This document shows, in pieces, positions 1 to 64,000 of a stretch of DNA of 64,000 bases; positions within the stretch are counted from its first letter, which is position 1, and every line of letters starts with the position of its first letter. This DNA is from Escherichia coli. Its GTDB lineage: Bacteria; Pseudomonadota; Gammaproteobacteria; Enterobacterales; Enterobacteriaceae. The notes below the pieces were generated by a model, which ran no database searches, had not been told where the DNA came from, and worked only from the letters and a program-made list of their open reading frames with translations. Where the stretch lies: the NCBI GenBank assembly GCA_029351405.1, contig GCA_029351405.1_4841.1; one strand, given 5' to 3'. The translations under genes and the position numbers were made by a program.

Positions 1-114
1 TACAGTGTCTATAACCATATTCAGACCAAACCTCTCGCCACCATTGACTTCAGCCAAGATACGGACAATATGACGGTTTCTGTGACGTCGTTGGAACCGA
101 ATGTCAAATGTCAT
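1..114 (-). CDS. partial gene (start codon end only; rest lies beyond the window edge), product unknown
   Basis: Minus-strand ATG at 112-114 preceded by GAAGGA RBS; frame stays open to position 1 (MTFDIRFQRRHRNRH...). Confidence 0.3.
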   Translation of the reverse strand, partial: MTFDIRFQRRHRNRHIVRILAEVNGGERFGLNMVIDTV

Positions 115-134
115 CTGTCCTTCGTTGCGGGTTA

Positions 135-1853
135 CTAAACCTCAAACACGGCATCAGTGAACCAAGCGGGGAAGAACTCTGGGTTGCGCATCATCAGTGA
201 TTCAAAAGAAGAATCAAGGATGTACGTCGCAGCCCAGTCATTCACGCCCCTGACCGAACGCCCACACATCTGAACGATACGCAGTACCGCCATCCTGAAG
301 TACGCCGATGGGTCCACACTGTTGACGTGGGCCACCAGAGGATCACCAAGGTAATCGTATGGCACCTTGATCAAGATCTGAAATCGACTATAATCGCCTT
401 TGAAGTCATACCCCTCTTCCATGGCCGGACTGGCGATGACACAAGGCGTCTTCGTCCTGAACGCGTGTTCCATGATGTCCATCAGAGCCTTACGGGTACG
501 AGGAACGTGAATCATATTCCGGTACTTACTGAACTTTTGTAGAGCCAGGGCGCGGTCATAACTCACGGTGTGGATGATACCAGACTGCCCAGGGTGGAAT
601 GCGATGATTTCATCCACGTATTCGGCCAGCTTCTTCATCTCATAGTCACCCATGTTCGCCGTCATCTTCATGATGGGCATGTAGTTGACTTTCCGGTTCT
701 CAATCGGGATAGGATTGCCGATCTGTATCTTGTGGTACTCACCCTCACGGATACCCAGTGACCGGGCGTACGAGTCAATCCCACAAATGGTCGCCGACAT
801 GTGAACGTGGTAGTCACCCTTGCGGAACAGACCGAACTGGGATACATCAGAGGCGATGACAGGCTTGAACTGAATCATACCCTTGTCCTTCTCCTGTACG
901 ATGAAAGTGCTGGCGTTGGTCTGCCCCATGATACCACAGTAGTCGCTGAGGTTGTGAAGAGTATCAATAATATCAGACAGCTTCATCACCTGGGCTTCAG
1001 TCAGGCGCTCGTCTTCTACCAGTTCCTCAAGAGTTTCCAGCAGGGATTCAACCTTGCCGTGTAGTTCATCAAATATCGCATGCATCTCACCAGACAGGGA
1101 ATACAGCTTGCCCAATTCATAGTTCTCTGTGCGCCTGATGATATCCTTGATGGTCTCCACGATAGGCACTCCCTCGGGGATCGTAAGCAGCCCTTCCACA
1201 GCCTTTGTGCTGTATTCCATGATAGTATGCTCTAGGAGCGTAGAGGGCATTTTATGACACTCGTCAAGGATCAGCATATCGGCGCGGTTTTCCGGCTTCA
1301 TACAGATCGTCGTGCACATCTCCACCATCATGGCGGCGTTGGTGCAGCGCAAGGAGGAGACGTCGGTCCACTGTCGACGCGCCTGAACATATGGGCAACG
1401 ATTCTTACTACAGTGGCCATCACGGCATGCCATACGACACTGAATGGCGTTGTAGTATAGGTCGGGACTGATGTGGCAACGATAGTTCTTCTTGCCCTTC
1501 AGGATGTCTATCGCCACGGCTTTCTCTGCTGCATACTGATCCTGTAAACCTTTGGTCGGCGTCGTGATAGACGTGCGAAACTGACCATACGGGTTGTGCT
1601 CAAGAACCAAATGGCGAAGCACGTTATGGATGGTAGTGCCGATGAGGGATTTACCCACACCAGTCGGAGCCTCGATGATCACGTGTTTGAATTTCTTATT
1701 CACAAGGGCATCAATGGCTTCAACGATGCACTCCATCTGGCCGGGGTTGGCGGTGTCATACGGGAAGAACTCAGTGGCAAGAGACTTGATGCGGTCTATG
1801 CTGACTGGTCCGACGCCGTCAAGCGCCTTGGTATATTGGTTGAATGCTGTCAC
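135..1853 (-). CDS. DinG/XPD (Rad3)-family SF2 helicase with Fe-S cluster domain
   Basis: 572-aa ORF; Walker A APTGVGKS, DECH (DEAH-type) box, four-Cys cluster (CHISPD...CRMACRDGHCSKNRCPY) typical of the XPD/DinG Fe-S domain; GTG start with AGGAGG RBS. Confidence 0.75.
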   Translation of the reverse strand: MTAFNQYTKALDGVGPVSIDRIKSLATEFFPYDTANPGQMECIVEAIDALVNKKFKHVIIEAPTGVGKSLIGTTIHNVLRHLVLEHNPYGQFRTSITTPTKGLQDQYAAEKAVAIDILKGKKNYRCHISPDLYYNAIQCRMACRDGHCSKNRCPYVQARRQWTDVSSLRCTNAAMMVEMCTTICMKPENRADMLILDECHKMPSTLLEHTIMEYSTKAVEGLLTIPEGVPIVETIKDIIRRTENYELGKLYSLSGEMHAIFDELHGKVESLLETLEELVEDERLTEAQVMKLSDIIDTLHNLSDYCGIMGQTNASTFIVQEKDKGMIQFKPVIASDVSQFGLFRKGDYHVHMSATICGIDSYARSLGIREGEYHKIQIGNPIPIENRKVNYMPIMKMTANMGDYEMKKLAEYVDEIIAFHPGQSGIIHTVSYDRALALQKFSKYRNMIHVPRTRKALMDIMEHAFRTKTPCVIASPAMEEGYDFKGDYSRFQILIKVPYDYLGDPLVAHVNSVDPSAYFRMAVLRIVQMCGRSVRGVNDWAATYILDSSFESLMMRNPEFFPAWFTDAVFEV

Positions 1854-1907
1854 TTTCTTCCTCCTATGGGATTCGCCTATAGTTTACCCGATCCCCAAGA
1901 ACGAAAA

Positions 1908-1930
1908 AGCCGGAGTACAATGCTCCGGCT
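1908..1930 (-). terminator. intrinsic terminator hairpin
   Basis: AGCCGGAG-TACAATG-CTCCGGCT with T-runs on both sides, downstream of the HU-like gene. Confidence 0.55.
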
Positions 1931-1981
1931 TTCTCTTTTGCCATGCCCTGATTACAGAGCCTGGCCGCGCGTCAGATAGAA

Positions 1982-2260
1982 TTACTTGCCGTTGGCAGCG
2001 TTCTTCAGACCTTCGCCCACTTTGAATTTCACAACGTTTTTCGCCGCGATCTGAATGGTCTGGCCGTTCAGAGGGTTGCGACCTTCACGCGCTTCTTGGT
2101 GTTTCACTTCGAACGCACCGAAGCCGACCAGCTGTACAGATGCGCCTGCAGCAACTGCAGTCTTAACACCGTCGATAAAGGATGCCACTACTTTCTCCGC
2201 TTCGCCTTTGGTGATATTCTGGGTCGAAGCAATGTGGGCAACAAATTCAGTACGATTCAT
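1982..2260 (-). CDS. HU/IHF-family histone-like DNA-binding protein
   Basis: 92 aa; HU signature GFGxFEV...REGRNPxxGQ and overall length/composition of bacterial HU; GGAG RBS. Confidence 0.85.
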   Translation of the reverse strand: MNRTEFVAHIASTQNITKGEAEKVVASFIDGVKTAVAAGASVQLVGFGAFEVKHQEAREGRNPLNGQTIQIAAKNVVKFKVGEGLKNAANGK

Positions 2261-2353
2261 CTAGATTTCTCCGTTGGGTTAATGTTTACTTTCATGTTCA
2301 CTACAAGAGGACTACAGCTTACCTAACAAAACATATTGAATAAAGCGAAATTA

Positions 2354-2602
2354 TTAGCCTTTCACCACGTCTTCAGTCGTTATCGTGCCATAACATCCAC
2401 AGCGTTCACAAATCACTCTGACGCAAGGCTTAAAAGTCTGAATATTAGACACAGGAACGTTCACCGCCTTTGAAGAAACCTGCATTTCGCGGACTTTAAC
2501 CCGTTGTTCGGCCAGGCGCTCATCGTCCAAGAAGGTGATCGTCTTGTGAGGACAACGCATTGACGATTCACCAACCCAGATTATTGCCATGTTGGGACTC
2601 AT
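2354..2602 (-). CDS. small Cys-rich (zinc-ribbon-like) protein
   Basis: 82 aa, CxH ... CxxCxCxG cysteine pattern; strong GGAGG RBS. Confidence 0.45.
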   Translation of the reverse strand: MSPNMAIIWVGESSMRCPHKTITFLDDERLAEQRVKVREMQVSSKAVNVPVSNIQTFKPCVRVICERCGCYGTITTEDVVKG

Positions 2603-2877
2603 GATTTGACCTCCGATTTGGAGATTAACGATTCCATCTCCTGACGACCAATGACAGTCTCAACTTTGTCTTCTTCAACCATCATTTCATTCAGAAGATC
2701 GTACCCCAGGACTTGTACACCAAAAGACTTTTTGTTCAGTTCTGCCTCAATATTGAGAACTCGCTGAACCGTCAGGCCACCGGAAGAGGACGGTACTGGA
2801 TAGAAGGCGGAACGCACTTGAACACACCCATTTACGCTGTAACGAACCAGCAAGACATCACACCATACACCAGCCAT
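2599..2877 (-). CDS. hypothetical protein
   Basis: 92-aa ORF, ATG with GGAGGTG RBS, tightly packed between neighbours. Confidence 0.45.
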   Translation of the reverse strand: MAGVWCDVLLVRYSVNGCVQVRSAFYPVPSSSGGLTVQRVLNIEAELNKKSFGVQVLGYDLLNEMMVEEDKVETVIGRQEMESLISKSEVKS

Positions 2878-2878
2878 G

Positions 2879-3541
2879 TTACACCTCCACCGCGTGAGAC
2901 TTCAGGAGTTCATCAATCTCTTTCTGTCCCATGTATGAGAACGGGGTGCGCTGGTAGAACGCCCAGAGTACTAACTGGACAACAGCACGGGAACGGGTTT
3001 CGGCCGTCATCACCAGGCCACTGAAATGAGGAGACTCAGCTGTCCATTGTATCTCTTCGCCCAGGTCTTGATTACAGGTCACCGAGATGCGGAACTTGTT
3101 GCACAGATTGTCGACTTCTTTGTACGCATCGGTAGACACACGAAGTTGTTCCGCATGTGCCCACGGAGTTGTGACGATTCTTTCACCCATCACTTTATCA
3201 GAGATAAACCAATCAATACATTCGGTAAACTCACTAAAATGGTCGATACGATAAATGCAGTCTCCCCCTTCCATAGAACGCATGGCATGATAGCGAGCGT
3301 CGATTTCGTTGTTGTGCATCGCGTTGAAGTCGATGAACACGCGACGCGCCAGCACAACATCTTCTGGTTGAAGTGCCAGGAAATCGTTCAGGCGGCTATA
3401 ATGGAGGACATTGGAACCGTCGTGGCCACGTGTGCAATATGCGTAATGGCTACCGATACGGGCGTGGGCAATATAAGACAACGGGGCGAAGAATAATCCG
3501 TCAGGATCAGGACCGACGATAATAGAATAAAGTTTTTCCAT
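2879..3541 (-). CDS. hypothetical protein (220 aa)
   Basis: ORF 2879-3640 trimmed to internal ATG at 3541 (MEKLYS...); shares the CTATATC-ATG-GAAAAA initiation motif. Confidence 0.5.
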   Translation of the reverse strand: MEKLYSIIVGPDPDGLFFAPLSYIAHARIGSHYAYCTRGHDGSNVLHYSRLNDFLALQPEDVVLARRVFIDFNAMHNNEIDARYHAMRSMEGGDCIYRIDHFSEFTECIDWFISDKVMGERIVTTPWAHAEQLRVSTDAYKEVDNLCNKFRISVTCNQDLGEEIQWTAESPHFSGLVMTAETRSRAVVQLVLWAFYQRTPFSYMGQKEIDELLKSHAVEV

Positions 3542-3597
3542 GATATAGTCACTCAAATGAAAGGGCAGCTTTATGATAAGCCGCCCGAGGTTATTGA

Positions 3598-4464
3598 TTA
3601 TTGGAAATCGCCAACATACATGTTCAGCTTGTCGTCCCAATTCAGAACGACACGGATCGTTCCGGTATCTTCTGGGAAGGTCAGTTTGTCACACATGGCG
3701 CGATTAACATAAGTCCCGCTCTGGTTGACGTTGTAGTCCTTGCCTTGCATGATACCAAAACGCTTGAAGTCGCGAGTGACCATCATGTTCAACGTGGTCC
3801 ACGGAATGATGTCACGCAAGGCTTTGCACAGGACGATCTTGCCATCCGACCTGAACGACACAAACAGCTCGTTGGCGATACGACGGCGAGTAGGCGGTTC
3901 AAGTTCACGCAGGGAAATGAATTGTGAATTCTTTACCTTTTCTGCCAGCGCCTGTACTTCTGCTGGATCCGGCTTGAACGGCTCCACTGAAGAGTCAGAC
4001 TTCATCACAACATCACCCTTGCGCTTCTCAACCAATTGCTTCACAGCCTTTTGACTCACGGGCGGGAGGTATTTGGACTTAGGAACAACCGCTGGCTTGA
4101 TGACAGGGCTTGCATCTGGTTTCGCCTTTGGGGTACTCCGAGCCGCACGCAGCTTTTCCTGGGCTTGTAGAATGCGCTCTTGACGAGAAAGCGGAGCCTT
4201 TGGGGTGATCTTCGTACTGAAGTCAGAAACTCCGACCCAGTCACCCTGGTCGTTGCGCTTGGCGACCAGAGTCAGTTTGTGGATGATACCCTGAAGTTTG
4301 CTCTCACGTAAGTTGTCGGCATACCAGAACTTCGCGCCCATCTCGAACTTCTCGGCGAAGATCACGCGAGCGTCTTCGTGTACCAACATAACTTTGGCTG
4401 CGTTGGGGGCAAAAGCCTTATTCTTTTCGATAATCGCCGCAGCGATTGTTTTGGTCAGGAGCAT
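3598..4464 (-). CDS. hypothetical protein (288 aa) with Lys/Pro-rich central linker
   Basis: Long ORF, ATG at 4464 (GTG one codon upstream), AAGGA RBS. Confidence 0.5.
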   Translation of the reverse strand: MLLTKTIAAAIIEKNKAFAPNAAKVMLVHEDARVIFAEKFEMGAKFWYADNLRESKLQGIIHKLTLVAKRNDQGDWVGVSDFSTKITPKAPLSRQERILQAQEKLRAARSTPKAKPDASPVIKPAVVPKSKYLPPVSQKAVKQLVEKRKGDVVMKSDSSVEPFKPDPAEVQALAEKVKNSQFISLRELEPPTRRRIANELFVSFRSDGKIVLCKALRDIIPWTTLNMMVTRDFKRFGIMQGKDYNVNQSGTYVNRAMCDKLTFPEDTGTIRVVLNWDDKLNMYVGDFQ

Positions 4465-4503
4465 CACAGTGTATTCCTTCAGTTCACAATGTAGGGCTAA
4501 ATT

Positions 4504-4833
4504 TTAACCCGAAACTTTATTTTGAAATCCGACAAAGTCCTGGGCAATTCCCCGGCAATACATCAGGTCTTTCTTCGTTTGTGCACTGTTGTCAGCCGCA
4601 GTCAGCATCATGGGAAGGTCCAGCGCATTCTCTATCTGATCAACACTGAACAGATCAAGGCGCTTCAGCTCTCCCTCGAAGTCAGACAGTAGGATAGATG
4701 TGTCTTTGTCATCTGGGTGGAACTGCTGATACGTCTCCATCCATGCCACACATGTGTTCAGTTTGGACGGTGGCGCAGCGTTTACACACCCGGCTATCAG
4801 TACCAACAAGAGCAGGATTTTACATTTCATCAC
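4504..4833 (-). CDS. predicted lipoprotein
   Basis: 109 aa; N-terminus MMKCKILLLLVLIAGC has a hydrophobic core plus lipobox L-I-A-G-C. Confidence 0.55.
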   Translation of the reverse strand: MMKCKILLLLVLIAGCVNAAPPSKLNTCVAWMETYQQFHPDDKDTSILLSDFEGELKRLDLFSVDQIENALDLPMMLTAADNSAQTKKDLMYCRGIAQDFVGFQNKVSG

Positions 4834-5516
4834 TCGTTCTCCTTCATCATATTGTCGCAGTCAACGCGAGTCTGCTGGAGTTCGCGTGACATGCGAGGAT
4901 CATCAAGGTTCACGCTCAGATTCGTGGCCAGGTCTTTCAGACCGTTCTGAACCCTGTCTTCAAAGTAATAATCGTTCTCAACCAACCAGGCTCTGAGACC
5001 GAGAGCGCGAGTGCGCCATTCCTTCTTCAGGACGCGATCAGAGGTCTGCGTAGCGCTGTATTCGAATACTTTGATGCACTGGTTGCCATCGTTGATAAGG
5101 TTCAGGTGGCGGCGACCAACCTGCACACCCTTCTGTAATGCCGGAGAAGGGAGCGAACGACACTGTCTTACGGTCATTCGGCCTTGGGTGCCCATACGCC
5201 CAGTCATGATTAAATCGCCAGCCTCCATGCCTCCACGGTTAAATTCGTCGTCATTGAGGTAGCCCTTGAGGTTATAGGCTCCCTGTTTGTAACGGTTGAA
5301 CTCAATTCCGGCATTGACGACAGCAGTGGAGACGTTGCCTGTGTTCCAGAGTTCAGCGAAGTTCTCTATGGAACCAGACTTGTCGATGGCAACCGCCTGG
5401 GAGAACCCAGCACAATAGGAAAGGTCGGACCACAGTTTATCACCTGTGGAGTTCAGATTGGCAGCGGCGGGTAATGCCAGACCAGCCAGCACAACCCCGA
5501 GGATTAAACGTTTCAT
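4830..5516 (-). CDS. secreted/periplasmic protein (228 aa)
   Basis: ORF 4830-5681 trimmed to ATG 5516 with AGGAGA RBS; N-terminus MKRLILGVVLAGLALPAAA is a classic signal peptide. Confidence 0.55.
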   Translation of the reverse strand: MKRLILGVVLAGLALPAAANLNSTGDKLWSDLSYCAGFSQAVAIDKSGSIENFAELWNTGNVSTAVVNAGIEFNRYKQGAYNLKGYLNDDEFNRGGMEAGDLIMTGRMGTQGRMTVRQCRSLPSPALQKGVQVGRRHLNLINDGNQCIKVFEYSATQTSDRVLKKEWRTRALGLRAWLVENDYYFEDRVQNGLKDLATNLSVNLDDPRMSRELQQTRVDCDNMMKENE

Positions 5517-5595
5517 GGTGATTCTCCTTATTTCATTGGATGAAATGATAGGCGGCTCACCATGTTGAGTAAAGGGTTTCAATAAACTATCGTAT

Positions 5596-6045
5596 TCAGA
5601 AACGGGTATCGCTGACCGTTCTGTATCGCACACCCTGAAACTGTTTAGCGAGTTTAACAAATTCCATCGCTGGTAAATCAACTTTGTAGACCTTCATGCG
5701 CTGTTTGCCGTCCATGTTCAACGCAGCGACAAATCGGTGTGAGCCGTCAACAACGTAATTGTCAGAAGACACCCAAACCCGACCCATAGGTTTCTTATTT
5801 CTGATGTTCTTCATGATCTTCCAGACCTTCATCTTGTTGATTTCGTTCTGGGTAAGACGAAGCATTTTGATGGGCACTTGCGCAGCATCTATGGACACGC
5901 CGTTGTCTTCAAGATATTTGTGAAAATCTTCTTGTTTGTCGGCATCGATTTGCGGCATAGAAGAACGAGAAAGCCCGAGGTTCCCAACAGGAATCCTCAG
6001 GCCGTTAATGATGTTCAACCAGTCAATAAAAGATGTAAGGAACAT
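5596..6045 (-). CDS. ParB-N-like (DGxHR motif) domain protein
   Basis: 149 aa; VVDGSHRFVAA resembles the ParB/sulfiredoxin-fold DGxHR motif; GAGGTG RBS. Confidence 0.4.
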   Translation of the reverse strand: MFLTSFIDWLNIINGLRIPVGNLGLSRSSMPQIDADKQEDFHKYLEDNGVSIDAAQVPIKMLRLTQNEINKMKVWKIMKNIRNKKPMGRVWVSSDNYVVDGSHRFVAALNMDGKQRMKVYKVDLPAMEFVKLAKQFQGVRYRTVSDTRF

Positions 6046-6077
6046 GACACACCTCGGGATATAGGGTTATCCCTTAG

Positions 6078-6236
6078 TTAGCGCATCCATCGATCCTTTC
6101 TCTCTTTCTCCTTGCGTTCGCGACGTTTCTGGTCGGATCGGAATAACCAATAGAAGAAGTTCCCACCCAAGATGAAAACCACCGCGATTATTACTAGGAC
6201 ACCCTTCACAATTTCCCAAACCAATTCTTTATCCAA
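6078..6236 (-). CDS. small single-pass membrane protein
   Basis: Hydrophobic segment VLVIIAVVFILGGNFFYWLF followed by basic tail RSDQKRRERKEKERK; probable TTG start just after upstream stop with GAGGTG RBS. Confidence 0.35.
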   Translation of the reverse strand: MDKELVWEIVKGVLVIIAVVFILGGNFFYWLFRSDQKRRERKEKERKDRWMR

Positions 6237-6237
6237 A

Positions 6238-6525
6238 TTACACCTCGTCTTCTTCAGGTCCACCGTCAATCAGGATACGAGCGGTGTCGAAAGTTTCCCC
6301 ACCCGTGTTCAACAGCTTGGTTAGATCATCAAGAGTACCGACAGGACCAAGATCAGCCTGGCGGAGAACGAACTCTAGAAGCCCGTAGAGCGCTGATTGG
6401 AAACGGGAGTTGTCGATATCGTTCTTGACTTCCATCAGGCGGACAACATTGGCAGACTGGACATAACTCAGCTGAGTCTTACCTTTTGCCATGTCTTTCA
6501 CGGAACGGCGTTGTTCAGGCGTCAT
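6238..6525 (-). CDS. hypothetical protein (95 aa)
   Basis: ATG with G-rich RBS; ATGA overlap with upstream gene. Confidence 0.45.
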   Translation of the reverse strand: MTPEQRRSVKDMAKGKTQLSYVQSANVVRLMEVKNDIDNSRFQSALYGLLEFVLRQADLGPVGTLDDLTKLLNTGGETFDTARILIDGGPEEDEV

Positions 6526-6899
6526 AATGTTCCACCCCCGACAGAGATCAAGAACTCTTCTTGCATGGTCTTGACCGGGTGGTGGTTTCGGATTTCGATC
6601 ATGAAGCCCCAGCCGCCGTCGGCGACGTTGCCAAAGGTCTTGACGCCAAAGGACTTCGTCCCGTTGGAGCAGGAATAGATGTCCAGGACGTATGGGCTAC
6701 CCTGATTGTCGATCCCACGATTCACGTCTTCTGATACGCAGCGCTCAATCATCTTCCCGTTCTTATACAGAACGAGGTCTTGGCCATACGCCTTGAAAGC
6801 ATAAACACCGTTGGTAGACACTCCGGTGATGACAGGAGGGGCGGAAACAGCAGCAAAGGAAGCGCCTAGCAGGGCAACAGCGAGGATTAACTTTTTCAT
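6522..6899 (-). CDS. secreted protein (125 aa)
   Basis: ORF trimmed to ATG 6899; N-terminus MKKLILAVALLGASFAAVSA is a signal peptide; CTATATC-ATG-AAAAA initiation motif. Confidence 0.5.
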   Translation of the reverse strand: MKKLILAVALLGASFAAVSAPPVITGVSTNGVYAFKAYGQDLVLYKNGKMIERCVSEDVNRGIDNQGSPYVLDIYSCSNGTKSFGVKTFGNVADGGWGFMIEIRNHHPVKTMQEEFLISVGGGTL

Positions 6900-6923
6900 G
6901 ATATAGTCTCTTGGTTTCAAATG

Positions 6924-6945
6924 GGCGGGGTATGATTACCCCGCC
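6924..6945 (-). terminator. hairpin GGCGGGGTA-TGAT-TACCCCGCC plus TTTGAAA tail
   Basis: Downstream of the 168-aa gene; same stem as the hairpin at 7484-7504. Confidence 0.45.
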
Positions 6946-6951
6946 GTGGGT

Positions 6952-7458
6952 TTATAGAGTAACAAGTGATACGGTAAAAACCATCGTCCCGTCTGTTGCC
7001 ATTTTTCTTGAAACTGGTATGACGCGAGGCTGGCAGAATATCCATTCTTTCTCCATGGACGCCAAGTCCAGCATATCCATTTCTGATTCATCGCCTTTGT
7101 TCACAAATTTTTCTAGAGAACCATAGACATTAAGCCCCTCCGGGAGTCCGTTTCGATGTTTGTAACAAATGCGGGCAACAGCTTTGGTTCCGTACGATTT
7201 AGAAAATTGTTTGGCCACATGCTTCAGTTCACTGAAGCTAAGACAAGAATCCCATGTCTGGAACATGTCGCCTCGTTCAAACATCATCTCTAAACGCGCA
7301 ACGTCCTCTTTAGGCAGCCCGCGATAAAGTGTGGTCGTCTGTGGTTCGCGTAATTCTTGCACCAGATCACGGACGGCAGGGGAAACAGTACCGGGGCGCA
7401 TTATGTGGGACTTATCATGGACGAGGTAAAATAAATCTTGAATTTGTTGATCGGTCAT
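6952..7458 (-). CDS. hypothetical protein (168 aa)
   Basis: ORF trimmed to ATG 7458 (MTDQQIQ...), AGGAA RBS, flanked by two copies of the same hairpin. Confidence 0.5.
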   Translation of the reverse strand: MTDQQIQDLFYLVHDKSHIMRPGTVSPAVRDLVQELREPQTTTLYRGLPKEDVARLEMMFERGDMFQTWDSCLSFSELKHVAKQFSKSYGTKAVARICYKHRNGLPEGLNVYGSLEKFVNKGDESEMDMLDLASMEKEWIFCQPRVIPVSRKMATDGTMVFTVSLVTL

Positions 7459-7483
7459 GGTATAGTTCCTGCATTTCAAATAG

Positions 7484-7504
7484 ACGGGGTAATCATACCC
7501 CGCC
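7484..7504 (-). terminator. hairpin CGGGGTA-ATCA-TACCCCG plus TTTGAAA tail
   Basis: Downstream of the 63-aa gene; copy of the 6924 hairpin with an inverted loop. Confidence 0.45.
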
Positions 7505-7564
7505 CAAAGTTATAGAATTAACTGATGTGCTTCAGAAGAGCGAAGAGGATCGCGGCCTTGGCCT

Positions 7565-7756
7565 TTACCTTTCCCACGATACCTGTCTCGACATCAACTT
7601 CTTCAGCAACCCACTCTTTCCCTTCTTGCTGATGATAACGTCACGACGCTGTGCGTAGACTTCTTTGGTCGCATACACACGACGGAACCCTTTAGCGCGG
7701 AGCAAGCCCCAATTGCGATCAATTTCTACTGAGGTTTCTACCATTTTGTTCTTCAT
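7565..7756 (-). CDS. hypothetical small protein (63 aa); possible -1 frameshift extension to 7511
   Basis: ATG at 7756; 0-frame stop at 7565; -1 frame stays open to 7511 (see slippery-site feature). Confidence 0.4.
   Translation of the reverse strand: MKNKMVETSVEIDRNWGLLRAKGFRRVYATKEVYAQRRDVIISKKGKSGLLKKLMSRQVSWER
7616..7622 (-). other. candidate -1 ribosomal slippery heptamer G_GGA_AAG
   Basis: Minus-sense codons AAG AAG GGA AAG place GGA and AAG in the zero frame, matching the X_XXY_YYZ pattern; the -1 frame is open for 35 further codons. Confidence 0.25.
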
Positions 7757-7807
7757 GTTATAATCTTACCTTTCAACCCGGTGAACCCATCGTTCGCCAG
7801 TTATTGA

Positions 7808-7837
7808 ATAATAGGACATTCCTTAGAGGAAGTAAAC
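7808..7837 (-). promoter_or_regulatory. sigma70-like promoter (GTTTAC-18 nt-TATTAT)
   Basis: Follows the terminator after the ACP-like gene and precedes the 63-aa gene. Confidence 0.35.
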
Positions 7838-7852
7838 CCCTAAAAGTAAAAA

Positions 7853-7872
7853 TCCCCAACGTTTGTTGGGGA
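7853..7872 (-). terminator. intrinsic terminator after the ACP-like gene
   Basis: TCCCCAAC-GTTT-GTTGGGGA followed on the minus strand by TTTTT. Confidence 0.55.
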
Positions 7873-7878
7873 CTTCTG

Positions 7879-8202
7879 TTATTTGCGCAGGGCAACTACG
7901 AGTTCAGCGAGTTCACCCATGGTCGGGTCATCACCTTTACTGCCCAGCCAACCATCGTCGATTTCGACCTGAAACTCTTCTTCGAGGTCCATTACAATTT
8001 CGATAGCGTCCAGTTCATCACCGCCGAGGTCTTTCTTGGTACGGAGGCCAGCCAGCTTGTCCAGGGCGTCCTCGTTCTGAGATGCCACGTCGTCCAGCAA
8101 TTTGCGCTTGTCATCGTCACGCCACAGATCCAAGTTCAGATTGTCAGTGGCGTACTGAGCCAGATGACGCATGACTTCAACATATGTTGGTTTGCTGCTC
8201 AT
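7879..8202 (-). CDS. acyl carrier protein-like protein (conserved Ser replaced by Glu)
   Basis: 107 aa; KDLGGDELDAIEIVMDLEEEFQVEIDD aligns with the ACP helix II region ([28 protein letters not shown]) but reads DEL instead of DSL; GGGAGA RBS. Confidence 0.7.
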   Translation of the reverse strand: MSSKPTYVEVMRHLAQYATDNLNLDLWRDDDKRKLLDDVASQNEDALDKLAGLRTKKDLGGDELDAIEIVMDLEEEFQVEIDDGWLGSKGDDPTMGELAELVVALRK

Positions 8203-8221
8203 GCTACTTCTCCCAAAGAAT

Positions 8222-8237
8222 GGCGGGTTGCCCCGCC
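8222..8237 (-). terminator. hairpin GGCGGG-TTGC-CCCGCC
   Basis: Between the vWA gene end and the ACP-like gene start. Confidence 0.35.
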
Positions 8238-8244
8238 CGTTGGA

Positions 8245-10446
8245 TTAGATTTTGATTTCTTTCTCTGTCAGTTCGGCAGTGACCTTGTACTTCACCCCAT
8301 CCACTTCAACTTCCATGGTGGACTCTTCCAGGTCGAGGTCGGTGAACCAGCCATGACCAGCAACGATACCATACACCACTTTAGACAGCGTCTTGTTCAG
8401 GGCGCGGACTTCGGTGATGGCCGCCTTGGTAGCAGCGTCGATCCAGTTTTCGATCAGCTGTTTCTGTAGGGCTTCAGGCACGGCAGTGATCATAGGAGAC
8501 TTCACAAATGCTTCGTACTCTTTCAGAGCATTGGCGATGAACAAGTCACCAGCATTGAGTTTCTTGTTCTCGGCGATCTTCTTCTGTACTGCCGCGATGC
8601 TCGGTAGTGAAGATGCCCCGGCGATCTTAACGTTCAGCTCACGGCTCATGTAGACGTCCGTGGAGTCCTTCAGTTCGGTCTTCGGTGAGAAGCCGTAATC
8701 GCGGATGCCGTAGGAGGACAGGAACTCGGCCGCCTCAGCGCCGTACTGTACTGCCAGGCCTTTGGCGTTACCCTTACCAACCAGGGCGTCTCGATAGAAC
8801 TTCAGTACCTTCTGCTTGCCTTTCAGGGCTTCCAGGCGGACATTATCCGCAAAGAACTGAGCAGCACTGATGTTCTTGACCATGGCGCGGTTGACCAGCG
8901 GTACGCTTTCCAGGTTCAGGATGAACACTTCCGGACCACCAAACACGTGGACGCCCATTTCGATCAGCTTCTGTACAACTTCGATATCAGCCTTGAACGG
9001 CAGAGTCTTCACGTTAATGATACCGTCTTTGACGATGGTGTAGTTGCGCCACTGGAAAGTATCCAGTTCTTCAGGCAGGCCAAACTTCTTCTGTGCGAAT
9101 TCAGGCACAGCCACAGTACCGTGTTGAATTGTACGCACACTGATGTTCGGGCGCTCGGAGTTATAGACCAAATCGCTGATTGGCACAACACCCAGGTCGT
9201 TGGTAGGTTCGAACGTCGGGTTCCACTCTTCGTGTTCTGCCAGCTTGAGAGCCAGGGCTTTACGCTCTTCTTTGGACTGAGCATTCGCGATCTGTTCTGC
9301 CAGCTTGTCTTCGGTGTCGTCGGTTTTCTGCACAGTACCGCGCCCGATACTCTTATAGGAGAACATCGGATGCTTGGTAGCAACAGGCACACCAGCTTCA
9401 GCCAGGTACGTCAGCACATCAACGACGGTTGTCGCATCTTCAGCCGGAACCATGTCATAGTCAATACCGTCAACGCCGCGCAGCTGGTCATCAACAATCG
9501 CCTGAACCAGATCGTTCTTGATGTTGGAGTAGTCCTGCTTGGTGAAGCAGTTGCTGTACTGTTTGATGAAGCGAACGTCGCCCGTCTTCTTCAGCGCAGC
9601 CCAAACCAGATCTGCGTCCATAGTGTGTACGCCGTAGAACGCCAGCACGTATGCCGCCTGGATGTCCGTCAGGCTATCCATCTGGTCGATCATGTTAGGG
9701 TTTACAACCCACAGCTTGGTGACGCTCTCAGGGATGCTCACATAGCCGACCGGGTGAGAGTCATCGTCCTGTACCGCCAGCACTGTTGCCACACCGTTTT
9801 CGACGTAGATTGCATGGGTGTAGATGACTGGGACATCAACTTTCACCTTCGGCACTGATGACTTCAGCACGTTTTCCAGTTCGTTCTGGTATTCGGTCTG
9901 ACCTTCGGCAAACACGTGAGTAGCACCGGAGCGTTCGGCCATCTGCGCCAGCAGTTCGCGGTTACAGTACCAGCCGTATTCGATAAATGTAATGTTATCG
10001 AAAGCAAATGGCAGGGTCTCAGCAACCAGTAAGATTTCGTTGGTACGCCAGCAGTTGTCATAACCATCGGTCATGAATGCCAGGTTGTTGACGTAGCCAG
10101 GTTTCTTCAGGTCACGCGCAGTATCCATCGCCAGTTTCAATGGCTCAACGAAACCAGTACAGCCGGATGGTTGCAGGAAACGGTCGATCAGTTTGTTCAG
10201 CTCGCTCAGGTCAGATGCGACACCGATCTGACGCCCGGCAAATACCGTTCCGAAATCACCGCGAGATGAAAAGTAAAGGATGCTCACAGTATCTTCGGGT
10301 TTCACCAGGGAAGGTAGGTTCTCCTTCAGATGCTTACGGACTTCTGGAAGTGAACGATACATGGAACCGGAGATATCCACAACGATTACATGGTTAGACG
10401 GCGCGACGGTCGCAACCGCATTCTTAAATGTTAATGATTCAATCAT
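8245..10446 (-). CDS. von Willebrand factor type A (vWA) domain protein
   Basis: ORF 8245-10584 trimmed to ATG 10446 (MIESLTF...); N-terminal MIDAS motif VVDISGSM ... MTDGYD; about 500-aa uncharacterised C-terminal region. Confidence 0.7.
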   Translation of the reverse strand: MIESLTFKNAVATVAPSNHVIVVDISGSMYRSLPEVRKHLKENLPSLVKPEDTVSILYFSSRGDFGTVFAGRQIGVASDLSELNKLIDRFLQPSGCTGFVEPLKLAMDTARDLKKPGYVNNLAFMTDGYDNCWRTNEILLVAETLPFAFDNITFIEYGWYCNRELLAQMAERSGATHVFAEGQTEYQNELENVLKSSVPKVKVDVPVIYTHAIYVENGVATVLAVQDDDSHPVGYVSIPESVTKLWVVNPNMIDQMDSLTDIQAAYVLAFYGVHTMDADLVWAALKKTGDVRFIKQYSNCFTKQDYSNIKNDLVQAIVDDQLRGVDGIDYDMVPAEDATTVVDVLTYLAEAGVPVATKHPMFSYKSIGRGTVQKTDDTEDKLAEQIANAQSKEERKALALKLAEHEEWNPTFEPTNDLGVVPISDLVYNSERPNISVRTIQHGTVAVPEFAQKKFGLPEELDTFQWRNYTIVKDGIINVKTLPFKADIEVVQKLIEMGVHVFGGPEVFILNLESVPLVNRAMVKNISAAQFFADNVRLEALKGKQKVLKFYRDALVGKGNAKGLAVQYGAEAAEFLSSYGIRDYGFSPKTELKDSTDVYMSRELNVKIAGASSLPSIAAVQKKIAENKKLNAGDLFIANALKEYEAFVKSPMITAVPEALQKQLIENWIDAATKAAITEVRALNKTLSKVVYGIVAGHGWFTDLDLEESTMEVEVDGVKYKVTAELTEKEIKI

Positions 10447-10615
10447 CGTTTTGACCTTTTTGGGCTTTGGAGTGTTTGGAGTTCGCGTCGGCGTTCTCCA
10501 GCATAGTTTCAATGAAATCCCGGTTGTTTTCCATTTGGGCGACCAGAACATCACTGGGGCGGAATGATTTGTCAAGACAATCAAGTCCGGCGCGTTTTAA
10601 TTTGTTGTCGGTCAT
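10439..10615 (-). CDS. small hypothetical protein
   Basis: 58 codons from ATG 10615 (listed ORF begins at a TTG); weak RBS. Confidence 0.25.
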   Translation of the reverse strand: MTDNKLKRAGLDCLDKSFRPSDVLVAQMENNRDFIETMLENADANSKHSKAQKGQNDD

Positions 10616-10660
10616 CAGGCTCTCGTGAGTTATATTTCCCAACTATTTCAACATGGAACT

Positions 10661-10691
10661 ATTATATTACGACAGGCGGTATTGATGTCAA
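10661..10691 (-). promoter_or_regulatory. sigma70-like promoter (TTGACA-17 nt-TAATAT)
   Basis: Minus-strand TTGACATCAATACCGCCTGTCGTAATATAAT in the AT-rich spacer upstream of the vWA operon. Confidence 0.4.
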
Positions 10692-10765
10692 TTAATATAA
10701 TAAAAATACCCGATTGAATATAACCGGGCATTATATTATTGACAGGTTGAAATATTATTCAGAGC

Positions 10766-11638
10766 TTATTTAAAGGAGTCTACAATGGATTTGAAAATAT
10801 AATCTTTGGAGCGCTGTTGTACCGGGAGTTCTCCATACGGAACCATGCAAGGGTGTTGTTTGGTCTGAGGGTCTTTGACTGGGCCATACACCCAACCCTC
10901 AGACTCCTTCTCCGCCATCCATCTCTCATGCGATTCGCTGGGCTTACGATCACCAGTGAGGTGGAAGATAACACCTTTGCAAGCGCTCTCACGTTGCCAG
11001 GCCGGAGATTGTTCCCAAGGCAGTTGAGAGTCGTCACCAACAGACTTACAGTATGCGCGGTTGGCTTCATGACAAATCTTGGCGATGCGCAGAACCAATG
11101 GCGAATAAGTGAGATCGAGTTTGGAGTTGGCGCGCAGGAAATCACTAACAGTCTTACGAGATTTGGCGTTATGAGATTCAACAACAAGTTCCATGTCATC
11201 CGGCCCACAAACGAAAGACGCCAAGAAGCGCTCACCATTTTCCGCTCTGAACGTCACGTCCTGAATCATCACATTGAAGCCGAGGTGATAGGCCGGATAG
11301 AGGGCGCTACGTTCAACAGCGTATTGATCGATCCGGATCTCTGCCGTTTCCGTGGCTTTGGCCAACAGATCTTGTTCAACAAGCGCCCGGTACGTCTCGA
11401 GCTGCCACAGCTGGTCGAAGGTATTATTGTAGGAAATCTCTTTGCCCAGGGCTTCATCGAAGTTGGCAGGGTCTATGGATGTGCTGGGCTTGGTGCCGTG
11501 AACGACGAAGCCGTTATCCATCTTGAAATGACAAGTGATAGCCCGGTGACCGCCGACTTCGCGGTCTTCGTAAATCACCTCAGCGATATGTGACTTCAGG
11601 ACTTCAGGAGTGAGTTTTATGCCAGTACGAGTTGTCAT
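10766..11638 (-). CDS. hypothetical two-domain protein (C-terminal RyR-like region suspected)
   Basis: 290 aa; the C-terminal stretch HERWMAEKESEGWVYGPVKDPQTKQHPCMVPYGELP resembles phage RyR-domain proteins; not verifiable without HMM search. Confidence 0.5.
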   Translation of the reverse strand: MTTRTGIKLTPEVLKSHIAEVIYEDREVGGHRAITCHFKMDNGFVVHGTKPSTSIDPANFDEALGKEISYNNTFDQLWQLETYRALVEQDLLAKATETAEIRIDQYAVERSALYPAYHLGFNVMIQDVTFRAENGERFLASFVCGPDDMELVVESHNAKSRKTVSDFLRANSKLDLTYSPLVLRIAKICHEANRAYCKSVGDDSQLPWEQSPAWQRESACKGVIFHLTGDRKPSESHERWMAEKESEGWVYGPVKDPQTKQHPCMVPYGELPVQQRSKDYIFKSIVDSFK

Positions 11639-11646
11639 GTGTTATC

Positions 11647-12021
11647 CTATGATAGTTGTTTACAGACCTCCACTACTTTACGACACATATCGATATTGAA
11701 CAACCCAATATGACAATCGCGCTTCTTGATCCCCAGCTTATGCGCCAGCCAACTGTAAGCGTCGCTCCTGCTCAACTCTCCGCTTTTCCACAGTGGGTCA
11801 AACGATCTATGGGCTTCCTGCTTAGCAGCACGGAGAGCGGCATTCGCCATCCTTCCCAAAGGTTGTCTGCCGTCGCCATGGGCATGGCAACCGACACGGG
11901 CATCACATGGGGTACATACCCAGAACTTCAGATTGCGGAGGTCAGGACGATGAGGGTAGAGAACATCACCACCGACGAATTCGGCTGGGAGGCCACAGTA
12001 ATCACATATAACAGGTTCCAT
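11647..12021 (-). CDS. zinc-ribbon protein
   Basis: ORF trimmed to ATG 12021; CDYCG ... CTPCD cysteine pairs. Confidence 0.45.
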   Translation of the reverse strand: MEPVICDYCGLPAEFVGGDVLYPHRPDLRNLKFWVCTPCDARVGCHAHGDGRQPLGRMANAALRAAKQEAHRSFDPLWKSGELSRSDAYSWLAHKLGIKKRDCHIGLFNIDMCRKVVEVCKQLS

Positions 12022-12040
12022 ATTCTTTGTCCAAAAGAAA

Positions 12041-12057
12041 CCCCGCACATGGCGGGG
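12041..12057 (-). terminator. hairpin CCCCGC-ACATG-GCGGGG plus T-tract
   Basis: Downstream of the 123-aa gene. Confidence 0.45.
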
Positions 12058-12081
12058 TTGCTCAGGCCGAGGCCAACAGGG

Positions 12082-12453
12082 TTATTTCAGCAGCGCTTCC
12101 AGTTCTTCAATAGATTTGCCTTCCAGCTCCTGCTGTTTCTTACGCTGGATCAGCTCCAGGATAACCTGGTTGTTCGCCTTACGCTCTGCCGCGTCTTTGA
12201 TGTCGTCGCGTTCTTTCAGCTTAACACCGATGATGTGCTTGACAACGTCGAAGCGCAGCTGCAATTCGGAATCAACGTTGCTTTTGGTGCCAATGAAATC
12301 TTCTTCATCGGTTTCTGCTGCTTTCACCTGACGGCTCAGACCTTTCGCCATTTCGTTCAGGGCGGTCAGGCTCAGATCCCAAACCTGCTCAACAGACAGC
12401 AGACCTTTGTTAGACTCGAAGCGCAGTTTCAGACGGGTTACTTTATCAAACAT
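12082..12453 (-). CDS. hypothetical coiled-coil protein
   Basis: 123 aa, charged heptad-like C-terminus; GAGGA RBS. Confidence 0.5.
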   Translation of the reverse strand: MFDKVTRLKLRFESNKGLLSVEQVWDLSLTALNEMAKGLSRQVKAAETDEEDFIGTKSNVDSELQLRFDVVKHIIGVKLKERDDIKDAAERKANNQVILELIQRKKQQELEGKSIEELEALLK

Positions 12454-12497
12454 TTTACTATCCTCAATGATGAATGGGTCACAATTTCAAATCAGGT

Positions 12498-14516
12498 TTA
12501 GAACACAACTTTCACAGTGCGGTTGAACGAGCCGCTCACCTTCACGAACACGTGGTTGCGTTGGGTGGTAGAGAAGCCCAGACCGGACAGCTGCTCAGTG
12601 CTTGGCTGTACTTTAATCTTACCACCTAACATTTCAAAAACCTTGCGGTGTTTATCAAGTTCCGGCTTCAGATATTCGTTATAGAAGCCACGGGTGCCGA
12701 CAGGGTTAGCACAACCTTCCAGGATGAAGAACACGTGCTTGTTGCCAGTCTGCTCACCGTCCCAATGGTTTGGTGAGTTCAGAACCAGCTGTACCTTCTG
12801 GAAGACCGAGGTCTTGATGCCCCAGATTTCCTGAGAGCGAGCGTCGTCCTTCAGGGTAGAACGGATGTCTACCACCTGACCAGCGCGGACATCAATCACA
12901 ACAGCCAGAGTGCGATCTTTGTGCTTCAGACCAGGATGCGAAAAACGCTTGGTCTGGCCTTTGTATTCAACTTCGATTTCGAAGCCCATATCACAGGTTT
13001 CACGCTGGCTGAAGTTAGTGACATAGAACTCGTACAGACCATCACGCAGCTTGCGTTCATCGCTGAAGAAGATGTTCTCCACCGGGCGGCGGTTGGGATC
13101 AATGCCGTCCATACCGTTCATGTCGATATCCAGGGTTGCGCCAGTTGCCGAACGACGGTTGTGATAATACACGTGGTTGTGAAGAGGATCGTTCAGGCTC
13201 AGATCCAGGTCGTCGTTGTTATGCCAAGCCAGTGACACGCGGAGGAAGCTGTCGACATTGCCGCCTGCGGTCTTCACGCGCTCTTTGATAGAGTCGGCCA
13301 CTTCGCCATTGTACGACCAGCTGAAGCCGTTGTTCCACTTGAACAGGTTAGGAGCGCCTGCGGTAGCCGGAGCGATCAGGGACATCAGGTTGCCAATGTG
13401 AGAGTTTTCGACCAGCACTTCCAGGGAATGCGCCTTTGGCAACACGTTGGTCAGGAAGTCGTCGATCGTGATCTCTTCAACCTTGTCCAGGGACTTGGTC
13501 GGAGTCTTCACTTCAGACGCCAGCTGAGCAAACGGGTCCATCTTCTTCTGAGCTGCCAGATCGGCGAACAGAACGTTGTTGATGGTCAGATCGTCATACA
13601 CGGCATAACGGCGACCCAGTGAATCAGTCAGACCCAGCGCTTCGACTTCTTTCTGCGCGTTTTCAATCATAGACTTCGTGACCAGCGCGGTTGGGCGCTT
13701 GTAGTTCGTCGGAGCGACTTTGGTTTCAAAGGACTTCACGGCGGTTTCCAGATCCCGGCCTTCATTGAGGTCTACCAGCAGAGAGCCAATCACGGTATTA
13801 CGAATGCCGTGAGGGGTATGACCGTTTGCACGGTAGCCAGTGCGCCAAGCCCACAGAGCGCGTTTCTCTTCTGCAGTTTGTTCGTACAGGGTCTTGTTCA
13901 CCACAAACGCCTGCACTGCCGCTTTGTGCTCTTCACCGCGATACAGAGAATTCTGGTCGATCAATTCCAGAACGATTTCAGCCGATTCCAGAGACAGTTC
14001 ACGCAGGCCGCGCTCAAACACTTCAATCGCCTGGCGGATTTCACCCTTCTTAGAAGCGATGGCATCTGCCCGCAGAACATAGCTGCCCAGCAGGTCGGTG
14101 TGGAAGTGGTTGTAGGTGCGGACAATACCGTCTTTCATTTCGTGATTCGACCCAACACCAACTTTCTTGGTGTCGTTGAAGTACACGTCGACGATTGCGT
14201 GCTGCTTAACATACGCTGACAGCGCCGCAGCGACAACGTCATATTCGTTACCCAGCTGAATGTTATCCCAGATAGAGATCACGTTCAGGTCGGAGTCGAT
14301 GGTGACCACACCGCCGATGTTACGGATGAATTGTTTACAGCAGGTGCAGTCGTGCTCGGTACGCTCACGGTAGAGCGGGTTGGTACCAGCAGGGAAAGAA
14401 GACAGATACAGATCCCACAGAGCATCTTTATCGATGTTGGTCATGAACAGACCAGTTGCTGACATGGCCAGCACGTTATTGTTGACAGCTACTGCGAAGG
14501 GCTTAAAATCTGACAT
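12498..14516 (-). CDS. large hypothetical protein (672 aa)
   Basis: Uninterrupted ORF, ATG with AGGAAG RBS; no Walker or GHKL motifs seen. Confidence 0.6.
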   Translation of the reverse strand: MSDFKPFAVAVNNNVLAMSATGLFMTNIDKDALWDLYLSSFPAGTNPLYRERTEHDCTCCKQFIRNIGGVVTIDSDLNVISIWDNIQLGNEYDVVAAALSAYVKQHAIVDVYFNDTKKVGVGSNHEMKDGIVRTYNHFHTDLLGSYVLRADAIASKKGEIRQAIEVFERGLRELSLESAEIVLELIDQNSLYRGEEHKAAVQAFVVNKTLYEQTAEEKRALWAWRTGYRANGHTPHGIRNTVIGSLLVDLNEGRDLETAVKSFETKVAPTNYKRPTALVTKSMIENAQKEVEALGLTDSLGRRYAVYDDLTINNVLFADLAAQKKMDPFAQLASEVKTPTKSLDKVEEITIDDFLTNVLPKAHSLEVLVENSHIGNLMSLIAPATAGAPNLFKWNNGFSWSYNGEVADSIKERVKTAGGNVDSFLRVSLAWHNNDDLDLSLNDPLHNHVYYHNRRSATGATLDIDMNGMDGIDPNRRPVENIFFSDERKLRDGLYEFYVTNFSQRETCDMGFEIEVEYKGQTKRFSHPGLKHKDRTLAVVIDVRAGQVVDIRSTLKDDARSQEIWGIKTSVFQKVQLVLNSPNHWDGEQTGNKHVFFILEGCANPVGTRGFYNEYLKPELDKHRKVFEMLGGKIKVQPSTEQLSGLGFSTTQRNHVFVKVSGSFNRTVKVVF

Positions 14517-14630
14517 GATGTAATCTTCCTGTTTCAGTTCAAATGTGCGCCCCGTTTGCCAGGGCGCTTCGTTTAAGTGAGGTCAATATACGCTGGATTG
14601 AGTTATTGAAGAACGAAGTAAAGGGAATCT

Positions 14631-15854
14631 TTATTCAGGTTTCTTCAAACGGTCCAGCAAATTGACGGAACCACGTTTGAGCACGACTTCATCACAGCGC
14701 TTTTTGTATTCCCCACCGCCGTCATAGCTGACCTTGCCCCGAGGTTTTTCACCGCGCCCAACCGCCTCAACACAGCGGGTGTACTTGCTCAGTTCACAGA
14801 ACATGTTCTCCAGCTGCATAACGTTCATGCACTGATCTACAGGCTCTTCAGCCGACCAGAATTGCTCACGAACATACCCATATTGGGAATACACCGCGTC
14901 CTGATTGTCCCGCAACCAGAAGATGCATTCTTCATGCGTCATGCCATCTTTGTCCTGGAACATCAGATCAATCCCTGCGCGACAGCCTGGTCCAGCAACC
15001 GTGAAGTGGTTCTCACTGAAAGGATATCCAGGAATGTACGTGAAATCAACCCAGATCTGATAGGCCAGGAATGGACCAAGCCCTTCGATGTCGTCATACA
15101 TGCGCTGGTATACTTCCAGAGGAGTACCAAGGCGCAGCAAGTCATGGAAATAGTTTGGATACTTGTTGACGAATGCCTTCAGAGAACGGATAACACGCAT
15201 CGGCATGTATGGTTCCCATCCCTCGATGGTATATTCACCAGGATTCTCTTCGACCAGCTTTTTGGCGACCTTGTAGTCCATCTCGTCCACAATACCCTGG
15301 CCAACGCGATACACTTTCACCATCATCCCACCGAAGCGCTGCTCCTTGTGGTTGACAACCAGCTCAGGGAAAGCCAGGCATTGCTTCAGGCCGCCCGTGT
15401 TGAAGGCATTGGTGAATACCTTACCGCCGTCGGCCTCGAACTTCTGAAGTCGTTCGCGGGTTGCATCAAGGTTGATCTTGGCGAATTCTTTGATCGTCAT
15501 CGCGCCGCCGATAGCCTGGATTGGATCCCAGAGGTTGAACATGCGGAACAACACGCAGTTGAACATCTTGTCGGCCATACCCAGAGCATCGTTGTTGACG
15601 ATGTTGTTGATCAGGTTGAGAGACTGCCTGTCGTGCTCTCTCCGGACATTACAGAACTTGACCTGCCGTAATATGGGATTATCAGTCCAAGGAGCAGGAA
15701 GGCGCTGGACATCCTTCTTGACGTGGATCTGATAACGATCGCGCATCCATTCGTAAGACAGGCGGGTATGGGTCGGACTGAGAACCGGTTTGGCCGACTT
15801 TATCTTTTCTTCACGGACACCGCAGTACGGGACGTCTAGGGCTTTATCTTTCAT
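14631..15854 (-). CDS. hypothetical protein (407 aa)
   Basis: ATG with AGAGGA RBS; no recognisable catalytic motif by eye. Confidence 0.6.
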   Translation of the reverse strand: MKDKALDVPYCGVREEKIKSAKPVLSPTHTRLSYEWMRDRYQIHVKKDVQRLPAPWTDNPILRQVKFCNVRREHDRQSLNLINNIVNNDALGMADKMFNCVLFRMFNLWDPIQAIGGAMTIKEFAKINLDATRERLQKFEADGGKVFTNAFNTGGLKQCLAFPELVVNHKEQRFGGMMVKVYRVGQGIVDEMDYKVAKKLVEENPGEYTIEGWEPYMPMRVIRSLKAFVNKYPNYFHDLLRLGTPLEVYQRMYDDIEGLGPFLAYQIWVDFTYIPGYPFSENHFTVAGPGCRAGIDLMFQDKDGMTHEECIFWLRDNQDAVYSQYGYVREQFWSAEEPVDQCMNVMQLENMFCELSKYTRCVEAVGRGEKPRGKVSYDGGGEYKKRCDEVVLKRGSVNLLDRLKKPE

Positions 15855-15922
15855 GGTATCCTCTTAGAATACGAAAACAGAGGCCATTATAGCCTCTGTT
15901 GTTTAGTGAATAACTGTATATC

Positions 15923-16795
15923 TTAATCGATACGGGTCAGTTGGGTGATAGATGATTGCACTGGGCTGGCCACATAGATACGGACGTTGGCTTTCCATTC
16001 ACCCCAGATCAACGGTAGAGTTGGAAAGTTGTCTTCATTGAAAACAAACACGGGAATGTAGCTCTCGACTGTTTCGCCAGAGAACGCCTGGAAGCCCATC
16101 TTGGTGTATCCCACGATCTCGTCAATAAAATCGAACGGCGCGTAGGCAACACCAGCATGTTCGTTGCATCCGAGTCGACCTGGGGTAGCCGTGCCCGTCA
16201 GAATGATTTCGGTGATCTGGCGCTTAGGCTCGGTGGTCAACATATCAGAGAAGTCAGGCTCTTTGAAGGTTGCCATGTTCTTCAGGAACTTGCCAGCCGG
16301 GTATTCTTTGCCGTCGACGGTGATGGTGTTCACCACTTTGATACACGCCTGAGGGAATTCCCCTTCGATGCGCAGACTTTCGCGTGGGAAGCCTTTGTTG
16401 TAGTAGTAATCCAGTGCTGGCACAACTTCACCTTCATTACGGATGAACTTGCTCATGTTAGAGGCATACACGCGTTGTAGGCATTCGTCACCGTCGAAAC
16501 CAGCAATATGAGCCACACCGTCGTTGACTGTTGTGATGTCGCCCTGAGCATCCATGATCTGGCGCATAATGCCTTTGATGTCGACAACAACGGGTTCTTT
16601 CAGGACTCGCGGAGATGCAGTGAACTCAATTTTCACCTCATGGTCGAAATACGCCGCTTCCAGCAGTTCACGGGTTTCTTCCAGCACCAGTTTCGCCTGA
16701 TTGCGGATCTTGTCAAAATTGGGCGACGTGACATCGCCCTTTGCATTACCGAAAGCCAGATTCAGATTCACGTTCTTAGAAAATGTAGTTGTCAT
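15923..16795 (-). CDS. hypothetical protein (290 aa)
   Basis: ATG with GGAG RBS; sits where T4 has gene 43, downstream of regA. Confidence 0.55.
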   Translation of the reverse strand: MTTTFSKNVNLNLAFGNAKGDVTSPNFDKIRNQAKLVLEETRELLEAAYFDHEVKIEFTASPRVLKEPVVVDIKGIMRQIMDAQGDITTVNDGVAHIAGFDGDECLQRVYASNMSKFIRNEGEVVPALDYYYNKGFPRESLRIEGEFPQACIKVVNTITVDGKEYPAGKFLKNMATFKEPDFSDMLTTEPKRQITEIILTGTATPGRLGCNEHAGVAYAPFDFIDEIVGYTKMGFQAFSGETVESYIPVFVFNEDNFPTLPLIWGEWKANVRIYVASPVQSSITQLTRID

Positions 16796-16811
16796 GATTT
16801 AGCGACTCCAG

Positions 16812-17276
16812 TTATTCGCTTTTGGCCTTTGTAGGCCGGATAATGTATTTTGGGACCAGCTTCCATTCAGGAACCTGATCGTGTTTAACCACTTTAATGC
16901 GTGACATATCAGCGGCTTCGGTGACCTGCTCAGGATGAATGACCTTCACCATGTTCCACTGCTCCAGCAGCTTGATGATTCGGTTCATCCTCAGGACATC
17001 TTCGCGGTTAAATCCGTTGTAATGCCCGTCCAGCATAAATAGATGCTTAAAGTGGACGATATAATACTTACCACACTTATGAAGAATATGGCAAGTCTGA
17101 TACAGAGTATTCGGCTCTTGGCGCGTGTTTACCCCAATTCGACTCAGTGTTTCCTTGATCCCCAGGAATATACCTGGCCGATCTTGGTTCAATTGAACTT
17201 CAACCATACAATCAACGATGCTGGCCTCATCGTTGACTGCTGAAATATTCAATATGTCTAGCGTATTACGCGCCAT
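16812..17276 (-). CDS. regA: RegA-like translational repressor
   Basis: 154 aa; LYQTCHILHKCGKYYIVHFKHLFMLDG and WKLVPKYIIRP match the conserved T4 RegA core; position after the clamp-loader genes matches T4 order. Confidence 0.8.
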   Translation of the reverse strand: MARNTLDILNISAVNDEASIVDCMVEVQLNQDRPGIFLGIKETLSRIGVNTRQEPNTLYQTCHILHKCGKYYIVHFKHLFMLDGHYNGFNREDVLRMNRIIKLLEQWNMVKVIHPEQVTEAADMSRIKVVKHDQVPEWKLVPKYIIRPTKAKSE

Positions 17277-17304
17277 GACTCATTCCCCTTTACAATAGTT
17301 TGAA

Positions 17305-17727
17305 CTACTTAGCCTTGCGCGGTTTCGCTTTGGCGTTCAGCTCAGTGCGTCTCATCTTCTCGCGTATCTCGGCCAGGACTTCCTTCGGCAAGAAACGGAC
17401 GTACTCCGATGCCTTCTCCATGCTGATGTAGAAGTACTCTGAGAGTAACTTCACGTCAGGATCAATCGGACCTTTCTTAGACCATTTGTCGTAGCGTTTC
17501 CGAGCCGGAATGGTGTAAAAGGCATATGACCATTGCATCCATGGAGTGATAGCATGTAGCTTATTCATCTGTTGCGCAGCCACTAGAGTGTCTTTGCTCT
17601 GAGCTAAACCACGCCGCGTCATAAACGGGTCGAATCCTTTCAACACTTCTGGGTCATCAGACCGCAAAAGGTTTTCTTTGCTGCTGTTCAGAGCAGCCAG
17701 GTAATCGAACAATCCAAGGGCGGCCAT
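17305..17727 (-). CDS. clamp loader small subunit (gp62-like), assigned by synteny
   Basis: ORF trimmed to ATG 17727, 5 nt after the gp44-like stop; lies between gp44-like and regA as in T4. Confidence 0.5.
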   Translation of the reverse strand: MAALGLFDYLAALNSSKENLLRSDDPEVLKGFDPFMTRRGLAQSKDTLVAAQQMNKLHAITPWMQWSYAFYTIPARKRYDKWSKKGPIDPDVKLLSEYFYISMEKASEYVRFLPKEVLAEIREKMRRTELNAKAKPRKAK

Positions 17728-17731
17728 AATA

Positions 17732-18721
17732 TCACTTCCACTTGATGTTGAGCATGACATTGGTCAGGAAAAACACAGCATGCAACCAGACATCGCCGAC
17801 TTGGCGGTGTTCAATCTGAGACTGACCACATACGCACACCAGATCAGGGATAGACTCATTCTGAACCAACATTTGCTTCTCTTTATCCTGTGGCACACAG
17901 AACTGGAAGAAGCGGGAATAGAAGTCTTCAGTGATATAGTTCTGGTTGTCGGTCACCCACTGCTTCATCCCAGCCCAGTCATTATCCTTCAACATATTCA
18001 CCAACATGCCCATATCGGCCGATTTTAACACAGCCAGTGCACGTTCGTCGATCTTGCCGTAAGTGGTGACGTTATCCTGTAGAACACCCATGATGCGGCG
18101 GTTATCAGGGAAATGGCGCTTGACAATAGCAGCCAACACAGGAGGGTCATACTCAACACCTTCGCTGCGAAGGATTTCAGCACAGCGGCGCATGAACTGA
18201 AGTTTGACCTCATCAGCCTCAGTCTCATTCCAGATAAAGTCGATTTCACGGCAACGAGAGCGCAGAGGTTCGTTCACACGTTGCTTGGCGTTGGTGGTCA
18301 GGATGAATGAACAGTTCTTGGAGACCTTCTCCACAATACCCTTCAGCGACTCCTGCGCCGCCATAGACAGACGCTCTACTTCGTCGAGGATAACGACTTT
18401 GCGACCACCGAATACACTCACACCAGTAGAGTACTGAATCACGCGGTCACGGATAACGTCGATACTGTTGTCCAGGGATGCGTTGATCATCAGTGGTTGC
18501 TTACAACCGATCTCGTTACACACAGCCAGGGCGGAGGTAGTCTTGCCAGTACCAGGCTGAGGGGAGTAGAACAGCATAGACGGGATGTTACCGTTGCCGC
18601 TGGTGATGTAGCCATGGATTTTAGCGCGGACGTCTTGAGGGATGATAATCTCGTCCAGGTTGTCAGGGCGGAAACGGTTCTCCCAGGCGTACTGGTCTTT
18701 TACAATCGTGATATTAGACAT
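17732..18721 (-). CDS. clamp loader large subunit (gp44-like AAA+ ATPase)
   Basis: 329 aa; Walker A PQPGTGKTT, Walker B VVILDEV, SRC motif (SRCREIDF) of RFC-type clamp loaders. Confidence 0.85.
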   Translation of the reverse strand: MSNITIVKDQYAWENRFRPDNLDEIIIPQDVRAKIHGYITSGNGNIPSMLFYSPQPGTGKTTSALAVCNEIGCKQPLMINASLDNSIDVIRDRVIQYSTGVSVFGGRKVVILDEVERLSMAAQESLKGIVEKVSKNCSFILTTNAKQRVNEPLRSRCREIDFIWNETEADEVKLQFMRRCAEILRSEGVEYDPPVLAAIVKRHFPDNRRIMGVLQDNVTTYGKIDERALAVLKSADMGMLVNMLKDNDWAGMKQWVTDNQNYITEDFYSRFFQFCVPQDKEKQMLVQNESIPDLVCVCGQSQIEHRQVGDVWLHAVFFLTNVMLNIKWK

Positions 18722-19377
18722 TATGTATTTCCATGATATAGTTTACAGAACAGAACCCAAGCGTCGTCATCATACGGGTTCCAGCCCTCTTTGAATTTGT
18801 TTAACATACTCGTTGCGGTGTTCTCTTTAATAGAGAACAAACGGGCAATTCTATGGCACCCATCACCAGTAGAAACCCAGTGATCATACACTACCCCAGC
18901 CTTTAACCACATCGGTCTGGTGTTGTGTAGCAGCGCAGCCCCGGTGTCCCAGGGTTTTATTCCTGCGGCGGGGTGGCTTTTACCAGTTCTTCCGTGCATG
19001 GGATGAAGATTCCCAGACTTGCCCTTCAACCAACTCGAGACACCAACTCGGTGATGTTTAGGTCCCGCTGACCTACCGTTGGCGATACCACAACCCCGTG
19101 GCTGAAATGATTTGTTTAAACATTTTGGGTGATCAATGTTCTCACTAATCAACTGCTGCTCTCTCCAATATGCTTCTTCTGGGGAGTCAAACAGTTCTAC
19201 GAATTCTACATCAAAGAAATCAGAACCTTTCTTAGATATGATTTCCTTGACTGTTTGTGAAGAAGTGAAATATGAAGTGAACAATTGTAAAGGATGTGCA
19301 CCCAATTTCGTTCTAGAACCAAAATAGAAAGAACCATCCTTCCCTAACAAATGATATACAAACGGTTGGTTCCTCAT
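18721..19377 (-). CDS. GIY-YIG-like homing endonuclease gene inserted between the clamp and clamp-loader genes
   Basis: ORF trimmed to ATG 19377 with GAGG RBS; N-terminus FVYHLLGKDGSFYFGS resembles the GIY...YIG motif. Confidence 0.45.
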   Translation of the reverse strand: MRNQPFVYHLLGKDGSFYFGSRTKLGAHPLQLFTSYFTSSQTVKEIISKKGSDFFDVEFVELFDSPEEAYWREQQLISENIDHPKCLNKSFQPRGCGIANGRSAGPKHHRVGVSSWLKGKSGNLHPMHGRTGKSHPAAGIKPWDTGAALLHNTRPMWLKAGVVYDHWVSTGDGCHRIARLFSIKENTATSMLNKFKEGWNPYDDDAWVLFCKLYHGNT

Positions 19378-19409
19378 TTCAGCCTCGTGTAGAAGAATCA
19401 TTTCAAATA

Positions 19410-19428
19410 GGCGGGGAACTCCCCCGCC
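19410..19428 (-). terminator. hairpin GGCGGGG-AACT-CCCCGCC plus TATTTGAAA
   Basis: Between the sliding clamp gene and the endonuclease gene. Confidence 0.45.
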
Positions 19429-19458
19429 CACACATTATAGCATCAGGCTGGAGATTGA

Positions 19459-20127
19459 TTACTCAATCTGTGCGCCGACGAAGTAATTGATCGTCGCGTC
19501 GGATGATTGGAAGTTCACCATCTGTAGATCAGCACATGCACGCAGAGTGTAGTTGCCTTCGATCATTTTCAGGTTGGCAACATCCAGCGGCATTACGAAG
19601 TCCGGCAGCGCGGTTTCGCCCAGCTCAACAGTGTAATTGTTGGAGTTGTCCAGGGTAGTGGTGGTTGCAACCAGGCGTGTTTTGCCACCCTGAGCAACCA
19701 GACGCACAGTCTTATGTCCTAGGGTAGAGCAGGCGCGGGTCAGTTCTTTCATCTTCTCTGGAGTGATGATCGCTTCAAAATCGACAGACGGCAGTTCAAT
19801 GGTGTCAGCCGGAACAACAGTGAGTTCTTTAGCAGAACGCCAGAATTGCAGCTGAGAGCTTTCGCCTTTCAACAGGATGTAGTCCTGATGGAATTCGGCT
19901 TTGGCACCTTTGAAGGAAGGTAGGCGCTGGATGGCCAGAAGTTTGGTCAGGTCCAGAATCGGGAACTCAAACGGGAAGTCTTCTTCGATCTGCGCCACGG
20001 CGATCACAGTAGAAGAATCATTAATACTGCGCAGCATCTTGCCCGGTGTCAGAACGATAGATGGGTTGATGGTCTCAAAGTTGGCCAGCAACTGAAGTGT
20101 ACGTTCAGAGAGAGTGATCTCTTGCAT
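19459..20127 (-). CDS. sliding clamp (gp45-like)
   Basis: 222 aa, the size of T4 gp45; N-terminus LQLLANFETINPSIVL resembles gp45; sits upstream of the clamp-loader genes. Confidence 0.7.
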   Translation of the reverse strand: MQEITLSERTLQLLANFETINPSIVLTPGKMLRSINDSSTVIAVAQIEEDFPFEFPILDLTKLLAIQRLPSFKGAKAEFHQDYILLKGESSQLQFWRSAKELTVVPADTIELPSVDFEAIITPEKMKELTRACSTLGHKTVRLVAQGGKTRLVATTTTLDNSNNYTVELGETALPDFVMPLDVANLKMIEGNYTLRACADLQMVNFQSSDATINYFVGAQIE

Positions 20128-20317
20128 TTGTATGTATCCTCAAAATATAGTGGGGGTTCAAGTCATGTTTGACGCAATCTAGTATCGCTGTGTTTTGCTT
20201 ATAGAACAAGTGGCAAATTGCGCTACGCGTTATTAATAAATGCCTTCGGCATTTATGGACTTTATTAAAGATAATAACCTTTATTAATCCTATTCGCTTC
20301 GCTCATAAAACAAATAC

Positions 20318-20344
20318 TCGTTGTTCGCTAACGCTCACAACTCG
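20318..20344 (+). repeat. 27-nt conserved intergenic element, copy 1
   Basis: TCGTTGTTCGCTAACGCTCACAACTCG, followed by TATAAT; 126 nt upstream of the plus-strand gene at 20470. Confidence 0.5.
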
Positions 20345-20469
20345 TATAATACCACGCCGTTGTTCAACAAGAAAGCAGTTTTTATTCAACAGCAAAAATA
20401 ATTTATTTGGTCTAAACATGCACGCGAAATAATATGTATGTCATGTTAACCAACACACGAGAGTAATAT

Positions 20470-20814
20470 ATGAAACAGTTCGTAGGATTATACGCAGTTG
20501 GGTGTAGTAAGCCAGACGCCAACACCCCAGTTTATCTGACACAGCTGGCGTCAGACAAGAACTTACCATCGGAACCGCGATTTGTCCCCCTTGGCTTGAT
20601 GACAGGCCTGAAAGTTGGTCTGTATGTCGGCGTTGTGACGTTTGAAAACGGCATCGAAGCGAAGGTTCTGCCATTCAAATTGGGTAGTGAACAAATGCTG
20701 AAGGATACGATCAGTGAACACCTGAACTCACAATGTCTGGCTTCTCTGGATAAATTGTTCGGCGTAGTATCTGATGAAGGCGAGGCCACCCCCGCCTATG
20801 TGAATCAAGATTAA
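20470..20814 (+). CDS. hypothetical protein (114 aa), plus-strand
   Basis: ATG with GAGAG RBS after a 340-bp AT-rich intergenic region; convergent with the helicase gene. Confidence 0.5.
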   Translation: MKQFVGLYAVGCSKPDANTPVYLTQLASDKNLPSEPRFVPLGLMTGLKVGLYVGVVTFENGIEAKVLPFKLGSEQMLKDTISEHLNSQCLASLDKLFGVVSDEGEATPAYVNQD

Positions 20815-22319
20815 TCGTGATTACCCAGCGCCACCTTCATGAACTCCACAGGGTGGCGCTCTGCCAGGTAAAACTTGTAACGCTCATGAGAGTGCCTAAG
20901 AGCGTGGTTCGTGCTGGCGTTATACGATGCATCATCAACTAAGTCCCATATCCACGCAACGTCCTTAGAGGAGTGCTGACGCATCAGACGACCCAATGTC
21001 TGTATGACGCGGATATATGACTTGCTCGGGTGTGCCAGTACAAGGTGGTGCAGCTTCTTGATTGACACACCCTGCTGCATTGTTCCGTATGATGCTAACA
21101 GGGTGATGTCCTCTCCATCCTCCATCGCTTTCTGTATGCGACGGCGGTCTTCTATCTTCACTTCCCCGTTGATGACAAACACGTTGGGCTTGACTGCGCT
21201 CAGCATATCATACACGACCATCATGTGACCATCAATACGCTCGAACATGATGGCCACGTTTCCTTTCAGATTCAGTGCCATCTTGGCGATCAGTTCGTTG
21301 CGGGACTGGTGTGTAATAAGGTATTCTATTTCCTTGGAATAATCCCCGTCCAGACCAACGGCATCCGCCGGAGTGTGCTTCAGCTGAATCATCTTCACTT
21401 TGATGTCAGTGGCGTACCCGAGATTGATAAGGTCGCGAGCCGTGATGATCTTATGGTACGCCCCGAAGTGAGCCACCACCTGAAGCCCGGCAACTTTGGT
21501 GTTCGCCAGCGTACCTGTAACCCCCAGGCGCTGGTCGGCATAGATGCAGTTGTTTAGGATGTAAGACAGTTTATCAGACTTGGAGGTGTGCACTTCGTCC
21601 ACCACGATATCACCGAACTGGTGGAACCATTCCTTCGGCTGGTCTTGAATGCCTTGCCATGTACTGATGACGATTGGTTTGCTGATCTCCTTTGTCGCGC
21701 CCTCAAAAATCAGCTGGGTGTTAGCAACGGGCTTCCAATCACTGCCATGAGCATACTCTTCGAAGTTGTCGTACAGCTGAGTGACTAGGTGGATTGACGG
21801 CACCACGATAAGCGTCTTCAGAGGACTTTCGAGAGCTTCTCTGCGCCGCCTGTAGTACCGCGCCATGACATACAGAATAAAGGACTTACCGGCACTCGTA
21901 GCCAGTTCACAGACGCATCTGGTTTGACGCATAGCCTTGGCGATGGTGTCGTACTGGTAGTCACGAGTCTCGGCATCGATATATTCGTGATTTTCGGTGC
22001 GGATCTTTGGATGCAGACTGTCGATGAAGTCACGGATTTCTTCATCTGGGATTTCCTGAATGTACTTCAGTGTCGGATCCAGTTCAATTGTGTATCCGTT
22101 GTTCTTACAGAACTTAAATACCTCAAACAGCAGACCGATATCGATTAGACCAGATGACTTGGTAAATAGGCGGACAACCCCGTCCCATTTAGAGAAGGGG
22201 TTGGGAACGAAGTTCGGGTCTTCGAATTTGAAGTAATCATTAAGTTCTTCCCTGATAGAAAGATCTGCGATGCAACGCATGCGGACTTCGTTAACCTTAA
22301 CAATCTGAATGTCTGCCAT
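20811..22319 (-). CDS. UvsW-like SF2 DNA helicase
   Basis: ORF trimmed to ATG 22319 (GGGAG RBS); ATP-binding GKS loop, VVDEVH (DExH) box, C-terminal helicase motifs; late-promoter motif upstream. Confidence 0.75.
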   Translation of the reverse strand: MADIQIVKVNEVRMRCIADLSIREELNDYFKFEDPNFVPNPFSKWDGVVRLFTKSSGLIDIGLLFEVFKFCKNNGYTIELDPTLKYIQEIPDEEIRDFIDSLHPKIRTENHEYIDAETRDYQYDTIAKAMRQTRCVCELATSAGKSFILYVMARYYRRRREALESPLKTLIVVPSIHLVTQLYDNFEEYAHGSDWKPVANTQLIFEGATKEISKPIVISTWQGIQDQPKEWFHQFGDIVVDEVHTSKSDKLSYILNNCIYADQRLGVTGTLANTKVAGLQVVAHFGAYHKIITARDLINLGYATDIKVKMIQLKHTPADAVGLDGDYSKEIEYLITHQSRNELIAKMALNLKGNVAIMFERIDGHMMVVYDMLSAVKPNVFVINGEVKIEDRRRIQKAMEDGEDITLLASYGTMQQGVSIKKLHHLVLAHPSKSYIRVIQTLGRLMRQHSSKDVAWIWDLVDDASYNASTNHALRHSHERYKFYLAERHPVEFMKVALGNHD

Positions 22320-22340
22320 ACAAAATCTCCCAAGGATTAT

Positions 22341-22351
22341 GGGGTATTTAG
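22341..22351 (-). promoter_or_regulatory. late-promoter-like motif CTAAATAcccc
   Basis: Minus-strand CTAAATACCCC about 25 nt upstream of the UvsW-like start. Confidence 0.45.
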
Positions 22352-23094
22352 TGATCCGGCCAGACTCCGTTTTGTTCTTTATCCATGCGATGATACAGAC
22401 GAACACGCTCAAACATCTTTGTCAGAATGTCATCACGGTTGAACTCAATGATGGTTGGTAGAGGGGAAGACTCGTTGGCAATCACGTTGATGAGGCGGGT
22501 GATCTTGACACCGAACATCTGCTGGAACATGACCGAATATAAACACAGCTGGATACTGTAATCCTCGATCATGCCCCGCGTCTTCATAGTGTTCGATGTC
22601 TTGAAGTCGATGACAGCAGGTTTACCCTCATAAACCCCGATAAGGTCTACACGACCTGCAAGACCAAGCACCTCGCTATATAATGGGATCTCCTGAGCAT
22701 AGATCTTTGTCATCTTGTTCAGGTAAGGGAACAGCTGCTTGAACATGAACATGTATTCGCCAGCCGCTTCCAACACTTCTTTCATTGGGCGGTTCTTTAG
22801 ATACAGTTCACACGCAAGGTGCAGCTTCTCCCCTCGGTCAGCACAGCGCATGGTCTCAAGATCAGCGGCCTCTGCGCCCAGCTTCTTCCTCCAAGACTCA
22901 AGCCATTCATGATCTCCAGTGCGTCCCAGCATAGTCGTGACGGATGTCAGTTTAACACCAGACGGTGAAACGTAATGACGACCATTCTCCGTCGTAACAC
23001 ACTCCAGTTCCTTGTAAGGAAGTTCGTATTGCTGGAATGTGTAATGACGGTTTTCGAAGTCATTCAGCTTGCGTAGATCCTGGAGAGATGCCAT
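22348..23094 (-). CDS. PD-(D/E)XK (RecB/Cas4-like) nuclease
   Basis: 248 aa; GRVDLIGVYEGKPAVIDFKTS gives a D ... D-x-K catalytic arrangement. Confidence 0.55.
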   Translation of the reverse strand: MASLQDLRKLNDFENRHYTFQQYELPYKELECVTTENGRHYVSPSGVKLTSVTTMLGRTGDHEWLESWRKKLGAEAADLETMRCADRGEKLHLACELYLKNRPMKEVLEAAGEYMFMFKQLFPYLNKMTKIYAQEIPLYSEVLGLAGRVDLIGVYEGKPAVIDFKTSNTMKTRGMIEDYSIQLCLYSVMFQQMFGVKITRLINVIANESSPLPTIIEFNRDDILTKMFERVRLYHRMDKEQNGVWPDH

Positions 23095-23109
23095 TATGTG
23101 TGATCCTCG

Positions 23110-23562
23110 TTATACACCATCAATATATTTTCTCCACTCAATAGCATTTTTCACTTCGTATCCCAGTTTGTTCAGGCGATCCAAACAAGTCTCTATGAAC
23201 TTGACTTTTGCTTTTTGTTCTTGTAACAGAACAGACAACTCCACATAGTCATCGTCTGCTTTGACCCATGTATCCAGGTCAGACTTCAGGGGGCGAACCT
23301 TCAGGGGGCGCTCTGCGTAGATGTTAGGGGGTAACTCCCCTGCATAGTAGCGGCGCAGATAGAGATCGATCTGGCGGAAGCGTCCGTTGAGAAATTCAAG
23401 ATAACGCCCCTCGCGCAGATAATGCCGCTGTACAGCCATCCAAGAGCGCCCGATTTTCAGCGAGATCTGGTCAAGGTTCATGTCTTCTGGGTCCACTGTG
23501 ATCAGCGGCTCCAGTTCGTTCATGATGTCCTCGGTAGCCATTGTCTGTAGTTGTTCTTTCAT
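23110..23562 (-). CDS. UvsY-like recombination mediator (tentative)
   Basis: 150 aa, next to the UvsW-like gene as in T4; weak resemblance of the C-terminal helical region to UvsY. Confidence 0.4.
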   Translation of the reverse strand: MKEQLQTMATEDIMNELEPLITVDPEDMNLDQISLKIGRSWMAVQRHYLREGRYLEFLNGRFRQIDLYLRRYYAGELPPNIYAERPLKVRPLKSDLDTWVKADDDYVELSVLLQEQKAKVKFIETCLDRLNKLGYEVKNAIEWRKYIDGV

Positions 23563-23592
23563 AAAATATCCCAGCTTGTCAATGTCATAGAA

Positions 23593-24105
23593 TTATACCG
23601 CATTTCGTGGATTAGAATCAATCGCCTTCCCACCAGATAGTGGAACCAGCTGTTGGAACTTGAAGGTCACTGTCGTCACCAGCTGAGGTACAGCCGCGTC
23701 TACGTCCACCAGTACGTTGTCCAAAGCAGTCGGGCGGGCTTCCTCCAGCACGAGAGTGAGGCCAATCGGTCGGTTGAGGTTATCCAGCAATTCAATGGTA
23801 ATGTCCTTGCTGACAGGCAAATCCTTGCCGACGTTGCTGGTAATCCATTGGTGGATCTGTAACCATGATTTCCAGTCCTCGTCTATAACGAAAGTAAATA
23901 CGACGGGATCATAGGTTAAACGCTCTGAAGGTATAGAAACCAACACGTCACCAGGAGACGGACCATCGATGCCTTCGGAGTACACCCCTGGTATACTGAA
24001 GTCGTGGATGTTACGGGTTAGGAGTACAAGGTCTCCGATAGTCAGACGCCACTTATCGGACGCCGCGAAATTAGGGTTTTCGTTCTTAAATTGTACGTTG
24101 GACAT
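23593..24105 (-). CDS. hypothetical protein (170 aa; N-terminus uncertain)
   Basis: ATG 24105 with AAAGGTG RBS; the frame stays open upstream to 24408, so a longer form from ATG 24315/24318 is possible. Confidence 0.45.
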   Translation of the reverse strand: MSNVQFKNENPNFAASDKWRLTIGDLVLLTRNIHDFSIPGVYSEGIDGPSPGDVLVSIPSERLTYDPVVFTFVIDEDWKSWLQIHQWITSNVGKDLPVSKDITIELLDNLNRPIGLTLVLEEARPTALDNVLVDVDAAVPQLVTTVTFKFQQLVPLSGGKAIDSNPRNAV

Positions 24106-24304
24106 AATAGCACCTTTACTGTGGAGATATTTTGTGACCCTGATGCGCGGGATCAGTAGATTGTTGTTGGCATGCTCGATGCTCTTGTTTACGAGCTGTC
24201 GCATCTTTGTCACGCCAATAATTTCTGTTTCCGAACTCTGGAACCCAGAAGTGCGCACTGTACCTGTGACGTTGTCGGCCAGCGTTCCCACTTGTAACAA
24301 GGGT

Positions 24305-24784
24305 ATGCTGGACATCATCGTGCAAGAGTTCCAGCCCTTCCAGAAGCTCGTACCTTTAGGTTGCTTTGATGAGAACACGAGCACCCTCAAGCCATACTGG
24401 AAGACCACAATTCCTCTCCTGCGGCGTGGCGATGAAGGGAAGATTCCATACCTATCAGCAAGTATTTATTACTCTCAGAACAACAGCATCATTATCACCT
24501 TTAATCCATCATTCCATGCCAAGCTGAAGCAACACATAGTTGGGCGACTGGATACAACATCAGATATAATCGTGACGTTCAAGATCATGAATGACTCAGA
24601 TAAACCAGTACGAATCGCAACTCAGGGTGTGTTCGTTAACAACGACGCGGTTGGAAATGGGATGAGTATCTTTGAAGTTAACCCAGGGGGAACGATCTTG
24701 ATCAGACTGAGTAATGTGGGTGTGAACTCCCTGCTGTTGGATGGCATCGAACCAGTGGGAGTTCTTCCGGCGCGGGAGCACTGA
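24305..24784 (+). CDS. hypothetical plus-strand protein (start uncertain)
   Basis: Plus-strand frame open across 24106-24784 where no convincing minus gene exists beyond 24408; candidate ATGs at 24143, 24305 and 24581; C-terminal region looks protein-like. Confidence 0.3.
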   Translation: MLDIIVQEFQPFQKLVPLGCFDENTSTLKPYWKTTIPLLRRGDEGKIPYLSASIYYSQNNSIIITFNPSFHAKLKQHIVGRLDTTSDIIVTFKIMNDSDKPVRIATQGVFVNNDAVGNGMSIFEVNPGGTILIRLSNVGVNSLLLDGIEPVGVLPAREH

Positions 24785-25513
24785 TTACTTCAGCGCGTTC
24801 TTCAGATTATCGGAACCGATGCTGTTGATGACACCTCCGGCGCAGATATCTTTCGCCCACTCTGAGATCACGTTGGCGAAAGAGAAGTTAAGACACTTAC
24901 CAACCATGTCTTGGATATGGGCTAACTCTGCTGCAATACCGTTCGTGATGTCCTGAGCAATAGAGGCTACTGATGCGACAGCAGTGTCGATGGCCTGAGT
25001 AACTTCAGCGGCCAGTGCCTGAATAGCATCAAGACCAGCACTGACACCCTGAGCTACCAACTCAGCCAGCTCATTCATCTTGTTTGTGATAGTTGTGAGA
25101 ACACTTTGCATTGTGTTGATCCACTGTTTGCCGAGGTTCTGAATAACCCCAAATGCATTATTGATCAGATCACAGTTGTTCGGTTCTCGACCTATAGACT
25201 TCAGGGCGGACTTATACGACACAGATGTACCGATGCGGGAATATGCCTCGTTCACTGACTGGTAGCCATAGTTGTTCAAAGTAGTGATGCTGTCGTTGGC
25301 TGAGTTGAACATTGCTGTAGATTCGTTGAGTTTGGCTGTAGTCAACCCACCTGCCGTCAGCGCTTCCTGAATCTGCGTATTTCCGGTGTTAGCCAGTGAC
25401 GCTGTAGTCGCCTTACCACTGGTGATTAACCCCTGTGAGGCGCTGCTGAGGGACGGGAGAGGATTGGTAAAGGCGTTGCCCTGCGATAGGGCGTCATAGA
25501 TCTGTGCGTTCAT
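24785..25513 (-). CDS. late-expressed Ala/Ser/Thr/Asn-rich protein, probably virion-associated
   Basis: 242 aa with composition typical of tail or whisker proteins; CTAAATAcccccc motif upstream. Confidence 0.5.
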   Translation of the reverse strand: MNAQIYDALSQGNAFTNPLPSLSSASQGLITSGKATTASLANTGNTQIQEALTAGGLTTAKLNESTAMFNSANDSITTLNNYGYQSVNEAYSRIGTSVSYKSALKSIGREPNNCDLINNAFGVIQNLGKQWINTMQSVLTTITNKMNELAELVAQGVSAGLDAIQALAAEVTQAIDTAVASVASIAQDITNGIAAELAHIQDMVGKCLNFSFANVISEWAKDICAGGVINSIGSDNLKNALK

Positions 25514-25536
25514 AAGAAAATACCCCCATGGATGAT

Positions 25537-25549
25537 GGGGGGTATTTAG
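25537..25549 (-). promoter_or_regulatory. late-promoter-like motif CTAAATAcccccc
   Basis: Upstream of the 242-aa gene start at 25513. Confidence 0.45.
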
Positions 25550-25552
25550 GGA

Positions 25553-25723
25553 TCATGGTAGTTTGTAAACGAAGTTGGACCAGAACTTACGAACAAACTT
25601 CTTGACATAAACCATTCGGTTGGCGTATTCCCCATCCTTCAGGTCATTGTAGGTCTCGATCCCTACCGCGCCCAAGAAGTACGCCGTGAAGATATAGCAG
25701 AACAGATTGATGACGACAAACAT
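25553..25723 (-). CDS. small hydrophobic protein (56 aa)
   Basis: Not in the ORF track (under 60 aa); ATG 25723 with GGAG RBS; hydrophobic N-terminus MFVVINLFCYIFTAYFLGAV. Confidence 0.3.
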   Translation of the reverse strand: MFVVINLFCYIFTAYFLGAVGIETYNDLKDGEYANRMVYVKKFVRKFWSNFVYKLP

Positions 25724-25764
25724 GATGTATCTCCGCTGTGTGTACTCAAATTATTTATGATATG

Positions 25765-26187
25765 TTACAAAAGACGCTTGGTCTTCGGCTTACCCATTAG
25801 AGTGATATCCACAGGGAGGCCAGCTTTCTTGCAACGGTTGATCATGTCCAGGGTGCCAGTGGACGAACCATCCCACATCGCAATCGGATACACTTCCAGC
25901 TTGGTCTGCCTGACGAGATCCAATGCCTTGTCTAACATGTCCTGATTGCGTTTGTTGCCCATCCCTTTCCCATACTTTTCATAATAGCTCGGAGGTATTG
26001 GCATAGGAGTGATATGAACATAATTGATTTCAGCCCAATCACGGCAAATCGTGTCGACACCCGTGGCCTCACCCTCAATCAGTGTATAGACCTCACGAGG
26101 ATCCAAGAGTTCGTCCAGCTTGGCGAATACCTTATCCCGCTCGGTGATTGAGCGGGAACCCGTAATGAGAACGATATACTTCTTCAT
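25765..26187 (-). CDS. SLOG/DUF2493-like Rossmann-fold protein (tentative)
   Basis: ORF trimmed to ATG 26187; IVLITGSRS ... EGEATGVD ... WDGSSTGT pattern resembles the DprA/LOG-like SLOG family. Confidence 0.4.
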   Translation of the reverse strand: MKKYIVLITGSRSITERDKVFAKLDELLDPREVYTLIEGEATGVDTICRDWAEINYVHITPMPIPPSYYEKYGKGMGNKRNQDMLDKALDLVRQTKLEVYPIAMWDGSSTGTLDMINRCKKAGLPVDITLMGKPKTKRLL

Positions 26188-26191
26188 AGAA

Positions 26192-26512
26192 TCACAGCGC
26201 CCCAAGATTGCCGATTACGTACAGGGAGCACAGAGGAGTGCCTGACGAACGAGGTTCGATCGTCATCCCGCTCAGGCGGATCAGTTCCAGTAAGCCGTCA
26301 GTGGTCTGATACGCGCGTGTCGAACCGTTCGGTCGATATAGCTCCAGCTCAGTTCGCCCTTCCTTTATTGCATTGCGAATGCGAGTGAACACGCTGTGGT
26401 CGCCGAATTTCTGTTTCAGAATATCCAGTTTGGTGGTCAGGCGGCGACGCGATTTGCGCGCACGAGGGTTCTCTTTTACGACCGCTTCTAAAATCGGGAT
26501 GCTGTTAGTCAT
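26192..26512 (-). CDS. hypothetical protein (106 aa)
   Basis: ATG with AGAGGA RBS; sigma70-like promoter about 150 nt upstream. Confidence 0.45.
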   Translation of the reverse strand: MTNSIPILEAVVKENPRARKSRRRLTTKLDILKQKFGDHSVFTRIRNAIKEGRTELELYRPNGSTRAYQTTDGLLELIRLSGMTIEPRSSGTPLCSLYVIGNLGAL

Positions 26513-26660
26513 GATAAAGTCCTCTATTTGTAGGGGATAGGGTATGCGGTTAACATACCCTGTTCAAAGGTTTAGAACAAATTGCTGCAATGTTACTTTG
26601 TAACGAGAGTGGTGATAGTTCCTTCATTTCAGAGTCAGTGTTGTGCTGCTTATGGAATGA

Positions 26661-26689
26661 AGTATATGGGGTTTATTGAAGAAGTAAAC
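26661..26689 (-). promoter_or_regulatory. sigma70-like promoter (GTTTAC-17 nt-TATACT)
   Basis: Minus-strand GGGGTTTACTTCTTCAATAAACCCCATATACT upstream of the 106-aa gene. Confidence 0.35.
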
Positions 26690-26713
26690 CCCGTTTATTG
26701 AATAAATTTAAAT

Positions 26714-26950
26714 TTATTTGAAGCGATCAGGAAGGGTGTCGTGAACCTCGGCGCTCAGCACCAGAAACTTACCATCCGTCGTTGGGAAGCAATAGTCTTT
26801 CTTGATGTGACGCAAGTGTTCAGCTACAGCTGCCACGCAGTCATCTGTCACGTCGGTCTTCTCACCAACCCACATGCTGGTTTTAGTGTTCAACCTGCCC
26901 TGGAATATAGTACCAGTGAGAGGACTTGTGCCGATCTTTTTGATAATCAT
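26714..26950 (-). CDS. hypothetical protein (78 aa)
   Basis: ATG with GAGGTC RBS. Confidence 0.45.
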   Translation of the reverse strand: MIIKKIGTSPLTGTIFQGRLNTKTSMWVGEKTDVTDDCVAAVAEHLRHIKKDYCFPTTDGKFLVLSAEVHDTLPDRFK

Positions 26951-26958
26951 GTTTGACC

Positions 26959-27402
26959 TCAGTTGTTAATGCGGAACAGTTGTGGATAACCACCTGGATG
27001 CCCTTCTCCGGTCACGAAGACCTCGTACCGGGCACCTTTAACCAAACCGGGCAAATTGCCTGAGTCGAGCAGATAGCGGATTTTATCCATAGTGTCCATC
27101 CAGGACTTAGCAGGTTCAGCTTCAGCCTCTCCACGATTGAGGACGAGTTCACCTTCAGAATAATACTTCCCGCTGTCCTTCATGTAGTACAGCTTGATAT
27201 GGATATACTGAGGGGATGGGACCAAACGCCAGCCGTCATCAATCAGATCCTGGCGATCATTATCCAGGGACTGGTAATCGATCTCACCAGACGCCAGACC
27301 ATAGCTGCGCATGTAGCGGAACTTCTCAACACGGTCTTTCACGTCAGAGATGAAGAACTCCTTCGCGGCTGGACTGATAAAAATGTATTTCTCTTTTGAC
27401 AT
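26959..27402 (-). CDS. hypothetical protein (147 aa)
   Basis: ORF trimmed to ATG 27402; GGAAGGAA RBS and CTATATC-ATG initiation motif. Confidence 0.5.
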   Translation of the reverse strand: MSKEKYIFISPAAKEFFISDVKDRVEKFRYMRSYGLASGEIDYQSLDNDRQDLIDDGWRLVPSPQYIHIKLYYMKDSGKYYSEGELVLNRGEAEAEPAKSWMDTMDKIRYLLDSGNLPGLVKGARYEVFVTGEGHPGGYPQLFRINN

Positions 27403-27419
27403 GATATAGTTCCTTCCTT

Positions 27420-27644
27420 TCAAAGAATGATGTGTTTGTCGATATCGGACTGCGTTGCAATCTCCCAGCGGACGATGTTCTCGGTTGTGATGAAATCACG
27501 GTTCAGGTGAGAGGCTGGCACATACACCAATGTGTTGACCATGAAGTAGCGCTGCTCATTGTTCCAGGAGTCAACATAAGCCTCAATAAGGCACACTTCG
27601 ATCACTTCGCCTTTCGGATTCTTCACAGTCTTTTTCAGATACAT
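27420..27644 (-). CDS. hypothetical protein (74 aa)
   Basis: ORF trimmed to ATG 27644 with GAGGG RBS. Confidence 0.4.
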   Translation of the reverse strand: MYLKKTVKNPKGEVIEVCLIEAYVDSWNNEQRYFMVNTLVYVPASHLNRDFITTENIVRWEIATQSDIDKHIIL

Positions 27645-27703
27645 GACACAGCCCTCGGTAGTAGACGGGGCAATAATACCTCTCACCCCGTTATTGAAAA
27701 CTG

Positions 27704-27904
27704 TTATCCTTCTTGTTCTTCCCAACCCCATTCATCTTCCCAAGACTGGCGAGGGGTCTTGCCCGCTTCGTAATCATCACGCCAGGCGTCGGCGTCGGCG
27801 GCTGAACCGCCCTGGCTTTTCGCGACTTTGCACAATACGTCGTGCCACTCACGGAAAGTGGAGTTGGCGACTGTGGTGTTTACAGAATCTTCTTTCAGGC
27901 TCAT
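27704..27904 (-). CDS. hypothetical acidic protein (66 aa)
   Basis: ATG 27904 with GAGGA RBS; Trp/Glu/Asp-rich C-terminus. Confidence 0.4.
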   Translation of the reverse strand: MSLKEDSVNTTVANSTFREWHDVLCKVAKSQGGSAADADAWRDDYEAGKTPRQSWEDEWGWEEQEG

Positions 27905-27963
27905 TGTGATTTCCTCGATTAATAGAGAGGGTAATAATACCCTCATGCAATCTTTGAAACTCT

Positions 27964-28296
27964 TTATCCAGCCAAAGTCATATTCTGGGAACCAACCCCA
28001 TCTTCACATTCTGGATGACATGAAGTGCCCAGTTTTTCATGGATCACATCCAGATGGGTAAAGATAGCGTCGATGATATCGTCTTGGTCAGACTGGACGT
28101 CAATCACCAAGCCGACCAGACCAGGCGCGGCCATTTCTTTATCTTCACCTTTCTGAGCGGTTGGGTAATCACCGTCGAGTTGGATACGGATGTTTCTGAT
28201 ATTAGTAAGGAGGTTGCACAAACGCTCTTTATGAGAACGAGCATTGACCAAGATTTGGGACACGGATTGTGTTGGTGATACGAGGTTGCTTGACAT
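27964..28296 (-). CDS. hypothetical protein (110 aa)
   Basis: ATG with AGGAG RBS; an 11-bp-stem hairpin lies immediately upstream. Confidence 0.45.
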   Translation of the reverse strand: MSSNLVSPTQSVSQILVNARSHKERLCNLLTNIRNIRIQLDGDYPTAQKGEDKEMAAPGLVGLVIDVQSDQDDIIDAIFTHLDVIHEKLGTSCHPECEDGVGSQNMTLAG

Positions 28297-28388
28297 GATT
28301 TATACTCCTGTTGTATGGTTGACCGTACAAGCATACAACAGGCAGGTGTATTGAACAACGCGGGTATTAAATCGACACGATAAAGGAA

Positions 28389-28616
28389 TTAACTCGGAAT
28401 GTGTCTAGCGATCTTCTTGTTGATGTCGTCTAGCAGAATATTCATCGTATCTTTGCAGACCTCTACAGCCAATATCGATTTGGAATTCATGAATGAGCTG
28501 AAGATACCAGATTTCAAACGCCTCAACTCCTTTTCCGCTTCTTCAATCTGTCCCATGATGTATTTCTTCGCGCCCTGTAGCTCTATAGCACGGATGTCTA
28601 TTTCTTTATCGTTCAT
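28389..28616 (-). CDS. hypothetical coiled-coil protein (75 aa)
   Basis: ATG 28616 with GGAGGTC RBS. Confidence 0.45.
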   Translation of the reverse strand: MNDKEIDIRAIELQGAKKYIMGQIEEAEKELRRLKSGIFSSFMNSKSILAVEVCKDTMNILLDDINKKIARHIPS

Positions 28617-28669
28617 GATGACCTCCAATTAGTTTGGCACATCATATAGCGAATCCACATAATGAAAAA

Positions 28670-28685
28670 CCCCGCCGAAGCGGGG
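28670..28685 (-). terminator. hairpin CCCCGC-CGAA-GCGGGG plus T-tract (after the capsid gene)
   Basis: Identical 16-nt hairpin also at 35331 and 48484. Confidence 0.6.
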
Positions 28686-28708
28686 TTTTGTAGGACCAGC
28701 CTGTTAGA

Positions 28709-30040
28709 TTAGAACAAGCCTTTGATCAGCCCTTTACGGAAGTACACGTTGCTGTCCTGGGCGATACCGTCCGCAGTCACATAGACCTGTGGATCCTGGT
28801 TCGCTGGGATCTGAACGAATGGGTTAGCACAAATCCCGTAGCGGGTCTTGAACGCCATACGTGGCGCGAAGGTGGTTTCACCCTGGGTGCGGTACATTTC
28901 CAGCGGCACATACGGCGCGAAGAAGATACCAGCATCCAGCGCGGTCGCGCCTTTGTATGCCAGGGTGATGTACTCTGCTACTGCATACGGGTCGATGTAA
29001 ACGCGCATGCCGTTAGACAGAACACCAGCGAAGGTCTGACCAGTTGGGTCAATCGCCAGCTTGGTGTTTTCCTGCAGCGCCGGAGCATAATCCAGCATGC
29101 CGGACATCGCCAGAGCGGATGCTACGTTCGGAGAGCACAGAACACGGTTGCCTTTACCACGACGGGTGTCAACACCGATGCCGTTCGCTTCAACTTCCAG
29201 CATGAAAGTCATGTACTTCCATTTTTCCAGCGCCCAACGACCGGAGATGTCAGTGGAGATGTCTACGATACCGTTGGTGCCGAATTTTTTGAAGCGTACT
29301 GCGCTGAAGTTCATGGTGCGGATAAACTCACGGTTCATCTCTGCCTGAATTTCAGTTACCATCACGTCGGACAGGATGCTGTCAACGTCTTCGCCGTGGA
29401 TCGCCATCATGTCCTGGCGCAGTTCGTGGCTGTAGTCAGCGTACAGGCCGCGAGACTTCGCAGTCACGGTTGCTTTCTGAACGGTGATACCGACACGTGC
29501 CCATGGGTTGGTGGTGGTGCCCAGCAGTTCAGCGTCGGTAGATGGCATGCCTTTACCGATGGTGGTGGTAGCAGCGCCGGAACCTTCGATCTCAGTCTGG
29601 GTAAAGCCAGATGGGTCGCCAGCCTGAGCAGTGCCGTCACCAGAATAGCCAGAATCAGCTTCCTGCATGAACAGTTCTTTACGGGACTGTGCAGTGTTGG
29701 AACCGTCTGCAACACCTTGGCGAGCACGCAGTGCGAAGATCTGACCGTCAGGACCAGACAGCGGCTGAACGCCGAAGAAGTCCATCGCGATGTTGACCGG
29801 AGCCAGACGTTTGGCCATGTCGATCAGGACTGGCTGCCATTTGCCCACAGAGGCGTTCACGGAGCCAGGAGCGTCGGATTCGCCCAGGTTTTTGGCGTTC
29901 CACTCAGCCTGGTTTTGCAGCAGACGGACGGCAACGTTTTCGGCAGAAAGCGGCTGGATGCTTTCAGATTCTTTCTGAAGAACCGGCAGCCACTGCTCGC
30001 GCATTTGTTCGGTAACAAGTTTCTTAGCCATGATGGTCAT
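28709..30040 (-). CDS. major capsid protein (T4 gp23-like)
   Basis: 443 aa; GVQPLSGPDGQIFALRA, KTRYGICANPFV and C-terminal YFRKGLIKGLF match conserved gp23 blocks; strong hairpin terminator downstream. Start may be ATG 30031. Confidence 0.9.
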   Translation of the reverse strand: MTIMAKKLVTEQMREQWLPVLQKESESIQPLSAENVAVRLLQNQAEWNAKNLGESDAPGSVNASVGKWQPVLIDMAKRLAPVNIAMDFFGVQPLSGPDGQIFALRARQGVADGSNTAQSRKELFMQEADSGYSGDGTAQAGDPSGFTQTEIEGSGAATTTIGKGMPSTDAELLGTTTNPWARVGITVQKATVTAKSRGLYADYSHELRQDMMAIHGEDVDSILSDVMVTEIQAEMNREFIRTMNFSAVRFKKFGTNGIVDISTDISGRWALEKWKYMTFMLEVEANGIGVDTRRGKGNRVLCSPNVASALAMSGMLDYAPALQENTKLAIDPTGQTFAGVLSNGMRVYIDPYAVAEYITLAYKGATALDAGIFFAPYVPLEMYRTQGETTFAPRMAFKTRYGICANPFVQIPANQDPQVYVTADGIAQDSNVYFRKGLIKGLF

Positions 30041-30122
30041 TCCTTACATTGATATTCAGTTAAGTTGAAATTACTTAGTAGTTCAAAATCAAGCCCCCTT
30101 TCGAGGGCTGTGGCTGCTAAAA

Positions 30123-30977
30123 TTAGCCGTTGATGCCGAAGCGACGATTATAGTCGGCCAACTGACGCTTGATAGATTCTTTCAGCTCTTTGTCTGTTTC
30201 GTCTTCATCGTCATTGTCATCGCCTTCTTTCTTAGGCTTTTTGCCTTCTTCGACTTTACCATCTTTGTTGTCGTCATCGCCGTCTTTACCGCCGACTTTG
30301 TCCTGGAAGTCATCGTCATCGTCATCACCTTCTTTCTTCACGGACTTACCTTCTACCAGGTTGCGGAAGGTGTGTACGCGGGAAGCGAATTCGCTTTCGG
30401 TGGTGAACTGCACAGCTTCCAGCAGATTGACAACCGTTGCTTTCTTGGTGTCGACCATACCTTCACAGACACGGGCGATCACAGAGTCACGCAGAGTCGC
30501 ATTCGCGGCTTCTTTGATTTGACGGTTTTCGCTTTCGGCAATCGCAGCACGTCGTTCTGCTTCGGTCAGGCGGGCAGTCAGCGCAGCGATCTGGCCGTTT
30601 TCGTCGGTGGCAAAGTTAATACCAGCTTCTTTCAGAACACCAGTCAGGCCAGTCAGCAGATTTTCAGCCGCTTCACGTTTGATCTGAGCATCGATTGCAG
30701 GAGCGTTCTTGTTAGCCCACTCTTCTACAACCGCGTTCAGGAAGCCATCGACTTTGGTCGCGATTTCCATCAAGTGAGACTCTTTCAGCTGAGCAATCTC
30801 AGCCTGATGAGCTTCAACCAGACGCAGGCGCTCAATGTTGGCAGCGTTTTCGGTTTCTTGAATAGCGGTCAGGCGAGCGGCTTCTACTTTAGATTCCAGC
30901 AGACCAGATACTTTATCCAGGAAGTCGGTGCTGAGGCCGTTAACACCCTCAAACAGTTTTTGCAATTCAGGTTTCAT
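30123..30977 (-). CDS. prohead scaffold protein (gp22-like)
   Basis: 284 aa, coiled-coil and extremely acidic Asp/Glu/Lys-rich C-terminus; lies between protease-like and capsid genes; late-promoter motif upstream. Confidence 0.75.
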   Translation of the reverse strand: MKPELQKLFEGVNGLSTDFLDKVSGLLESKVEAARLTAIQETENAANIERLRLVEAHQAEIAQLKESHLMEIATKVDGFLNAVVEEWANKNAPAIDAQIKREAAENLLTGLTGVLKEAGINFATDENGQIAALTARLTEAERRAAIAESENRQIKEAANATLRDSVIARVCEGMVDTKKATVVNLLEAVQFTTESEFASRVHTFRNLVEGKSVKKEGDDDDDDFQDKVGGKDGDDDNKDGKVEEGKKPKKEGDDNDDEDETDKELKESIKRQLADYNRRFGING

Positions 30978-31003
30978 GATTGTTTCCTTCTGAACGATTT
31001 TCA

Positions 31004-31011
31004 GTATTTAG
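31004..31011 (-). promoter_or_regulatory. late-promoter-like motif CTAAATAC
   Basis: About 30 nt upstream of the scaffold gene start at 30977. Confidence 0.45.
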
Positions 31012-31022
31012 TGAGGCTGAAT

Positions 31023-31691
31023 TCAGCCCAGATGTTTCAATGCGATATCGAGGCGGCGCAGGAAGTCGTCTTCTAACTGAATATTGGTTTTCACCAATGA
31101 ATCGACCACATGCCCCTTAATGTCCTTAGGAACCCAAATTCCTGAAGATTCATCAAGCTGCCATTCCACAGATTCGCTCACAGCCTTTACATAACAAACT
31201 TGTCCAGAAGGACGGTCGACTGCATCAACAGCAGTGAGCATAAAGCCGGGTTGAACGTCATCATAGCCGTTCACTGACTTGGTCTCACCAAGGCCACGTG
31301 TAGACACGGCCAGGTTGAAGTCTGCTTCAGCCAGAGCACGAATGATCTGACCTTTCGGTGTATTCAGGATCCGCGCTCGACCGATAGCGTTGGTGCCTTC
31401 CCAGCGCAAAGATTCGGTTTTGAGTGCAGCGTGTTCGATATCGGGGAAAGGATAATCCGGATGCTTGAGTTCACCGATTGCACGACGATCCTGGATATAC
31501 TCTTTGTCGTATGCTTCGACAGCAGGGATACCCACCTTTTGGAGATCGTAGTTGCGACCATTACGGTTCACCTGGTTACACATCACGAATGGACCTTCGA
31601 TGTACATGGCTTTTCCGCCAGTAGCCGTGGCCGCTTCACCAATCTGAAGGTCTTTCCCTATCGCAGTGATCTCACGCAACAGTTTCATCAT
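31023..31691 (-). CDS. prohead core protease (gp21-like)
   Basis: 222 aa, the size and position of T4 gp21 (between gp68-like and gp22-like). Confidence 0.7.
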   Translation of the reverse strand: MMKLLREITAIGKDLQIGEAATATGGKAMYIEGPFVMCNQVNRNGRNYDLQKVGIPAVEAYDKEYIQDRRAIGELKHPDYPFPDIEHAALKTESLRWEGTNAIGRARILNTPKGQIIRALAEADFNLAVSTRGLGETKSVNGYDDVQPGFMLTAVDAVDRPSGQVCYVKAVSESVEWQLDESSGIWVPKDIKGHVVDSLVKTNIQLEDDFLRRLDIALKHLG

Positions 31692-31698
31692 TCGCTCC

Positions 31699-32004
31699 TT
31701 AACTCAGTCCCATCATACGACGGAACTTCATTGCTTTTTTCTTACGACGCTCGATTTTGCGCTGGTATCCCATACCCATGCGTTTCTTGGCTCGGATCGC
31801 CTTGCGGTTGCCCAGCTTGCGAGTACGGCGCTCACTGGCGACCATCACCTCACAACGGGAACCATCCGCAGACAGTTTGAAACCAGGAGCACACTGCAGA
31901 CGGCGACGGCGTTTGCCTTTTGCGTTCACCTTGTCAATGACTTTCTGCTCATCCATGCGGGAAGCCAGGAAATCAGCGAACGTTGCAACTTCTTCGATTT
32001 CCAT
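31699..32004 (-). CDS. basic prohead core protein (gp68-like, by position)
   Basis: 101 aa, Arg/Lys-rich; AAGAGGAA RBS. Confidence 0.45.
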   Translation of the reverse strand: MEIEEVATFADFLASRMDEQKVIDKVNAKGKRRRRLQCAPGFKLSADGSRCEVMVASERRTRKLGNRKAIRAKKRMGMGYQRKIERRKKKAMKFRRMMGLS

Positions 32005-32016
32005 GATACATTCCTC

Positions 32017-32187
32017 TTACTGGTCGTCGCCGAAAGGACCCATGTCTTGGCTCAGGGAGTTCAAGACATATTCAGTGCCCTGCTGGACCAGTTCTTGGGC
32101 GCGAGCGGACAGTTCCATTTCGCATTCAGCAGTAGCGGCATCAGTATCACCAGCGATGATTGCTTTTACCAGATCGATAGCGGCCAT
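32017..32187 (-). CDS. small acidic prohead core protein (gp67-like, by position)
   Basis: ORF trimmed to ATG 32187; acidic 56-aa product between portal and gp68-like genes. Confidence 0.4.
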   Translation of the reverse strand: MAAIDLVKAIIAGDTDAATAECEMELSARAQELVQQGTEYVLNSLSQDMGPFGDDQ

Positions 32188-32224
32188 GTTCATATCCTCT
32201 AAATGTTTTCTATACTTAGTCGAA

Positions 32225-33919
32225 TTATTCTTCACCACCAGGAGGGTTAGTCGCTGGGATGACGTTAGGTCTGAATTTCAGTGGACTGACTTCCCCGCTG
32301 CCGAAGCCGCCGGACTCATCTGCCTGCACTTCAGGGTATTTGCCTTCTTTCTTCTCTTTCTCGATCTTCTCTTGCTGGTCTTTGATGTCTTCATCGGACA
32401 TACGCAGCAAATTGCGTTGAGCAAAATCGATAGAGAAGAGAGTGCCGATATATGGTTCGATCTGACCGAGAGCCGCCATACGCTGTGACAAGATTTCGTT
32501 CTCTTGTTGTTCACGGATGAAGCTGTCAGAAGTGAATTCGAACTTGACGAACGGCTTGATCTTCTCATTCCAGTCAGCCTGATCTGTAATGCCTTTCAAT
32601 ATCAGCTGGCGGCGCAGAAGTTCCAGGAAGATACCAGAAGAATAACGACGGCGCAGGCTCGCACAGAACTTGTTGAAGCGCAGTTCTTCCTGTGTGATTT
32701 CAGCAAGATTGGAACCACCGATGTTGATGGAACCTTCCTCTTGCAGGCGGCTCTTAGGGATCATCAGAGCCTCGTAGAGCTTCTCGCGGAAGTATACCAC
32801 ATGATCCATTTGACCCAGTTGATCGCCACCGCCTACGTTGGAGATCTCGGTTGCGTTCTGCCCTTCGCGACGTGGTAGCCAGTAGTCCTCAGCGATACCC
32901 ATCAAATGAGTGTTACCAGCCACCTTACCAGTGGTGCGATCATACGCCAGACGGTTCTTGAATTTGCCCATCATGGCTTGCATGTATTCTTCGGCCGACT
33001 TCTTACCCAGCGTACCCACGTCGAGATAGAACGCTCGCTTCTCAGGAGCACGTGTGATCGCATAGATTACCGTTGCATCTTCAGTTGTAACAAGGTTGTT
33101 CAGGGGACGGATAGCCGGGTTCAGCAGGCTTGGCACAACCCCATTCGCCAGAGGCTCTTCACCACTGTCCAGATACACTATGCTCTCATCATCAAACACC
33201 AGCTCTTGCTGTGACGGTTGGAAGTTCTGAGACGTACCGGACTGGCCAGTGAATTGGTTGCGGTTGTAGTTCGGGTTGTAGTAGTATTGAAGTTTTACGT
33301 CATTGATGACTTCGATACCGTCGCGCATCGCTTTTTGAACGATGTATACAGGACGGATACAGCGTGAGTCCATCATGATGAGTTTGGCGATACCCGCTTT
33401 CTTGTTCTTCGGGTCCACTACAACGTGGAATGCCTGACGGCCTTCAATATACCATTTGCGGATCTTCTGATACGCCGTGTTGTCAAAGTCAAGGAGATGC
33501 ATGATCTCTTTGAATGCGTCAGTGATCTTCTCTTTGACTTCTTCTGTGATACCATCTACCTTTTCCAGGTTGATGGTTACAGGAGTCTCTTCCTCTTCAC
33601 AAGTGACGACGTCGTTGACAATGATATCCACAGCCTTACGAATCTCAGGCTGCTGAGCCATAGACTGGTACTCTTCGACCAGCTGTTTGACGTTGAGCAA
33701 CTCATTCTCAACACCAACGAAATTGAATGTGTTCGCGCCGCCCTGGAGGATGATGGAACCATCCTGAGAATCGTCCAGCGCAACAACAGTCGCTTTTGAA
33801 AGCAACTTCTCTTCTTGGTTCGTGACCATCTTGTCGGTATCAATCGGCGCTTCTACTTTGCCGCCTCTACCGAACAGGCCGAAGAACCCATTTCCGAATG
33901 CACCATTACCGAATGCCAT
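32225..33919 (-). CDS. portal vertex protein (gp20-like)
   Basis: 564 aa, the size and position of T4 gp20 (upstream of the prohead core genes, downstream of the tube gene). Confidence 0.85.
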   Translation of the reverse strand: MAFGNGAFGNGFFGLFGRGGKVEAPIDTDKMVTNQEEKLLSKATVVALDDSQDGSIILQGGANTFNFVGVENELLNVKQLVEEYQSMAQQPEIRKAVDIIVNDVVTCEEEETPVTINLEKVDGITEEVKEKITDAFKEIMHLLDFDNTAYQKIRKWYIEGRQAFHVVVDPKNKKAGIAKLIMMDSRCIRPVYIVQKAMRDGIEVINDVKLQYYYNPNYNRNQFTGQSGTSQNFQPSQQELVFDDESIVYLDSGEEPLANGVVPSLLNPAIRPLNNLVTTEDATVIYAITRAPEKRAFYLDVGTLGKKSAEEYMQAMMGKFKNRLAYDRTTGKVAGNTHLMGIAEDYWLPRREGQNATEISNVGGGDQLGQMDHVVYFREKLYEALMIPKSRLQEEGSINIGGSNLAEITQEELRFNKFCASLRRRYSSGIFLELLRRQLILKGITDQADWNEKIKPFVKFEFTSDSFIREQQENEILSQRMAALGQIEPYIGTLFSIDFAQRNLLRMSDEDIKDQQEKIEKEKKEGKYPEVQADESGGFGSGEVSPLKFRPNVIPATNPPGGEE

Positions 33920-33984
33920 GATTAAGTCCTCAACATTTTCTTGTAATTAGTGAGGGGGAATAAGATCCCCCAGCACTGAGGACA

Positions 33985-34518
33985 TTAGAGAGACTTGTCT
34001 GAGATGGCCTGGAAGTAACGCAGGTCAACAGTGAACTGAGTATAAGAGTCCATTGCAGACATGTCCAGTTCCAGCTGACCGAGGTTCTGAGGCCAGGTGC
34101 CCTGAAGGGTCCAAGTCTTGGTGACGTTGTCATTCGCATCCAGCAGTTCCATGATTACATCACGGAAATAATCATCTGGGTTAGCAGACGCACGGTTGTT
34201 GTTGCTGCCGTTGATATACTGCTGCCAGACTTCGAATGCGTTGTACGGGGCGTTGTCCACAACGTTGATAAACGTTACAGGCAGAGCCTCGAAGCGGCGG
34301 TCACCTGGGAATGGAAGTTCACGACCACCCCATGGGACGAGTATTTCCCCGAGCTGGCCTGTTGGGGTATTTGTGGTCACCGCCAACAGCGAAACATCAC
34401 GGATAGTATCGCTTCCAGCCACGAAGGAAGGGAAGTTAACAGTCACACGCCAACGGTGTTGGCGCTGAACGCCACCCCCGCGTGACATAGCTGCTCTGAA
34501 TTCATTAACTGTAGCCAT
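33985..34518 (-). CDS. tail tube protein (gp19-like)
   Basis: 177 aa; C-terminus WTLQGTWPQNLGQLELD ... QFTVDLRYFQ matches the gp19 C-terminal block; AGGAG RBS and late-promoter motif upstream. Confidence 0.8.
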   Translation of the reverse strand: MATVNEFRAAMSRGGGVQRQHRWRVTVNFPSFVAGSDTIRDVSLLAVTTNTPTGQLGEILVPWGGRELPFPGDRRFEALPVTFINVVDNAPYNAFEVWQQYINGSNNNRASANPDDYFRDVIMELLDANDNVTKTWTLQGTWPQNLGQLELDMSAMDSYTQFTVDLRYFQAISDKSL

Positions 34519-34543
34519 GGTCGTTCTCCTCTGAATAGTGTAA

Positions 34544-34551
34544 ATATTTAG
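34544..34551 (-). promoter_or_regulatory. late-promoter-like motif CTAAATAT
   Basis: About 28 nt upstream of the tail tube start at 34518. Confidence 0.45.
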
Positions 34552-34842
34552 TTTTGAAATAAATGGGGGTTAAAATACTCCAAAGTGAAGATATTTATTA
34601 TGTCATTCCCCGATAAAAATTATTCATGCTGGGAACGATGAAACGCAATCCGGGTTTGTTGGATAACATCCGACGACCGAAACTGAATGCCGCTCTTGGG
34701 TTGATAGTAAACTCAGGAAAGAGAAATTCCTTAAACTTGGATACGATGTAGAAGGTAAAACAGAGGATATGCTGGCGATAGAAGCCGGGTTGGGGCGTAT
34801 CTGGGGGTGTGGTCTTATCCGGTATGAACAGGAAAACTAAAA

Positions 34843-34858
34843 CCCCGCCTCAGCGGGG
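34843..34858 (-). terminator. hairpin CCCCGC-CTCA-GCGGGG plus T-tract
   Basis: Downstream of the inserted 118-aa gene. Confidence 0.5.
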
Positions 34859-34865
34859 TAAACTA

Positions 34866-35222
34866 CTATTTGCGAATGCCAACCTGAGCATAATACACAT
34901 GATAATCACCGTGGGTACGGAAGCTGGTGAGGTGGAAGGTGACGAGGTGGCTCCCGAAAGCTACAACTTTGGTATCTGGGGAGCATAAATCATTAGTTAG
35001 TTCACCCAGAACCTTACCACAAAACTCCCCAACAATAGCGTTAAATCTGTCAATGTGTGGACTGGTCACCGTCATTGGACCAACATCTGCACAGTAGATC
35101 CCTTTTATCATCTTTCCCTGGCTGTCGCGTACTGGCTTTGCAGGCTGGTAAGGGTTGACGCGGCGTTTCAGGTTACAGAGGCCGATTTCTTTCAGGATAG
35201 CGTTAATTTCGGTCTTGGTCAT
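34866..35222 (-). CDS. hypothetical protein inserted between sheath and tube genes
   Basis: ORF trimmed to ATG 35222; own promoter-like element and CTATATC-ATG initiation motif; terminator hairpins on both sides. Confidence 0.5.
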   Translation of the reverse strand: MTKTEINAILKEIGLCNLKRRVNPYQPAKPVRDSQGKMIKGIYCADVGPMTVTSPHIDRFNAIVGEFCGKVLGELTNDLCSPDTKVVAFGSHLVTFHLTSFRTHGDYHVYYAQVGIRK

Positions 35223-35269
35223 GATATAGATCCTTCGTTTCAAGTTGGTGTCGTACTGCTTATGTTTAG

Positions 35270-35298
35270 AATTATACGTGAGTTATTGAAGAAGTAAA
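35270..35298 (-). promoter_or_regulatory. promoter-like element (CTTTAC-17 nt-TATAAT)
   Basis: Minus-strand CTTTACTTCTTCAATAACTCACGTATAAT upstream of the inserted 118-aa gene. Confidence 0.35.
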
Positions 35299-35330
35299 GT
35301 AATTCAATAAAATAATCTGGAAAATTTAAA

Positions 35331-35346
35331 ACCCCGCCGAAGCGGG
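35331..35346 (-). terminator. hairpin CCCCGC-CGAA-GCGGGG plus T-tract (after the sheath gene)
   Basis: Same hairpin as at 28670. Confidence 0.6.
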
Positions 35347-35355
35347 GTTTGTTTA

Positions 35356-37251
35356 TCAGGAAGCGGCTACGATACCACCGCCAGTTTCGATCTCGCTGAA
35401 CTCCATGTCCGGACGTACCGCAGCAAAGTCCAGATACACCCAGTTGATGGAGTATTCTGGTTTCAGCCAGATACCCGCGACCATCTGGTTCGCAGCGATA
35501 ACATCAGCGGTGTTATTGTCCTCGTCACACTTCACCATCCCGTCATAGATCGCGCCCATGTTGGCCAACTGGCGGATATATGGGCGGACAGCGTTGCTGA
35601 ACAACCCACGAGTGAATGCATCGTTGTTCTCACCAAGGTAGTATTTGGCGATGGCTGCGATATTCTGCTCTGCCATAATGAACAGACCACGAACGTTGAT
35701 GCGGTCGAACGCAGATGGGCGGGTCAGGCCAGTCTTGTCGCCGTACAACACGATGCCTTCGTTGGAGAAGGTGACGATGCTGTTGATCTGGTTGCGATAC
35801 AGCACAGCACGCTCATCAGAAGACGCAGACCACGCCATTCGATTATAGTTGTTGTATTTACCACGGTTGTGGAACGCTGGAGATTTGTAGATACCCGCGA
35901 TTTCAATGCTTCGCGCCCAAACACCTGCGGTGCCGCCACAAGCCGGAATCCAACGCATTTTGTCGTTGTACTTGTCGTACACATACGCCCAGTTGTCATC
36001 CATGAAGAAGTAGGAGGAGTCGCGAACAAGGCTTTCACGCCAGGCCACAACATCATCCATCTCACGGCCACGGTTTCCGACGACCGTATCGCGAAGAGGA
36101 GACACAAAGGACACTGTGTCTTTACGCTCAGTGGACAGGTCGATCAGTGCCTGCTGCTCAATCAGTTCTTCACAGAAACCGAACACTGGCTTGGCATCAT
36201 ACGCTTCGGCGTTGTTCAGTGCCTGGATAGCCGCAACACGGTTCCCAGTGTAATCGTCTACACCACCTTCGAGTTCAATGACACCAGCAGCCAGGGTAGT
36301 GGCGAAGGTGTACACCCAATTTGAGGTGCCGTTGATCACGTCTTTGAAGTACGCATTGGATCCATCAGATTTCTTAGAACCCTGAGCGGTCTGCACCAGT
36401 TCATACTTCTCGATGATCGTACCGGAAGCGCCAACAGTGGTGACGGCAGCGGTAGCAGTCAGACCATTCGCGTCTGGAACAATCGCAGTCGCAGCCTGAG
36501 GACCGATTGCTTTGTGGGTGACGGTGACGGTGTTGGACTTCACGACAACAGAAGAATACACGTCAGACAGAGACGTCAGCGCGGTTCCGATCTTTGTCGC
36601 CAGAGTCGCCGGAGTATCAGCGTCAGTGTACGCCACGGCTTCCCCAGCAACAGAGATGGAACCAGCAGCGGTGGCAGTACCGGATACAGAGATACGATCA
36701 ACCTGGCTAACAGCGCCAGAAGAGTCTGTGATGCGACCTACTTTGTCAACGATGGCGATATGGTACTCGCCAGCCTGCGGAGCATATGCGAAGTTGTTAC
36801 GGAATTCCCAGGTCGGGAACAGTGCAGCATCACAGATGTTCACAGCAATGTCGTTACCCAGAGAGCCAGCATAGCGGCCTGTCCAAGTAATAGACGCAGA
36901 TGGGGACGCAGTTTCGAAGTCTAGTTTGTTGCGGATAAGGATTGCAGTCTGACCTTTGGTTACAGCGTTGCGTGCCGCCGGACCGACCACACGGGTCACC
37001 CATGCAACAGAGCTGTAAGACAGGAAGTCAGCAATCACCAAGAAGTCGGTGGCAGTTGCATCGTTTGGCTTGAAGAATTTCTTTACCAGACCAGTTTCGC
37101 CACCAGTGACCAACACAGGGAGTTCTGCTTCACCCCATTGGAATTTGCCGACAGTCGCACCCTGAACAACAACGGATGGAGACGTCTGAAGCGTGGCATC
37201 ACGCTCAGTCCACTGTACGGACGGCGCAACGCTGAAGCTTTGAGTTGCCAT
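35356..37251 (-). CDS. tail sheath protein (gp18-like)
   Basis: ORF trimmed to ATG 37251 with GAAGGA RBS; about 630 aa, T4 gp18 size and position; late-promoter motif upstream, hairpin terminator downstream. Confidence 0.85.
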   Translation of the reverse strand: MATQSFSVAPSVQWTERDATLQTSPSVVVQGATVGKFQWGEAELPVLVTGGETGLVKKFFKPNDATATDFLVIADFLSYSSVAWVTRVVGPAARNAVTKGQTAILIRNKLDFETASPSASITWTGRYAGSLGNDIAVNICDAALFPTWEFRNNFAYAPQAGEYHIAIVDKVGRITDSSGAVSQVDRISVSGTATAAGSISVAGEAVAYTDADTPATLATKIGTALTSLSDVYSSVVVKSNTVTVTHKAIGPQAATAIVPDANGLTATAAVTTVGASGTIIEKYELVQTAQGSKKSDGSNAYFKDVINGTSNWVYTFATTLAAGVIELEGGVDDYTGNRVAAIQALNNAEAYDAKPVFGFCEELIEQQALIDLSTERKDTVSFVSPLRDTVVGNRGREMDDVVAWRESLVRDSSYFFMDDNWAYVYDKYNDKMRWIPACGGTAGVWARSIEIAGIYKSPAFHNRGKYNNYNRMAWSASSDERAVLYRNQINSIVTFSNEGIVLYGDKTGLTRPSAFDRINVRGLFIMAEQNIAAIAKYYLGENNDAFTRGLFSNAVRPYIRQLANMGAIYDGMVKCDEDNNTADVIAANQMVAGIWLKPEYSINWVYLDFAAVRPDMEFSEIETGGGIVAAS

Positions 37252-37292
37252 AATCTTATTCCTTCTCTGTAGAGTTTCGCTCAATTTGAAAG

Positions 37293-37300
37293 ATATTTAG
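37293..37300 (-). promoter_or_regulatory. late-promoter-like motif CTAAATAT
   Basis: About 45 nt upstream of the tail sheath start at 37251. Confidence 0.45.
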
Positions 37301-37303
37301 TGA

Positions 37304-39514
37304 TCACCGTCTCAGCCATTCTTCCATAGACATACCAGAGTGTTCATCATAAACCTGAATTCCACCGAACCCTGGGATGTTCTCCACAGAGTGAGGATCT
37401 GGCGTCGACATCATACCCCCAAATGGTAGCATCTGTGATTCTTCCATCGCAGACAACCGTCCTCTCATGTCCGCAGAGATATTTGAATTGGTGAGATCAC
37501 TAAACCATTCTTGTTTCACCGCCCATGCATACAACACGAGGGGCATTACACAGTCATCATGACAACCATCATCGGCTTCATACCTTGTTCCAGTCCATAC
37601 GAATGTACTGAGTTCATCTATCGTGTCCTGGTCATCTATCACCAGCATTTCACGTTCAATCAGGGCTTTCAGGTTGGCACAGCCGTTTGTGCGCACCTTC
37701 TTGTTGGTATTGATACCAGGTTCAGGGCGGCGACCACCGATTCTCTTGCCTGTGCCCTTGGTATCTGTTGTGGTGAAGATGATCTCGGGATATTCAATTT
37801 CCTGGTATAGAATTGTGATTACCTGACCACCCACGTCGTTGTTGGTCTCGACTAGCATCGGGCACGTTCCATACTTCTCGCCCATATCGGCGATTGTGTA
37901 CGCATACATCATTGGAGGTATCGTGTTATTTCGATACTTGGCTGCGATCTTGTGAGGATAGTCTGTGATGTCGATAATGGTCAGCACAGAATAATCCCCT
38001 TCGACACCCTTGCCTGTATCTGCGATACCCATATAGATGCGCTTAGGATCGTAGTCGTGATAAATCTTGGTGAACTCGTTCGGCTCCTGATACAGCTTCG
38101 AGGTCATCTTGTCCAGACACTTGGCAGGTATCAGTGATCCCACAGAACCACGGAACTTAATACCAAATTCTTGATCGAAACGTGCATCACCCAGCTTCGC
38201 CCTTTGTTTGGATTCCCAGTCTGGATCTTTGGTGTACGTTGGAACACGATACCATGGGACCTCTGTGAGTTTGAAGTCGTTGTATTGTGGATGTTCTGGG
38301 TTCGCCTTGGTGACGATGTCGTAGAACAACCCGCGCTGACCTTTCGGCGTACTGGTCAGAATACAACGTGAAGTCTCTGCAGATGCAATCGCCGGGAATG
38401 TAGACTCCCAGAATTCAAAGTCGTTTTCAATGAACGCCACTTCGTCCACATACAGGAGCGATACAGATCGACCACGGATGGAGTCGGAAGATGTCGCATA
38501 GGCGTAGATCTTTGATCCGTTTTCGAACTCGATCAGCGTGGAACCGAACTTCTCACAACCCTGTTGGAGGAAGAATGGCAAATCTTGATATGCTTTGCGA
38601 ATACGATCTAGGATTTCAATCGCCTGCTTCTCTTTGTTCGCCAGTACTGCGATCTCTTTGTCAGAGTGGAACATGGCATACCAGAGCAGGAACGCTGCCA
38701 CGACAGTCGTGTTGTGGCTGAGGAAGCCGTTGGTGTAGTAGCGCTGATCACTAGATTTCACCTGTAGGTCATACATGTGATGCGTCTCACCAGTCTGCCA
38801 AACCTCACGGATTTCTTCTGGACCTTCTGATGTCATGATGTATGACCCAGCATTCAGGTCTTTGGCAAATATCTCCTTCATTTCCGGGGTGAAGAATATG
38901 TGTTCGTCGGCCACGTTAATTCGCCGCCCAGTAACAGTCACAATAACGAATTCCGCATATTTCTTCGTCTTATGCGCTGCGATAACCGGAACCCAGCCAC
39001 TATCGGATTGCACAAAGTAACGTTTGCCGAAGCGGCTGTCCACAAACTTGTCATGGTTGCCAATGGTATTCAGCGGCACAGCGTGATTGACGTCCTCGAA
39101 ACGGCTGTGAAGCTCCCCTATGGTCAGGAGCAACTGCTCTTGGCTGAGAGTATCGTAAACTGTGACAAGCGTGTCACCTTTTACACATTTCCCAGACTGA
39201 CGAGCCTGGACGACCGCATTGAATCGATAGTCCTGGAAGTCATGGAACAACTGCTTCTGATAATCGTGCATGTCAAAGAGGATGAAGCCTTTATCGATGG
39301 TCGTGATCTTGTAGTAGTTGGCGGCGAAGTAATGGGCGTCCATCGCGCACTCGACGAACTCCGATTCCTGCTCATCTGTTAGCATCAACTCCACACGAGG
39401 AGCACGCACAGACGGCTTGCGCATGAACGTTTGGTCCATACGCAGTCTGACGTCTTCTGTCTTAAACCCCGTCTTGAGCGGGGCATATTCTACATCACGC
39501 TTCTGATACGCCAT
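37304..39514 (-). CDS. large terminase subunit (gp17-like) containing a mini-intein
   Basis: ORF trimmed to ATG 39514 with AAGGTGA RBS; Walker A split as ARQSGK / intein / TTVVAAF; T4 gp17 size once the insert is removed. Confidence 0.85.
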   Translation of the reverse strand: MAYQKRDVEYAPLKTGFKTEDVRLRMDQTFMRKPSVRAPRVELMLTDEQESEFVECAMDAHYFAANYYKITTIDKGFILFDMHDYQKQLFHDFQDYRFNAVVQARQSGKCVKGDTLVTVYDTLSQEQLLLTIGELHSRFEDVNHAVPLNTIGNHDKFVDSRFGKRYFVQSDSGWVPVIAAHKTKKYAEFVIVTVTGRRINVADEHIFFTPEMKEIFAKDLNAGSYIMTSEGPEEIREVWQTGETHHMYDLQVKSSDQRYYTNGFLSHNTTVVAAFLLWYAMFHSDKEIAVLANKEKQAIEILDRIRKAYQDLPFFLQQGCEKFGSTLIEFENGSKIYAYATSSDSIRGRSVSLLYVDEVAFIENDFEFWESTFPAIASAETSRCILTSTPKGQRGLFYDIVTKANPEHPQYNDFKLTEVPWYRVPTYTKDPDWESKQRAKLGDARFDQEFGIKFRGSVGSLIPAKCLDKMTSKLYQEPNEFTKIYHDYDPKRIYMGIADTGKGVEGDYSVLTIIDITDYPHKIAAKYRNNTIPPMMYAYTIADMGEKYGTCPMLVETNNDVGGQVITILYQEIEYPEIIFTTTDTKGTGKRIGGRRPEPGINTNKKVRTNGCANLKALIEREMLVIDDQDTIDELSTFVWTGTRYEADDGCHDDCVMPLVLYAWAVKQEWFSDLTNSNISADMRGRLSAMEESQMLPFGGMMSTPDPHSVENIPGFGGIQVYDEHSGMSMEEWLRR
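38711..39187 (-). mobile_element. mini-intein (159 aa) within the terminase P-loop
   Basis: Insert begins CVKGDTLV, ends GFLSHN, followed by Thr; excision recreates QSGKTT; no endonuclease domain. Confidence 0.7.
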
Positions 39515-40211
39515 CGTCTTCACCTTCTTCCTTCGGCTCTGCCTGAACGTCGATTACATCTTCTTCGGGATCAGGTCCTTTGGATGCAGCTTTCGCTGCA
39601 GTACGTTCTTCAGCACGTTTACGGGCGTCTTCGATGGTCTTCAGTAGATCACGAGAAGACCTGGCCTGTTTACCGACGTTGACCGTGGTTGTGCCATCAG
39701 GGGACGTGGTGACCTCGACGGTTGTTTCGTCTCCAGGAGGTGGCTCTCTGTCGCCCGTGACCGCCTTGATAGTTTTCTGGTTCTCCATCAGGTCTTTGTT
39801 CAGACCGCGCATGAGTTCACCCAACTCTTTGAAGACTGTGAAAGCACGGGGTGCTTCAGTCGTCGTCGCAAGTTTGGCTGCCTGTCCCATCATGAACATC
39901 GTGGCTTCCTGCATGGCATAAGTCGTGTCACGGATGCGTTTGTAGTCGGTGGTGGCATCAGTGTCTTCGAAGTCTGGAACCTTAGATTCCTTGGGCTTCA
40001 GCTCTTCTGGGTCCAATGAAGGAGGAAACACCACAGGCTCATACCCCGCAGTCTCATACCCCGCAGGCTTTTCACCCAACCATTCGCCTGTATCCGGATC
40101 GTAATCTTTTCCGGCCATAGGCGAGGTCTTCTCCATGACTTCTTGAGCGACCTCATCCCGCGCTTGGATAGCACTGAGGGTGGATAATAGGCGTTCTGAC
40201 ATAGCACTCAT
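39495..40211 (-). CDS. small terminase subunit (gp16-like, tentative)
   Basis: ATG 40211 with GGAG RBS; lies immediately upstream of the large terminase gene and overlaps its start. Confidence 0.5.
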   Translation of the reverse strand: MSAMSERLLSTLSAIQARDEVAQEVMEKTSPMAGKDYDPDTGEWLGEKPAGYETAGYEPVVFPPSLDPEELKPKESKVPDFEDTDATTDYKRIRDTTYAMQEATMFMMGQAAKLATTTEAPRAFTVFKELGELMRGLNKDLMENQKTIKAVTGDREPPPGDETTVEVTTSPDGTTTVNVGKQARSSRDLLKTIEDARKRAEERTAAKAASKGPDPEEDVIDVQAEPKEEGEDDGVSEA

Positions 40212-40213
40212 AA

Positions 40214-40909
40214 TCAATCTCCAGGATGATGTACACCGTCTTTGTCAACACGGAACCACTCCGGCAGTTCCGTCCACGGTGTTTTCAAATCATTAGACAT
40301 TTCGATAATTATCTCTTTGATCCCGTTAGGATCCCCGCCTCCACCGTTGTCCACCCAATAGTCATACCCGTAGATGAAGCCGCTCAGCTGGAACATGAAG
40401 GAGCAGTCGACGTGTGGTGAATCAGAAGCATCCCCTTCCCAGTTATCGGACATCTGGTGGCTGATCAGTTGGATCTTGATCTTCTGGTCTTGCTGTAGTG
40501 TATCGTTGTCCTTGATACCACAGTCTAGAGAGGGGGTGAATACCGAATAAACCTGCTCTAGCACCTGTAACATCTCAATCAATTTCTTGGTTCGGATATT
40601 GTACTCAAAATCGATAATCAGGGGGATTCGCTGCTTCGCCCCTGCTGTTGGTGTCGATTGTCGATTGTGGTACGTCTTCGTCACCTGTTTGTTGATCTCA
40701 AACTGACCAAAAGAGAAAGTCGCAAATGGAAGCATGTTGGACGGCACGTTCCTGTTGAGGTCATTGCGTCTCCCGATGGCCATGTGTAATGGGACTTCCA
40801 TAAGACCACGCTCTGTGTTCACCTTCAGATCAGACATAATGGTGGCAAACAGATTGATGTATTTCATCAATGAATCATGGTAGAAGTAATTTTCAAATGG
40901 TCTGGCCAT
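40214..40909 (-). CDS. tail completion/sheath stabiliser (gp15-like, by synteny)
   Basis: 231 aa in the position of T4 gene 15. Confidence 0.4.
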   Translation of the reverse strand: MARPFENYFYHDSLMKYINLFATIMSDLKVNTERGLMEVPLHMAIGRRNDLNRNVPSNMLPFATFSFGQFEINKQVTKTYHNRQSTPTAGAKQRIPLIIDFEYNIRTKKLIEMLQVLEQVYSVFTPSLDCGIKDNDTLQQDQKIKIQLISHQMSDNWEGDASDSPHVDCSFMFQLSGFIYGYDYWVDNGGGGDPNGIKEIIIEMSNDLKTPWTELPEWFRVDKDGVHHPGD

Positions 40910-40911
40910 GA

Positions 40912-41562
40912 TTATTCTCCAAAGTCGATCTTCATATTGTCTGTTGCAAGCCCCTTCTCAAGATCATCTGCTAAAGCATTGTCGGTCTGTAGAGAAGAAT
41001 CCTTGTACACGTCCGGTTCGTTCTCTTCGTCCAAGATGGACAGACGTTTGTCAATATCGTCGATCTCCGGAACGCCCGTATCGAAGTTTTCGTTGCCGTA
41101 CTGGAACAACGTGCACGGCAGAGAGAACGTATACCATTTGCCAAATTGCATGAAGTCTTCATCGTTGTTCGGGTTGTTGACCTTGAAGATCTTGTTCGCC
41201 AGTGGTAGATAGATCAGGTCACCTTCCTGAGGTTGTTGTTCAATCCCAACACCGTTGCCTATCACCTCGGCAAATCGGCGGCGCGAGATAGAGAACGTCA
41301 CTTCGTCTTGCAATTGGATACCCCCAAACTTCTCCCACATCTGGGTGTTGAAGCCCTGATAATCCTGCATGTACGCTTCGATGTCGAACGCCTGGTCGAA
41401 CCTGTGGTTAGCATCGTTGGTGATAGGAAATTTTTCAACGATGGAACGGGGTATATACTTGATGTCTATCCCGCGCAACTCAATCATTTCCTGTACCAAA
41501 TCTTCAATCAGCTTCTGTGTGCCTTGGTGATTGGTGGCGTTGAAATATTTAGAAGTGGCCAT
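40912..41562 (-). CDS. neck protein (gp14-like, by synteny)
   Basis: 216 aa; late-promoter motif upstream. Confidence 0.4.
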   Translation of the reverse strand: MATSKYFNATNHQGTQKLIEDLVQEMIELRGIDIKYIPRSIVEKFPITNDANHRFDQAFDIEAYMQDYQGFNTQMWEKFGGIQLQDEVTFSISRRRFAEVIGNGVGIEQQPQEGDLIYLPLANKIFKVNNPNNDEDFMQFGKWYTFSLPCTLFQYGNENFDTGVPEIDDIDKRLSILDEENEPDVYKDSSLQTDNALADDLEKGLATDNMKIDFGE

Positions 41563-41583
41563 ATCGATACCCTCAATTTTGAA

Positions 41584-41592
41584 GGTATTTAG
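41584..41592 (-). promoter_or_regulatory. late-promoter-like motif CTAAATACC
   Basis: About 25 nt upstream of the gp14-like start at 41562. Confidence 0.4.
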
Positions 41593-41621
41593 TCGAAGTT
41601 TATTCTTTTGAGGAATAGCTC

Positions 41622-41834
41622 ATGCAAGTGGAAGACATTAAAGAAGTTCGCAGCGGTCGTCGCGTCCGAATCATCTGTGTAGACGCCAAGATTGGAGGTG
41701 GTGATTACGACATCGTCGGTCTGGTGAAAGAAGTAGATGGCACAGACTTCATTGAGTGGTGGAACTCCAAAGACAAGACAGAAGACGGTCTGCTGCGTGG
41801 TAGTGGCAACGGAAACCTGGATTTGAAAATCTAA
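41622..41834 (+). CDS. small plus-strand hypothetical protein (70 aa)
   Basis: ATG with GAGGAA RBS; strong hairpin plus T-run terminator directly downstream. Confidence 0.5.
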   Translation: MQVEDIKEVRSGRRVRIICVDAKIGGGDYDIVGLVKEVDGTDFIEWWNSKDKTEDGLLRGSGNGNLDLKI

Positions 41835-41836
41835 AA

Positions 41837-41862
41837 GAAGGGCGGGTTCCCGCCCTTCTTTT
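41837..41862 (+). terminator. bidirectional intrinsic terminator
   Basis: GAAGGGCGGG-TT-CCCGCCCTTC followed by TTTT; after the plus-strand 70-aa gene and the gp13-like gene. Confidence 0.6.
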
Positions 41863-42619
41863 ACCCCATGTAGAAGTCGATAGGGTACTGCTGGCCAGTG
41901 CGCAGTTCTTCCTCTAAACGCTCGATCTCCGCTTCAGCCTCACTGAACATAGTATCACCATCCAGCTCAATACCGCCAGGGAGACGGATGCCTCTTGCCT
42001 TCTTGAGCACTTCCGCCCAGCGGCGCTTGACCAACGCAGTTGCATATGCCTTCAGCCACATATCATTCCATGCTTCTTCATTACCCTCAACCTCTGGGTC
42101 GATGTTCTGGAAGCATTTGAACGCCAACACCTCGTCCTTTATCAGGGCGAATTGTGGGTAGAGTTTGCGCTGGAATTTCTTGTAAACGAAGGTGCGCTTC
42201 ACGTTCAGTACACTGGTGATGTCAGACAAACGCTGTTGCATTGAAACATAGTCGACCAAGCGGATGGAAACGAGGGCGGCCTTTGGTACCAACATGGCTT
42301 GGGCCATCTGCCATTGAGGGGTTGCCCAGTTACCGATCGATTCAATCGGAGGGCCAACGATGACTTCAACCACGTCGTCGATGTCTTTGGGGAACTCGAT
42401 GTAACCGTTGGTGATAGTTTCTTCAGTCACCTGGTGAACAAAGAATGCGTCCTGACTGCCATCACGATGATACTCCCAAAACTTCTGTAGAGCATCGTCT
42501 ACAGCATCCGAAACTTGCGTTGGGTCAAGGTTGATCTGAATTACAGGTGCCCCCAATTTCTTGAGAATGTAATTCATAAATCCTTTACGATCAACAATAG
42601 AATTAACGGCCATTGCCAT
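41861..42619 (-). CDS. neck protein (gp13-like, by synteny)
   Basis: 252 aa in the position of T4 gene 13. Confidence 0.4.
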   Translation of the reverse strand: MAMAVNSIVDRKGFMNYILKKLGAPVIQINLDPTQVSDAVDDALQKFWEYHRDGSQDAFFVHQVTEETITNGYIEFPKDIDDVVEVIVGPPIESIGNWATPQWQMAQAMLVPKAALVSIRLVDYVSMQQRLSDITSVLNVKRTFVYKKFQRKLYPQFALIKDEVLAFKCFQNIDPEVEGNEEAWNDMWLKAYATALVKRRWAEVLKKARGIRLPGGIELDGDTMFSEAEAEIERLEEELRTGQQYPIDFYMG

Positions 42620-42941
42620 TCCCCTTGTTGCTCTGGATATCAGCGACGGTGATACGTAAAGTGCGAACGTCGTCGGATAGACTGTTGCTATTGAGTTTCA
42701 ACTCAGCAACGTTCTGCTTGACGTAGTTAACGTCTGTGTTTAACACAGCAATCTTCTCATTCATATCGTTCACCTTGGTGAGGATTAGGTCGACCTTGTT
42801 GGAGTCACGCTCAACCACATCAAGGCGATTCTCAAATTTACCCATCATCCAAACAACCGAGCCAACAGAGACTATCGTCGCCGTCAGCACCCCAGTGAGG
42901 ATCGCTTTCACATCGATCACAGTGTCAGTTTGGGTTGCCAT
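42603..42941 (-). CDS. membrane-anchored coiled-coil protein (112 aa)
   Basis: ORF trimmed to ATG 42941 with GGAGGTC RBS; hydrophobic helix AILTGVLTATIVSVGSVVWMMG followed by heptad-like region. Confidence 0.4.
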   Translation of the reverse strand: MATQTDTVIDVKAILTGVLTATIVSVGSVVWMMGKFENRLDVVERDSNKVDLILTKVNDMNEKIAVLNTDVNYVKQNVAELKLNSNSLSDDVRTLRITVADIQSNKGNGNGR

Positions 42942-43173
42942 CTTGACCTCCTGACGGGAGTTCAATCCCGAGGTGTTCTGCCATGAGTTGTACCATCGCT
43001 GTCAGTTGATCTATTTGCGCTGCCTGCGCTGCAATAGTTCTGTCCTTTTCTTCCTGATTTCGACGAGCGTTCAGTGCTGCCAAACCGGCAGCATTGTCTG
43101 TGCAGATGATAGCCCCAGGGCAAGAGCTACTTCTCATCATCGATGCATGCCCTTGTACTTTTACACCACGCAT
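42925..43173 (-). CDS. hypothetical protein (82 aa)
   Basis: ATG with AGAGGA RBS. Confidence 0.4.
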   Translation of the reverse strand: MRGVKVQGHASMMRSSSCPGAIICTDNAAGLAALNARRNQEEKDRTIAAQAAQIDQLTAMVQLMAEHLGIELPSGGQDGNPN

Positions 43174-43222
43174 GATAATATCCTCTGTTAATGGCGGGGC
43201 AACCCCGCCTTGTTAATACTAC

Positions 43223-46200
43223 TTATGCCAGAGCAATCAAACGGAAATCTTTGAATGACGGCGGTGCTGTGCGGTTGCCTCTGACCAGCAGGCGGATCTT
43301 CAGACCAACGAAAGGATTGGTGCTGTCTACAGTCTTGTCATACTCATATTCGAAGAATGTAGAACCGTCATTGACCAGAGGGGATGTCGGTGTCACAGTT
43401 TCCCATGCCACATTATCCATCTCCTGGCCTGCGCGCAGCAGTTTAACCTGCACAGTCATTGAAGACTGAGAAGGTAGCATCGCGCCGAAGTATTGCTTCA
43501 GAGTGGTGCAAGGGTTATCGAATCCAATATCCTTGGTCACATAGCTGAACACATCTTCAAACGGATCCACACCGTAGGTGTTGAAGATGATAGTGAAATC
43601 ATCACCGTCGATCATTGGAGCCGTGTAGACATTACTCTCGTTGCGAGTCATGGTTGCACGAACCTGGAAGTCGCCCACCTGACGATAGATACCTTCCGTC
43701 GGCAGAGACACGTCTGTATCGGATTCGAACTCAACCCAATCAGAGAATGAGTTGGAGGTCGCATCGCGATAGCGGTATTCCAGTTTCAATACAGATCCTT
43801 CTAGAGCTGAATTGGTGACGCTTGCGTAGAACATGTCTACCAAGTAGTTGCCTAGGAAAGAAGCCGCTTCACCACCAATCTGACCGTCGGAGTCGGCGTT
43901 GGAACTCAGAACAAATTTGAACGTCGTGAACGTCGCATCAGTCACAGTGTGTCGAGCGTTCAGTTGCTCAGGAGTGAAACCACAACCACCCGTCAACCCA
44001 GACAGAGTAACACTTTCACCCGCAGTCAGGCCATGCCCCGGAGCGTACACAGTAACAGTTGAAGAACCGTTGACACATTTCACGGTGTTCAGACCCAGAG
44101 GGCGGATCTTCGGACCGACTTTAGCATCGAAGGTCACGATGTTTGAACCAGCGGAGAAGTTACAGCGATACACACGGAACTTCATATCGGCAGTCTGGTT
44201 TGGAGTCCAGGTCGTACCATTTGAAGATGTGAAGAACACGCCAGTGTACGGCTGTTTGGCAATGAACTCGTTGGTCAGCAAGTTCTTCTTACCCATCTCT
44301 GCGATGTATGCGTTGTAGTCCTGAGTGTTGGCCAAGAGAACAATCGCGAACTCAGTCTGCGCCTGCAGATACACAGGATAATCAAACTTGAACATCGTCG
44401 GCACAGAAGAGTCTGTGGAGATGGAAACTTCTGATGGATTCAGAGTCTTACGAGTGACGACAGTCGTCGCTGGCAGACCATTGCTCATCTCGCGGATTTC
44501 CAGAGTGATCGGGATATCACGGGACTTGGTAGAGAAGAACACTTCGATGCCTTCGATGTATTCGCCGCCGATATTGGTGGCAACCATGAAGGACTGGGCG
44601 ATAGGATCTTTCCACTTCGCGACTTCAACCGTCTCTGTTTTGTTTTCAGTAGACTTGGTCGCAGTGTATCCCAGGACGCGAGTGTTGACATAAGTCTTCT
44701 GGATGCCCTGTTTCTTGCCGAAGGACTTATGAACAGCCTCAGCATTGGTCAGGGTATCATCAGCAGACTTGCTGTCCACAGGACTGTCAGTCAGACGGAA
44801 GACGTTGTCACCCGTGTTAAACTTGATAGTCTCGTTCTGGGGAACCGCAAACACACCTTTGATGTTACCGTTGGCATCAGTGTTCAACGCACCACCCAGT
44901 ACACCACCGTTTGGGGTACAGTACGCGCTCACATCACGCCCAGAGAAGAACGGATACACACGAGTGAACGGACGCAGGCCTGTGGCTTCGAAGTTGATGT
45001 TCGTTTTGCGCATGTATGGGATTACCTGCGTTTCAACGATCTGCTCACCAGTCAGGGTAGTGGTCGTCCTGTCGGTGTACGTGTACGTGGTAATGTCACG
45101 GGTGGACACAGTCGTGCGGTAGCGGTAGCCCCACCATACACCACCCGCACCATGCGGTTCCCACACACGCTCAGACACGGACACAGTACGCCATGTGCCA
45201 TACACAGAACCTTCTTTGATCGCACCACGGGTGTTGATCGTTTCGTTGATCACACGTGGAGTAACATAGTAGTTCTCAAACCAGTAATCAGTAGTTGGGT
45301 TCAGTTTCAGGAATCCTTCCCAGTTGAACACCGCATACGGGTTCACGTTGATGGTCGTGGTTGCATAGTCCTGGCGGACAGAGATCTCACGGGTGTAGTT
45401 GCATACAACCATGCCATCCTGAACGTTGTTCCAACCGACTGGCGTCAGGTCAATCGCGTTCTGCTGAACAAACGGGCGTAGGCGACCATTGTCAGTGTCG
45501 ATTGAGCCCACCCAGTCTGCAGACAAATCGTCGATCAGACGGAAGTCTTTGAATGGGTCTGCTGCGATACCGTTCTTGAAGCGCGGGTTGCCAGTAATTG
45601 GATCGAACACCTGTTGTGTCATCGCCGAGGATTCCAGCTGAGACAGTGAGGTGTAATATTCGACATTGGAGATACGGGTCTCCAGTTTACCGATATCGCG
45701 CATCGTGTAGCGGCGGTTGTCGATAGTGCGAATCTGGATGTCGTCAATGTTGGCCGTGTATGGTGGGATCATCAATTCATACAGGCGCATGCCGTTGTCT
45801 GGGATCGCAGGGGAAGCCAGGTTGTTGGAACTCACACCACGAGCAACGTTGAACACACCGTTGTCTGCCAGATACACAGCATCAATACGAGGCAGATAGT
45901 ACTCTGCATCTAGGATGATCGCGGTGTTCGGGCGAACCATGTCCGTGTCAGACGCTCCGCTGGTGATCTTAGGACGGAAGTCCAGGCTGTCGGCCAACCC
46001 ATACACAGTACCAGAACTGGATGAAACATAGTTCGGGATGTCTGGGTAGTTGATGGACGAATAGGAGTCCGCTGTGAAGAAATCACCAGAGCTGTGAGCG
46101 AAATACTGATACACCACCGTGAACGTCCCTGAAATGGCTCCAGTGGACGATATGAGGTTAGAAAGGTAGTATGCCGCATCGCGTTGACCGCCGTCCAGAG

Positions 46201-48061
46201 TGAAGTTAGAGGTGACGTCAGCACCATTTGCGTTCTTCACGCTGACCAGCTTGTAGCCGTCGTGGTTCCCAAGTTGTGCGCTGGCTGTCTCAGTAAACGT
46301 TACAGTCTCGGTGGCTTCGGTAACAGTCTTGGTCTTGATCGTCGCTGTGGTGCGGACCATCAATGCCAACAGGTTGATAGACTGGTTGGCATACCCCGCG
46401 CCCAGGGAAATCTGCAGTGCTGAACCAACCGGAGTACCAGCCAGGGACAGCCCCGAAGAGATATCAAACTGAGCTGCAGTGCCATCTGCTTTCGCTGCGG
46501 AGTACAGTGAAAACTCAGGGCTGAAGCTGTAACCCAGAGGAGCAGAAATTGAGCCTGCACCAGCAGCGTTCAACGTGATCTTGTTTGACCGCAGGACGGT
46601 GTAGTTGATGTCGATGGTGCCTGTAGGTGCTAGGGTCTTCACACCAAATACAGGCAGAGGGAAGATCAGGTCAATTGCTGAACTCTGACTGAACTGATTG
46701 GACTCCAGTTCACAAGAGAACATCGTTGTACCACTTTCTTCATAAGCGACTTTGGTCACCGTGCCCATGTCCCCAGTCACAACCAGGTCGCGCATATACA
46801 GACGGAATTCAGTACCGGAGCGCTCTGCCGAAATCAACAGGGCGGTGGCCTGCACATCGCTGGATGCGTTCAGGAACTTGTAGCGGATTGTGCGGGAGAC
46901 AACCGGAACCCCTTTGGAGTTCTTGGACACCAGATAGTTGCCAGTCGAAACAGCCACAGGATTGTTGTTCAGGATATCAGTGTCACGGGCTTTGTCAATT
47001 ATGACCAGCTCTTCGCCGAGGTTTTCGATACGACGACCACGAACGTAGGAAATGCCTGGCTTCATAACCGCCACGAATTTGCTTTCATCACCACCTTCAG
47101 CCGGAGTGTAAACGCCGCCGTTGTTGTTATCTTTCAGATGTTCGCGTAGGTCGATCTGGTGGGTAGAGACGTTGTAATCCCCGTTGGTCTCATAGGTACG
47201 CTGAGCCATGGCGTCTTCGAGGATGTTGTATGTTGACTGGGTGACCATGGACTGAATGCGACCGTCTTTCACCTTCGCCAGTTCAACGAAGTCGGCCACT
47301 TCTTCATCATAACCGTAGCGAGACAACACGAGGTCGACGCGTAGGCGATGCGCACCAGGGGCTTTAGAGTTCGGAGTACCCTGAGCATTGGAGAACAGAC
47401 TTTCATCTTCTGCTTCGGTCACGATTGTTTCTGTAACTTTGAAGCCAATGCGGTGAGATGTAGAGTTCGATGCGTTGTCTACGATCAAAGTGGTTGGTTC
47501 AACATCCAGGAACATACCACGAACGAAATAAACACCCTTTGTCATGCGAGCGACAATCGAACCACCAACAGTATCGGCCACACCATAGCCGACACGGATG
47601 AAGTTATCGTTCACGTCATAGGTGTTGAAGTACAGATTGTCGCCAGCTTCGAAACCGTCTGAACTACCACTCTCAGTCATCTCTAAGATGGCATACATTG
47701 TATCCGGCTCAGCTGGGTAACGTTCCAGAGACAGGACGCGTGCTTTCGCATTGTTGTCCTTGCCCAGAACATAGAGTTCGGAGATACCTTCCAGATCAGT
47801 GAATTCACTACCACCAGCCAGAGTGAACTTCATGGACACAGCAGTGTTGGTGATCGTCAGGCCGCCGGGGATAACCATTGAACCGTCTTTGAACAGATGG
47901 TTGCCAAGTTTCTCCAGTTGATCCTGGAAGATAGTCTGCATCTGGTTCAGTTCACGAGTCTGAACTTTGATAGGTGCCGGACGGAACAGGATGCGTGAAA
48001 AACGCTTCTCTGGATTCCAGTCATCCCAATATGGGCGGCGGTTGAGGTTCATTTCTTGCAT
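43223..48061 (-). CDS. large virion structural protein (1612 aa), probably baseplate/tail-associated
   Basis: Single uninterrupted 4.8-kb ORF with GGAG RBS and late-promoter motif upstream; lies between the neck genes and the tailspike genes; family not identifiable by eye. Confidence 0.65.
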   Translation of the reverse strand: MQEMNLNRRPYWDDWNPEKRFSRILFRPAPIKVQTRELNQMQTIFQDQLEKLGNHLFKDGSMVIPGGLTITNTAVSMKFTLAGGSEFTDLEGISELYVLGKDNNAKARVLSLERYPAEPDTMYAILEMTESGSSDGFEAGDNLYFNTYDVNDNFIRVGYGVADTVGGSIVARMTKGVYFVRGMFLDVEPTTLIVDNASNSTSHRIGFKVTETIVTEAEDESLFSNAQGTPNSKAPGAHRLRVDLVLSRYGYDEEVADFVELAKVKDGRIQSMVTQSTYNILEDAMAQRTYETNGDYNVSTHQIDLREHLKDNNNGGVYTPAEGGDESKFVAVMKPGISYVRGRRIENLGEELVIIDKARDTDILNNNPVAVSTGNYLVSKNSKGVPVVSRTIRYKFLNASSDVQATALLISAERSGTEFRLYMRDLVVTGDMGTVTKVAYEESGTTMFSCELESNQFSQSSAIDLIFPLPVFGVKTLAPTGTIDINYTVLRSNKITLNAAGAGSISAPLGYSFSPEFSLYSAAKADGTAAQFDISSGLSLAGTPVGSALQISLGAGYANQSINLLALMVRTTATIKTKTVTEATETVTFTETASAQLGNHDGYKLVSVKNANGADVTSNFTLDGGQRDAAYYLSNLISSTGAISGTFTVVYQYFAHSSGDFFTADSYSSINYPDIPNYVSSSSGTVYGLADSLDFRPKITSGASDTDMVRPNTAIILDAEYYLPRIDAVYLADNGVFNVARGVSSNNLASPAIPDNGMRLYELMIPPYTANIDDIQIRTIDNRRYTMRDIGKLETRISNVEYYTSLSQLESSAMTQQVFDPITGNPRFKNGIAADPFKDFRLIDDLSADWVGSIDTDNGRLRPFVQQNAIDLTPVGWNNVQDGMVVCNYTREISVRQDYATTTINVNPYAVFNWEGFLKLNPTTDYWFENYYVTPRVINETINTRGAIKEGSVYGTWRTVSVSERVWEPHGAGGVWWGYRYRTTVSTRDITTYTYTDRTTTTLTGEQIVETQVIPYMRKTNINFEATGLRPFTRVYPFFSGRDVSAYCTPNGGVLGGALNTDANGNIKGVFAVPQNETIKFNTGDNVFRLTDSPVDSKSADDTLTNAEAVHKSFGKKQGIQKTYVNTRVLGYTATKSTENKTETVEVAKWKDPIAQSFMVATNIGGEYIEGIEVFFSTKSRDIPITLEIREMSNGLPATTVVTRKTLNPSEVSISTDSSVPTMFKFDYPVYLQAQTEFAIVLLANTQDYNAYIAEMGKKNLLTNEFIAKQPYTGVFFTSSNGTTWTPNQTADMKFRVYRCNFSAGSNIVTFDAKVGPKIRPLGLNTVKCVNGSSTVTVYAPGHGLTAGESVTLSGLTGGCGFTPEQLNARHTVTDATFTTFKFVLSSNADSDGQIGGEAASFLGNYLVDMFYASVTNSALEGSVLKLEYRYRDATSNSFSDWVEFESDTDVSLPTEGIYRQVGDFQVRATMTRNESNVYTAPMIDGDDFTIIFNTYGVDPFEDVFSYVTKDIGFDNPCTTLKQYFGAMLPSQSSMTVQVKLLRAGQEMDNVAWETVTPTSPLVNDGSTFFEYEYDKTVDSTNPFVGLKIRLLVRGNRTAPPSFKDFRLIALA

Positions 48062-48094
48062 TTTGATGCTCCATCGATAGGTGCCATTATAGAG

Positions 48095-48102
48095 ATATTT
48101 AG
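48095..48102 (-). promoter_or_regulatory. late-promoter-like motif CTAAATAT
   Basis: About 35 nt upstream of the 1612-aa gene start at 48061. Confidence 0.45.
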
Positions 48103-48483
48103 TATACAGCCAACCGAGGAATAGAAAGAAATAAGCCCGAAGGGGCTTTGTTTATCTTTCTGCGGTTATGGTCATGGATTCGAGACCTCTGCCATTTGTG
48201 GTGGTACAGCCAGGGAATGGAGAACGCAAACAAGACGAACCAATGGAACCACAGTAGTAGGTTCAGACGCTAGTGTTAAGGTACAAGGTACGGACATTGC
48301 TAACAGAGACAACGTATTGGCTACTTACACACTTGGTTCTACAGACCCTTTCATGGTGGATGGTGTTCAGTTGGGTATGTTTAATATATATCTGGACAAG
48401 TAATCACCTTAACAGCAGTATCGGTTAGGGTAATGCAAACAGTAAACTCTATATAAAAAGTATTATTAATATGTAAATAATAA

Positions 48484-48499
48484 CCCCGCCGAAGCGGGG
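48484..48499 (-). terminator. hairpin CCCCGC-CGAA-GCGGGG (after the first tailspike gene)
   Basis: Third copy of the same hairpin. Confidence 0.55.
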
Positions 48500-48505
48500 T
48501 TATTA

Positions 48506-50455
48506 TTATCCAATAACAGTCCCATCAGTAAGGCTTGTTGGCGGGGAACCAAATTTACGTACTAACTGATTTGATGAGTTTTTAAACAAATAGAATTTAC
48601 TACCAAACTCCATACATGGAATACCCGTTCCCGTGGTAGTAGCCAGACCCATGTTGGTAGCGATGTATGCTTTGCCATCTAAATTGATGGCGTTATTAAC
48701 GTTGTTTACACCGTGATAGTTACTAATAGAGCTTACCCAATCTGATGCTGTGGTTTTCGGGTTAATAACGTTCATAGCATTCGAAGATGCGGTTAGCGTG
48801 TCTATACGTAAGTTATCAATAGTAAATTTCCCGTAGTTGTCTATGGTGAATGCAGTTGCTGGATTACGTATATCAATGTTACGCCCTACAAACTCACTAA
48901 TGTTCTTTATTCTCGGAGCGGTTTTAACTCCGGTCAAGGTGCAAGTATAGTTCTCGACTTTGACGACCCCAAAGGTATCTCCTCCGTTAGTCGTGTTTAT
49001 ACTGAGAGCATTCTGCACGTTTTCACTTGTTACATTTAAAATTTTAGCATCAATTACGCCAGAGTTCTCAATATTAACGTCAGCGTTAGCACCGTTTATG
49101 TACACACCATCGAGTGTAGCTTTACGAGTAAGTGGAGAGTTGCTCGGATACATGCTAATGATAACCCCCATCGTATTATGACGAACTGATGGGTTATCTT
49201 CATCCTCTACCGTATTCTGGTGATAGATTCTTGTACCTTGCCCTATGTACACGTCATAGCTTCCAGATAGACGCATACCCCACTTGCCTTTCTTACTCCC
49301 GATATTGTTGCAATATGCACCGAGAACAACCCCAGACGATATCTGGAATACAGGGCTGCCGTCAGAATTGTCTTCAGAGGTCATCAATATTGGCTCTCTC
49401 CAGCGGGATACCTGATATGACCCGCCGATTACCTTGAAGTTAGCGGTACTGTAGAAGGCCATGCCGTTACGGTCAGTATCATAAGTGCGACAACGCGTCA
49501 CCTGCACATCAGTACAGAACTTAAACATTATCCCTGGCTGGCCGCCACGAGAACCATAAGCATTAATTACCGAGCAGTCAGTTAATTTAATGCGGGTGGC
49601 CTGGTGAAACCAGAAACCATTAAATGTTGACGTATCTACTGTCGTGTCCCACGTCACATTAGACTTATTACCATCAATAACAAGTCCATTTACGATGATA
49701 TCATAATGCTCAGGATTACCTGCGTCATAAGTATAAGCCTTACGGTTAGTTATCCCGGTGGAAATGCTTGGGTAGTGACCGGGTTTTAATTTTAGCGTAC
49801 ATCCATAAGCATTAATTGTTGTGCCAGGCTTAACAATTAAAGGCGTACCATCCCAGTAAAGTGTACGGGCTGGGAAAGTTACATGTGTTGCTCCAGAGTT
49901 TAGTGCCTCTTGTATAGCTGCCGTGTGGTCAGTTGCCGATTCCATTGATGAAGTAATGAACATGTCAACAGATACATATACACCATAAGTGACACCGACG
50001 CTAACCCACGCCCCTAATTTAATCTCACCTGTGCTATTTGGGGTTGAACCAGGGTAAACAATTTTAGGTAACTCACCATCCCAGCGATATTTACCACCCC
50101 CATGGGTAAGTATTTCATTCTTAGTGTTAATGGTAGCACCTGTAATAAAGGAACCAGTAACAGTTACAAACTCTTCTCGTTCTACAGCCAGTTCACCCAA
50201 ATCAACAGTACCCTCAGAATGAACCAGGACTGCTTGCGCACTAAGGCTAACAGCAGTGGTTCCTACTGGAAGTACAGGTAATGAGTAAGCACGCTGAGTA
50301 GCCTTATCATAGATTACTTTATAACCACCCAAGTCTACACCTACAGAAAAATAGACTACTTCGTTCTGCTTAACACCAAACTTACGGGCAATGGCTTGCT
50401 TATTGGTAAGAATACCAGTAGAGCCTTTACCGCCTTGTGAGAACATTTCGTTCAT
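48506..50455 (-). CDS. tailspike protein (649 aa) with beta-helix-type repeats
   Basis: N-terminus MNEMFSQGGKGSTGILTNKQAIARKFGV; Asn/Gly/Thr/Val-rich coils in the body; hairpin terminator downstream; AT-rich distal part. Confidence 0.7.
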   Translation of the reverse strand: MNEMFSQGGKGSTGILTNKQAIARKFGVKQNEVVYFSVGVDLGGYKVIYDKATQRAYSLPVLPVGTTAVSLSAQAVLVHSEGTVDLGELAVEREEFVTVTGSFITGATINTKNEILTHGGGKYRWDGELPKIVYPGSTPNSTGEIKLGAWVSVGVTYGVYVSVDMFITSSMESATDHTAAIQEALNSGATHVTFPARTLYWDGTPLIVKPGTTINAYGCTLKLKPGHYPSISTGITNRKAYTYDAGNPEHYDIIVNGLVIDGNKSNVTWDTTVDTSTFNGFWFHQATRIKLTDCSVINAYGSRGGQPGIMFKFCTDVQVTRCRTYDTDRNGMAFYSTANFKVIGGSYQVSRWREPILMTSEDNSDGSPVFQISSGVVLGAYCNNIGSKKGKWGMRLSGSYDVYIGQGTRIYHQNTVEDEDNPSVRHNTMGVIISMYPSNSPLTRKATLDGVYINGANADVNIENSGVIDAKILNVTSENVQNALSINTTNGGDTFGVVKVENYTCTLTGVKTAPRIKNISEFVGRNIDIRNPATAFTIDNYGKFTIDNLRIDTLTASSNAMNVINPKTTASDWVSSISNYHGVNNVNNAINLDGKAYIATNMGLATTTGTGIPCMEFGSKFYLFKNSSNQLVRKFGSPPTSLTDGTVIG

Positions 50456-50479
50456 ATAAACCTCTTTGTTTTTCTAAGA

Positions 50480-50501
50480 ACCCACCCACTTACGAGGGTG
50501 G
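50480..50501 (-). terminator. hairpin CCCACCC-ACTTACGA-GGGTGGG between tailspike genes
   Basis: 7-bp GC-rich stem downstream of the 892-aa tailspike gene. Confidence 0.4.
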
Positions 50502-50513
50502 GGGAATGGTTGA

Positions 50514-53177
50514 TTAGCTTAAGGGTTTCAATTCCCAACGTTTGTCATAGTAATGTGCAAACCCGCAGTAGGATACAGACAGATGAACGATTGCATTTGT
50601 TAGGCTTGCTGTAGGCAATGCGATTCTAACAAATGTTTTACCGTCACGTACTAGTTTGGTTACAGTTACCCCGGAAAGGGATTTATCACCAGCAATCATA
50701 TTGGACCAAACTGCACCAGAGGCTACATTTTCCTGTGTGCTACCGGATAGCCCAAACAGAATACTGCCCCCAGTCTCTGTACCAGCCAAACCATTTTTGT
50801 TAACTGGAATGATATCTGCACGTCCTGCAACGAAGCAACCATCCGGAATTTTAGTCTCTTCCCCTACAGCACAAAGGAATATATCTAAAGCCCTGTTCCA
50901 TGGAACCAGTACAGTAGCTTCCTTGTGGTCAACACTTCTGAAGAAGGAATTACTATTAGAATGGATTGCTGACAAAGTAGTACCCGTGTACGAGTTACGA
51001 CCTTGTACAATATCTTCTCCATATACCCTGCCCCGGTAAAGGTTGCCACGGTTATATGTAGATATTGTGTAGGAACCATCGCTAACTTTTAAAAATTCAA
51101 AATTACTATTTAATGTAACACTACGCCCAATATACTGGTTGCTTGGAGAAGTGGTATTCTCCATCAATTTGATAGCATAGTCAGAGTTAACGTAACCACT
51201 GTCAAAAATAATCCTCCCAGCCTGATACTCATTAGCAGGCAACTCAATAAAATGAGTTACACCAGTATTCATTTTAGACTGAATCCAACAAGAAACATCT
51301 CTGAATACGATTGTTGTTTGTGCAGCAGGGGAGGCTAACTGTGAGAAGTCTAACGCCACTGGCCCGTTTATCCCTTCAATACCAAAACCAGAGAAAGAAA
51401 GGCTACGAATATCCCCATAGAATTTATGAGGTAAAATGCAACCATCTGCTGCAATGTTGCTGGTAGCAACATACATAACAGGCATTCCATTATTGGCTGG
51501 CTCGTATGTAGTACGATTAATGGCAGCTCCCCATAAAAAGCCAATGTCACAATGGTGTGCCCAAATAGATGACATATCCGTACTAGTGCTTCCATTGATA
51601 CCAAAACCATAGGTACAGTCATATGCATACAAATTGGTCATAACACTGACAAAGCAAGCCATAGGCAAAGCGAACTTATAGTGGTAAAAGTCCACGTCAT
51701 ACACATTAAATGTTTTACCACCACCACCTATGCCATTACTTAAGTCGAATGAACTAATAACAAGAGGGCTACCTACGTAATCAGAATCAGCATTACGGAA
51801 AGAAAGGCGACCAATAGTAATATTGTGTCCCCATCTGGTAGAGATGAATCCACCCTTACCTGATGTATAAATAATACTTTGTCTCTGACCAAGACCCGTA
51901 ATGGATAGAGATTTACCAGTCCAACGCTCATTACTAATATCAATCTGTGTATCACCAATATACATTGGTTGGGTAATTTTGATATTCAACCCATTAGCTA
52001 CAGCATATGAATATGTTGCTAACAAAGCATCCCCATCATTGTGTACACCAGACAGGTCAGCAGCCCCCATACTTGGTGCTTTAGGATAAGGTGTGCCTTG
52101 AATAGTACTCCCGTCAATATATGGAGCATCCATCCACGCACCAAACATAGATGGGGTAACTTCGGTGCTACCACGTAAATCACGTACCCAACGCTTGCCG
52201 GATGCAGTAACAATAGTCATACCATTGTCATCTGCTGATGTAACAGATGGTTTATATACAAAGTATCCACCACCCAAATCACCTGCATTGGTTGCAATCA
52301 TACCGTCAGTATGGGCTTCTACATAAATACGCTGTTCAGCATAAGTAGGCTCAATTGTTCGCAGTACTGCAATATTGGGGCATGTACCAATCAGCTTACT
52401 ACCATCAGGCTTACTCAGGTCTACCCTAAGACCAGCACCAGAATTAGGAATTTCCATCAAATCTACGGTAATGTTACCCGGGCTGTAGGTTAACTGACCA
52501 TTAGACACAGAACTAATATAGACATTGGTCGGTAATGAAGGCAGGCCATAAATTTTCTGAGAAGCTGCATCGAAGATAACTTTCTTACTATTGAGTACTT
52601 GAGATGTATCCGTACTAAGAATTACCTCAGAATCTTTTACATTAGCTGAACGGGCGATTTCTTGAATACTGCGGTCAAACAACGGACTGATATTCGGTTG
52701 TTTAACAGACATTTCAGCGACTACCCAAACGCCTGCAGTCAGCGCAGTTTGTAAAGACACTTTCCCTGTCGTGCTGTCATAGGAATATTCAATTTCGGGT
52801 GTTTTGTACTCACCACCGATATAAAGAGATTGGACTCCATAAGATGTGTAATCAGGAGTGAACTCGGTTTCACCTCCCACGGCCTGAAACTTGTAGATTC
52901 GAATCCCAGTTTTATAATCTTCTGGAGACAGAATCTTATCAAACAGACAGAACACAACGTCACCTTTGGATAATGCACACCCGAGATTCAACGTATTTCC
53001 ATCGATTTCAAAGTTGTCTAACGGAACTTGCATACCACCGTTGATTGTGACTATACCAGTGATAGGGTAGAAAGGGAGGGAGATAAACTTCTCTCCGCCC
53101 GTTGCGGTATAAGTGTATGGAATCTGGTGCGGGGCTGTTACAACCGCTCCAAAAATGCTCTCGACGTTTCTGGTCAT
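50514..53177 (-). CDS. tailspike protein (about 890 aa)
   Basis: ATG 53177 (alternative 53192) after the 39-nt leader repeat; long parallel-beta-helix-like body; central and C-terminal parts about 30-35% GC. Confidence 0.7.
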   Translation of the reverse strand: MTRNVESIFGAVVTAPHQIPYTYTATGGEKFISLPFYPITGIVTINGGMQVPLDNFEIDGNTLNLGCALSKGDVVFCLFDKILSPEDYKTGIRIYKFQAVGGETEFTPDYTSYGVQSLYIGGEYKTPEIEYSYDSTTGKVSLQTALTAGVWVVAEMSVKQPNISPLFDRSIQEIARSANVKDSEVILSTDTSQVLNSKKVIFDAASQKIYGLPSLPTNVYISSVSNGQLTYSPGNITVDLMEIPNSGAGLRVDLSKPDGSKLIGTCPNIAVLRTIEPTYAEQRIYVEAHTDGMIATNAGDLGGGYFVYKPSVTSADDNGMTIVTASGKRWVRDLRGSTEVTPSMFGAWMDAPYIDGSTIQGTPYPKAPSMGAADLSGVHNDGDALLATYSYAVANGLNIKITQPMYIGDTQIDISNERWTGKSLSITGLGQRQSIIYTSGKGGFISTRWGHNITIGRLSFRNADSDYVGSPLVISSFDLSNGIGGGGKTFNVYDVDFYHYKFALPMACFVSVMTNLYAYDCTYGFGINGSTSTDMSSIWAHHCDIGFLWGAAINRTTYEPANNGMPVMYVATSNIAADGCILPHKFYGDIRSLSFSGFGIEGINGPVALDFSQLASPAAQTTIVFRDVSCWIQSKMNTGVTHFIELPANEYQAGRIIFDSGYVNSDYAIKLMENTTSPSNQYIGRSVTLNSNFEFLKVSDGSYTISTYNRGNLYRGRVYGEDIVQGRNSYTGTTLSAIHSNSNSFFRSVDHKEATVLVPWNRALDIFLCAVGEETKIPDGCFVAGRADIIPVNKNGLAGTETGGSILFGLSGSTQENVASGAVWSNMIAGDKSLSGVTVTKLVRDGKTFVRIALPTASLTNAIVHLSVSYCGFAHYYDKRWELKPLS

Positions 53178-53184
53178 TTGAAGA

Positions 53185-53223
53185 TACCCCATAGAGGATT
53201 TGCCAATATGGGGTATTTAGTGA
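53185..53223 (-). repeat. 39-nt leader repeat, copy A
   Basis: TACCCCATAGAGGATTTGCCAATATGGGGTATTTAGTGA, identical to 55365-55403; contains the late-promoter motif and inverted repeat CCCCATA/TATGGGG. Confidence 0.8.
53211..53220 (-). promoter_or_regulatory. late-promoter-like motif CTAAATACCC within the 39-nt leader repeat
   Basis: Upstream of the tailspike gene starting at 53177. Confidence 0.5.
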
Positions 53224-53256
53224 ATGGATAAGGAGTCGCAGGACTACCCACTTGTT

Positions 53257-55359
53257 TTATCTGATTACGAATTTGCCCAGGCTAATATCGTTAATCAGCG
53301 TAGCCACTATGTTTGCCAGTTGGGGTGTTGTTAACGTATTCACATCGCCGCCGCGTAAAGTACCTGCGTTTGTAAACGGATACGCTTGCGGTCGTTCACT
53401 GTTGAAGAACTGGTTCCCCTGCTCGTACCTGTGAGCTGGTACAGTTGTATAAAGTATTCCGTTCGTTGTAACAGGCACCGAGCAGTTGACAATGTTCACA
53501 TGACCAGCCACACCAACACATTCAATAGGACGCTCAACCGTACCGAATGGCTGAACACCCACAAGGCGGTTTATGTTCAGGCTCTGTGATGCCTGCGCAT
53601 ACAGATAAGAACTAGGCTTACCATTAATACCACGAATGTTCCAGTTATCTACTTCAATATGCCGTGCATTATGAATCTGACATAGTGCTGTTCCGTCTGT
53701 ATCAGGGGATGCACCAACAATACGCACGTTCTTCATAGTGATGTCTGAAGTCGCTGTTGAGTTCGCCCCGCAGTTAATCATAACAGCTTTAGAACCTGGT
53801 TGTGTGCAGTGGATTGTCAACCCATCGAATTCAATATCCCCTAGATTTACCGTGTGAGAGGAGCCATCCTTACGCAAAAAGAACACGGCCCAATCTGTGT
53901 GGCCTGATATTAAGATATTACTAAATCGCAGGCGTGTGCAGACTACCGGATAATATCGGCAGAGGATTGGCTGTGAGCAATTCTTGATTATGATGTTGTC
54001 ATACGTCACATCGCTTGAACCTTCAATGGCAATTCCAGCGTTACAAGCCTCAATATAAACCCCAGTTACGCTTCCGTTTGTAAAGTTTGCACGGATGCCG
54101 TGTGATTCGCAGTTCTTGATTGTTACATTACTGATGTTTACACGTGTAATTGCAGTACCATCACCACCGCCAACACCAGTTACCAAGTCATCAGACTGAA
54201 GACGAAGACCATTACCGCCAGAACCATTAATGCTGATGTCATGAATCATTACGTTAAGTGTGCGAGCTGGGCGAGCTGAATCCACAAATACAGAAGATGC
54301 CCATGTGGTTCTAGTACGGATATGATGGATATGTGCTTCTGTAGCGTTACCTACAATAATTGCCATGCCTTGACGATTGCTGCCGTCCGGCTGTTGGATT
54401 TTCCCACGTCCACAATCGTGTGAATACAGATTGTCAGCCAACGCCCAGCGACCATAATCCATTGTTACGTTACTGTTCCACGCACCTTGTAATTCACACC
54501 CTGAAAGCTCAAGCGTGCCAGCGGATTGCATAGCCAAACCAACACCAGGGTCAAATGACGCATCCTGACGGTAAAAATCAAACAAGAAATTACCGACGAT
54601 GCGTATATCGTAGGCAGTGTAGTCAAACTCCTGGTTTGTATCATTCCAAGTCCGTGGTGACCTTAGCCAAAACTGACGGGAATCAACAGTTACTTTTGGC
54701 AGAAGCGGTTTAAGCTGAATGTCTCCCTGAATCGTGAAGATCCCTTCAACTTTCACGGGAGAATACCCAATGTAAATATTACCAGCCTTTGGTAACAAAC
54801 GGGCAAGCTGTGCGTCATTCTGGGCGATCTTCCAACCCGTGATCACTTCGTTGAAGAATGATACTGGGTACAACTCATACACACCATTAATCGTGGTCTG
54901 ATCAAAACTGGTGACAGTCACGGGTTCCGTCAGAGAAGAACTCATCATCATCAGATTGCCATCAATTCTGACGAACATTACTCCTGACGGGATAATATCC
55001 CCGACGGCCAAGGAAAGATTATTTTCCGTGGGGAAACAAGTTCCGCCATAGTATCCTGGTGTCGCAACCTGGGAAGTTTCATCGTATTTCTTCCAGGCTT
55101 CTCCAGATATCCCACCAGTTGATTGCGGTGTTGAGTTTTTGTCTACAGTCTTGGGCAAAGACCCACCCCAGGTGTAACACTGGGCACCATTGACATGCCA
55201 CACGGCGTCAGTTGCAGACGCCACAGTAGCACCATCTTCAAAACTACCGTCAACCAAATTAAGGCCTAAATCCGACAAAGCCCGCCGCCACAATTCACGC
55301 GGGTTTTTGTTGATTTCTTTGGCTGTTGAACCTTTCGGCTGATTGAATTGCGGATTCAT
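53257..55359 (-). CDS. tailspike protein (about 700 aa)
   Basis: ATG 55359 after the second copy of the 39-nt leader; N-terminus MNPQFNQPKGSTAKEINK; NxTxxN beta-helix-like repeats. Confidence 0.7.
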   Translation of the reverse strand: MNPQFNQPKGSTAKEINKNPRELWRRALSDLGLNLVDGSFEDGATVASATDAVWHVNGAQCYTWGGSLPKTVDKNSTPQSTGGISGEAWKKYDETSQVATPGYYGGTCFPTENNLSLAVGDIIPSGVMFVRIDGNLMMMSSSLTEPVTVTSFDQTTINGVYELYPVSFFNEVITGWKIAQNDAQLARLLPKAGNIYIGYSPVKVEGIFTIQGDIQLKPLLPKVTVDSRQFWLRSPRTWNDTNQEFDYTAYDIRIVGNFLFDFYRQDASFDPGVGLAMQSAGTLELSGCELQGAWNSNVTMDYGRWALADNLYSHDCGRGKIQQPDGSNRQGMAIIVGNATEAHIHHIRTRTTWASSVFVDSARPARTLNVMIHDISINGSGGNGLRLQSDDLVTGVGGGDGTAITRVNISNVTIKNCESHGIRANFTNGSVTGVYIEACNAGIAIEGSSDVTYDNIIIKNCSQPILCRYYPVVCTRLRFSNILISGHTDWAVFFLRKDGSSHTVNLGDIEFDGLTIHCTQPGSKAVMINCGANSTATSDITMKNVRIVGASPDTDGTALCQIHNARHIEVDNWNIRGINGKPSSYLYAQASQSLNINRLVGVQPFGTVERPIECVGVAGHVNIVNCSVPVTTNGILYTTVPAHRYEQGNQFFNSERPQAYPFTNAGTLRGGDVNTLTTPQLANIVATLINDISLGKFVIR

Positions 55360-55364
55360 GATAA

Positions 55365-55403
55365 TACCCCATAGAGGATTTGCCAATATGGGGTATTTAG
55401 TGA
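55365..55403 (-). repeat. 39-nt leader repeat, copy B
   Basis: Identical to 53185-53223; 5 nt upstream of the tailspike start codon. Confidence 0.8.
55391..55400 (-). promoter_or_regulatory. late-promoter-like motif CTAAATACCC within the 39-nt leader repeat
   Basis: Upstream of the tailspike gene starting at 55359. Confidence 0.5.
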
Positions 55404-55437
55404 GATCAAGGAGCCTTATAACACTCTCTTCATAGTG

Positions 55438-58434
55438 TTACAAATTACCACCAGATACCCATGTACCTGGGGTTCCTGCTACAGTACATATCCACTCTTT
55501 GGGACTACCTACAGCTGGTGAACTGTTAATGCATTTTGCACCACGAGGCCAGGTCAATGTGGTTGGTGCTGCGGTATCATATAGAACCGGTAGTGCACTA
55601 CCTTGTTTCACCAAGCTACCAAGCCATGCAGGAACAGTCGCAACGTCCCACCTGTTACCAGACATTTGCAGTGCACCTACACCATCGCCGTACATGCGAA
55701 TTGCCTCACTGGTTGTATTAAAGCTGCGGCAGTCTCTAATGGTTAAGCTCTGGTTATTCCACGAGATATTACGTGCGAAGCCCTGGAAAGTGACGTTGGT
55801 AATAGCGCAAGCAGCAGTAACCGTAATTGCATAATCACTGGTGCCAGTACCTGCATGAACAGCATCGATACCCTCGTACTTAGCAACACCTATCGAGCCG
55901 CCGGACGCGTCAGTTATCGTCGAAGAGTATGTTGCGCAGTTTCTGAAAATAGTGTTATTCGCAGAGTTACCGAACGCATGAGTAACGTTGTTAATACTCA
56001 CATTTTCAACAATAATATTATCGCCATTACTGCACTGAATAGCTCGTGAGTCATAAATATCCCCATATTTTGTCAGGCTCCCGCCATTAAAGTGGCATCT
56101 TTGACCCTGAAGAGCGACCATAGGACTACCGCTGAAAGATTGATTCCATCGGTGTACATGGCAGTTTGTCAACTCGATGCCAAGCAAATTACCAGAATCG
56201 TTGTATACATAGATATCTATCTTCTGATTATCACCAGCAATGTGGTCAATAATGTGAATGTATCTTGTCGGAGCATCATCACCGCTCTGAGAGTAAACGC
56301 GAATACCATATTCGCTGTTGCCGAATGTCTGGTTTCCTTTGAAGATTGTGCCGGTGCTCTTCCAGATAATGCAACCACGGCCTGTTGCGTTTATCTCTGT
56401 ATCACTCAGGTATCCGTTGGAATTGCTGATTGAATTGATAACTTCATTGAATGTTCCGTAACGGTCTTCAAGCCCCATACCCCAGTTATTTTCAGATATG
56501 CAATCCTGAATCTTGCAACGAGTGCAATTGATCATCTGAATGCCTGAGCCAGGCACCTTTCTGACGGTCATTCCTATAACAGAGCTATGGGAGGTATCAG
56601 CAACTAACACAGCAGACACTACACTGCTTGCTCCAGCCCTGATACCTGTTCCAACGATATTACCACCACGCGCCTGTGTATTCGAACCACGGATAGCGAA
56701 AATATAGTTCGACAATGTAGTACCCTGAATCAGCCTTGCCGCGCCAAAGTCAATACGGCGGGCTTCATGCGCCGTGATTGTTGCGTCCAGCAGGTAATCA
56801 CCATCAGGGAAACTAATTCGTTTAGCTGCTGCGAATGCAGCGTTAATGGCAGAGGAACATGGCGTAACGCCGTCCGGTACTGCACCTGCCATTAACGGAT
56901 TTACAGTGTCAGCATTAATACGAATCCATGCCGCTCCCCCAGGAGTCTTGAATACAGTAACGCCGTTGTCGGTGTAAGAGCTACCGTCGAGCACTGCTCG
57001 TAACTGCCCGCCACCGTATCGTGTGCCGGAACTGTACTCGCGCAGTGTTATGCGCTGTTTATCAAATGACGGCTCTATGTTCCTCAGCGCGGTTACGGTC
57101 AATGCCTCCCCGAGTAATTTATCTCCGTCTTGCGCGGCTAAATCAGAGCGTAGTACATCAGTGTATTCATTTGATACAGGCAACAAACTAACAACAACAC
57201 CTCCAGGCGCATATGTCAGGGTGCTTCCGCTCACAGATACGATGGACGCGCCTGTTGGGATACCAGAAGGCAGACCCCAGATCTTCTGTGCAACGACATC
57301 ATAGATAACCGTCTTTCCGTCCAGTTTGGTGATGGTATCGGACGACAAAATAACCTGAGAATTCGGCACGTTCACGGAACGCGCCACTTCGTTTGGTGTA
57401 CGGTCGATCTGATTGTACAGTGTTGGGTCGCCATTGATGACGACAACAACTTCATCACCAGCTTCGAGTTCGTCGGCCAGCGTGATGATCTTCGTAACGG
57501 AGTCATAAGTGAAGCCCAGGCCTTTCTGCTGGCGGGATCCATCGATAAAGATCTCAGAAACATCTTCGGCATCCACGTCCAACTCGATCTCAGTTTCACC
57601 GCCCGCAGCTGATCCGCTATTGTATATCCAAGTGATAACCGTACCGCCGCCGGAACCACCGGAGCCATCGCCCAACTGGATCGGGACATATTGGATGACC
57701 TGCAGCTCGGAACCTGATGGGATTGATGGACTGAAGTCGACATTGTAACCATTGAGGGAATACTTTGACTCCAGCAGGCGCTTCCCGTCAACATACACAT
57801 CAACAATGGACGGCTGTGTGGTGAGAGTTACCTGAGCTGTGTCTGATGCAACTGTCTCAGTGAAGATGGTACGACTGTAAACGCGCCCCTGGCCAAGACC
57901 GACACCAGCAGTCACAATCCAACCACGCGCGTCTCCAGACCAGGTAAAGGTCGCAGATACACTATCTGTGGAGAGAGTCATAGGCTCTACAGAGCCGTAC
58001 ATTGGGCGTCCGTTTGGATCGATGGTCAGAGGATACAGTGAGAACTTTCCATACAAGTCACAGACTGTAACAGAATCGCCAATGCGCGTAGGGGAAGGGA
58101 ACACCACCGTAGAGACGCCTGTGGAGTTGTCTACCAGATAGCCTCGCCCTTCAGTGAGCGTTGCCGTAGAGGCATGCGGAAGGGCTTCCCAGCGGATACC
58201 ACCGCCACCCAGTGGCAACCAACCACCATTTTCGTAATAACCTTCGAATTCGTCGGAGTCGGCATTGTAGCGAACGGAAGACGGGAGCCCTGCGCTGGCA
58301 TTACCCTCGGGTAAAGTCAGGACAGCATCTGGTCCATGCTCAATCGTACCCGTGTTGAGGATACCAGCCAAAGTAGACTGCTCTTCAGCCGCCAGACCGA
58401 GAGGGAAAACAGGCTGTGTTGGTTTATTAGCCAT
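55438..58434 (-). CDS. tailspike protein (about 1000 aa) with conserved N-terminal anchor region
   Basis: ATG 58434 (MANKPTQPVFPLGLAAEE...); Gly-rich linker GDGSGGSGGG; long beta-helix-like C-terminal part; late-promoter motif upstream. Confidence 0.75.
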   Translation of the reverse strand: MANKPTQPVFPLGLAAEEQSTLAGILNTGTIEHGPDAVLTLPEGNASAGLPSSVRYNADSDEFEGYYENGGWLPLGGGGIRWEALPHASTATLTEGRGYLVDNSTGVSTVVFPSPTRIGDSVTVCDLYGKFSLYPLTIDPNGRPMYGSVEPMTLSTDSVSATFTWSGDARGWIVTAGVGLGQGRVYSRTIFTETVASDTAQVTLTTQPSIVDVYVDGKRLLESKYSLNGYNVDFSPSIPSGSELQVIQYVPIQLGDGSGGSGGGTVITWIYNSGSAAGGETEIELDVDAEDVSEIFIDGSRQQKGLGFTYDSVTKIITLADELEAGDEVVVVINGDPTLYNQIDRTPNEVARSVNVPNSQVILSSDTITKLDGKTVIYDVVAQKIWGLPSGIPTGASIVSVSGSTLTYAPGGVVVSLLPVSNEYTDVLRSDLAAQDGDKLLGEALTVTALRNIEPSFDKQRITLREYSSGTRYGGGQLRAVLDGSSYTDNGVTVFKTPGGAAWIRINADTVNPLMAGAVPDGVTPCSSAINAAFAAAKRISFPDGDYLLDATITAHEARRIDFGAARLIQGTTLSNYIFAIRGSNTQARGGNIVGTGIRAGASSVVSAVLVADTSHSSVIGMTVRKVPGSGIQMINCTRCKIQDCISENNWGMGLEDRYGTFNEVINSISNSNGYLSDTEINATGRGCIIWKSTGTIFKGNQTFGNSEYGIRVYSQSGDDAPTRYIHIIDHIAGDNQKIDIYVYNDSGNLLGIELTNCHVHRWNQSFSGSPMVALQGQRCHFNGGSLTKYGDIYDSRAIQCSNGDNIIVENVSINNVTHAFGNSANNTIFRNCATYSSTITDASGGSIGVAKYEGIDAVHAGTGTSDYAITVTAACAITNVTFQGFARNISWNNQSLTIRDCRSFNTTSEAIRMYGDGVGALQMSGNRWDVATVPAWLGSLVKQGSALPVLYDTAAPTTLTWPRGAKCINSSPAVGSPKEWICTVAGTPGTWVSGGNL

Positions 58435-58467
58435 TTCAAATACCCCTAAATGTGTTCGTTTCATCTA

Positions 58468-58478
58468 GGGGTATTTAG
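58468..58478 (-). promoter_or_regulatory. late-promoter-like motif CTAAATACCCC
   Basis: Upstream of the tailspike gene starting at 58434. Confidence 0.5.
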
Positions 58479-58480
58479 TT

Positions 58481-59671
58481 TTAGAAAGAAGCTACAATAG
58501 AATAATCGACCGAACAAGCAGTTGTTGTATTCGCATTAACAACGGAAATTCTCAATTTACCACCCACCACAGAACCTGTGAACGTCACTGTACCGCTCGT
58601 ACTTTTCTGAACCAACAACTCCGATTTGATAGTTCCGTCGCGAGTTATGGTTACTCGATATGTATCAACAACGTTACCTGTTCCCCATTGCGCGGTCACC
58701 AGTATTTGACAAAGGTTCACCAAATCAAAATCTGGAAGAGCCGTCGTCCCAGAAGCCGAAACCGTGTAAGAAGACAAATTCGTTTTGGTACGATAAACGG
58801 CGTTCCCTAAACTATTGTCGACAGAGGCCATCTTGGCATTATACGTTGATACACTAACTTTATCACTGGAAAGAGAACTGATGCTGTTATCCAGAGATGC
58901 CATCTTCGTGTTGTACGTGCTAACCTCGACTTTATTACCCAGAGACGTATTGATATTGGAGATACTCAAATCCAATGACGTCATCTTCGTGTTGTAAGTC
59001 GATGTGTTGACTTTCCCGTTCAACGACGTGTTGATGCTATTAATCTGGGACTCTAGACTCAGCATATCTGCGTCATACGCTGTCGTTGTCACATATCCAT
59101 TAAATCGGTTATCTGCAAACAACGCATCAAAAAATGCAGTCATTGTCCAATAACGCGCTCCAGAATCTGTTTGTACTGGAATTGAAGTCGGCAGCGTTGA
59201 TCCGGTATACGCAGACAATCTGGTGAAGTCCAAATTGAATTTGTAATATCCGGATGACAACAACTCCCCAGCCAAACCAGAACCAGGTGGGGTAGTGTCT
59301 TCACTGACACCATGCTTTCTCAACATGCTCAGGTTAACACCATCTGTCGCTACTATAGGCTCATCCGCGATAGACAGTTTCTTTCCAGCCGGAACAGTCA
59401 GGCCGCCGTTGGCTGTCAACAACGCAGCAAAAGTCTTGTTCCCGTTGATAATTTGTTCACCACCGTCGGTGCGGATCACTTTGTTTTCCAGTGTGTCGTA
59501 GATATTATCCACAGAACGCTTCAGCTCATACGTCAAATGAGCTGACGGAGGGAACAACGAATCATCAACAGCGAAATCGTTGATAACATCAGTCTTGCTT
59601 ATTTTATCGTCAACAGAAGAAAGGATTGCATCAATCTGCTGACCTGTGTATTGACTCAGAAAATCGGCCAT
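58481..59671 (-). CDS. tail fibre-like protein with tandem 22-aa repeats
   Basis: 396 aa; three or four tandem copies of ...KV.VSTYNTKM.SLD.SIS...; AAGGAG RBS. Confidence 0.55.
   Translation of the reverse strand: MADFLSQYTGQQIDAILSSVDDKISKTDVINDFAVDDSLFPPSAHLTYELKRSVDNIYDTLENKVIRTDGGEQIINGNKTFAALLTANGGLTVPAGKKLSIADEPIVATDGVNLSMLRKHGVSEDTTPPGSGLAGELLSSGYYKFNLDFTRLSAYTGSTLPTSIPVQTDSGARYWTMTAFFDALFADNRFNGYVTTTAYDADMLSLESQINSINTSLNGKVNTSTYNTKMTSLDLSISNINTSLGNKVEVSTYNTKMASLDNSISSLSSDKVSVSTYNAKMASVDNSLGNAVYRTKTNLSSYTVSASGTTALPDFDLVNLCQILVTAQWGTGNVVDTYRVTITRDGTIKSELLVQKSTSGTVTFTGSVVGGKLRISVVNANTTTACSVDYSIVASF
58802..59065 (-). repeat. tandem in-frame coding repeats (about 66 bp units) inside the fibre gene
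   Basis: Protein repeats ...VSTYNTKMTSLD... three to four times; the DNA shows matching periodicity. Confidence 0.6.
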
Positions 59672-59673
59672 TT

Positions 59674-60528
59674 TTAACTCCTTGAACTTTCTAGGAATAC
59701 AGTAAACCCAGCAGGATGGAAGTGCTGACGGAAGACGCGATCAAACACACCTTCAAAATCAGATACGTTGCCAGGAACTCTTATCACATACGTGAATTCA
59801 TCATAGTAGTAATCGTCACGCATTCCTGTCGCGCCGTCACATTCAAAGTTGTCGTCCAGGCCACCAATTTCTTCCTTGGGATAATACACACTCACTGGGC
59901 AACCAAAGTAAATCCAGAAGAACAATTCAATCGCTTTCTTCGTCCCGCGAATGCGATAAATGTGTTTAAGTAACTTCAACCAGCGTACATGGTCCAGTGT
60001 CCGGCGTTCAGTTCCCTCGACATACACAGAGAGAGTGTCTCCGTCTGAAGTCACCAAACTGTCCGAACCAACTGGCACAAACTTCCCGAACTCCAGGAAG
60101 GACTTATCAACCGTTCTCTGGAATCCAAAATCAGCATACCAATCGTCGATGCGTTCGTTCTTGTCTTCCATTGAGATTAATGGCCGACCGTCCACGTCCA
60201 GCAAATCTTCGAAGTCTAGCGCCATCATGTTCTCAAACGTGCGCGTCAGGAACTTGTCTTCCAAGAAGTCTTTGGCCTCAGTACCTGGCGTCTTGCGCTT
60301 CTTGATGTCAATCAACTGCTCAATAGGAGACTGATCCGTATTTGGGTTCACCCAACCACCAGTGTCTGCCAGATACGCCAAGATCTCCTCTTCGGTGAAT
60401 CCCTGCTGGCGATACAACCAGTTGAAGAACGTATCCATAAACTCGATGAATACTGGGAATTCATTCTGGTAAAACAATGGGGTTTCATATTTCACCCCAT
60501 TGTGTCCGTTATTAAGATCTTTGGACAT
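59674..60528 (-). CDS. baseplate-associated protein (tentative)
   Basis: 284 aa; GGAGGTG RBS; translationally coupled between the gp6-like gene and the fibre gene. Confidence 0.45.
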   Translation of the reverse strand: MSKDLNNGHNGVKYETPLFYQNEFPVFIEFMDTFFNWLYRQQGFTEEEILAYLADTGGWVNPNTDQSPIEQLIDIKKRKTPGTEAKDFLEDKFLTRTFENMMALDFEDLLDVDGRPLISMEDKNERIDDWYADFGFQRTVDKSFLEFGKFVPVGSDSLVTSDGDTLSVYVEGTERRTLDHVRWLKLLKHIYRIRGTKKAIELFFWIYFGCPVSVYYPKEEIGGLDDNFECDGATGMRDDYYYDEFTYVIRVPGNVSDFEGVFDRVFRQHFHPAGFTVFLESSRS

Positions 60529-62290
60529 AACGCACCTCCGGCTCCACAGTTACAGCACCGATGCGGAGCACCTGATTCTGTGTGGCCTGAATGTTCTGGT
60601 CAAGACCGTCTGGAGACACAATTATTGTCACACCCTCAGTGTTGTAGTTGGATACTATGATACGCTGGAGTTCAACAACGCCAGTCACATAATCAACCGT
60701 TCCAACAGCTTGTACCAGATATTCCTTGGTCGTGTCTGTTGTACTCACCTTGTACATATTCAGGACACCACTGACGTCGCGTATGTAGTAAGTGAATTCG
60801 ACCTCGGCCGGAAGCGGCTTAAACCCACTGATACGCACAGAACCAGACGCAATTGAGCGCCCATAATCGAATGTGAAGCTGTCCAGCACCCCATAGTCTG
60901 GCTTGAAATGGCGCTTATACTTCACAGAAGTGATGTTTGACACTATCGATCTGTCCATGTCGGTGATGGCCGACTGTAACTGCTCTTTATCGAACAGTTC
61001 GTCGAATCCTTCTAGATTCCCCAAACCCCAGTTGACAACACCGTTCTTCACGACTGTCTTCAACTGCTCTTCGGTATAGGACGTGGAAGTCGGATCCCAG
61101 AACACGCGGGTGGTGACATCAACATAAGTCAGTTCAGCGTCGACAATCTTGGGTGTGATCGTGCCCACATTGTACTTGTCCAACTTCGACACGATATCTG
61201 CCTTCTCAGCGTCCGAGAGCGCCTCACCAACAGAAGGTATCACAGCAATGTAAACGTATCCGGAGTCGGGCGGAGAGAGCGTGTCGCCGCCATATGCTTT
61301 GGCGCGGGAGACGTTGGAGAACAGACGCTCGGTCAACACAGCATAATCGACTTCGGCTACCGCCGCACCCTCAGTCTGATAAGCCAGCGGAGCAAGGCGC
61401 TTGATGTCCTCAATGCTCTCTGGGTCCTTACCACCGGAAGAACGTTCTGACACCAGCTCAACATCTACAAGGTTGAATCCCCCGATGGAAGACGCGGAGG
61501 ACAAGGCGGTAATATCATTGCCGTCTGCACCAGCTGTCTCCAGATACTGGAGATACACGACGTTCCCGTCTTCTACTCGCTTACAGATATACCCATCACC
61601 GAATTCGAACGTGTACATCCCGTCCAACCCCAGCTCAACGAAGTAAAGTTGCGCATACTGGCTCAAATCGAACGGGCTGACGTATCGTGAGAAGGTAGAC
61701 CGCACGTCAGATGTCTCAGATTCCTGTACCTGTACCACCATATGGTCGATGTCCACGGAAGAAGATGGTATCACATAGGTAGAGATCGCGCTGCCTTCCA
61801 CATCATAGGACTTGTACAGCCAGTTACCCTGTATGAGTTTGATGTTCTCGAACTTGTAAGAGCCGTCTACAAGAGAGGCACTCACAGGTTGGTCAACCGT
61901 GAAGTTATAGGATTTGCCATCCTTCACCCCAATGAACATCGCGCGGCGATCCATTACAATCGTGTCTGGAGCCGTGCTGGCGTCATATGGAGTGACTGTG
62001 ACGTTTGCGTACAGGTACGCTGCCTGGTAGTTGTGAGGGGTGTAAGATAAGAACCCCGCCGCCAGACCGACATTAGAACGCTGTTGAGCAGAGTGAAGAT
62101 GGCTTTCGCCATTCAGCATATTCTGCATGAACCCGATAGAGTTGGCATCCGAGGCCAAGATACGCACGATTGCACTGAGACCAGAACCTTCAAAGTCATA
62201 ATCCTTGAAAGTTGGATCAGCTTTCATGCGCTTCTTGATAAGATACTCGAAAGCCCTGACATCGAGTGAAGGGACTGTTTGCGTGGCCAT
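60512..62290 (-). CDS. baseplate wedge protein (gp6/J-like, tentative)
   Basis: ORF trimmed to ATG 62290 with GGAG RBS; about 590 aa; late-promoter motif upstream; first gene of the minus-strand structural block. Confidence 0.5.
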   Translation of the reverse strand: MATQTVPSLDVRAFEYLIKKRMKADPTFKDYDFEGSGLSAIVRILASDANSIGFMQNMLNGESHLHSAQQRSNVGLAAGFLSYTPHNYQAAYLYANVTVTPYDASTAPDTIVMDRRAMFIGVKDGKSYNFTVDQPVSASLVDGSYKFENIKLIQGNWLYKSYDVEGSAISTYVIPSSSVDIDHMVVQVQESETSDVRSTFSRYVSPFDLSQYAQLYFVELGLDGMYTFEFGDGYICKRVEDGNVVYLQYLETAGADGNDITALSSASSIGGFNLVDVELVSERSSGGKDPESIEDIKRLAPLAYQTEGAAVAEVDYAVLTERLFSNVSRAKAYGGDTLSPPDSGYVYIAVIPSVGEALSDAEKADIVSKLDKYNVGTITPKIVDAELTYVDVTTRVFWDPTSTSYTEEQLKTVVKNGVVNWGLGNLEGFDELFDKEQLQSAITDMDRSIVSNITSVKYKRHFKPDYGVLDSFTFDYGRSIASGSVRISGFKPLPAEVEFTYYIRDVSGVLNMYKVSTTDTTKEYLVQAVGTVDYVTGVVELQRIIVSNYNTEGVTIIVSPDGLDQNIQATQNQVLRIGAVTVEPEVRYVQRS

Positions 62291-62329
62291 GATAATCTCC
62301 ATCACCTGAGTTTGAATATGGTGTTGAAG

Positions 62330-62337
62330 ATATTTAG
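62330..62337 (-). promoter_or_regulatory. late-promoter-like motif CTAAATAT
   Basis: About 45 nt upstream of the gp6-like start at 62290. Confidence 0.45.
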
Positions 62338-62464
62338 CCAACGGGAATCAAAACGCTCGCGCGCGTTTAATTTATTCGAATATAACTCGCGAGGGGGCTG
62401 ACGCCCTCGCTCGTAACACCGCCCTATGCGGGCAGCACCATTCCACAGCCATGGAGGCTGCTTC

Positions 62465-62491
62465 TCGTTGTTCGTTAACACTCACAACTCG
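62465..62491 (+). repeat. 27-nt conserved intergenic element, copy 2
   Basis: TCGTTGTTCGTTAACACTCACAACTCG (2 mismatches to copy 1); 165 nt upstream of the plus-strand gene at 62656. Confidence 0.5.
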
Positions 62492-62655
62492 AAGGGCACT
62501 GCGTTAGGATACAGTTTCTTGATGTTGTAGAAAAGTAGTTTTTACCTATTAATAATCACTGTCATTATTTTATTGGTCATTCCTGTGTTTATATTCAATA
62601 AACATACTCCCAATATAATAACGGAGACATTTAATCAATCCAGTGAGGCTCCGGA

Positions 62656-63225
62656 ATGCACATTAACACAGCAATCATGAAACACATTATTCCTTTGTTA
62701 GCAAAATACGAAGGGGAACGCGCCACGAATATCCCTTTTGAAACAATCACCGATGAAGTAAAACGCCTGACAGGTAAAAGTATCAATTTCCGTCGCGTTA
62801 TTGAATCTGCGTTAGAGTTGGCCCGTTCTGATTTACGAAATCCAACATTTTCATTTAACATTGACATAACTTCTTCACTTCGACAAGAATTGGAAGAATC
62901 ATCACAAGCACGGCGCGATCGCTTCCGTCATTTATATGTTCGTAACGAATTCTCTGAAGGTCGTATTGGTATGAAACTGGAGTCTATTCGTTCTGACATT
63001 TGCTTCACTGTCAACTACGTTTTAGAGCCAGAAAGTGGGCGCATTTATTTTGGCGCGATTATCGGTTTCTATGGGAACTCTATTAATGGTTGGGCTGAAC
63101 GCGTTGGATTAAAAGAAACCCAGAACACTCATTCCACACCTTCTACCCATTATATGACGCATGAAGCTGCTGGCGAATATGTTTACCTTCTGCGTCGTAT
63201 TGTGAAGTTAGAAGTGTTAAAATAA
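62656..63225 (+). CDS. hypothetical protein (189 aa), plus-strand
   Basis: ATG with GAGG RBS after a 314-bp intergenic region with hairpins. Confidence 0.5.
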   Translation: MHINTAIMKHIIPLLAKYEGERATNIPFETITDEVKRLTGKSINFRRVIESALELARSDLRNPTFSFNIDITSSLRQELEESSQARRDRFRHLYVRNEFSEGRIGMKLESIRSDICFTVNYVLEPESGRIYFGAIIGFYGNSINGWAERVGLKETQNTHSTPSTHYMTHEAAGEYVYLLRRIVKLEVLK

Positions 63226-63282
63226 CGCTTTATTCAATAAATAATTGCAGTAAAGTTAGTTGCATGGAAGGGAGGGAACACT

Positions 63283-63429
63283 ATGTTTTACATGATGTTA
63301 CTCCTCATCCTCCTGATCGGGATTACCTTTACTCTCCTGGGTCTACCCGATCAGTCCGGTAAACAGTCGCCCACTTCGGCGCATCCGGTTTTGTGCGAAG
63401 GTTCGCCCGCACTGCTGTGGACAGTGTAG
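63283..63429 (+). CDS. small hydrophobic protein (48 aa)
   Basis: Not in the ORF track; ATG with GGGAGGGAA RBS; MFYMMLLLILLIGITFTLLGL membrane-like N-terminus. Confidence 0.35.
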   Translation: MFYMMLLLILLIGITFTLLGLPDQSGKQSPTSAHPVLCEGSPALLWTV

Positions 63430-63631
63430 CTCAAAGAGGAGAGGACTTTTCAAATTAGCTGGGCTGTAGTAAAGTATTAAACACGAGGCGAATAGCGCGG
63501 TGGGAGTAGGGCTGGAACCCGAAACCAGGAAAGCCCAGTCTCAGGGCACCGTGACGAATAGAGGCGTAATATCAACCTCGCTGGTGTCGGTGGACGCACT
63601 TGACCGTCGGAGAACGAAACTCCCTGTTGTA

Positions 63632-63721
63632 GCGTGATTAGCTCAGAATCAGAGAGCACCCCGTTGGCAAGTCGACACCAACGTATAAGGGGAGGTCGGG
63701 GGCGCTAATCTCCATCACGCC
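63632..63721 (+). other. tRNA-like element (not a canonical tRNA)
   Basis: 7-bp acceptor-like pairing GCGTGAT/ATCACGC, U8, D-arm-like TAGCTCAGAATCAGAGAGC, but no canonical anticodon or T arm. Confidence 0.2.
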
Positions 63722-64000
63722 GACAACATTATGAGTCTTCCATAGAGGGTTCATAATGTTGCGTCAAAGGGCAACAAGGTTCCTGTTGGTTGAATTAACT
63801 TGATTCATAGTTCCTACTGATCTTCCCGGATTCGAAGGAGCACCAACAGGCGAGGCCGGATGCGTAAGTTCCGGTAAATCGATGGTGACACCCTCGCCAA
63901 CAAAAATAAAAGGTTTTATCAATAACGGGTTACAAAGTATAGTTAACCCACTGAAGCGAAAAGCTGTTTGGACATTAGACAAACACTTCGATGTGAACCC

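Follow-up and report, generated by a model that had tools for sequence, protein, structure and literature searches.

What does a protein with the fold of an acyl carrier protein (ACP) do when the serine that should bear the prosthetic group is missing and a glutamate stands in its place? The question is raised by a small gene in a stretch of 64,000 nucleotides (hereafter the window) from an Escherichia coli assembly. The window is Ackermannviridae phage DNA (Aglimvirinae, Agtrevirus-like), and the region is 94.6-95.5% identical to Salmonella phage vB_CECAV_050 and the Escherichia phages PC3, PH4 and AV101. An initial annotation, made from the letters of the sequence, had placed an open reading frame at 7879..8202; the frame is real, its coordinates are exact, and it lies on the minus strand, within the replication and host-interaction region of the phage genome. 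Many GenBank and RefSeq records already name the gene 'acyl carrier protein', and its product of 107 residues (MSSKPTYVEVMRHLAQYATDNLNLDLWRDDDKRKLLDDVASQNEDALDKLAGLRTKKDLGGDELDAIEIVMDLEEEFQVEIDDGWLGSKGDDPTMGELAELVVALRK) matches the PHROGs family of that name, phrog_4154, from end to end (E 6.8e-57, residues 1-107, 108 profile positions); PHROGs classes this family as an auxiliary metabolic or host-takeover gene. The gene family and its name are thus known, and it is likewise known that apo-ACP is toxic and that organellar complexes use ACP folds devoid of a prosthetic group. Our literature search found no paper on phage ACPs lacking the serine or on S36E or S36D variants of ACP, and the papers found note neither the missing serine, nor its acidic replacement, nor the linkage to a VWA protein, nor the recurrence in viruses described below.

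An ACP fold with a carboxylate at the attachment site

The initial annotation had called the product an ACP homologue and had proposed a profile search and a structure prediction as checks. Both came out in its favor. The Pfam PP-binding model PF00550 is matched above its curated threshold (24.8 bits against a gathering cut-off of 20.8), albeit over residues 58-101 only; a phmmer search of all PDB sequences retrieves 99 ACP chains with a best E value of 1.6e-5; and an AlphaFold2 model built from 27 homologues is reasonably confident (pLDDT 79.7, pTM 0.71) and presents the four-helix bundle of the ACP fold. The phmmer alignment to helix II of Bacillus subtilis ACP runs without a gap through phage residues '...KDLGGDELDAIEIVMDLEEEFQVEIDDG' and sets the phage motif GGDELD against GADSLD, so that Glu63 (codon GAA, 8014..8016, minus strand) takes the place of Ser36, the phosphopantetheine-attachment site of true ACPs. 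The exchange of Ser for Glu in the DSL motif had thus been read correctly. In the model, Glu63 is placed in a short turn (residues 61-63) preceding helix II.

How far does the resemblance to a working ACP extend? Residues 62-83 (7954..8019, minus strand), which comprise helix II and the adjoining acidic stretch, form the partner-recognition surface of ACPs in an extended-family alignment with E. coli AcpP. Here D62, L64, D65, I67, E68, M71, E74, E76, I81 and D83 are the counterparts of AcpP D35, L37, D38, V40, E41, M44, E47, E49, I54 and D56, and D35, L37, D38, E41, M44, E47, E49, I54 and D56 are identical in the two proteins. These ten contact positions are 85-100% conserved across 34 family members whose overall identity falls to about 30%, which substantiates the earlier statement that the acidic recognition helix is kept. 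According to phmmer, the helix is at least as close to B. subtilis ACP as to enterobacterial AcpP and bears no host-specific signature. With a pI of 4.24 and 27 acidic against 13 basic residues, the protein is as acidic as AcpP. It differs from AcpP by the Glu or Asp in place of the phosphopantetheinylated Ser and by the absence of a fatty acid synthase (FAS) context, and also by some 25 extra residues, forming an N-terminal helix or an insertion in loop I, and by a loop between helices III and IV that is six residues longer. The N-terminal helix is itself conserved (Y7, V10, A18, N21 and L22 in the 34-member alignment), and so is a family-specific segment in the region of helices III and IV (residues 85-96, 7915..7950, minus strand), whose W85-x-G87...D91-D92-P93-T94 loop is invariant in an alignment of 27 sequences and at least 85% conserved among the 34. 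Against TIGR00517, the NCBI equivalog model of AcpP, the protein scores less than half of the cut-off (33.7 against 70.45 bits) in a match that spans helix II only, and it stays far under the cut-off of every other ACP equivalog model.

A word-indexed homology search yielded 39 homologues, and an exhaustive profile search added further distant full-length relatives. The 34-member alignment takes in MAM_092 of Serratia phage phiMAM1 and, from Erwinia phage phiEa2809, an ORF that lacks an annotation. Of the 34 members, 28 have Glu at position 63, six have Asp and none has Ser. The Kuttervirus proteins carry Asp; the codons used across loci are GAA, GAG, GAC and GAT, none of which lies one step from a Ser codon. 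Against close relatives, the dN/dS of the gene is 0.05-0.10, 29 columns are invariant across the 27 sequences of the first alignment, and the gene is present in at least 276 phage genomes from several genera. Judged by these substitution patterns, the gene is under strong purifying selection. Since no member has Ser and dN/dS is so low, neither a sequencing error nor decay accounts for the missing serine. Where the initial annotation had seen a plain loss of Ser, the exclusive use of Glu and Asp indicates, at the level of sequence, selection for a carboxylate. The phage product is established as a selected non-carrier protein of the ACP fold, with a canonical docking helix and a required carboxylate.

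Operon anatomy and the VWA partner

All genes of the region are on the minus strand, and the ACP-like gene is the last cistron of a conserved operon that consists of a 58-aa ORF, a VWA gene, a hairpin, the ACP-like gene and a terminator. A candidate sigma-70-like promoter (TTGACA, 16 nt, TAATAT; 10/12 matches) lies at 10664..10691, picked out by a consensus scan, which is not functional evidence. The first gene, the 58-aa ORF (10439..10615), matches phrog_11447 (6e-45), beyond which Pfam and PHROG scans indicate no function; it overlaps the start of the VWA gene, as does a comparable small gene in phage Det7 and in the metagenomic loci L004, L005 and L009. The upstream partner of the ACP-like gene (8245..10446) encodes a 733-aa protein with a VWA domain (PF00092; phrog_2426). 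Between its stop and the ribosome-binding site of the ACP-like gene, a GC-rich hairpin (GGCGGG-GCAA-CCCGCC, 8222..8237) is followed by a T-rich tail; it recurs at the same site in 8/8 loci with stems that differ yet stay complementary, and is possibly a partial terminator or an element that stabilizes the mRNA. The ribosome-binding site itself (GGGAGAAG, 8207..8214) stands 4 nt ahead of the ATG and has purine-rich equivalents at the same place in seven other loci. Directly 3' of the ACP-like stop, a strong hairpin (TCCCCAAC-AAAC-GTTGGGGA at 7853-7872, then TTTTTAC; 7843..7872 in all) is probably an intrinsic terminator that ends the operon. The 66-nt region holding this hairpin and a second one downstream has a predicted folding energy of -26.9 kcal/mol. 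A hairpin occupies this position in 6/8 loci, with a clear T-run in the window and in L002, L004 and L005, and a TTTAC(T/C)T motif follows the gene in 8/8 loci, overlapping a promoter-like site (TTTACT, 17 nt, TATTAT; 7808..7836) at the start of the next transcription unit. The ACP-like gene had been credited with its own ribosome-binding site and terminator. In this window both are present; a separate promoter for the gene was not found in a scan of the window, and autonomy thus gives way to the position of last cistron.

The ACP-like gene begins about 40-45 nt 3' of the VWA gene in the window, in Det7 (gp44/gp45) and in phiEa2809 (there as the unannotated ORF), and likewise in the metagenomic loci L002, L004, L005, L006 and L009, whose ACP-like proteins are 32-44% identical to that of the window. 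The same spacing is seen in 19/19 full-length family loci from IMG/VR, whereas in phiMAM1 three small genes separate the pair, which still lies within 0.9 kb. Among cultured phages, 270 records of the VWA protein (at least 60% identity) compare with 271-276 records of the ACP-like protein. All five MIDAS residues (DxSxS, T, D) are invariant across 31 VWA homologues down to 34% identity. The VWA family is the wider of the two: it comprises 504 phage records, among them those of the T4-like Slopekvirus and Pseudotevenvirus, and no ACP-like gene lies nearby in these Straboviridae, in Shewanella phage Thanatos-1 or in another distant contig. In the Straboviridae, an unrelated gene of about 210 aa is found 3' of the VWA gene. 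Co-occurrence is thus complete in the core Ackermannviridae, whereas elsewhere VWA genes occur without the ACP-like gene, and ACP-like genes without the serine occur without VWA.

In the window, the ACP-like ORF is in frame with the VWA gene, whose stop is separated from it by 14 sense codons; this is a coincidence, because the spacing differs in other loci. A read-through fusion of the two proteins was considered and rejected, given the out-of-frame spacing of 41-45 nt in Det7, L002, L004, L005 and L006. We also rejected a modification of Glu63 by a nearby 'RNA polymerase ADP-ribosylase', whose gene is not consistently adjacent and whose PHROG match is partial. When PADLOC was applied to the products of the ACP-like and VWA genes, to the 175-aa 'ADP-ribosylase' and to the RyR protein, it matched none of them. 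Literature on the Ackermannviridae VWA protein, as far as we found any, consists of genome annotations and one table of virion proteomics. In that table, for Kuttervirus Sajous1, the VWA protein and a 'putative ACP' were each retrieved once (PMC10892097), which argues against either being a real virion component.

Serine-less ACP-like proteins elsewhere

Is the carboxylate a peculiarity of one phage family? Profile matches include two small phage-like proteins (P0052 of locus L003 and P0055 of L007) with the motif GGDELD or GADELD and no VWA neighbor. A pattern scan of IMG/VR that demanded an acidic residue, and whose count leaves out L045 and L049, revealed at least six more viral lineages with 'DELD' ACP-like proteins of 77-104 aa and no VWA gene within 4 kb; one such protein (L050) is 60% identical to E. 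coli AcpP and has Glu at the position of Ser36. The scan was repeated without bias, using a degenerate DNA pattern that left the attachment codon free. Its first 120 viral matches carry S in 106 cases, E in 10, D in three and A in one, so that roughly one in eight viral ACP-like genes of this sample lacks the serine, and 13 of these 14 are acidic, even though no Ser codon can become a Glu or Asp codon by fewer than two nucleotide changes. Several of the viral proteins lacking Ser are nearer to Ser-bearing AcpP (52-60% identity) than to any other protein lacking it, which argues for independent origins and convergence on Glu or Asp. Sequence comparison thus indicates that the change from Ser to Glu or Asp recurs independently across viral ACP-like genes.

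The neighborhoods of these loci have little in common. An all-against-all BLAST of the loci outside the Ackermannviridae yielded no common neighbor family beyond pairwise matches, the only families present in more than two loci being the ACP-like genes themselves and an artefact of antisense ORFs; Pfam and PHROG scans of the neighbors in L003, L007 and L014 were uninformative. On two contigs, a Ser-less and a Ser-bearing ACP lie side by side, and a Vibrio phage encodes a version with Asn in place of Ser that is fused to a further domain. Ordinary ACPs of phages, such as BAJUN_00790 of Brevundimonas phage Bajun, keep the DSL serine, as do 106/120 matches of the census. They share the superfamily and a PHROG neighborhood (phrog_5934, phrog_4154) with the Ackermannviridae family, which never has the DSL serine. 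Outside viruses, D[ED]LD proteins of the ACP type are encoded chromosomally in Planctomycetota, Verrucomicrobiota, Acidobacteriota, Nostoc and other bacteria; many have N-termini that resemble signal peptides or lipoboxes, and some are arranged in tandem.

Proposed mimicry of host ACP and its alternatives

How might an ACP-fold protein that cannot be charged serve a phage? The explanation we favor, tentatively and at somewhat less than even odds, is that it mimics ACP and docks non-productively on the ACP clients of the host. With Glu, or the Asp of sister genera, at the site that would otherwise take up 4'-phosphopantetheine, the protein is a very acidic non-carrier of the ACP fold. We envision that its helix II, in early or mid infection, would dock onto those host ACP-binding sites that need no prosthetic arm. 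PlsB, MukB and AcpS are candidate targets. Docking would be unproductive and would compete with host AcpP. The carboxylate may supply the negative charge that holo-ACP has in its Ser-O-phosphate, or, alternatively, it may stabilize the start of helix II. In the Ackermannviridae, the MIDAS-containing VWA protein from the same operon may act jointly. We infer the binding to host clients, the competitive effect and the role of the carboxylate from what the protein keeps and what it lacks. In particular, the combination expected of a decoy, a binding surface kept while the activity is lost, is found here.

Precedent comes from apo-ACP. Helix II is a generic surface through which many partners recognize ACP (PMC3340395), apo-ACP inhibits growth via glycerol-3-phosphate acyltransferase (PMC3896788), and MukB binds apo- and holo-AcpP, which stimulate its ATPase equally (PMC8602292). 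Apo-ACP thus exemplifies, for the clients PlsB and MukB, how an ACP surface still binds partners when no usable prosthetic group is attached, a feature that the phage protein would share. Apo-ACP is, however, a state of the host's own ACP, whereas the phage protein has the unmodifiable state genetically fixed, with a carboxylate at the site. Not every client is a candidate target, since SpoT does not bind apo-ACP (PMC3896788).

The strongest argument for mimicry is evolutionary: a partner private to the phage would be free to change together with the protein, whereas a host partner shaped for real ACP would be expected to hold helix II canonical, and it is the partner-contact residues that stay canonical while the rest diverges. 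Independent captures with Ser-to-Glu exchange in unrelated viruses, lacking both VWA and any shared neighbor, point in the same direction, as does the inhibition of PlsB and the binding of MukB by apo-ACP. We also count in its favor the location in the replication and host-interaction region and the single retrieval in the virion proteomics of a relative. Against mimicry speaks the tight linkage to a VWA protein whose MIDAS is intact, an arrangement that a stand-alone decoy leaves unexplained, as well as the lack of a host-specific signature in helix II. Moreover, the N-terminal helix, W85 and the DDPT loop point to an additional, non-canonical interface. Finally, the exported-looking chromosomal proteins cannot be cytoplasmic decoys, and the ACP fold with Glu or Asp may therefore have another, general role, for example in metal binding. 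If true, mimicry would add a novel type of host-takeover protein to those known from phages, one directed at a hub protein in bacterial lipid metabolism, and could single out ACP-docking sites as drug targets.

Alternatively, the protein may serve the co-transcribed VWA protein exclusively, as its ligand or as one of its subunits, a possibility that we consider real but doubtful. Glu63 or the equivalent Asp, exposed at the point from which a prosthetic arm would project, would then complete the metal coordination of the MIDAS, helix II would pack onto the VWA domain, and the complex would be the functional unit. MIDAS domains are known to accept such ligands: integrins bind a Glu or Asp of their ligand, and the UBL domains of Rsa4 and Ytm1 present a Glu to the MIDAS of Mdn1/Rea1. 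We know of no ACP fold described as a MIDAS ligand. As in those pairs, a VWA neighbor has the DxSxS/T/D MIDAS and the ACP-like protein offers an exposed acidic residue, the contact being putative here. The operon with the VWA protein, which the initial annotation did not include, supports this reading of Glu63 as a metal ligand, and so do the close and widespread adjacency, the matching counts in cultured phages and the five invariant MIDAS residues. Restriction of position 63 to Glu and Asp is what would be expected of a metal ligand. The structure models are compatible with such a contact, in that the invariantly acidic residue is predicted to be exposed and the predicted VWA domain is similar to MIDAS domains that take small domains as ligands, the MDN1-MIDAS/UBL type among them.

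A VWA ligand would explain the operon and the rule of Glu or Asp only, but not the cases without VWA, in which many viruses and bacteria have Glu/Asp ACP-like genes and no VWA protein. Conversely, the VWA homologues of Straboviridae, Thanatos-1 and other distant phages do without an ACP-like gene nearby. Adjacency alone is weak evidence, since gene order is conserved region-wide in the phage family, and the two genes have a hairpin with a T-tract between them. A private partner, furthermore, would not obviously keep a canonical ACP helix II. Should Glu63 be a MIDAS ligand, it would offer a starting point for understanding a large VWA protein present in more than 500 sequenced phages. Mimicry and VWA binding could also be combined, with the protein acting as an adaptor. 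From a wider perspective, it is conceivable, although we would not expect it, that these proteins, captured ACPs turned 'dead' repeatedly by phages, make up a convergent class of host-takeover or adaptor proteins that either jam the host ACP machinery (PlsB/Lpx lipid synthesis, MukBEF chromosome organization) by imitating the charged site of holo-ACP or, in the Ackermannviridae, plug the MIDAS of the VWA protein to form a two-component effector.

An unlikely alternative is a generic module of the ACP fold, that is, an acidic structural, chaperone-like or divalent-cation-binding subunit unrelated to the recognition of ACP clients. Subunits of this kind exist in the mitoribosome (mL50), in Trypanosoma brucei (mt-SAF32) and among the ACP-like subunits of ciliate complex IV and ATP synthase. 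Those are eukaryotic organellar proteins of low similarity that have lost the canonical helix II, whereas the phage protein keeps the motif. A generic module would leave its full canonical set of partner contacts unexplained, its genomic context points to no candidate complex, and the virion proteomics speaks against a structural role in the virion. The convergent, selected exchange of Ser for Glu or Asp, which apparently exported bacterial proteins show as well, suggests an unrecognized use of the ACP fold by non-carriers.

That the protein is a true carrier after all, with the modification on a different residue or made by a non-canonical transferase, is hardly credible. The idea could draw on the database label in GenBank, RefSeq and PHROGs, on the PF00550 match above cut-off and on the conserved T94, but the attachment Ser is absent in all 34 family members, TIGR00517 fails, and T94 is the ordinary N-cap Thr of helix IV in ACPs; in one close relative, the 20 kb to each side contain no gene annotated as a PPTase, an acyltransferase or a FAS/PKS component. 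Because an acyl group could not be carried, the label 'acyl carrier protein' appears to be functionally wrong, which affects hundreds of Ackermannviridae genomes in which the gene is classed as auxiliary metabolic, including those of phages used or proposed for therapy or biocontrol against Salmonella, E. coli O157, Klebsiella and Dickeya. A functionless, decaying relic of a captured acpP, suggested by nothing but the loss of a catalytically essential residue, is practically untenable, as the selection data effectively refute it: dN/dS is low, the 29 columns are invariant, the gene is conserved across the genera that carry it, and the replacement is limited to Glu or Asp in the family, as it is to acidic residues in 13 of the 14 viral genes without Ser.

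Putative expression signals and frame relations of the VWA/ACP-like operon

How might the relative output of the two operon genes be set? The interval between the stop codon of the VWA gene and the ribosome-binding site of the ACP-like gene contains a GC-rich hairpin followed by a T-rich tail (window 8222-8237, minus strand). It is present in all eight loci compared (the window, L001, L002, L004, L005, L006, L009 and L015), and its stems vary in sequence with complementarity kept. One possibility is that the hairpin acts as a leaky terminator or attenuator and thereby sets the ratio of VWA to ACP-like protein; another is that it is an mRNA-stability element. On the 3' side of the ACP-like gene lies a TTTAC(T/C)T motif (window 7808-7836, minus strand), which is shared with seven other loci, is frequently extended to TTCAAT across this set, and overlaps a promoter-like site (TTTACT, 17 nt, TATTAT). 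It may represent a promoter element of Ackermannviridae phages.

Conceivably, the two genes could also be joined by translation. In the window, one frame runs on from the TAA stop of the VWA gene through 14 sense codons into the ACP-like ORF with no further stop (7882-10446, minus strand), so that read-through of the TAA would yield a fusion protein. Because the two genes are spaced out of frame in the other loci, the match in the window is probably a coincidence, and we rejected this candidate.

Conservation of the VWA gene and its surroundings

The 733-aa VWA protein, which bears a MIDAS motif (phrog_2426; window 8245-10446, minus strand), has conserved counterparts in over 500 phage genomes, among them those of the T4-like Slopekvirus and Pseudotevenvirus, at about 49% identity. 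No relative was recognisable for its C-terminal ~430 residues. In the Straboviridae loci L014 and L017, the place of the ACP-like gene after the VWA gene is taken by that of an unrelated, conserved protein of about 210 aa. A divergent version of the ACP-like protein lacking the attachment serine (FAMDELDYIEFIMELEDD) is encoded in Erwinia phage phiEa2809 (NC_027340.1) by an unannotated 99-aa ORF (L015:4810-5109), which starts 42 nt past the VWA gene, between NW77_086 and NW77_085; the RefSeq record has a 440-nt gap at this position.

Upstream of the operon, on the minus strand, are genes for a 290-aa protein with Phage_gp49_66 and RyR domains (window 10766-11638) and, directly upstream of that, a DUF3268 zinc-finger protein (11647-12048). 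Both are syntenic across Ackermannviridae; in locus L009, the two are separated from the operon by an inserted NAD-salvage pair, NAPRTase plus a phosphoribosyltransferase. In relatives, the name given to a 175-aa ORF (6952-7479, minus strand) is 'RNA polymerase ADP-ribosylase'. This label looks weakly founded, because the ORF matches the phrog_832 profile only at positions 1265-1425 of 1480 and has no Pfam match.

ACP-like proteins in other viruses and on bacterial chromosomes

A viral contig (L050/L127, IMGVR_UViG_3300033145_000332) encodes a 77-aa protein (ORF 3911-4144 of L050) with 60% identity to E. coli AcpP and Glu at the Ser36 position, which looks like an independent acpP capture turned Ser-less. 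The gene adjoins putative sugar-nucleotide enzyme genes (RfbA-like and RmlD-like by eye) and a ParB-methyltransferase-like gene. Two further viral contigs carry both a Ser-less (GADELD) ACP-like gene and a Ser-bearing ACP gene, adjacent in one (L040:3896-4469) and 1.2 kb apart in the other (L155:4491-6228). L155 and the locus L101 have in common a gene of 239-318 aa that overlaps the start of the Ser-less gene. In Vibrio phage 277E43-1, the ACP-like domain of the 177-aa VP277E431_P0098 (L018:2980-3513) is N-terminal, has Asn in the serine position (LGFDNLDFVELLMALEEEF) and is fused to a C-terminal region of about 90 residues.

Bacterial chromosomes encode proteins whose ACP-like domains, one or two per protein, have Glu or Asp in place of the attachment serine (GADELD; P0099, P0102, P0153, P0163, P0177, P0119, P0072, P0073, P0086 and P0125; loci L174-L200). 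Examples come from Pirellulaceae, Verrucomicrobia, Acidobacteriota, Nostoc, a Pseudomonas species, Bacteroidota and other bacteria, and many of the proteins have signal-peptide or lipobox-like N-termini. These proteins appear to form an exported, non-carrier class of the ACP fold, of which we found no published description.

The DDPT loop of the window protein recurs in a Ser-bearing ACP on phage-like contigs (L011-L013, with P0062), encoded immediately 3' of a DAHP-synthase/chorismate-mutase fusion gene. Also on the P0062 contig are genes for Prok_Ub, an E2-like protein, ThiF and several ParB_N proteins, which makes for an unusual cluster of metabolic and ubiquitin-like genes.

What the first reader, a model, noticed from the sequence alone, without database searches (positions are those of the whole stretch)
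8245..10446. Stand-alone vWA (MIDAS) protein with a large unknown C-terminal region
The N-terminus has a clear vWA MIDAS motif (VVDISGSM ... MTDGYD), followed by about 500 aa without recognisable motifs. vWA proteins usually pair with a MoxR/CobS-type AAA+ ATPase, but none is adjacent in this window; the partner may be host-encoded or elsewhere in the genome.
Basis: partly seen in the sequence, partly recalled or inferred. Interest (0 to 1): 0.4.

Follow-up and report, generated by a model that had tools for sequence, protein, structure and literature searches.

The report
Conserved phage vWA protein, no ATPase partner
This gene of a ViI-like (Ackermannviridae) phage encodes a real, widely conserved non-virion protein with an intact metal-dependent protein-binding (vWA/MIDAS) domain and about 410 further residues that resemble no solved structure; its function is unknown, and it does not belong to the vWA systems that work with a MoxR/CobS ATPase.

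Summary
Window 8245-10446 (minus strand) encodes a 733-aa protein. Its N-terminus is a vWA domain, and the five MIDAS residues (D24, S26, S28, T97, D127) are invariant in 55 homologs of 33-90% identity.

The window is an Ackermannviridae phage. The protein is PHROG 2426 (function unknown). It is present at full length in about 500 phage genomes and in at least 1,351 clusters at 50% identity, including contigs of 130-512 kb.

That is not supported:
- The vWA domain is N-terminal, whereas CobT carries it at the C-terminus.
- No neighbouring gene family recurs in more than 4 of 32 lineages.
- A MoxR-like gene lies nearby in only 1 of 32 lineages.
- None was found in a close relative's whole genome.

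Published virion proteomics found 1 spectrum against 924 for the capsid protein, so the 'tail protein' annotations are unreliable.

Most likely this is a cytoplasmic, MIDAS-dependent binding adaptor. That mechanism is inferred, not shown. Interest is modest.

The parts
8245..10446 (-). CDS of the 733-aa vWA protein (PHROG 2426), stop codon included
9862..10446 (-). vWA domain, aa 1-195
10363..10377 (-). MIDAS motif D24-I-S26-G-S28 (DxSxS)
   Evidence: invariant in 55 homologs; aligned with the ITIH1 motif whose Asp is Ala in 6fpz
10156..10158 (-). MIDAS Thr97
   Evidence: invariant
10066..10068 (-). MIDAS Asp127 (within TDG)
   Evidence: invariant
9487..9861 (-). beta-sandwich (aa ~196-250) plus helical bundle (aa ~252-318). 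Together with the vWA domain this forms the ArnB/Sec23-24-like core. Boundaries are approximate.
8248..9486 (-). family-specific C-terminal module, aa ~321-733. Mixed alpha/beta. Invariant residues include R432-P433-N434, D474-G475, K546, D597 and Y599. No known relative.
10439..10615 (-). small upstream ORF (58 aa from the ATG at 10615; phrog_11447). Its stop overlaps the vWA start (ATGA). Conserved only within Ackermannviridae.
10664..10691 (-). sigma-70-like promoter match TTGACA-16-TAATAT upstream of the two-gene unit
   Evidence: 10 of 12 matches; kept as TTGGCA in Det7 and vB_CECAV_050, absent in May and phiMAM1. This is a consensus match only.
10705..10732 (-). terminator-like hairpin that closes the preceding gene
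8222..8237 (-). terminator-like hairpin GGCGGG-GCAA-CCCGCC, 8 nt after the stop codon
   Evidence: a terminator is annotated at the same place in Klebsiella phage May

Best explanation
The gene encodes a soluble, acidic protein of an Ackermannviridae phage that acts inside the infected cell and is not part of the virion. It belongs to a large, architecturally fixed phage family (PHROG 2426).

The N-terminal ~320 residues form a vWA domain with a complete MIDAS, a beta-sandwich and a helical bundle. This core arrangement is also found in ArnB, Sec23/24, ITIH and Catenulispora 4fx5. The remaining ~410 residues are a family-specific module with no solved structural relative.

Proposed mechanism, by step:
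- Inferred: the MIDAS holds a divalent cation and completes its coordination with an acidic (or phosphorylated) side chain of a partner protein. The protein would therefore be a metal-dependent binding adaptor.
- Inferred: the C-terminal module, which is as conserved as the MIDAS, supplies a second binding or catalytic activity.
- Shown at the genomic level only: it works without a dedicated, co-encoded AAA+ ATPase.
- Inferred: it is made before the late phase. It forms a two-gene unit with a sigma-70-like promoter match and lies among replication and nucleotide-metabolism genes.

The identity of the ligand is unknown.
For: MIDAS: D24, S26, S28, T97 and D127 are invariant in 55 homologs and are kept in 6 bacterial-genome homologs.

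Fixed architecture: a profile of the C-terminal part finds 1,351 cluster representatives. In most of the top 150, proteins of ~680-820 aa, the module starts at residue ~195-250; about a dozen are shorter proteins holding the module alone.

Not a virion protein: 1 spectrum against 924 for the capsid protein in CsCl-purified Sajous1 virions, the same level as the clamp loader and thymidylate synthase.

Soluble: pI 5.1 and no hydrophobic segment.

Genomic setting: it lies among clamp loader, RegA, helicases, MazG, thymidylate synthase, DHFR, dCMP deaminase or DNA polymerase genes in the window and in distant phages.

No dedicated partner: no neighbour family recurs in more than 4 of 32 lineages. 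The upstream small ORFs are unrelated between lineages.

Transcription unit: promoter-like and terminator-like sites bracket the small ORF and the vWA gene.
Against: No experiment bears on function. No ligand, metal binding or timing of expression has been measured for any family member. The promoter is only a consensus match and is not conserved in Taipeivirus or Miltonvirus. An intact MIDAS does not by itself prove a protein ligand. The conserved polar residues of the C-terminal module (R432, N434, D474, K546, D597, Y599) could form an enzyme active site, in which case 'adaptor' would be an incomplete description. A host-encoded AAA+ partner is not excluded. Model coordinates could not be inspected, so it is unknown whether the MIDAS face is exposed or is occupied by the protein's own C-terminal module.
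Confidence: 0.55

Rival explanations
1. It is the substrate adaptor of a MoxR/CobS/BchI-type AAA+ ATPase that is encoded by the host or elsewhere in the phage genome.
Against: The vWA domain is N-terminal, while CobT has it at the C-terminus. There is no Pfam CobT or CobT_C match, nor any match to another AAA-partner-type family. The best structural matches belong to the class that has no AAA+ partner. A MoxR-like neighbour is present in only 1 of 32 lineages. None was found in a close relative's complete genome, by annotation or by Walker-A scan. The hosts range from Enterobacteria to Rhizobium and Bacillus, so one common host ATPase would have to be assumed.
Confidence: 0.08
2. It is a virion (tail or minor tail) protein, as several GenBank records annotate it.
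For: It is annotated as 'tail protein' or 'minor tail protein' in vB_CECAV_050, FKP14, phi1_146041, phi1_146007 and Roth90. Some pilus and adhesin tip proteins carry vWA domains.
Against: Virion proteomics of Sajous1 gave 1 spectrum, against 924 for the capsid protein and 43-125 for tail fibre and spike proteins. The gene lies in the replication and nucleotide-metabolism region, separated from the structural module. It is preceded by a sigma-70-like promoter match rather than sitting inside the late structural genes. PHROG 2426 itself has no assigned function, so these names probably come from fold-level similarity of the vWA domain (my inference).
Confidence: 0.04
3. It is an accessory factor of phage DNA replication, repair or nucleotide metabolism. 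It could regulate a helicase, as the TFIIH p44/Ssl1 vWA subunit regulates XPD, or the C-terminal module could itself be an enzyme or bind nucleic acid.
Against: The match to p44 covers only the generic vWA fold (171-195 residues). The Rad3-like helicase is not seen in the Slopekvirus-type Klebsiella phages that carry the vWA protein: 44 Klebsiella records hold the helicase against 160 that hold the vWA protein, judged from genus counts, not record by record. No neighbour is conserved. The protein is acidic overall. No nucleic-acid-binding or enzyme fold was detected.
Confidence: 0.18
4. It is a host-takeover or anti-defence factor that uses the MIDAS to sequester a conserved host protein.
For: It appears to be expressed from a host-type promoter among non-structural genes. 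It is stand-alone. vWA domains are generic protein-capture modules.
Against: It is listed among the conserved proteins of 150 Vi01-like phages, and it is conserved at full length across phages of very different hosts. Anti-defence genes are usually patchy and fast-evolving (my knowledge). There is no PADLOC match and no literature link.
Confidence: 0.12

Closest known systems
ArnB / ArnE (Sulfolobus acidocaldarius) and the bacterial structural orthologs 4fx5 (Catenulispora acidiphila vWA) and YfbK
   Different: Sequence identity is only 12-17%. The phage protein carries a further ~410 residues that ArnB lacks. No ArnA-like FHA/zinc-finger partner, kinase or phosphatase is nearby, and zinc-ribbon neighbours are not enriched. 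[quoted passage not shown]
Sec23/Sec24 (COPII inner coat) trunk, beta-sandwich and helical core
   Different: There is no zinc finger and no gelsolin domain was detected. The phage protein has an intact MIDAS. Nothing suggests a membrane-coat function.
Inter-alpha-trypsin inhibitor heavy chains (ITIH1/ITIH4)
   Different: ITIH proteins are secreted eukaryotic proteins with a VIT domain and their own C-terminal region. The phage protein has neither a VIT domain nor a signal peptide.
Phage and cellular CobT-CobS, BchD-BchI and MoxR-vWA pairs (NorD/NorQ, ViaA/RavA, CbbO/CbbQ)
   Same: All have a vWA domain with a MIDAS. Phages do encode cobST pairs.
PHROG 2426 / GenBank 'VWA domain-containing protein' of Ackermannviridae, Slopekvirus, Karamvirus-like, Takahashivirus and Kleczkowskaviridae phages
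   Same: The window protein is a full-length member (1228 bits over the whole profile; 97% identical to the Escherichia phage AV101 protein).
   Different: Nothing differs. This is the family itself, and its function is unassigned.

Membership tests
vWA domain superfamily with functional MIDAS | Rossmann-like alpha/beta vWA fold | tested here: met
vWA domain superfamily with functional MIDAS | Complete MIDAS: DxSxS, then Thr, then Asp | tested here: met
   D24, S26, S28, T97 and D127 are invariant in 55 homologs. The motif aligns with that of ITIH1. Metal binding itself cannot be tested here.
PHROG 2426 (phage vWA protein family) | Full-length match to the family profile | tested here: met
   1228.5 bits, covering aa 1-733 against profile positions 2-736 of 736.
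ArnB / Sec23-24-type vWA architecture | vWA domain followed by a beta-sandwich and a helical bundle | tested here: met
ArnB / Sec23-24-type vWA architecture | Beta-sandwich topologically split by the vWA insertion (strands before and after the vWA domain) | tested here: inconclusive
   Only one short N-terminal strand (aa 4-6) precedes the vWA domain. Model coordinates could not be inspected.
ArnAB regulatory module | FHA/zinc-finger partner (ArnA) and Ser/Thr kinase or phosphatase control | tested here: not met
   No conserved neighbour of any kind. Zinc-ribbon ORFs are not enriched near the gene: 2.4% near against 2.7% further away. No such proteins are annotated in the relative's genome.
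MoxR-vWA / chelatase (CobS-CobT, BchI-BchD) systems | Adjacent or co-encoded MoxR/CobS/BchI-type AAA+ ATPase | tested here: not met
   None in the window. None in a close relative's whole genome. A MoxR-like ORF lies within 8 kb in 1 of 32 lineages.
MoxR-vWA / chelatase (CobS-CobT, BchI-BchD) systems | vWA/MIDAS at the C-terminal end, preceded by an ATPase-interacting region; match to the CobT/CobT_C profiles | tested here: not met
   The vWA domain is at aa 1-195 of 733. No CobT-type Pfam match in any of the 55 members. CobT architecture as given in PMC8651126.
Phage tail / virion structural protein | Present in purified virions at structural abundance; encoded in the structural module | tested here: not met
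   1 spectrum against 924 for the capsid protein (PMC10892097 Table 6). The gene lies in the replication region.
Known anti-phage defence components (PADLOC) | Match to a defence-system protein model | tested here: not met
   No PADLOC match at E<=0.01.

The most novel reading that the evidence does not exclude
The ~410-residue C-terminal module is a previously undescribed fold, possibly an enzyme or a new binding module, because its invariant Arg/Asn/Asp/Lys/Tyr residues are as conserved as the MIDAS. Fused to an ArnB/Sec23-24-like vWA core, it would define a widespread system of large phages (at least 1,351 clusters at 50% identity, contigs of 130-512 kb) that captures one universal phage or host target in a metal-dependent way, without any AAA+ motor.
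Probability: 0.25. Interest if true: 0.55.

Novelty: new variant of a known kind. Interest (0 to 1): 0.33.

Why it matters
The family is one of the larger conserved 'dark matter' proteins of big virulent phages. It is a core gene of Ackermannviridae, several of which are being considered as therapeutic or biocontrol phages. It is also present in Slopekvirus, Karamvirus-like, Rhizobium and Bacillus phages and in contigs up to 512 kb.

Two practical points follow. It is not a tail protein, and it is not part of a MoxR/CobS system, so a recurring mis-annotation can be corrected and experiments need not search for an ATPase partner.

If the C-terminal module proves to be a new fold or enzyme, it would add a new kind of effector to the vWA repertoire. 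It would also extend the ArnB/Sec23-24-type architecture to viruses. The invariant MIDAS gives a clean handle for mutational and pull-down tests.

Tried and rejected
- Sequence searches on the C-terminal region found nothing. This covers Pfam on aa 250-733 at E<=10, Pfam on all 55 members, NCBIfam and PADLOC, and a profile search of PDB sequences, which found only the ITIH vWA domain.
- The search for a conserved partner was negative. I inspected neighbourhoods in Matisse, Internexus, RHph_TM30 and five metagenomic contigs. I then clustered all ORFs within +/-8 kb in 85 loci. No family recurs in more than 4 of 32 lineages.
- The 672-aa neighbour (12498-14516) has a different phage distribution, so it was rejected as a partner.
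- The translationally coupled small upstream ORF is not homologous between lineages.
- The idea of a Rad3/XPD-like helicase as a p44-style partner failed, because co-occurrence is only partial.
- The idea of an ArnA-like zinc-finger partner failed, because zinc-ribbon ORFs are not enriched nearby.
- Literature searches for a function of this family found nothing beyond genome annotations and one proteomics table.
- The bacterial-genome homologs (6 loci) gave no informative context.

Full report
**1. The observation**

The minus strand of the window carries an ORF from the ATG at 10446 to a stop at 8245-8247, giving 733 aa. The longest possible ORF starts further upstream at a TTG. The ATG at 10446 overlaps the stop codon of a small upstream ORF (ATGA), and every homolog starts at the equivalent position.

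Pfam VWA matches aa 20-183 at E=1.2e-5 and 26 bits, just above the curated cut-off of 23.8. 52 of 55 family members match VWA_2.

In an alignment of 55 full-length homologs of 33-90% identity, all five MIDAS positions (D24, S26, S28, T97, D127) are invariant. They are also kept in six homologs found in bacterial genome assemblies. In a profile search of PDB sequences, the DxSGS motif aligns with that of ITIH1 (6fpy). The companion entry 6fpz differs in having Ala at the position aligned with D24.

**2. Where the gene sits**

The window is an Ackermannviridae (ViI-like) phage. The protein is 97% identical to that of Escherichia phage AV101, and window 6000-16000 is 94.7% identical in DNA to the Agtrevirus vB_CECAV_050.

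All neighbours lie on the same strand:
- an acyl-carrier-like protein downstream;
- a gp49_66/RyR-domain protein, a DUF3268 zinc-finger protein and a 672-aa protein of unknown function upstream;
- further upstream, a 5-hmdU DNA kinase, MazG, RegA, clamp loader and sliding clamp;
- a Rad3/XPD-like helicase further downstream.

The structural module begins about 18 kb away.

A sigma-70-like promoter match (TTGACA-16-TAATAT, 10691-10664) follows a terminator-like hairpin. It precedes a 58-aa ORF that is translationally coupled to the vWA gene. A GC-rich hairpin follows the stop codon. The promoter-like element is kept in Det7 and vB_CECAV_050 but not in Klebsiella phage May or Serratia phage phiMAM1. 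Early expression is therefore an inference, not a result.

**3. The family**

The protein matches PHROG 2426 (function unknown) over its whole length. tblastn finds it in 504 phage records, 489 of them at full length. These include Ackermannviridae, Slopekvirus (Matisse, 50% identity), Karamvirus-like phages (49%), Bacillus phage Internexus (26%) and Rhizobium phages (23%).

An exhaustive profile search with the C-terminal 538 residues alone found 1,351 cluster representatives at E<=0.001, 881 of them at E<=1e-30. In most of the top 150, proteins of about 680-820 aa, the module starts at residue ~195-250; about a dozen are shorter proteins (397-611 aa) that hold the module alone and may be fragments. 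The two-part architecture is therefore largely fixed.

IMG/VR holds members on contigs of 130-512 kb. Only six loci were found in 185,579 species genomes, although that search used a single peptide pattern.

**4. Structure**

These alignments extend about 100 residues beyond a vWA domain. They correspond to the strands at aa 200-248 and the helices at aa 252-318. The ArnB paper describes exactly this arrangement (vWA, beta-sandwich, helical bundle) and lists 4fx5, YfbK and Sec23/24 as structural relatives (PMC12852372). vWA domains that work with AAA+ partners score lower (NorD 17.9, BchD 15.9).

Within this region several blocks are as conserved as the MIDAS: aa 461-480 and aa 581-620. Invariant polar residues include R432, N434, D474, K546, D597 and Y599. 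The protein is acidic (pI 5.1) and has no hydrophobic segment. Two helical stretches are basic.

**5. The AAA+ partner question**

Four lines of evidence argue against a dedicated one.
- Architecture. In CobT the vWA/MIDAS lies in the C-terminal region, and phages carry cobS-cobT as an adjacent pair (PMC8651126). Here the vWA domain is N-terminal, and none of the 55 members matches CobT-type Pfam models.
- Neighbourhood. I clustered all ORFs within +/-8 kb in 85 loci representing 32 lineages (vWA proteins grouped at 60% identity). No family recurs in more than 4 lineages. The top three are the 672-aa protein, the clamp loader and topoisomerase II.
- P-loop ORFs. A Walker-A scan of those neighbourhoods followed by Pfam found one bpMoxR/AAA_5-like ORF, in a single lineage.
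- Whole genome. The complete genome of vB_CECAV_050 has no annotated MoxR/CobS gene. Its only Walker-A ORFs of note are DnaB, a 5-hmdU DNA kinase subunit, PhoH and the Rad3-like helicase.

A host-encoded ATPase cannot be excluded. It would have to be common to Enterobacteria, Rhizobium and Bacillus.

**6. The tail-protein annotation**

Several GenBank records call the protein a 'tail protein' or 'minor tail protein'. In LC-MS/MS of CsCl-purified Sajous1 virions, the VWA protein (gp185) gave 1 spectrum. The major capsid protein gave 924 and tail fibre and spike proteins gave 43-125. The single spectrum is at the level of the clamp loader, thymidylate synthase and dUTPase, which the authors consider likely contaminants (PMC10892097, Table 6). 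Together with the gene's position, this makes a structural role very unlikely.

**7. Other partners considered**

- The 672-aa neighbour has a different distribution (Caulobacter, Vibrio, Pseudomonas and Microcystis phages).
- The coupled upstream small ORF is not homologous between lineages.
- Zinc-ribbon ORFs, which could play an ArnA-like role, are not enriched nearby.

The only recurring theme is a loose placement among replication and nucleotide-metabolism genes.

**8. Interpretation**

Shown:
- a real, strongly conserved protein that is essentially absent from virions;
- a complete, invariant MIDAS;
- an ArnB/Sec23-24/ITIH-type core;
- a C-terminal module with no known relative;
- no genomically linked partner.

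Inferred:
- it acts in the infected cell as a cation-dependent binding adaptor whose MIDAS engages an acidic or phosphorylated residue of a partner;
- the C-terminal module provides a second, unknown activity;
- it is expressed before the late phase.

I put about 0.55 on this general picture. The rivals are a replication or nucleotide-metabolism accessory or enzyme (0.18), host takeover or anti-defence (0.12), adaptor of a host AAA+ ATPase (0.08) and virion protein (0.04). The replication-accessory and host-takeover rivals are more specific versions of the general picture rather than strict alternatives to it.

**9. Novelty and score**

The family is already catalogued (PHROG 2426; 'VWA domain-containing protein' in GenBank), but nobody has assigned it a function. 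Three points are added here: its core is of the ArnB/Sec23-24 type, the remaining ~410 residues have no structural relative, and it is not a MoxR/CobS-type system or a tail protein.

That makes it a new variant of a known kind. It is a useful correction and a reasonable target for experiments, but not a surprise to a specialist. Interest 0.33.

Noticed in passing
window 12498-14516 (-): A 672-aa protein (phrog_1735) with no Pfam, NCBIfam or PADLOC match. It is present in 557 phage records from very different groups (Ackermannviridae, Caulobacter, Bacillus, Vibrio, Pseudomonas and Microcystis phages). Some records call it 'DNA-directed RNA polymerase'. Its function is unexplained.
   Followed up: partly
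window 14631-15854 (-), and vB_CECAV_050 36111-36812: The helical-domain protein of 5-hmdU DNA kinase lies in the window (HMUDK_hel, E=5e-82). The kinase subunit (HMUDK_HMUD1) lies elsewhere in the relative's genome. This indicates a phage with hypermodified thymidine.
   Followed up: no
window 7879-8202 (-): An acyl-carrier-protein-like gene lies directly downstream of the vWA gene. The order small ORF, vWA gene, ACP-like gene is syntenic in Det7, May and phiMAM1, with a terminator between the vWA gene and the ACP-like gene.
   Followed up: partly
window 135-1853 (-): A Rad3/XPD/DinG-type helicase (DEAD plus Helicase_C_2). It is shared with Vibrio and Rhizobium phages, Prevotella Lak phages and haloarchaeal HF2-like viruses.
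   Followed up: partly
window 6952-7479 (-): A 175-aa protein that matches only the C-terminal part (positions 1265-1425 of 1480) of phrog_832, 'RNA polymerase ADP-ribosylase'. It may be a stand-alone ADP-ribosyltransferase domain.
   Followed up: no
window 10766-11638 (-): A 290-aa protein that combines an N4 gp49 / Sf6 gp66 family domain with a RyR domain. vB_CECAV_050 annotates it as 'minor head protein'.
   Followed up: no
L007 7140-9287, L010 7236-9416, L018/L019 6001-8190: Full-length homologs lie on large contigs assigned to Novimethylophilus kurashikiensis and Achromobacter anxifer, and the two checked keep an intact MIDAS. A further homolog lies on metagenomic contigs. The neighbours look cellular rather than phage-like: ABC/HlyD/TolC export, ClpP-like protease, ankyrin repeats, MBOAT and GDSL lipases.
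   Followed up: partly
L073, ORF 1 (about 7 kb upstream of the vWA homolog): A 374-aa bpMoxR/AAA_5-like ATPase lies near the vWA homolog in one metagenomic phage lineage only. Whether it pairs with this protein or with another vWA gene was not examined.
   Followed up: no
window 10600-10790 compared with Det7 (L023 110-300): The intergenic region with the promoter-like element and the start of the small ORF is almost identical between the window and Det7. The adjacent vWA proteins are only 82% identical.
   Followed up: no
window 48001-54000: G+C drops to 41-45%, against 48-53% elsewhere. The drop lies over the tail-spike genes and is consistent with exchange of receptor-binding modules.
   Followed up: no

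What the first reader, a model, noticed from the sequence alone, without database searches (positions are those of the whole stretch)
12498..16795. Three large uncharacterised ORFs occupy the slot where T4 has DNA polymerase
Downstream of regA, where T4 carries gene 43, this genome has ORFs of 290, 407 and 672 aa with no recognisable polymerase, Walker or GHKL motifs. Given the ViI-like context, these are candidates for DNA hypermodification enzymes (for example aGPT-pyrophosphorylase-like proteins) or other unknown replication-associated functions. I could not assign any of them from sequence alone.
Basis: inference. Interest (0 to 1): 0.5.

Follow-up and report, generated by a model that had tools for sequence, protein, structure and literature searches.

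The report
Three unrelated genes downstream of regA
The three genes sitting where phage T4 keeps its DNA polymerase are not one mystery: one is a known nucleotide-cleaning enzyme type, one belongs to the known thymine-hypermodification gene set, and the largest is a very widespread phage protein of unknown function that always travels with a small partner gene.

Summary
The three ORFs exist exactly as described (minus strand; 290, 407 and 672 aa), downstream of a T4-like gp45/gp44/gp62/regA block in an Agtrevirus-like Ackermannviridae phage. They do not form one functional unit.

- **290-aa ORF:** a MazG-like all-alpha NTP pyrophosphohydrolase. Its catalytic core (residues 1-187) has intact acidic motifs. 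It also carries a fast-evolving, lineage-specific C-terminal extension.
- **407-aa ORF:** the orthologue (88% identity, same position) of Salmonella phage ViI gp160. That is the clade-1 'aGPT-pyrophosphorylase' (Pfam PF18723), which is also fused to the 5-hmdU DNA kinase in Bacillus phage SP10. Its precise activity is still unknown.
- **672-aa ORF:** a member of DUF8224 (PF26675), a uniform family of about 4,800 protein clusters found in unrelated phages. It is not tied to hypermodification.

New here: DUF8224 is almost always followed by a homologue of the 123-aa ORF at 12082-12453. This holds in 62/64 viral loci, 60/67 genome loci and all 18 Ackermannviridae loci, usually among replication, ligase or tRNA genes. 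The predicted structure shows a TerD-like beta-sandwich and an M2-1/VP30-like helical domain, but no enzyme fold. A public 'RNA polymerase' label for it is unsupported.

The parts
15923..16795 (-). 290-aa MazG-like NTP pyrophosphohydrolase. The catalytic core is residues 1-187 (about 16235-16795). A variable C-terminal extension of about 100 aa covers about 15926-16234.
   Evidence: - Family matches: phrog_2144 'MazG-like pyrophosphatase' E 3e-132, and phrog_671 'nucleotide pyrophosphohydrolase' E 7e-21 over residues 2-193.
- Invariant residues across divergent homologues: E40 and E43 (EExxE), D82 and D86, T88/T89/N91/D92/G93, S112/N113/K116/F117.
- The C-terminal extension is absent in the Serratia, N4-like and Cygsa01 homologues.
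- No Pfam, NCBIfam or PDB sequence hit.
14631..15854 (-). 407-aa clade-1 aGPT-pyrophosphorylase (Pfam HMUDK_hel), orthologue of ViI gp160.
   Evidence: - Pfam PF18723: E 5.2e-82, residues 30-364 covering profile positions 4-278 of 281.
- 88% identical to ViI orf00160/Vi01_130c, in the same position between the MazG-like gene and orf00158.
- SW16-7 CDS145, the equivalent gene counting from CDS139/140, is called aGPT-Pplase1 (PMC10458263).
- Invariant motifs: WT 56-57; N69, R72, D75, R76; GPGC..GID 288-296; E..FCE..KY 349-358.
12498..14516 (-). 672-aa DUF8224 (PF26675) protein.
- N-terminal alpha/beta plus helical region: residues 1-295, about 13632-14516.
- Linker: residues 327-344.
   Evidence: - phrog_1735, E 0, full length.
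- Homologues carry PF26675, which is DUF8224.
- AF2 model: mean pLDDT 81.4.
- Many invariant polar residues along the whole length.
12082..12453 (-). 123-aa partner protein of DUF8224 (phrog_2018). It has a conserved N-terminal motif MF.K..RLKLRF...G..SVE..WDL.LT and a charged, Lys-rich C-terminal part that I read as probably helical.
   Evidence: - 36-49% identical to the gene directly downstream of DUF8224 in distant phage contigs.
- Adjacent to DUF8224 in 62/64 non-Ackermannviridae viral loci and all 18 Ackermannviridae loci, and in 60/67 genome loci.
- No Pfam family at threshold. The neighbour tables show '-' for it. No PDB hit.
15876..15900 (-). Terminator-like hairpin between the MazG-like gene and the Pplase1 gene.
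   Evidence: 11-bp stem followed by a T-rich tail. The Marshall record annotates a terminator at the equivalent position.
14550..14573 (-). GC-rich hairpin (GCGCCC-N-GGGCGC) without a clear U-tract, in the 114-nt spacer upstream of DUF8224.
   Evidence: Read directly from the sequence. It was not called by the terminator scan.
12039..12059 (-). Strong terminator-like hairpin just after the partner gene, closing the DUF8224-partner unit.
   Evidence: 8-bp stem with 6 GC pairs, followed by TCTTTT. The Marshall record annotates a terminator at the equivalent position.
16812..20127 (-). Upstream context: regA (16812-17276), gp62-like (17305-17760), gp44-like (17732-18721), an inserted homing endonuclease (18721-19431) and the gp45-like sliding clamp (19459-20127).
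   Evidence: Pfam Translat_reg, Phage_clamp_A and AAA/Gp44_lid; phrog_314 and phrog_223.

Best explanation
The interval holds three functionally separate units that happen to lie next to each other in Ackermannviridae.

**(1) The 290-aa protein** is a MazG-type all-alpha nucleoside-triphosphate pyrophosphohydrolase that cleaves an (d)NTP to (d)NMP plus PPi at a Glu/Asp-bound metal site. Its most likely role is shaping the dNTP pool during replication. The substrate is unknown; dTTP/dUTP is only one candidate.

**(2) The 407-aa protein** is the clade-1 aGPT-pyrophosphorylase, the ViI gp160 orthologue. It most likely binds phage DNA containing 5-hydroxymethyl-dU or 5-phosphomethyl-dU and works with the 5-hmdU DNA kinases. 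It would act either as a second group-transfer enzyme using the invariant Cys353-Glu354 pair, or as a DNA-handling helper of the kinase. The published ViI reconstitution from purified proteins used only a kinase, gp247 and gp226, which I take to mean gp160 is dispensable for 5-NeOmdU in vitro.

**(3) The 672-aa protein** is a DUF8224 protein. Together with the 123-aa protein encoded just downstream, it forms an autonomous two-gene module found in thousands of unrelated phages and in a few bacterial chromosomes. It is independent of thymidine hypermodification. From its fold elements, its many invariant Arg/Lys/Asp/Glu/Cys residues and its neighbourhoods, I infer a metal-dependent nucleic-acid-binding or -processing factor expressed with the replication genes. 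Its biochemical activity remains unknown.

What is shown: family memberships, orthology, gene pairing and distributions. What is inferred: every substrate and activity statement.
For: **Identity of the genome**
- 96.9% DNA identity to Escherichia phage LHE287; Agtrevirus taxonomy.

**MazG-like ORF**
- PHROG matches and conserved acidic motifs.
- The same regA-then-MazG-like order occurs in Pseudomonas phage Cygsa01, with one opposite-strand ORF between them. Cygsa01's clamp gene is annotated by similarity to phiW-14 gp45.
- Functional precedent: phage 15599 gp18 is a dTTPase/dUTPase, and phiW-14 infection induces dTTPase activity (PMC13458397).

**Pplase1**
- Pfam E 5e-82; ViI gp160 synteny and 88% identity.
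- SP10 gp186 is a fusion of the HMUD1 kinase with HMUDK_hel, and SP10 has no second Pplase (Table 3 of PMC5889632).
- Homologues cluster with the HMUD kinases and a thymidylate-synthase homologue in Vibrio phage D504 and Bacillus phage Nachito.
- Cys353-Glu354 is invariant. This parallels the essential Cys and neighbouring Glu of clade 2 (PMC8989533).
- Purified kinase, gp247 and gp226 reproduce the ViI pathway (PMC8989533).

**DUF8224**
- 4,765 clusters at E<=1e-3, and the 150 best are near-uniform in length; 557 phage records from many lineages.
- Partner adjacency: 62/64 and 18/18, 60/67.
- 0/64 co-occurrence with Pplase1 or the MazG-like gene.
- Recurring neighbours are an ATP-dependent ligase (16 loci), PolA, DnaB-like and UvrD/Dda-like helicases.
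- In Bosa and PA_LZ02 the shorter homologue lies between RNR and a ligase.
- tRNA clusters abut the pair in pf16, Piffle and 7-8 metagenomic loci.
- A stand-alone pair sits among housekeeping genes in Paractinoplanes.
Against: - No activity was measured for any of the three proteins.
- MazG-like ORF: no Pfam MazG, dUTPase_2 or PRA-PH hit even at E<=10, and its fold was not modelled.
- Pplase1: current Pfam calls PF18723 the 'helical domain' of the kinase, which suggests a non-catalytic role. I could not detect any sequence relation to clade 2/ADDT (hhalign probability 0.2). gp160 was never shown to be necessary.
- DUF8224: the TerD resemblance is structural only. There was no Pfam TerD hit, and hhalign gave probability 0.1.
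- The tRNA and ligase associations have no statistical baseline.
- All 18 Ackermannviridae loci keep MazG-Pplase1-DUF8224 adjacent. A lineage-specific functional link therefore cannot be excluded.
Confidence: 0.7

Rival explanations
1. All three ORFs form one thymidine-hypermodification cluster: MazG clears dTTP, Pplase1 transfers a group, and the 672-aa protein is a further tailoring enzyme.
For: The three genes are adjacent in all 18 Ackermannviridae loci examined. The 407-aa ORF really belongs to the pathway's gene set. A dTTPase is part of such pathways elsewhere (PMC13458397).
Against: - DUF8224 never lies near Pplase1 or the MazG-like gene outside Ackermannviridae (0/64 loci).
- Its organism distribution differs from Pplase1's. 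It is found in 28 Caulobacter and 23 Xanthomonas phage records, genera that do not appear among the leading organisms for Pplase1; conversely Pplase1 is in 62 Vibrio and 33 Microbacterium records.
- The compact hypermodification clusters of Vibrio D504 and Bacillus Nachito contain neither DUF8224 nor this MazG type.
- Terminator-like hairpins separate the genes.
- The MazG core occurs in N4-like, Felix-O1-like and other phage groups.
Confidence: 0.08
2. The 672-aa protein is a DNA-directed RNA polymerase, as annotated in Shigella phage ChubbyThor and Klebsiella phage BIS47.
For: Product names in two public records. There is a weak structural resemblance of the helical domain to the transcription factors M2-1 and VP30.
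Against: - No Pfam, NCBIfam or PDB hit of any polymerase, and its PHROG families carry no function.
- No DFDGD-type or other polymerase motif.
- Nearly all other records call it hypothetical.
Confidence: 0.02
3. The DUF8224-partner pair is a conflict module (anti-defence, or superinfection/defence) and not a replication or repair factor.
For: - It is an autonomous, mobile-looking two-gene cassette.
- It occurs stand-alone among housekeeping genes in Paractinoplanes.
- It has a TerD-like domain. From my own knowledge, the plasmid ter operon has a phage-inhibition phenotype.
- In ChubbyThor it lies three genes from an NAD-salvage pair.
Against: - No PADLOC match.
- It keeps about 40-50% identity across phages of very different hosts. 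That is unusual for host-specific counter-defence proteins and points to a universal target.
- Its usual neighbours are replication genes.
Confidence: 0.2
4. The 407-aa protein is only a non-catalytic DNA-binding accessory of the 5-hmdU DNA kinases (as Pfam's current name implies), not a transferase.
For: - The Pfam name is 'HMUDK_hel'.
- The domain is fused to the kinase in SP10.
- Purified kinase, gp247 and gp226 reproduce the ViI pathway without gp160 (PMC8989533).
Against: - Cys353-Glu354 and several other polar residues are invariant across 26-88% identical homologues.
- SP10 makes alpha-glutamylthymidine yet has no clade-2 enzyme (PMC5889632).
- The SP10 kinase domain alone is active (PMC8989533), so the helical domain is not needed for phosphorylation.
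Confidence: 0.35

Closest known systems
Salmonella phage ViI gp160 (Vi01_130c), 'aG/PT-PPlase1'; Pfam PF18723 HMUDK_hel; the C-terminal domain of Bacillus phage SP10 gp186
   Same: - The 407-aa ORF is 88% identical to gp160 and occupies the same position between the MazG-like gene and orf00158.
- It matches the Pfam model over its full length.
- SP10 gp186 residues 313-598 belong to the same family.
   Different: Here the domain is free-standing, not fused to a kinase as in SP10. No activity has been assigned to any member of the family, so 'same function' cannot be stated.
Clade-2 aGPT-Pplase / ADDT amino-acid:DNA transferases (ViI gp247, M6 gp51, PaMx11 gp46, YuA and 15599 Pplase2; Pfam PF18724)
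   Same: Both belong to the same hypermodification gene sets. An adjacent Cys-Glu pair is invariant in clade 1, as reported for the catalytic Cys and Glu of clade 2 (PMC8989533). Iyer et al. predicted both clades to have a helix-hairpin-helix glycosylase-like fold, as cited in PMC8989533.
   Different: The 407-aa ORF has no PF18724 hit, and hhalign against gp247 gives probability 0.2. Whether the Cys-Glu pairs are positionally equivalent was not established. No transferase activity has been shown for clade 1.
MazG-like / dimeric dUTPase-type all-alpha NTP pyrophosphohydrolases, including the Acinetobacter phage 15599 gp18 dTTPase/dUTPase
   Same: PHROG family assignment. The EExxE and DxxxD acidic motifs are conserved. 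The 290-aa ORF aligns to the C-terminal part of phrog_671 (profile positions 536-665 of 678). 15599 gp18 likewise carries its catalytic domain at the C-terminus, but I did not test whether gp18 belongs to phrog_671.
   Different: - No Pfam MazG or dUTPase_2 hit.
- It has an extra, rapidly diverging extension of about 100 aa at the C-terminus.
- ViI-type phages carry a separate dUTPase_2 enzyme next to thyA and the kinase, so the dTTPase role may belong to that protein.
- Substrate unknown.
TerD family calcium-binding beta-sandwich (PDB 2kxt, 2qz7)
   Different: No sequence-level relationship: no Pfam TerD hit, and hhalign probability 0.1. The canonical GDNxTGxGxGDDE calcium motif seen in the TerD sequence is absent. 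In DUF8224 this is only one domain of a 672-aa protein.
Pneumovirus M2-1 core / filovirus VP30 C-terminal domain (helical RNA-binding transcription factors)
   Different: Identity is only 7-10%. The match is to an all-helical fold, where convergence is common. No evidence was obtained for RNA binding or zinc binding.

Membership tests
aGPT-Pplase clade 1 / Pfam PF18723 (HMUDK_hel) | Significant full-length match to the family HMM | tested here: met
   E 5.2e-82, 275.8 bits against a cut-off of 25; profile positions 4-278 of 281.
aGPT-Pplase clade 1 / Pfam PF18723 (HMUDK_hel) | Orthology with the named member ViI gp160 | tested here: met
   88% identity over 407 aa, with identical gene order regA-MazG-gp160-orf00158.
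aGPT-Pplase clade 1 / Pfam PF18723 (HMUDK_hel) | Genome also encodes a 5-hmdU DNA kinase and a dUMP hydroxymethylase | not testable with these tools
   None of these genes is in the 64-kb window. They are present in relatives: ViI and Agtrevirus SW16-7 (PMC10458263).
aGPT-Pplase clade 1 / Pfam PF18723 (HMUDK_hel) | Helix-hairpin-helix DNA-glycosylase-like fold | not tested
The only indication is a sequence hint, the invariant GPGC..GID hairpin motif.
ADDT / aGPT-Pplase clade 2 (PF18724) | Match to the family HMM or to ViI gp247 | tested here: not met
   No PF18724 hit for the 407-aa ORF at E<=0.01, whereas gp247 scores E 3e-58. hhalign probability 0.2.
ADDT / aGPT-Pplase clade 2 (PF18724) | Essential catalytic Cys with a neighbouring Glu | tested here: inconclusive
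   An invariant Cys353-Glu354 pair exists in clade 1, but it could not be aligned to the clade-2 residues.
MazG-like all-alpha NTP pyrophosphohydrolase | Profile match to a MazG-type family | tested here: met
   phrog_2144 E 3e-132 and phrog_671 E 7e-21. However, there is no Pfam MazG, dUTPase_2 or PRA-PH hit at E<=10.
MazG-like all-alpha NTP pyrophosphohydrolase | Conserved acidic metal-binding motifs (ExxE ... DxxD-type) | tested here: met
   E40, E43, D82 and D86 are invariant in five homologues at 43-60% identity to the window protein.
MazG-like all-alpha NTP pyrophosphohydrolase | Four-helix-bundle fold and (d)NTP to (d)NMP + PPi activity | not tested
DUF8224 (PF26675) | Full-length homology to family members | tested here: met
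   Homologues at 45-99% identity carry PF26675. phrog_1735 E 0 over residues 1-672. The model is not in the local Pfam copy.
TerD family | TerD beta-sandwich fold | tested here: met
TerD family | Sequence or profile similarity and the GDNxTGxGxGDDE calcium motif | tested here: not met
   No Pfam hit and hhalign probability 0.1. The motif is absent from the DUF8224 alignment, compared with the TerD sequence.
DNA polymerase (T4 gp43-like) or RNA polymerase | Polymerase domain profile, catalytic motifs or fold | tested here: not met
Known anti-phage defence systems (PADLOC) | Match to any defence-system protein model | tested here: not met
   0 families for all the proteins tested.

The most novel reading that the evidence does not exclude
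DUF8224 and its obligate partner of about 125-130 aa form a previously undescribed, autonomous two-gene system. It is carried by thousands of unrelated virulent phages and by a few bacterial chromosomes, and it performs a metal-dependent nucleic-acid transaction that matches no known enzyme family. Candidate activities are RNA/tRNA or DNA-end handling linked to ligases and tRNA genes, or a transcription-factor-like function.
Probability: 0.3. Interest if true: 0.7.

Novelty: new member of a known kind. Interest (0 to 1): 0.4.

Why it matters
Ackermannviridae are widely used as biocontrol and therapy phages, and their hypermodified DNA determines which restriction systems they escape.

Placing the 407-aa gene as the gp160 orthologue highlights that clade-1 'pyrophosphorylases' are conserved in every phage of the group, and fused to the kinase in SP10, yet still have no assigned reaction. 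This is a concrete, testable gap in an otherwise well-worked pathway.

The analysis also removes the 672-aa gene from the hypermodification candidate list. It shows instead that this gene belongs to one of the larger uniform phage protein families without a function (about 4,800 clusters at 50% identity) and that it is genetically locked to a small partner. Such a tightly conserved pair, spread across phages of very different bacterial phyla, probably acts on something universal, and it is a sensible target for functional work.

Finally, the 'RNA polymerase' product name circulating in public records should not be propagated.

Tried and rejected
- **Identity of the 407-aa ORF.** I first assumed it was ViI gp67, the 5-hmdU DNA kinase, because of the Pfam name. 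I rejected this: gp67 is a 220-aa protein next to thyA, and gp243 is a 304-aa kinase elsewhere. The true counterpart is gp160.
- **Sequence searches against PDB.** Searches for all three ORFs and for the DUF8224 and partner profiles gave nothing significant.
- **NCBIfam.** No hits.
- **Local Pfam.** It lacks PF26675 and gave nothing for the 672- and 290-aa ORFs even at E<=10.
- **TerD homology at sequence level.** hhalign of the DUF8224 alignment against a TerD alignment gave probability 0.1, so I keep only 'TerD-like fold'.
- **Pplase1 versus Pplase2 relationship.** hhalign gave probability 0.2, so it is not demonstrated here.
- **RNA polymerase label.** Rejected.
- **PADLOC defence models.** None matched.
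- **BFVD fold search.** Only uncharacterised relatives. The afdb50 library was unavailable.
- **Literature search for DUF8224 / PF26675 / phrog_1735.** No papers.
- **Conserved operon partners of DUF8224 in cellular genomes.** None beyond the small partner; an apparent third cluster was antisense shadow ORFs in high-GC DNA.
- **phiW-14 and the MazG-like protein.** I looked for the protein in phiW-14 itself. It was not seen in the sampled rows, so this remains unresolved.
- **tRNA association.** 21/60 loci have a tRNA gene within 8 kb. I kept this only as a lead because I could not compute a baseline.

Full report
**1. Observation.** The window comes from an Agtrevirus-like member of the Ackermannviridae: 96.9% DNA identity to Escherichia phage LHE287 and 93-96% to Ag3, SKML-39 and others, with taxonomy taken from the ChubbyThor record. 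Upstream on the same strand are regA (Pfam Translat_reg, E 2e-34), a gp62-like and a gp44-like clamp-loader subunit, an inserted homing endonuclease, and the gp45-like sliding clamp. This is the T4 order 45-44-62-regA, after which T4 has gene 43 (established knowledge of the T4 map). No DNA polymerase is in the window; in ViI it lies elsewhere (Vi01_190). A regex scan confirms there are no Walker A, polymerase, GHKL or ligase motifs.

**2. The 407-aa ORF.** Pfam gives a full-length hit to PF18723, 'HMUDK_hel' (E 5.2e-82). I first suspected the characterised kinase ViI gp67. That is wrong: gp67 (YP_004327432) is a 220-aa protein beside thyA, and gp243 is a 304-aa kinase elsewhere.

The ViI gene in the equivalent position, between the MazG-like gene and orf00158, is orf00160/Vi01_130c (407 aa), and it is 88% identical to the window ORF. 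This is 'gp160', listed as aG/PT-PPlase1 by Lee et al. 2018 and one of the five genes whose lysates reconstituted 5-NeOmdU (PMC5889632). The paper on the related Agtrevirus SW16-7 already calls what I take to be the equivalent gene (CDS145, counting from CDS139/140) aGPT-Pplase1 (PMC10458263).

Further evidence on the family:
- SP10 gp186 is a fusion of the HMUD1 kinase domain (residues 35-193) with an HMUDK_hel domain (313-598). It is therefore the same family, and SP10 has no second Pplase.
- In Vibrio phage D504 the homologue sits in a compact cluster: polymerase, HMUD2 kinase, ADDT, HMUDK_hel, thymidylate-synthase homologue, dNMP kinase, dUTPase_2. In Bacillus phage Nachito the cluster is HMUD1 kinase, HMUDK_hel, thymidylate-synthase homologue.
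- Divergent members share invariant WT, N..R..DR, GPGC..GID and E..FCE..KY motifs. The adjacent Cys353-Glu354 pair recalls the essential Cys and Glu of clade-2 enzymes (PMC8989533).
- I could not link the two clades by sequence.
- The published purified-protein reactions used a kinase, gp247 and gp226 to reproduce the ViI pathway (PMC8989533), and I found no activity reported for clade 1 in the papers I could search.

So the family and pathway membership are secure and already known. The reaction is not.

**3. The 290-aa ORF.** PHROGs assign it to 'MazG-like pyrophosphatase' (E 3e-132), and residues 2-193 match a 'nucleotide pyrophosphohydrolase' family. Pfam, NCBIfam and PDB sequence searches find nothing.

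An alignment with homologues at 43-60% identity shows an invariant EExxE (E40, E43), DxxxD (D82, D86), TTxNDG and SN..KF. This fits a MazG-type metal site. The last 100 or so residues are present only in part of the Ackermannviridae and are poorly conserved. That explains why this protein is only 58% identical to ViI's while regA, by comparison, is about 90% identical in Kuttervirus loci.

The catalytic core also occurs in N4-like, Felix-O1-like and other phages. It follows regA in Pseudomonas phage Cygsa01, with one opposite-strand ORF between them; Cygsa01's clamp gene is annotated by similarity to phiW-14 gp45. A dTTPase/dUTPase role, as shown for phage 15599 gp18 (PMC13458397), is possible. 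But ViI-type phages also have a dUTPase_2 enzyme inside the thyA/kinase cluster, so the substrate is open.

**4. The 672-aa ORF.** It matches phrog_1735 (unknown function) end to end. Its homologues carry PF26675, which is DUF8224. The family is large and uniform: 4,765 clusters at 50% identity with E<=1e-3 and 1,223 with E<=1e-30, and the 150 best matches are almost all 650-700 aa and matched over nearly their full length. It occurs in 557 cultured-phage records spanning Ackermannviridae, Klebsiella, Pectobacterium and Erwinia myoviruses of about 145 kb, N4-like phages, Bacillus, Caulobacter, Microcystis and Cellulophaga phages.

A 20-sequence alignment shows invariant polar residues along the whole length:
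- E51, R52, E54, D56, C57, C60, H137
- NYKR (271-274)
- DDLD (435-438)
- LDxDMN (462-467)
- VEN (479-481)
- SPNxW (581-585)
- RGFxNE (609-614)

The AlphaFold model (pLDDT 81.4) has an N-terminal alpha/beta plus helical region, a disordered linker (327-344) and a beta-rich C-terminal half.
- TerD homology is not detectable by profile comparison.
- BFVD returns only uncharacterised relatives.
- The 'DNA-directed RNA polymerase' product name in ChubbyThor and BIS47 is supported by nothing I ran.

**5. The key new point: a conserved gene pair.** The 123-aa ORF just downstream (12082-12453) is homologous (36-49% identity) to the gene that follows DUF8224 in distant phage contigs.
- Of 64 viral loci outside the Ackermannviridae, 62 carry this partner directly adjacent: 59 downstream and 3 upstream.
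- None of those 64 has Pplase1, the MazG-like gene, regA or the clamp loader within 8 kb.
- In bacterial and archaeal assemblies DUF8224 is rare (67 loci among about 185,000 species). 60 of the 67 have the partner immediately downstream, and most of the seven exceptions are short contigs or partial matches.
- In Paractinoplanes pyxinae the pair lies among permease, LacI-regulator and sugar-binding-protein genes, not in a prophage.

Other recurrent neighbours in phages are an ATP-dependent DNA ligase (16 loci), family-A polymerase, and DnaB-like and UvrD/Dda-like helicases. Shorter homologues matching only the N-terminal ~400 residues lie between ribonucleotide reductase and a ligase, plus a polynucleotide kinase/phosphatase in Bosa. 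tRNA genes lie within 8 kb in 21 of 60 loci and abut the pair in 7-8 of them, as also in pf16 and Piffle, but I have no baseline for this. No defence-system model matches. In the window a terminator-like hairpin follows the partner and another separates the MazG-like gene from Pplase1.

**6. Interpretation.** The interval is a juxtaposition, specific to Ackermannviridae, of three separate units:
- a MazG-type NTP pyrophosphohydrolase;
- the clade-1 Pplase of the thymidine hypermodification gene set;
- an autonomous DUF8224-partner module.

For the last, the most defensible mechanistic statement is a metal-dependent nucleic-acid-binding or -processing factor co-expressed with replication genes. 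This rests on the fold elements, the many invariant charged and Cys residues, conservation across phages of very different hosts (which suggests a universal target), and the neighbourhoods. It is inference, not demonstration.

**7. Verdict.** It is right, and already published, for the 407-aa gene, plausible but unproven for the 290-aa gene, and not supported for the 672-aa gene. Two of the three genes are ordinary members of known families. The third belongs to a catalogued DUF, for which the obligate partner, the TerD-like and M2-1-like fold elements and the independence from hypermodification are, as far as the searchable literature shows, not described. Overall novelty: new member of a known kind. 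Interest is moderate (0.4), carried by the open function of clade-1 Pplase and by the DUF8224-partner module.

Noticed in passing
window 18721-19431 (-): A 236-aa homing-endonuclease ORF (phrog_314, E 2e-17) is inserted between the gp44-like clamp-loader gene and the gp45-like sliding-clamp gene. ViI and ChubbyThor lack it at this position.
   Followed up: partly
L002 (Salmonella phage Marshall) 6842-7471; also Maynard: Some relatives carry an HNH homing endonuclease between the MazG-like gene and the Pplase1 gene. AV101 and RPN242 also show an interruption of the alignment here, so this replication-gene block is a hotspot for homing-endonuclease insertion.
   Followed up: no
L005 (ViI NC_015296) 10301-12320: The ViI reference record splits the DUF8224 gene into two CDS (Vi01_128c and Vi01_129c, both labelled orf00158), and tblastn aligns it in two pieces. 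This is probably a frameshift or sequencing error in the record.
   Followed up: no
window 8245-12048 (-), versus L001 (ChubbyThor) 220-2735: Downstream of the partner gene the window has a DUF3268 zinc-finger protein, a protein combining an N4 gp49/Sf6 gp66 domain with a RyR domain, and a 779-aa vWA-domain protein. ChubbyThor instead has NAMPT-like and PRPP-synthetase genes close by (an NAD-salvage pair), and tblastn places its vWA gene several kb further downstream in related loci. This segment is variable.
   Followed up: partly
window 15926-16234 (-) (C-terminal ~100 aa of the 290-aa ORF): The C-terminal extension of the MazG-like protein has no family match. It is highly divergent between this phage and ViI and is missing in the Serratia, N4-like and Cygsa01 homologues. 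It could be a fast-evolving interaction or regulatory domain.
   Followed up: partly
L092 (pf16) 592-3490; L093 (Piffle) 7844-9900; L061, L064, L066, L070, L075: The DUF8224-partner pair often lies directly beside phage tRNA gene clusters. 21 of 60 metagenomic loci have a tRNA gene within 8 kb. No baseline was computed, so the significance is unknown.
   Followed up: partly
L129 (Paractinoplanes pyxinae) 7959-10455, and about a dozen other Actinoplanes/Micromonospora loci: The DUF8224-partner pair occurs on large chromosomal contigs of several Actinoplanes-group species. In the one locus examined it sits among transporter and regulator genes, not prophage genes.
   Followed up: partly
window 14550-14573 (-): A GC-rich hairpin (GCGCCC...GGGCGC) without a U-tract lies in the 114-nt spacer upstream of the DUF8224 start codon. 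It could be a processing or attenuation signal.
   Followed up: no
L088 (Xanthomonas phage Bosa) 4854-6497; L089 (Pseudomonas phage PA_LZ02) 4884-6500: Shorter proteins of about 540 aa match only the N-terminal ~400 residues of DUF8224 and have different C-termini. They lie between ribonucleotide reductase and DNA ligase in Bosavirus and Pamexvirus siphoviruses. I did not test whether these phages have the small partner.
   Followed up: partly
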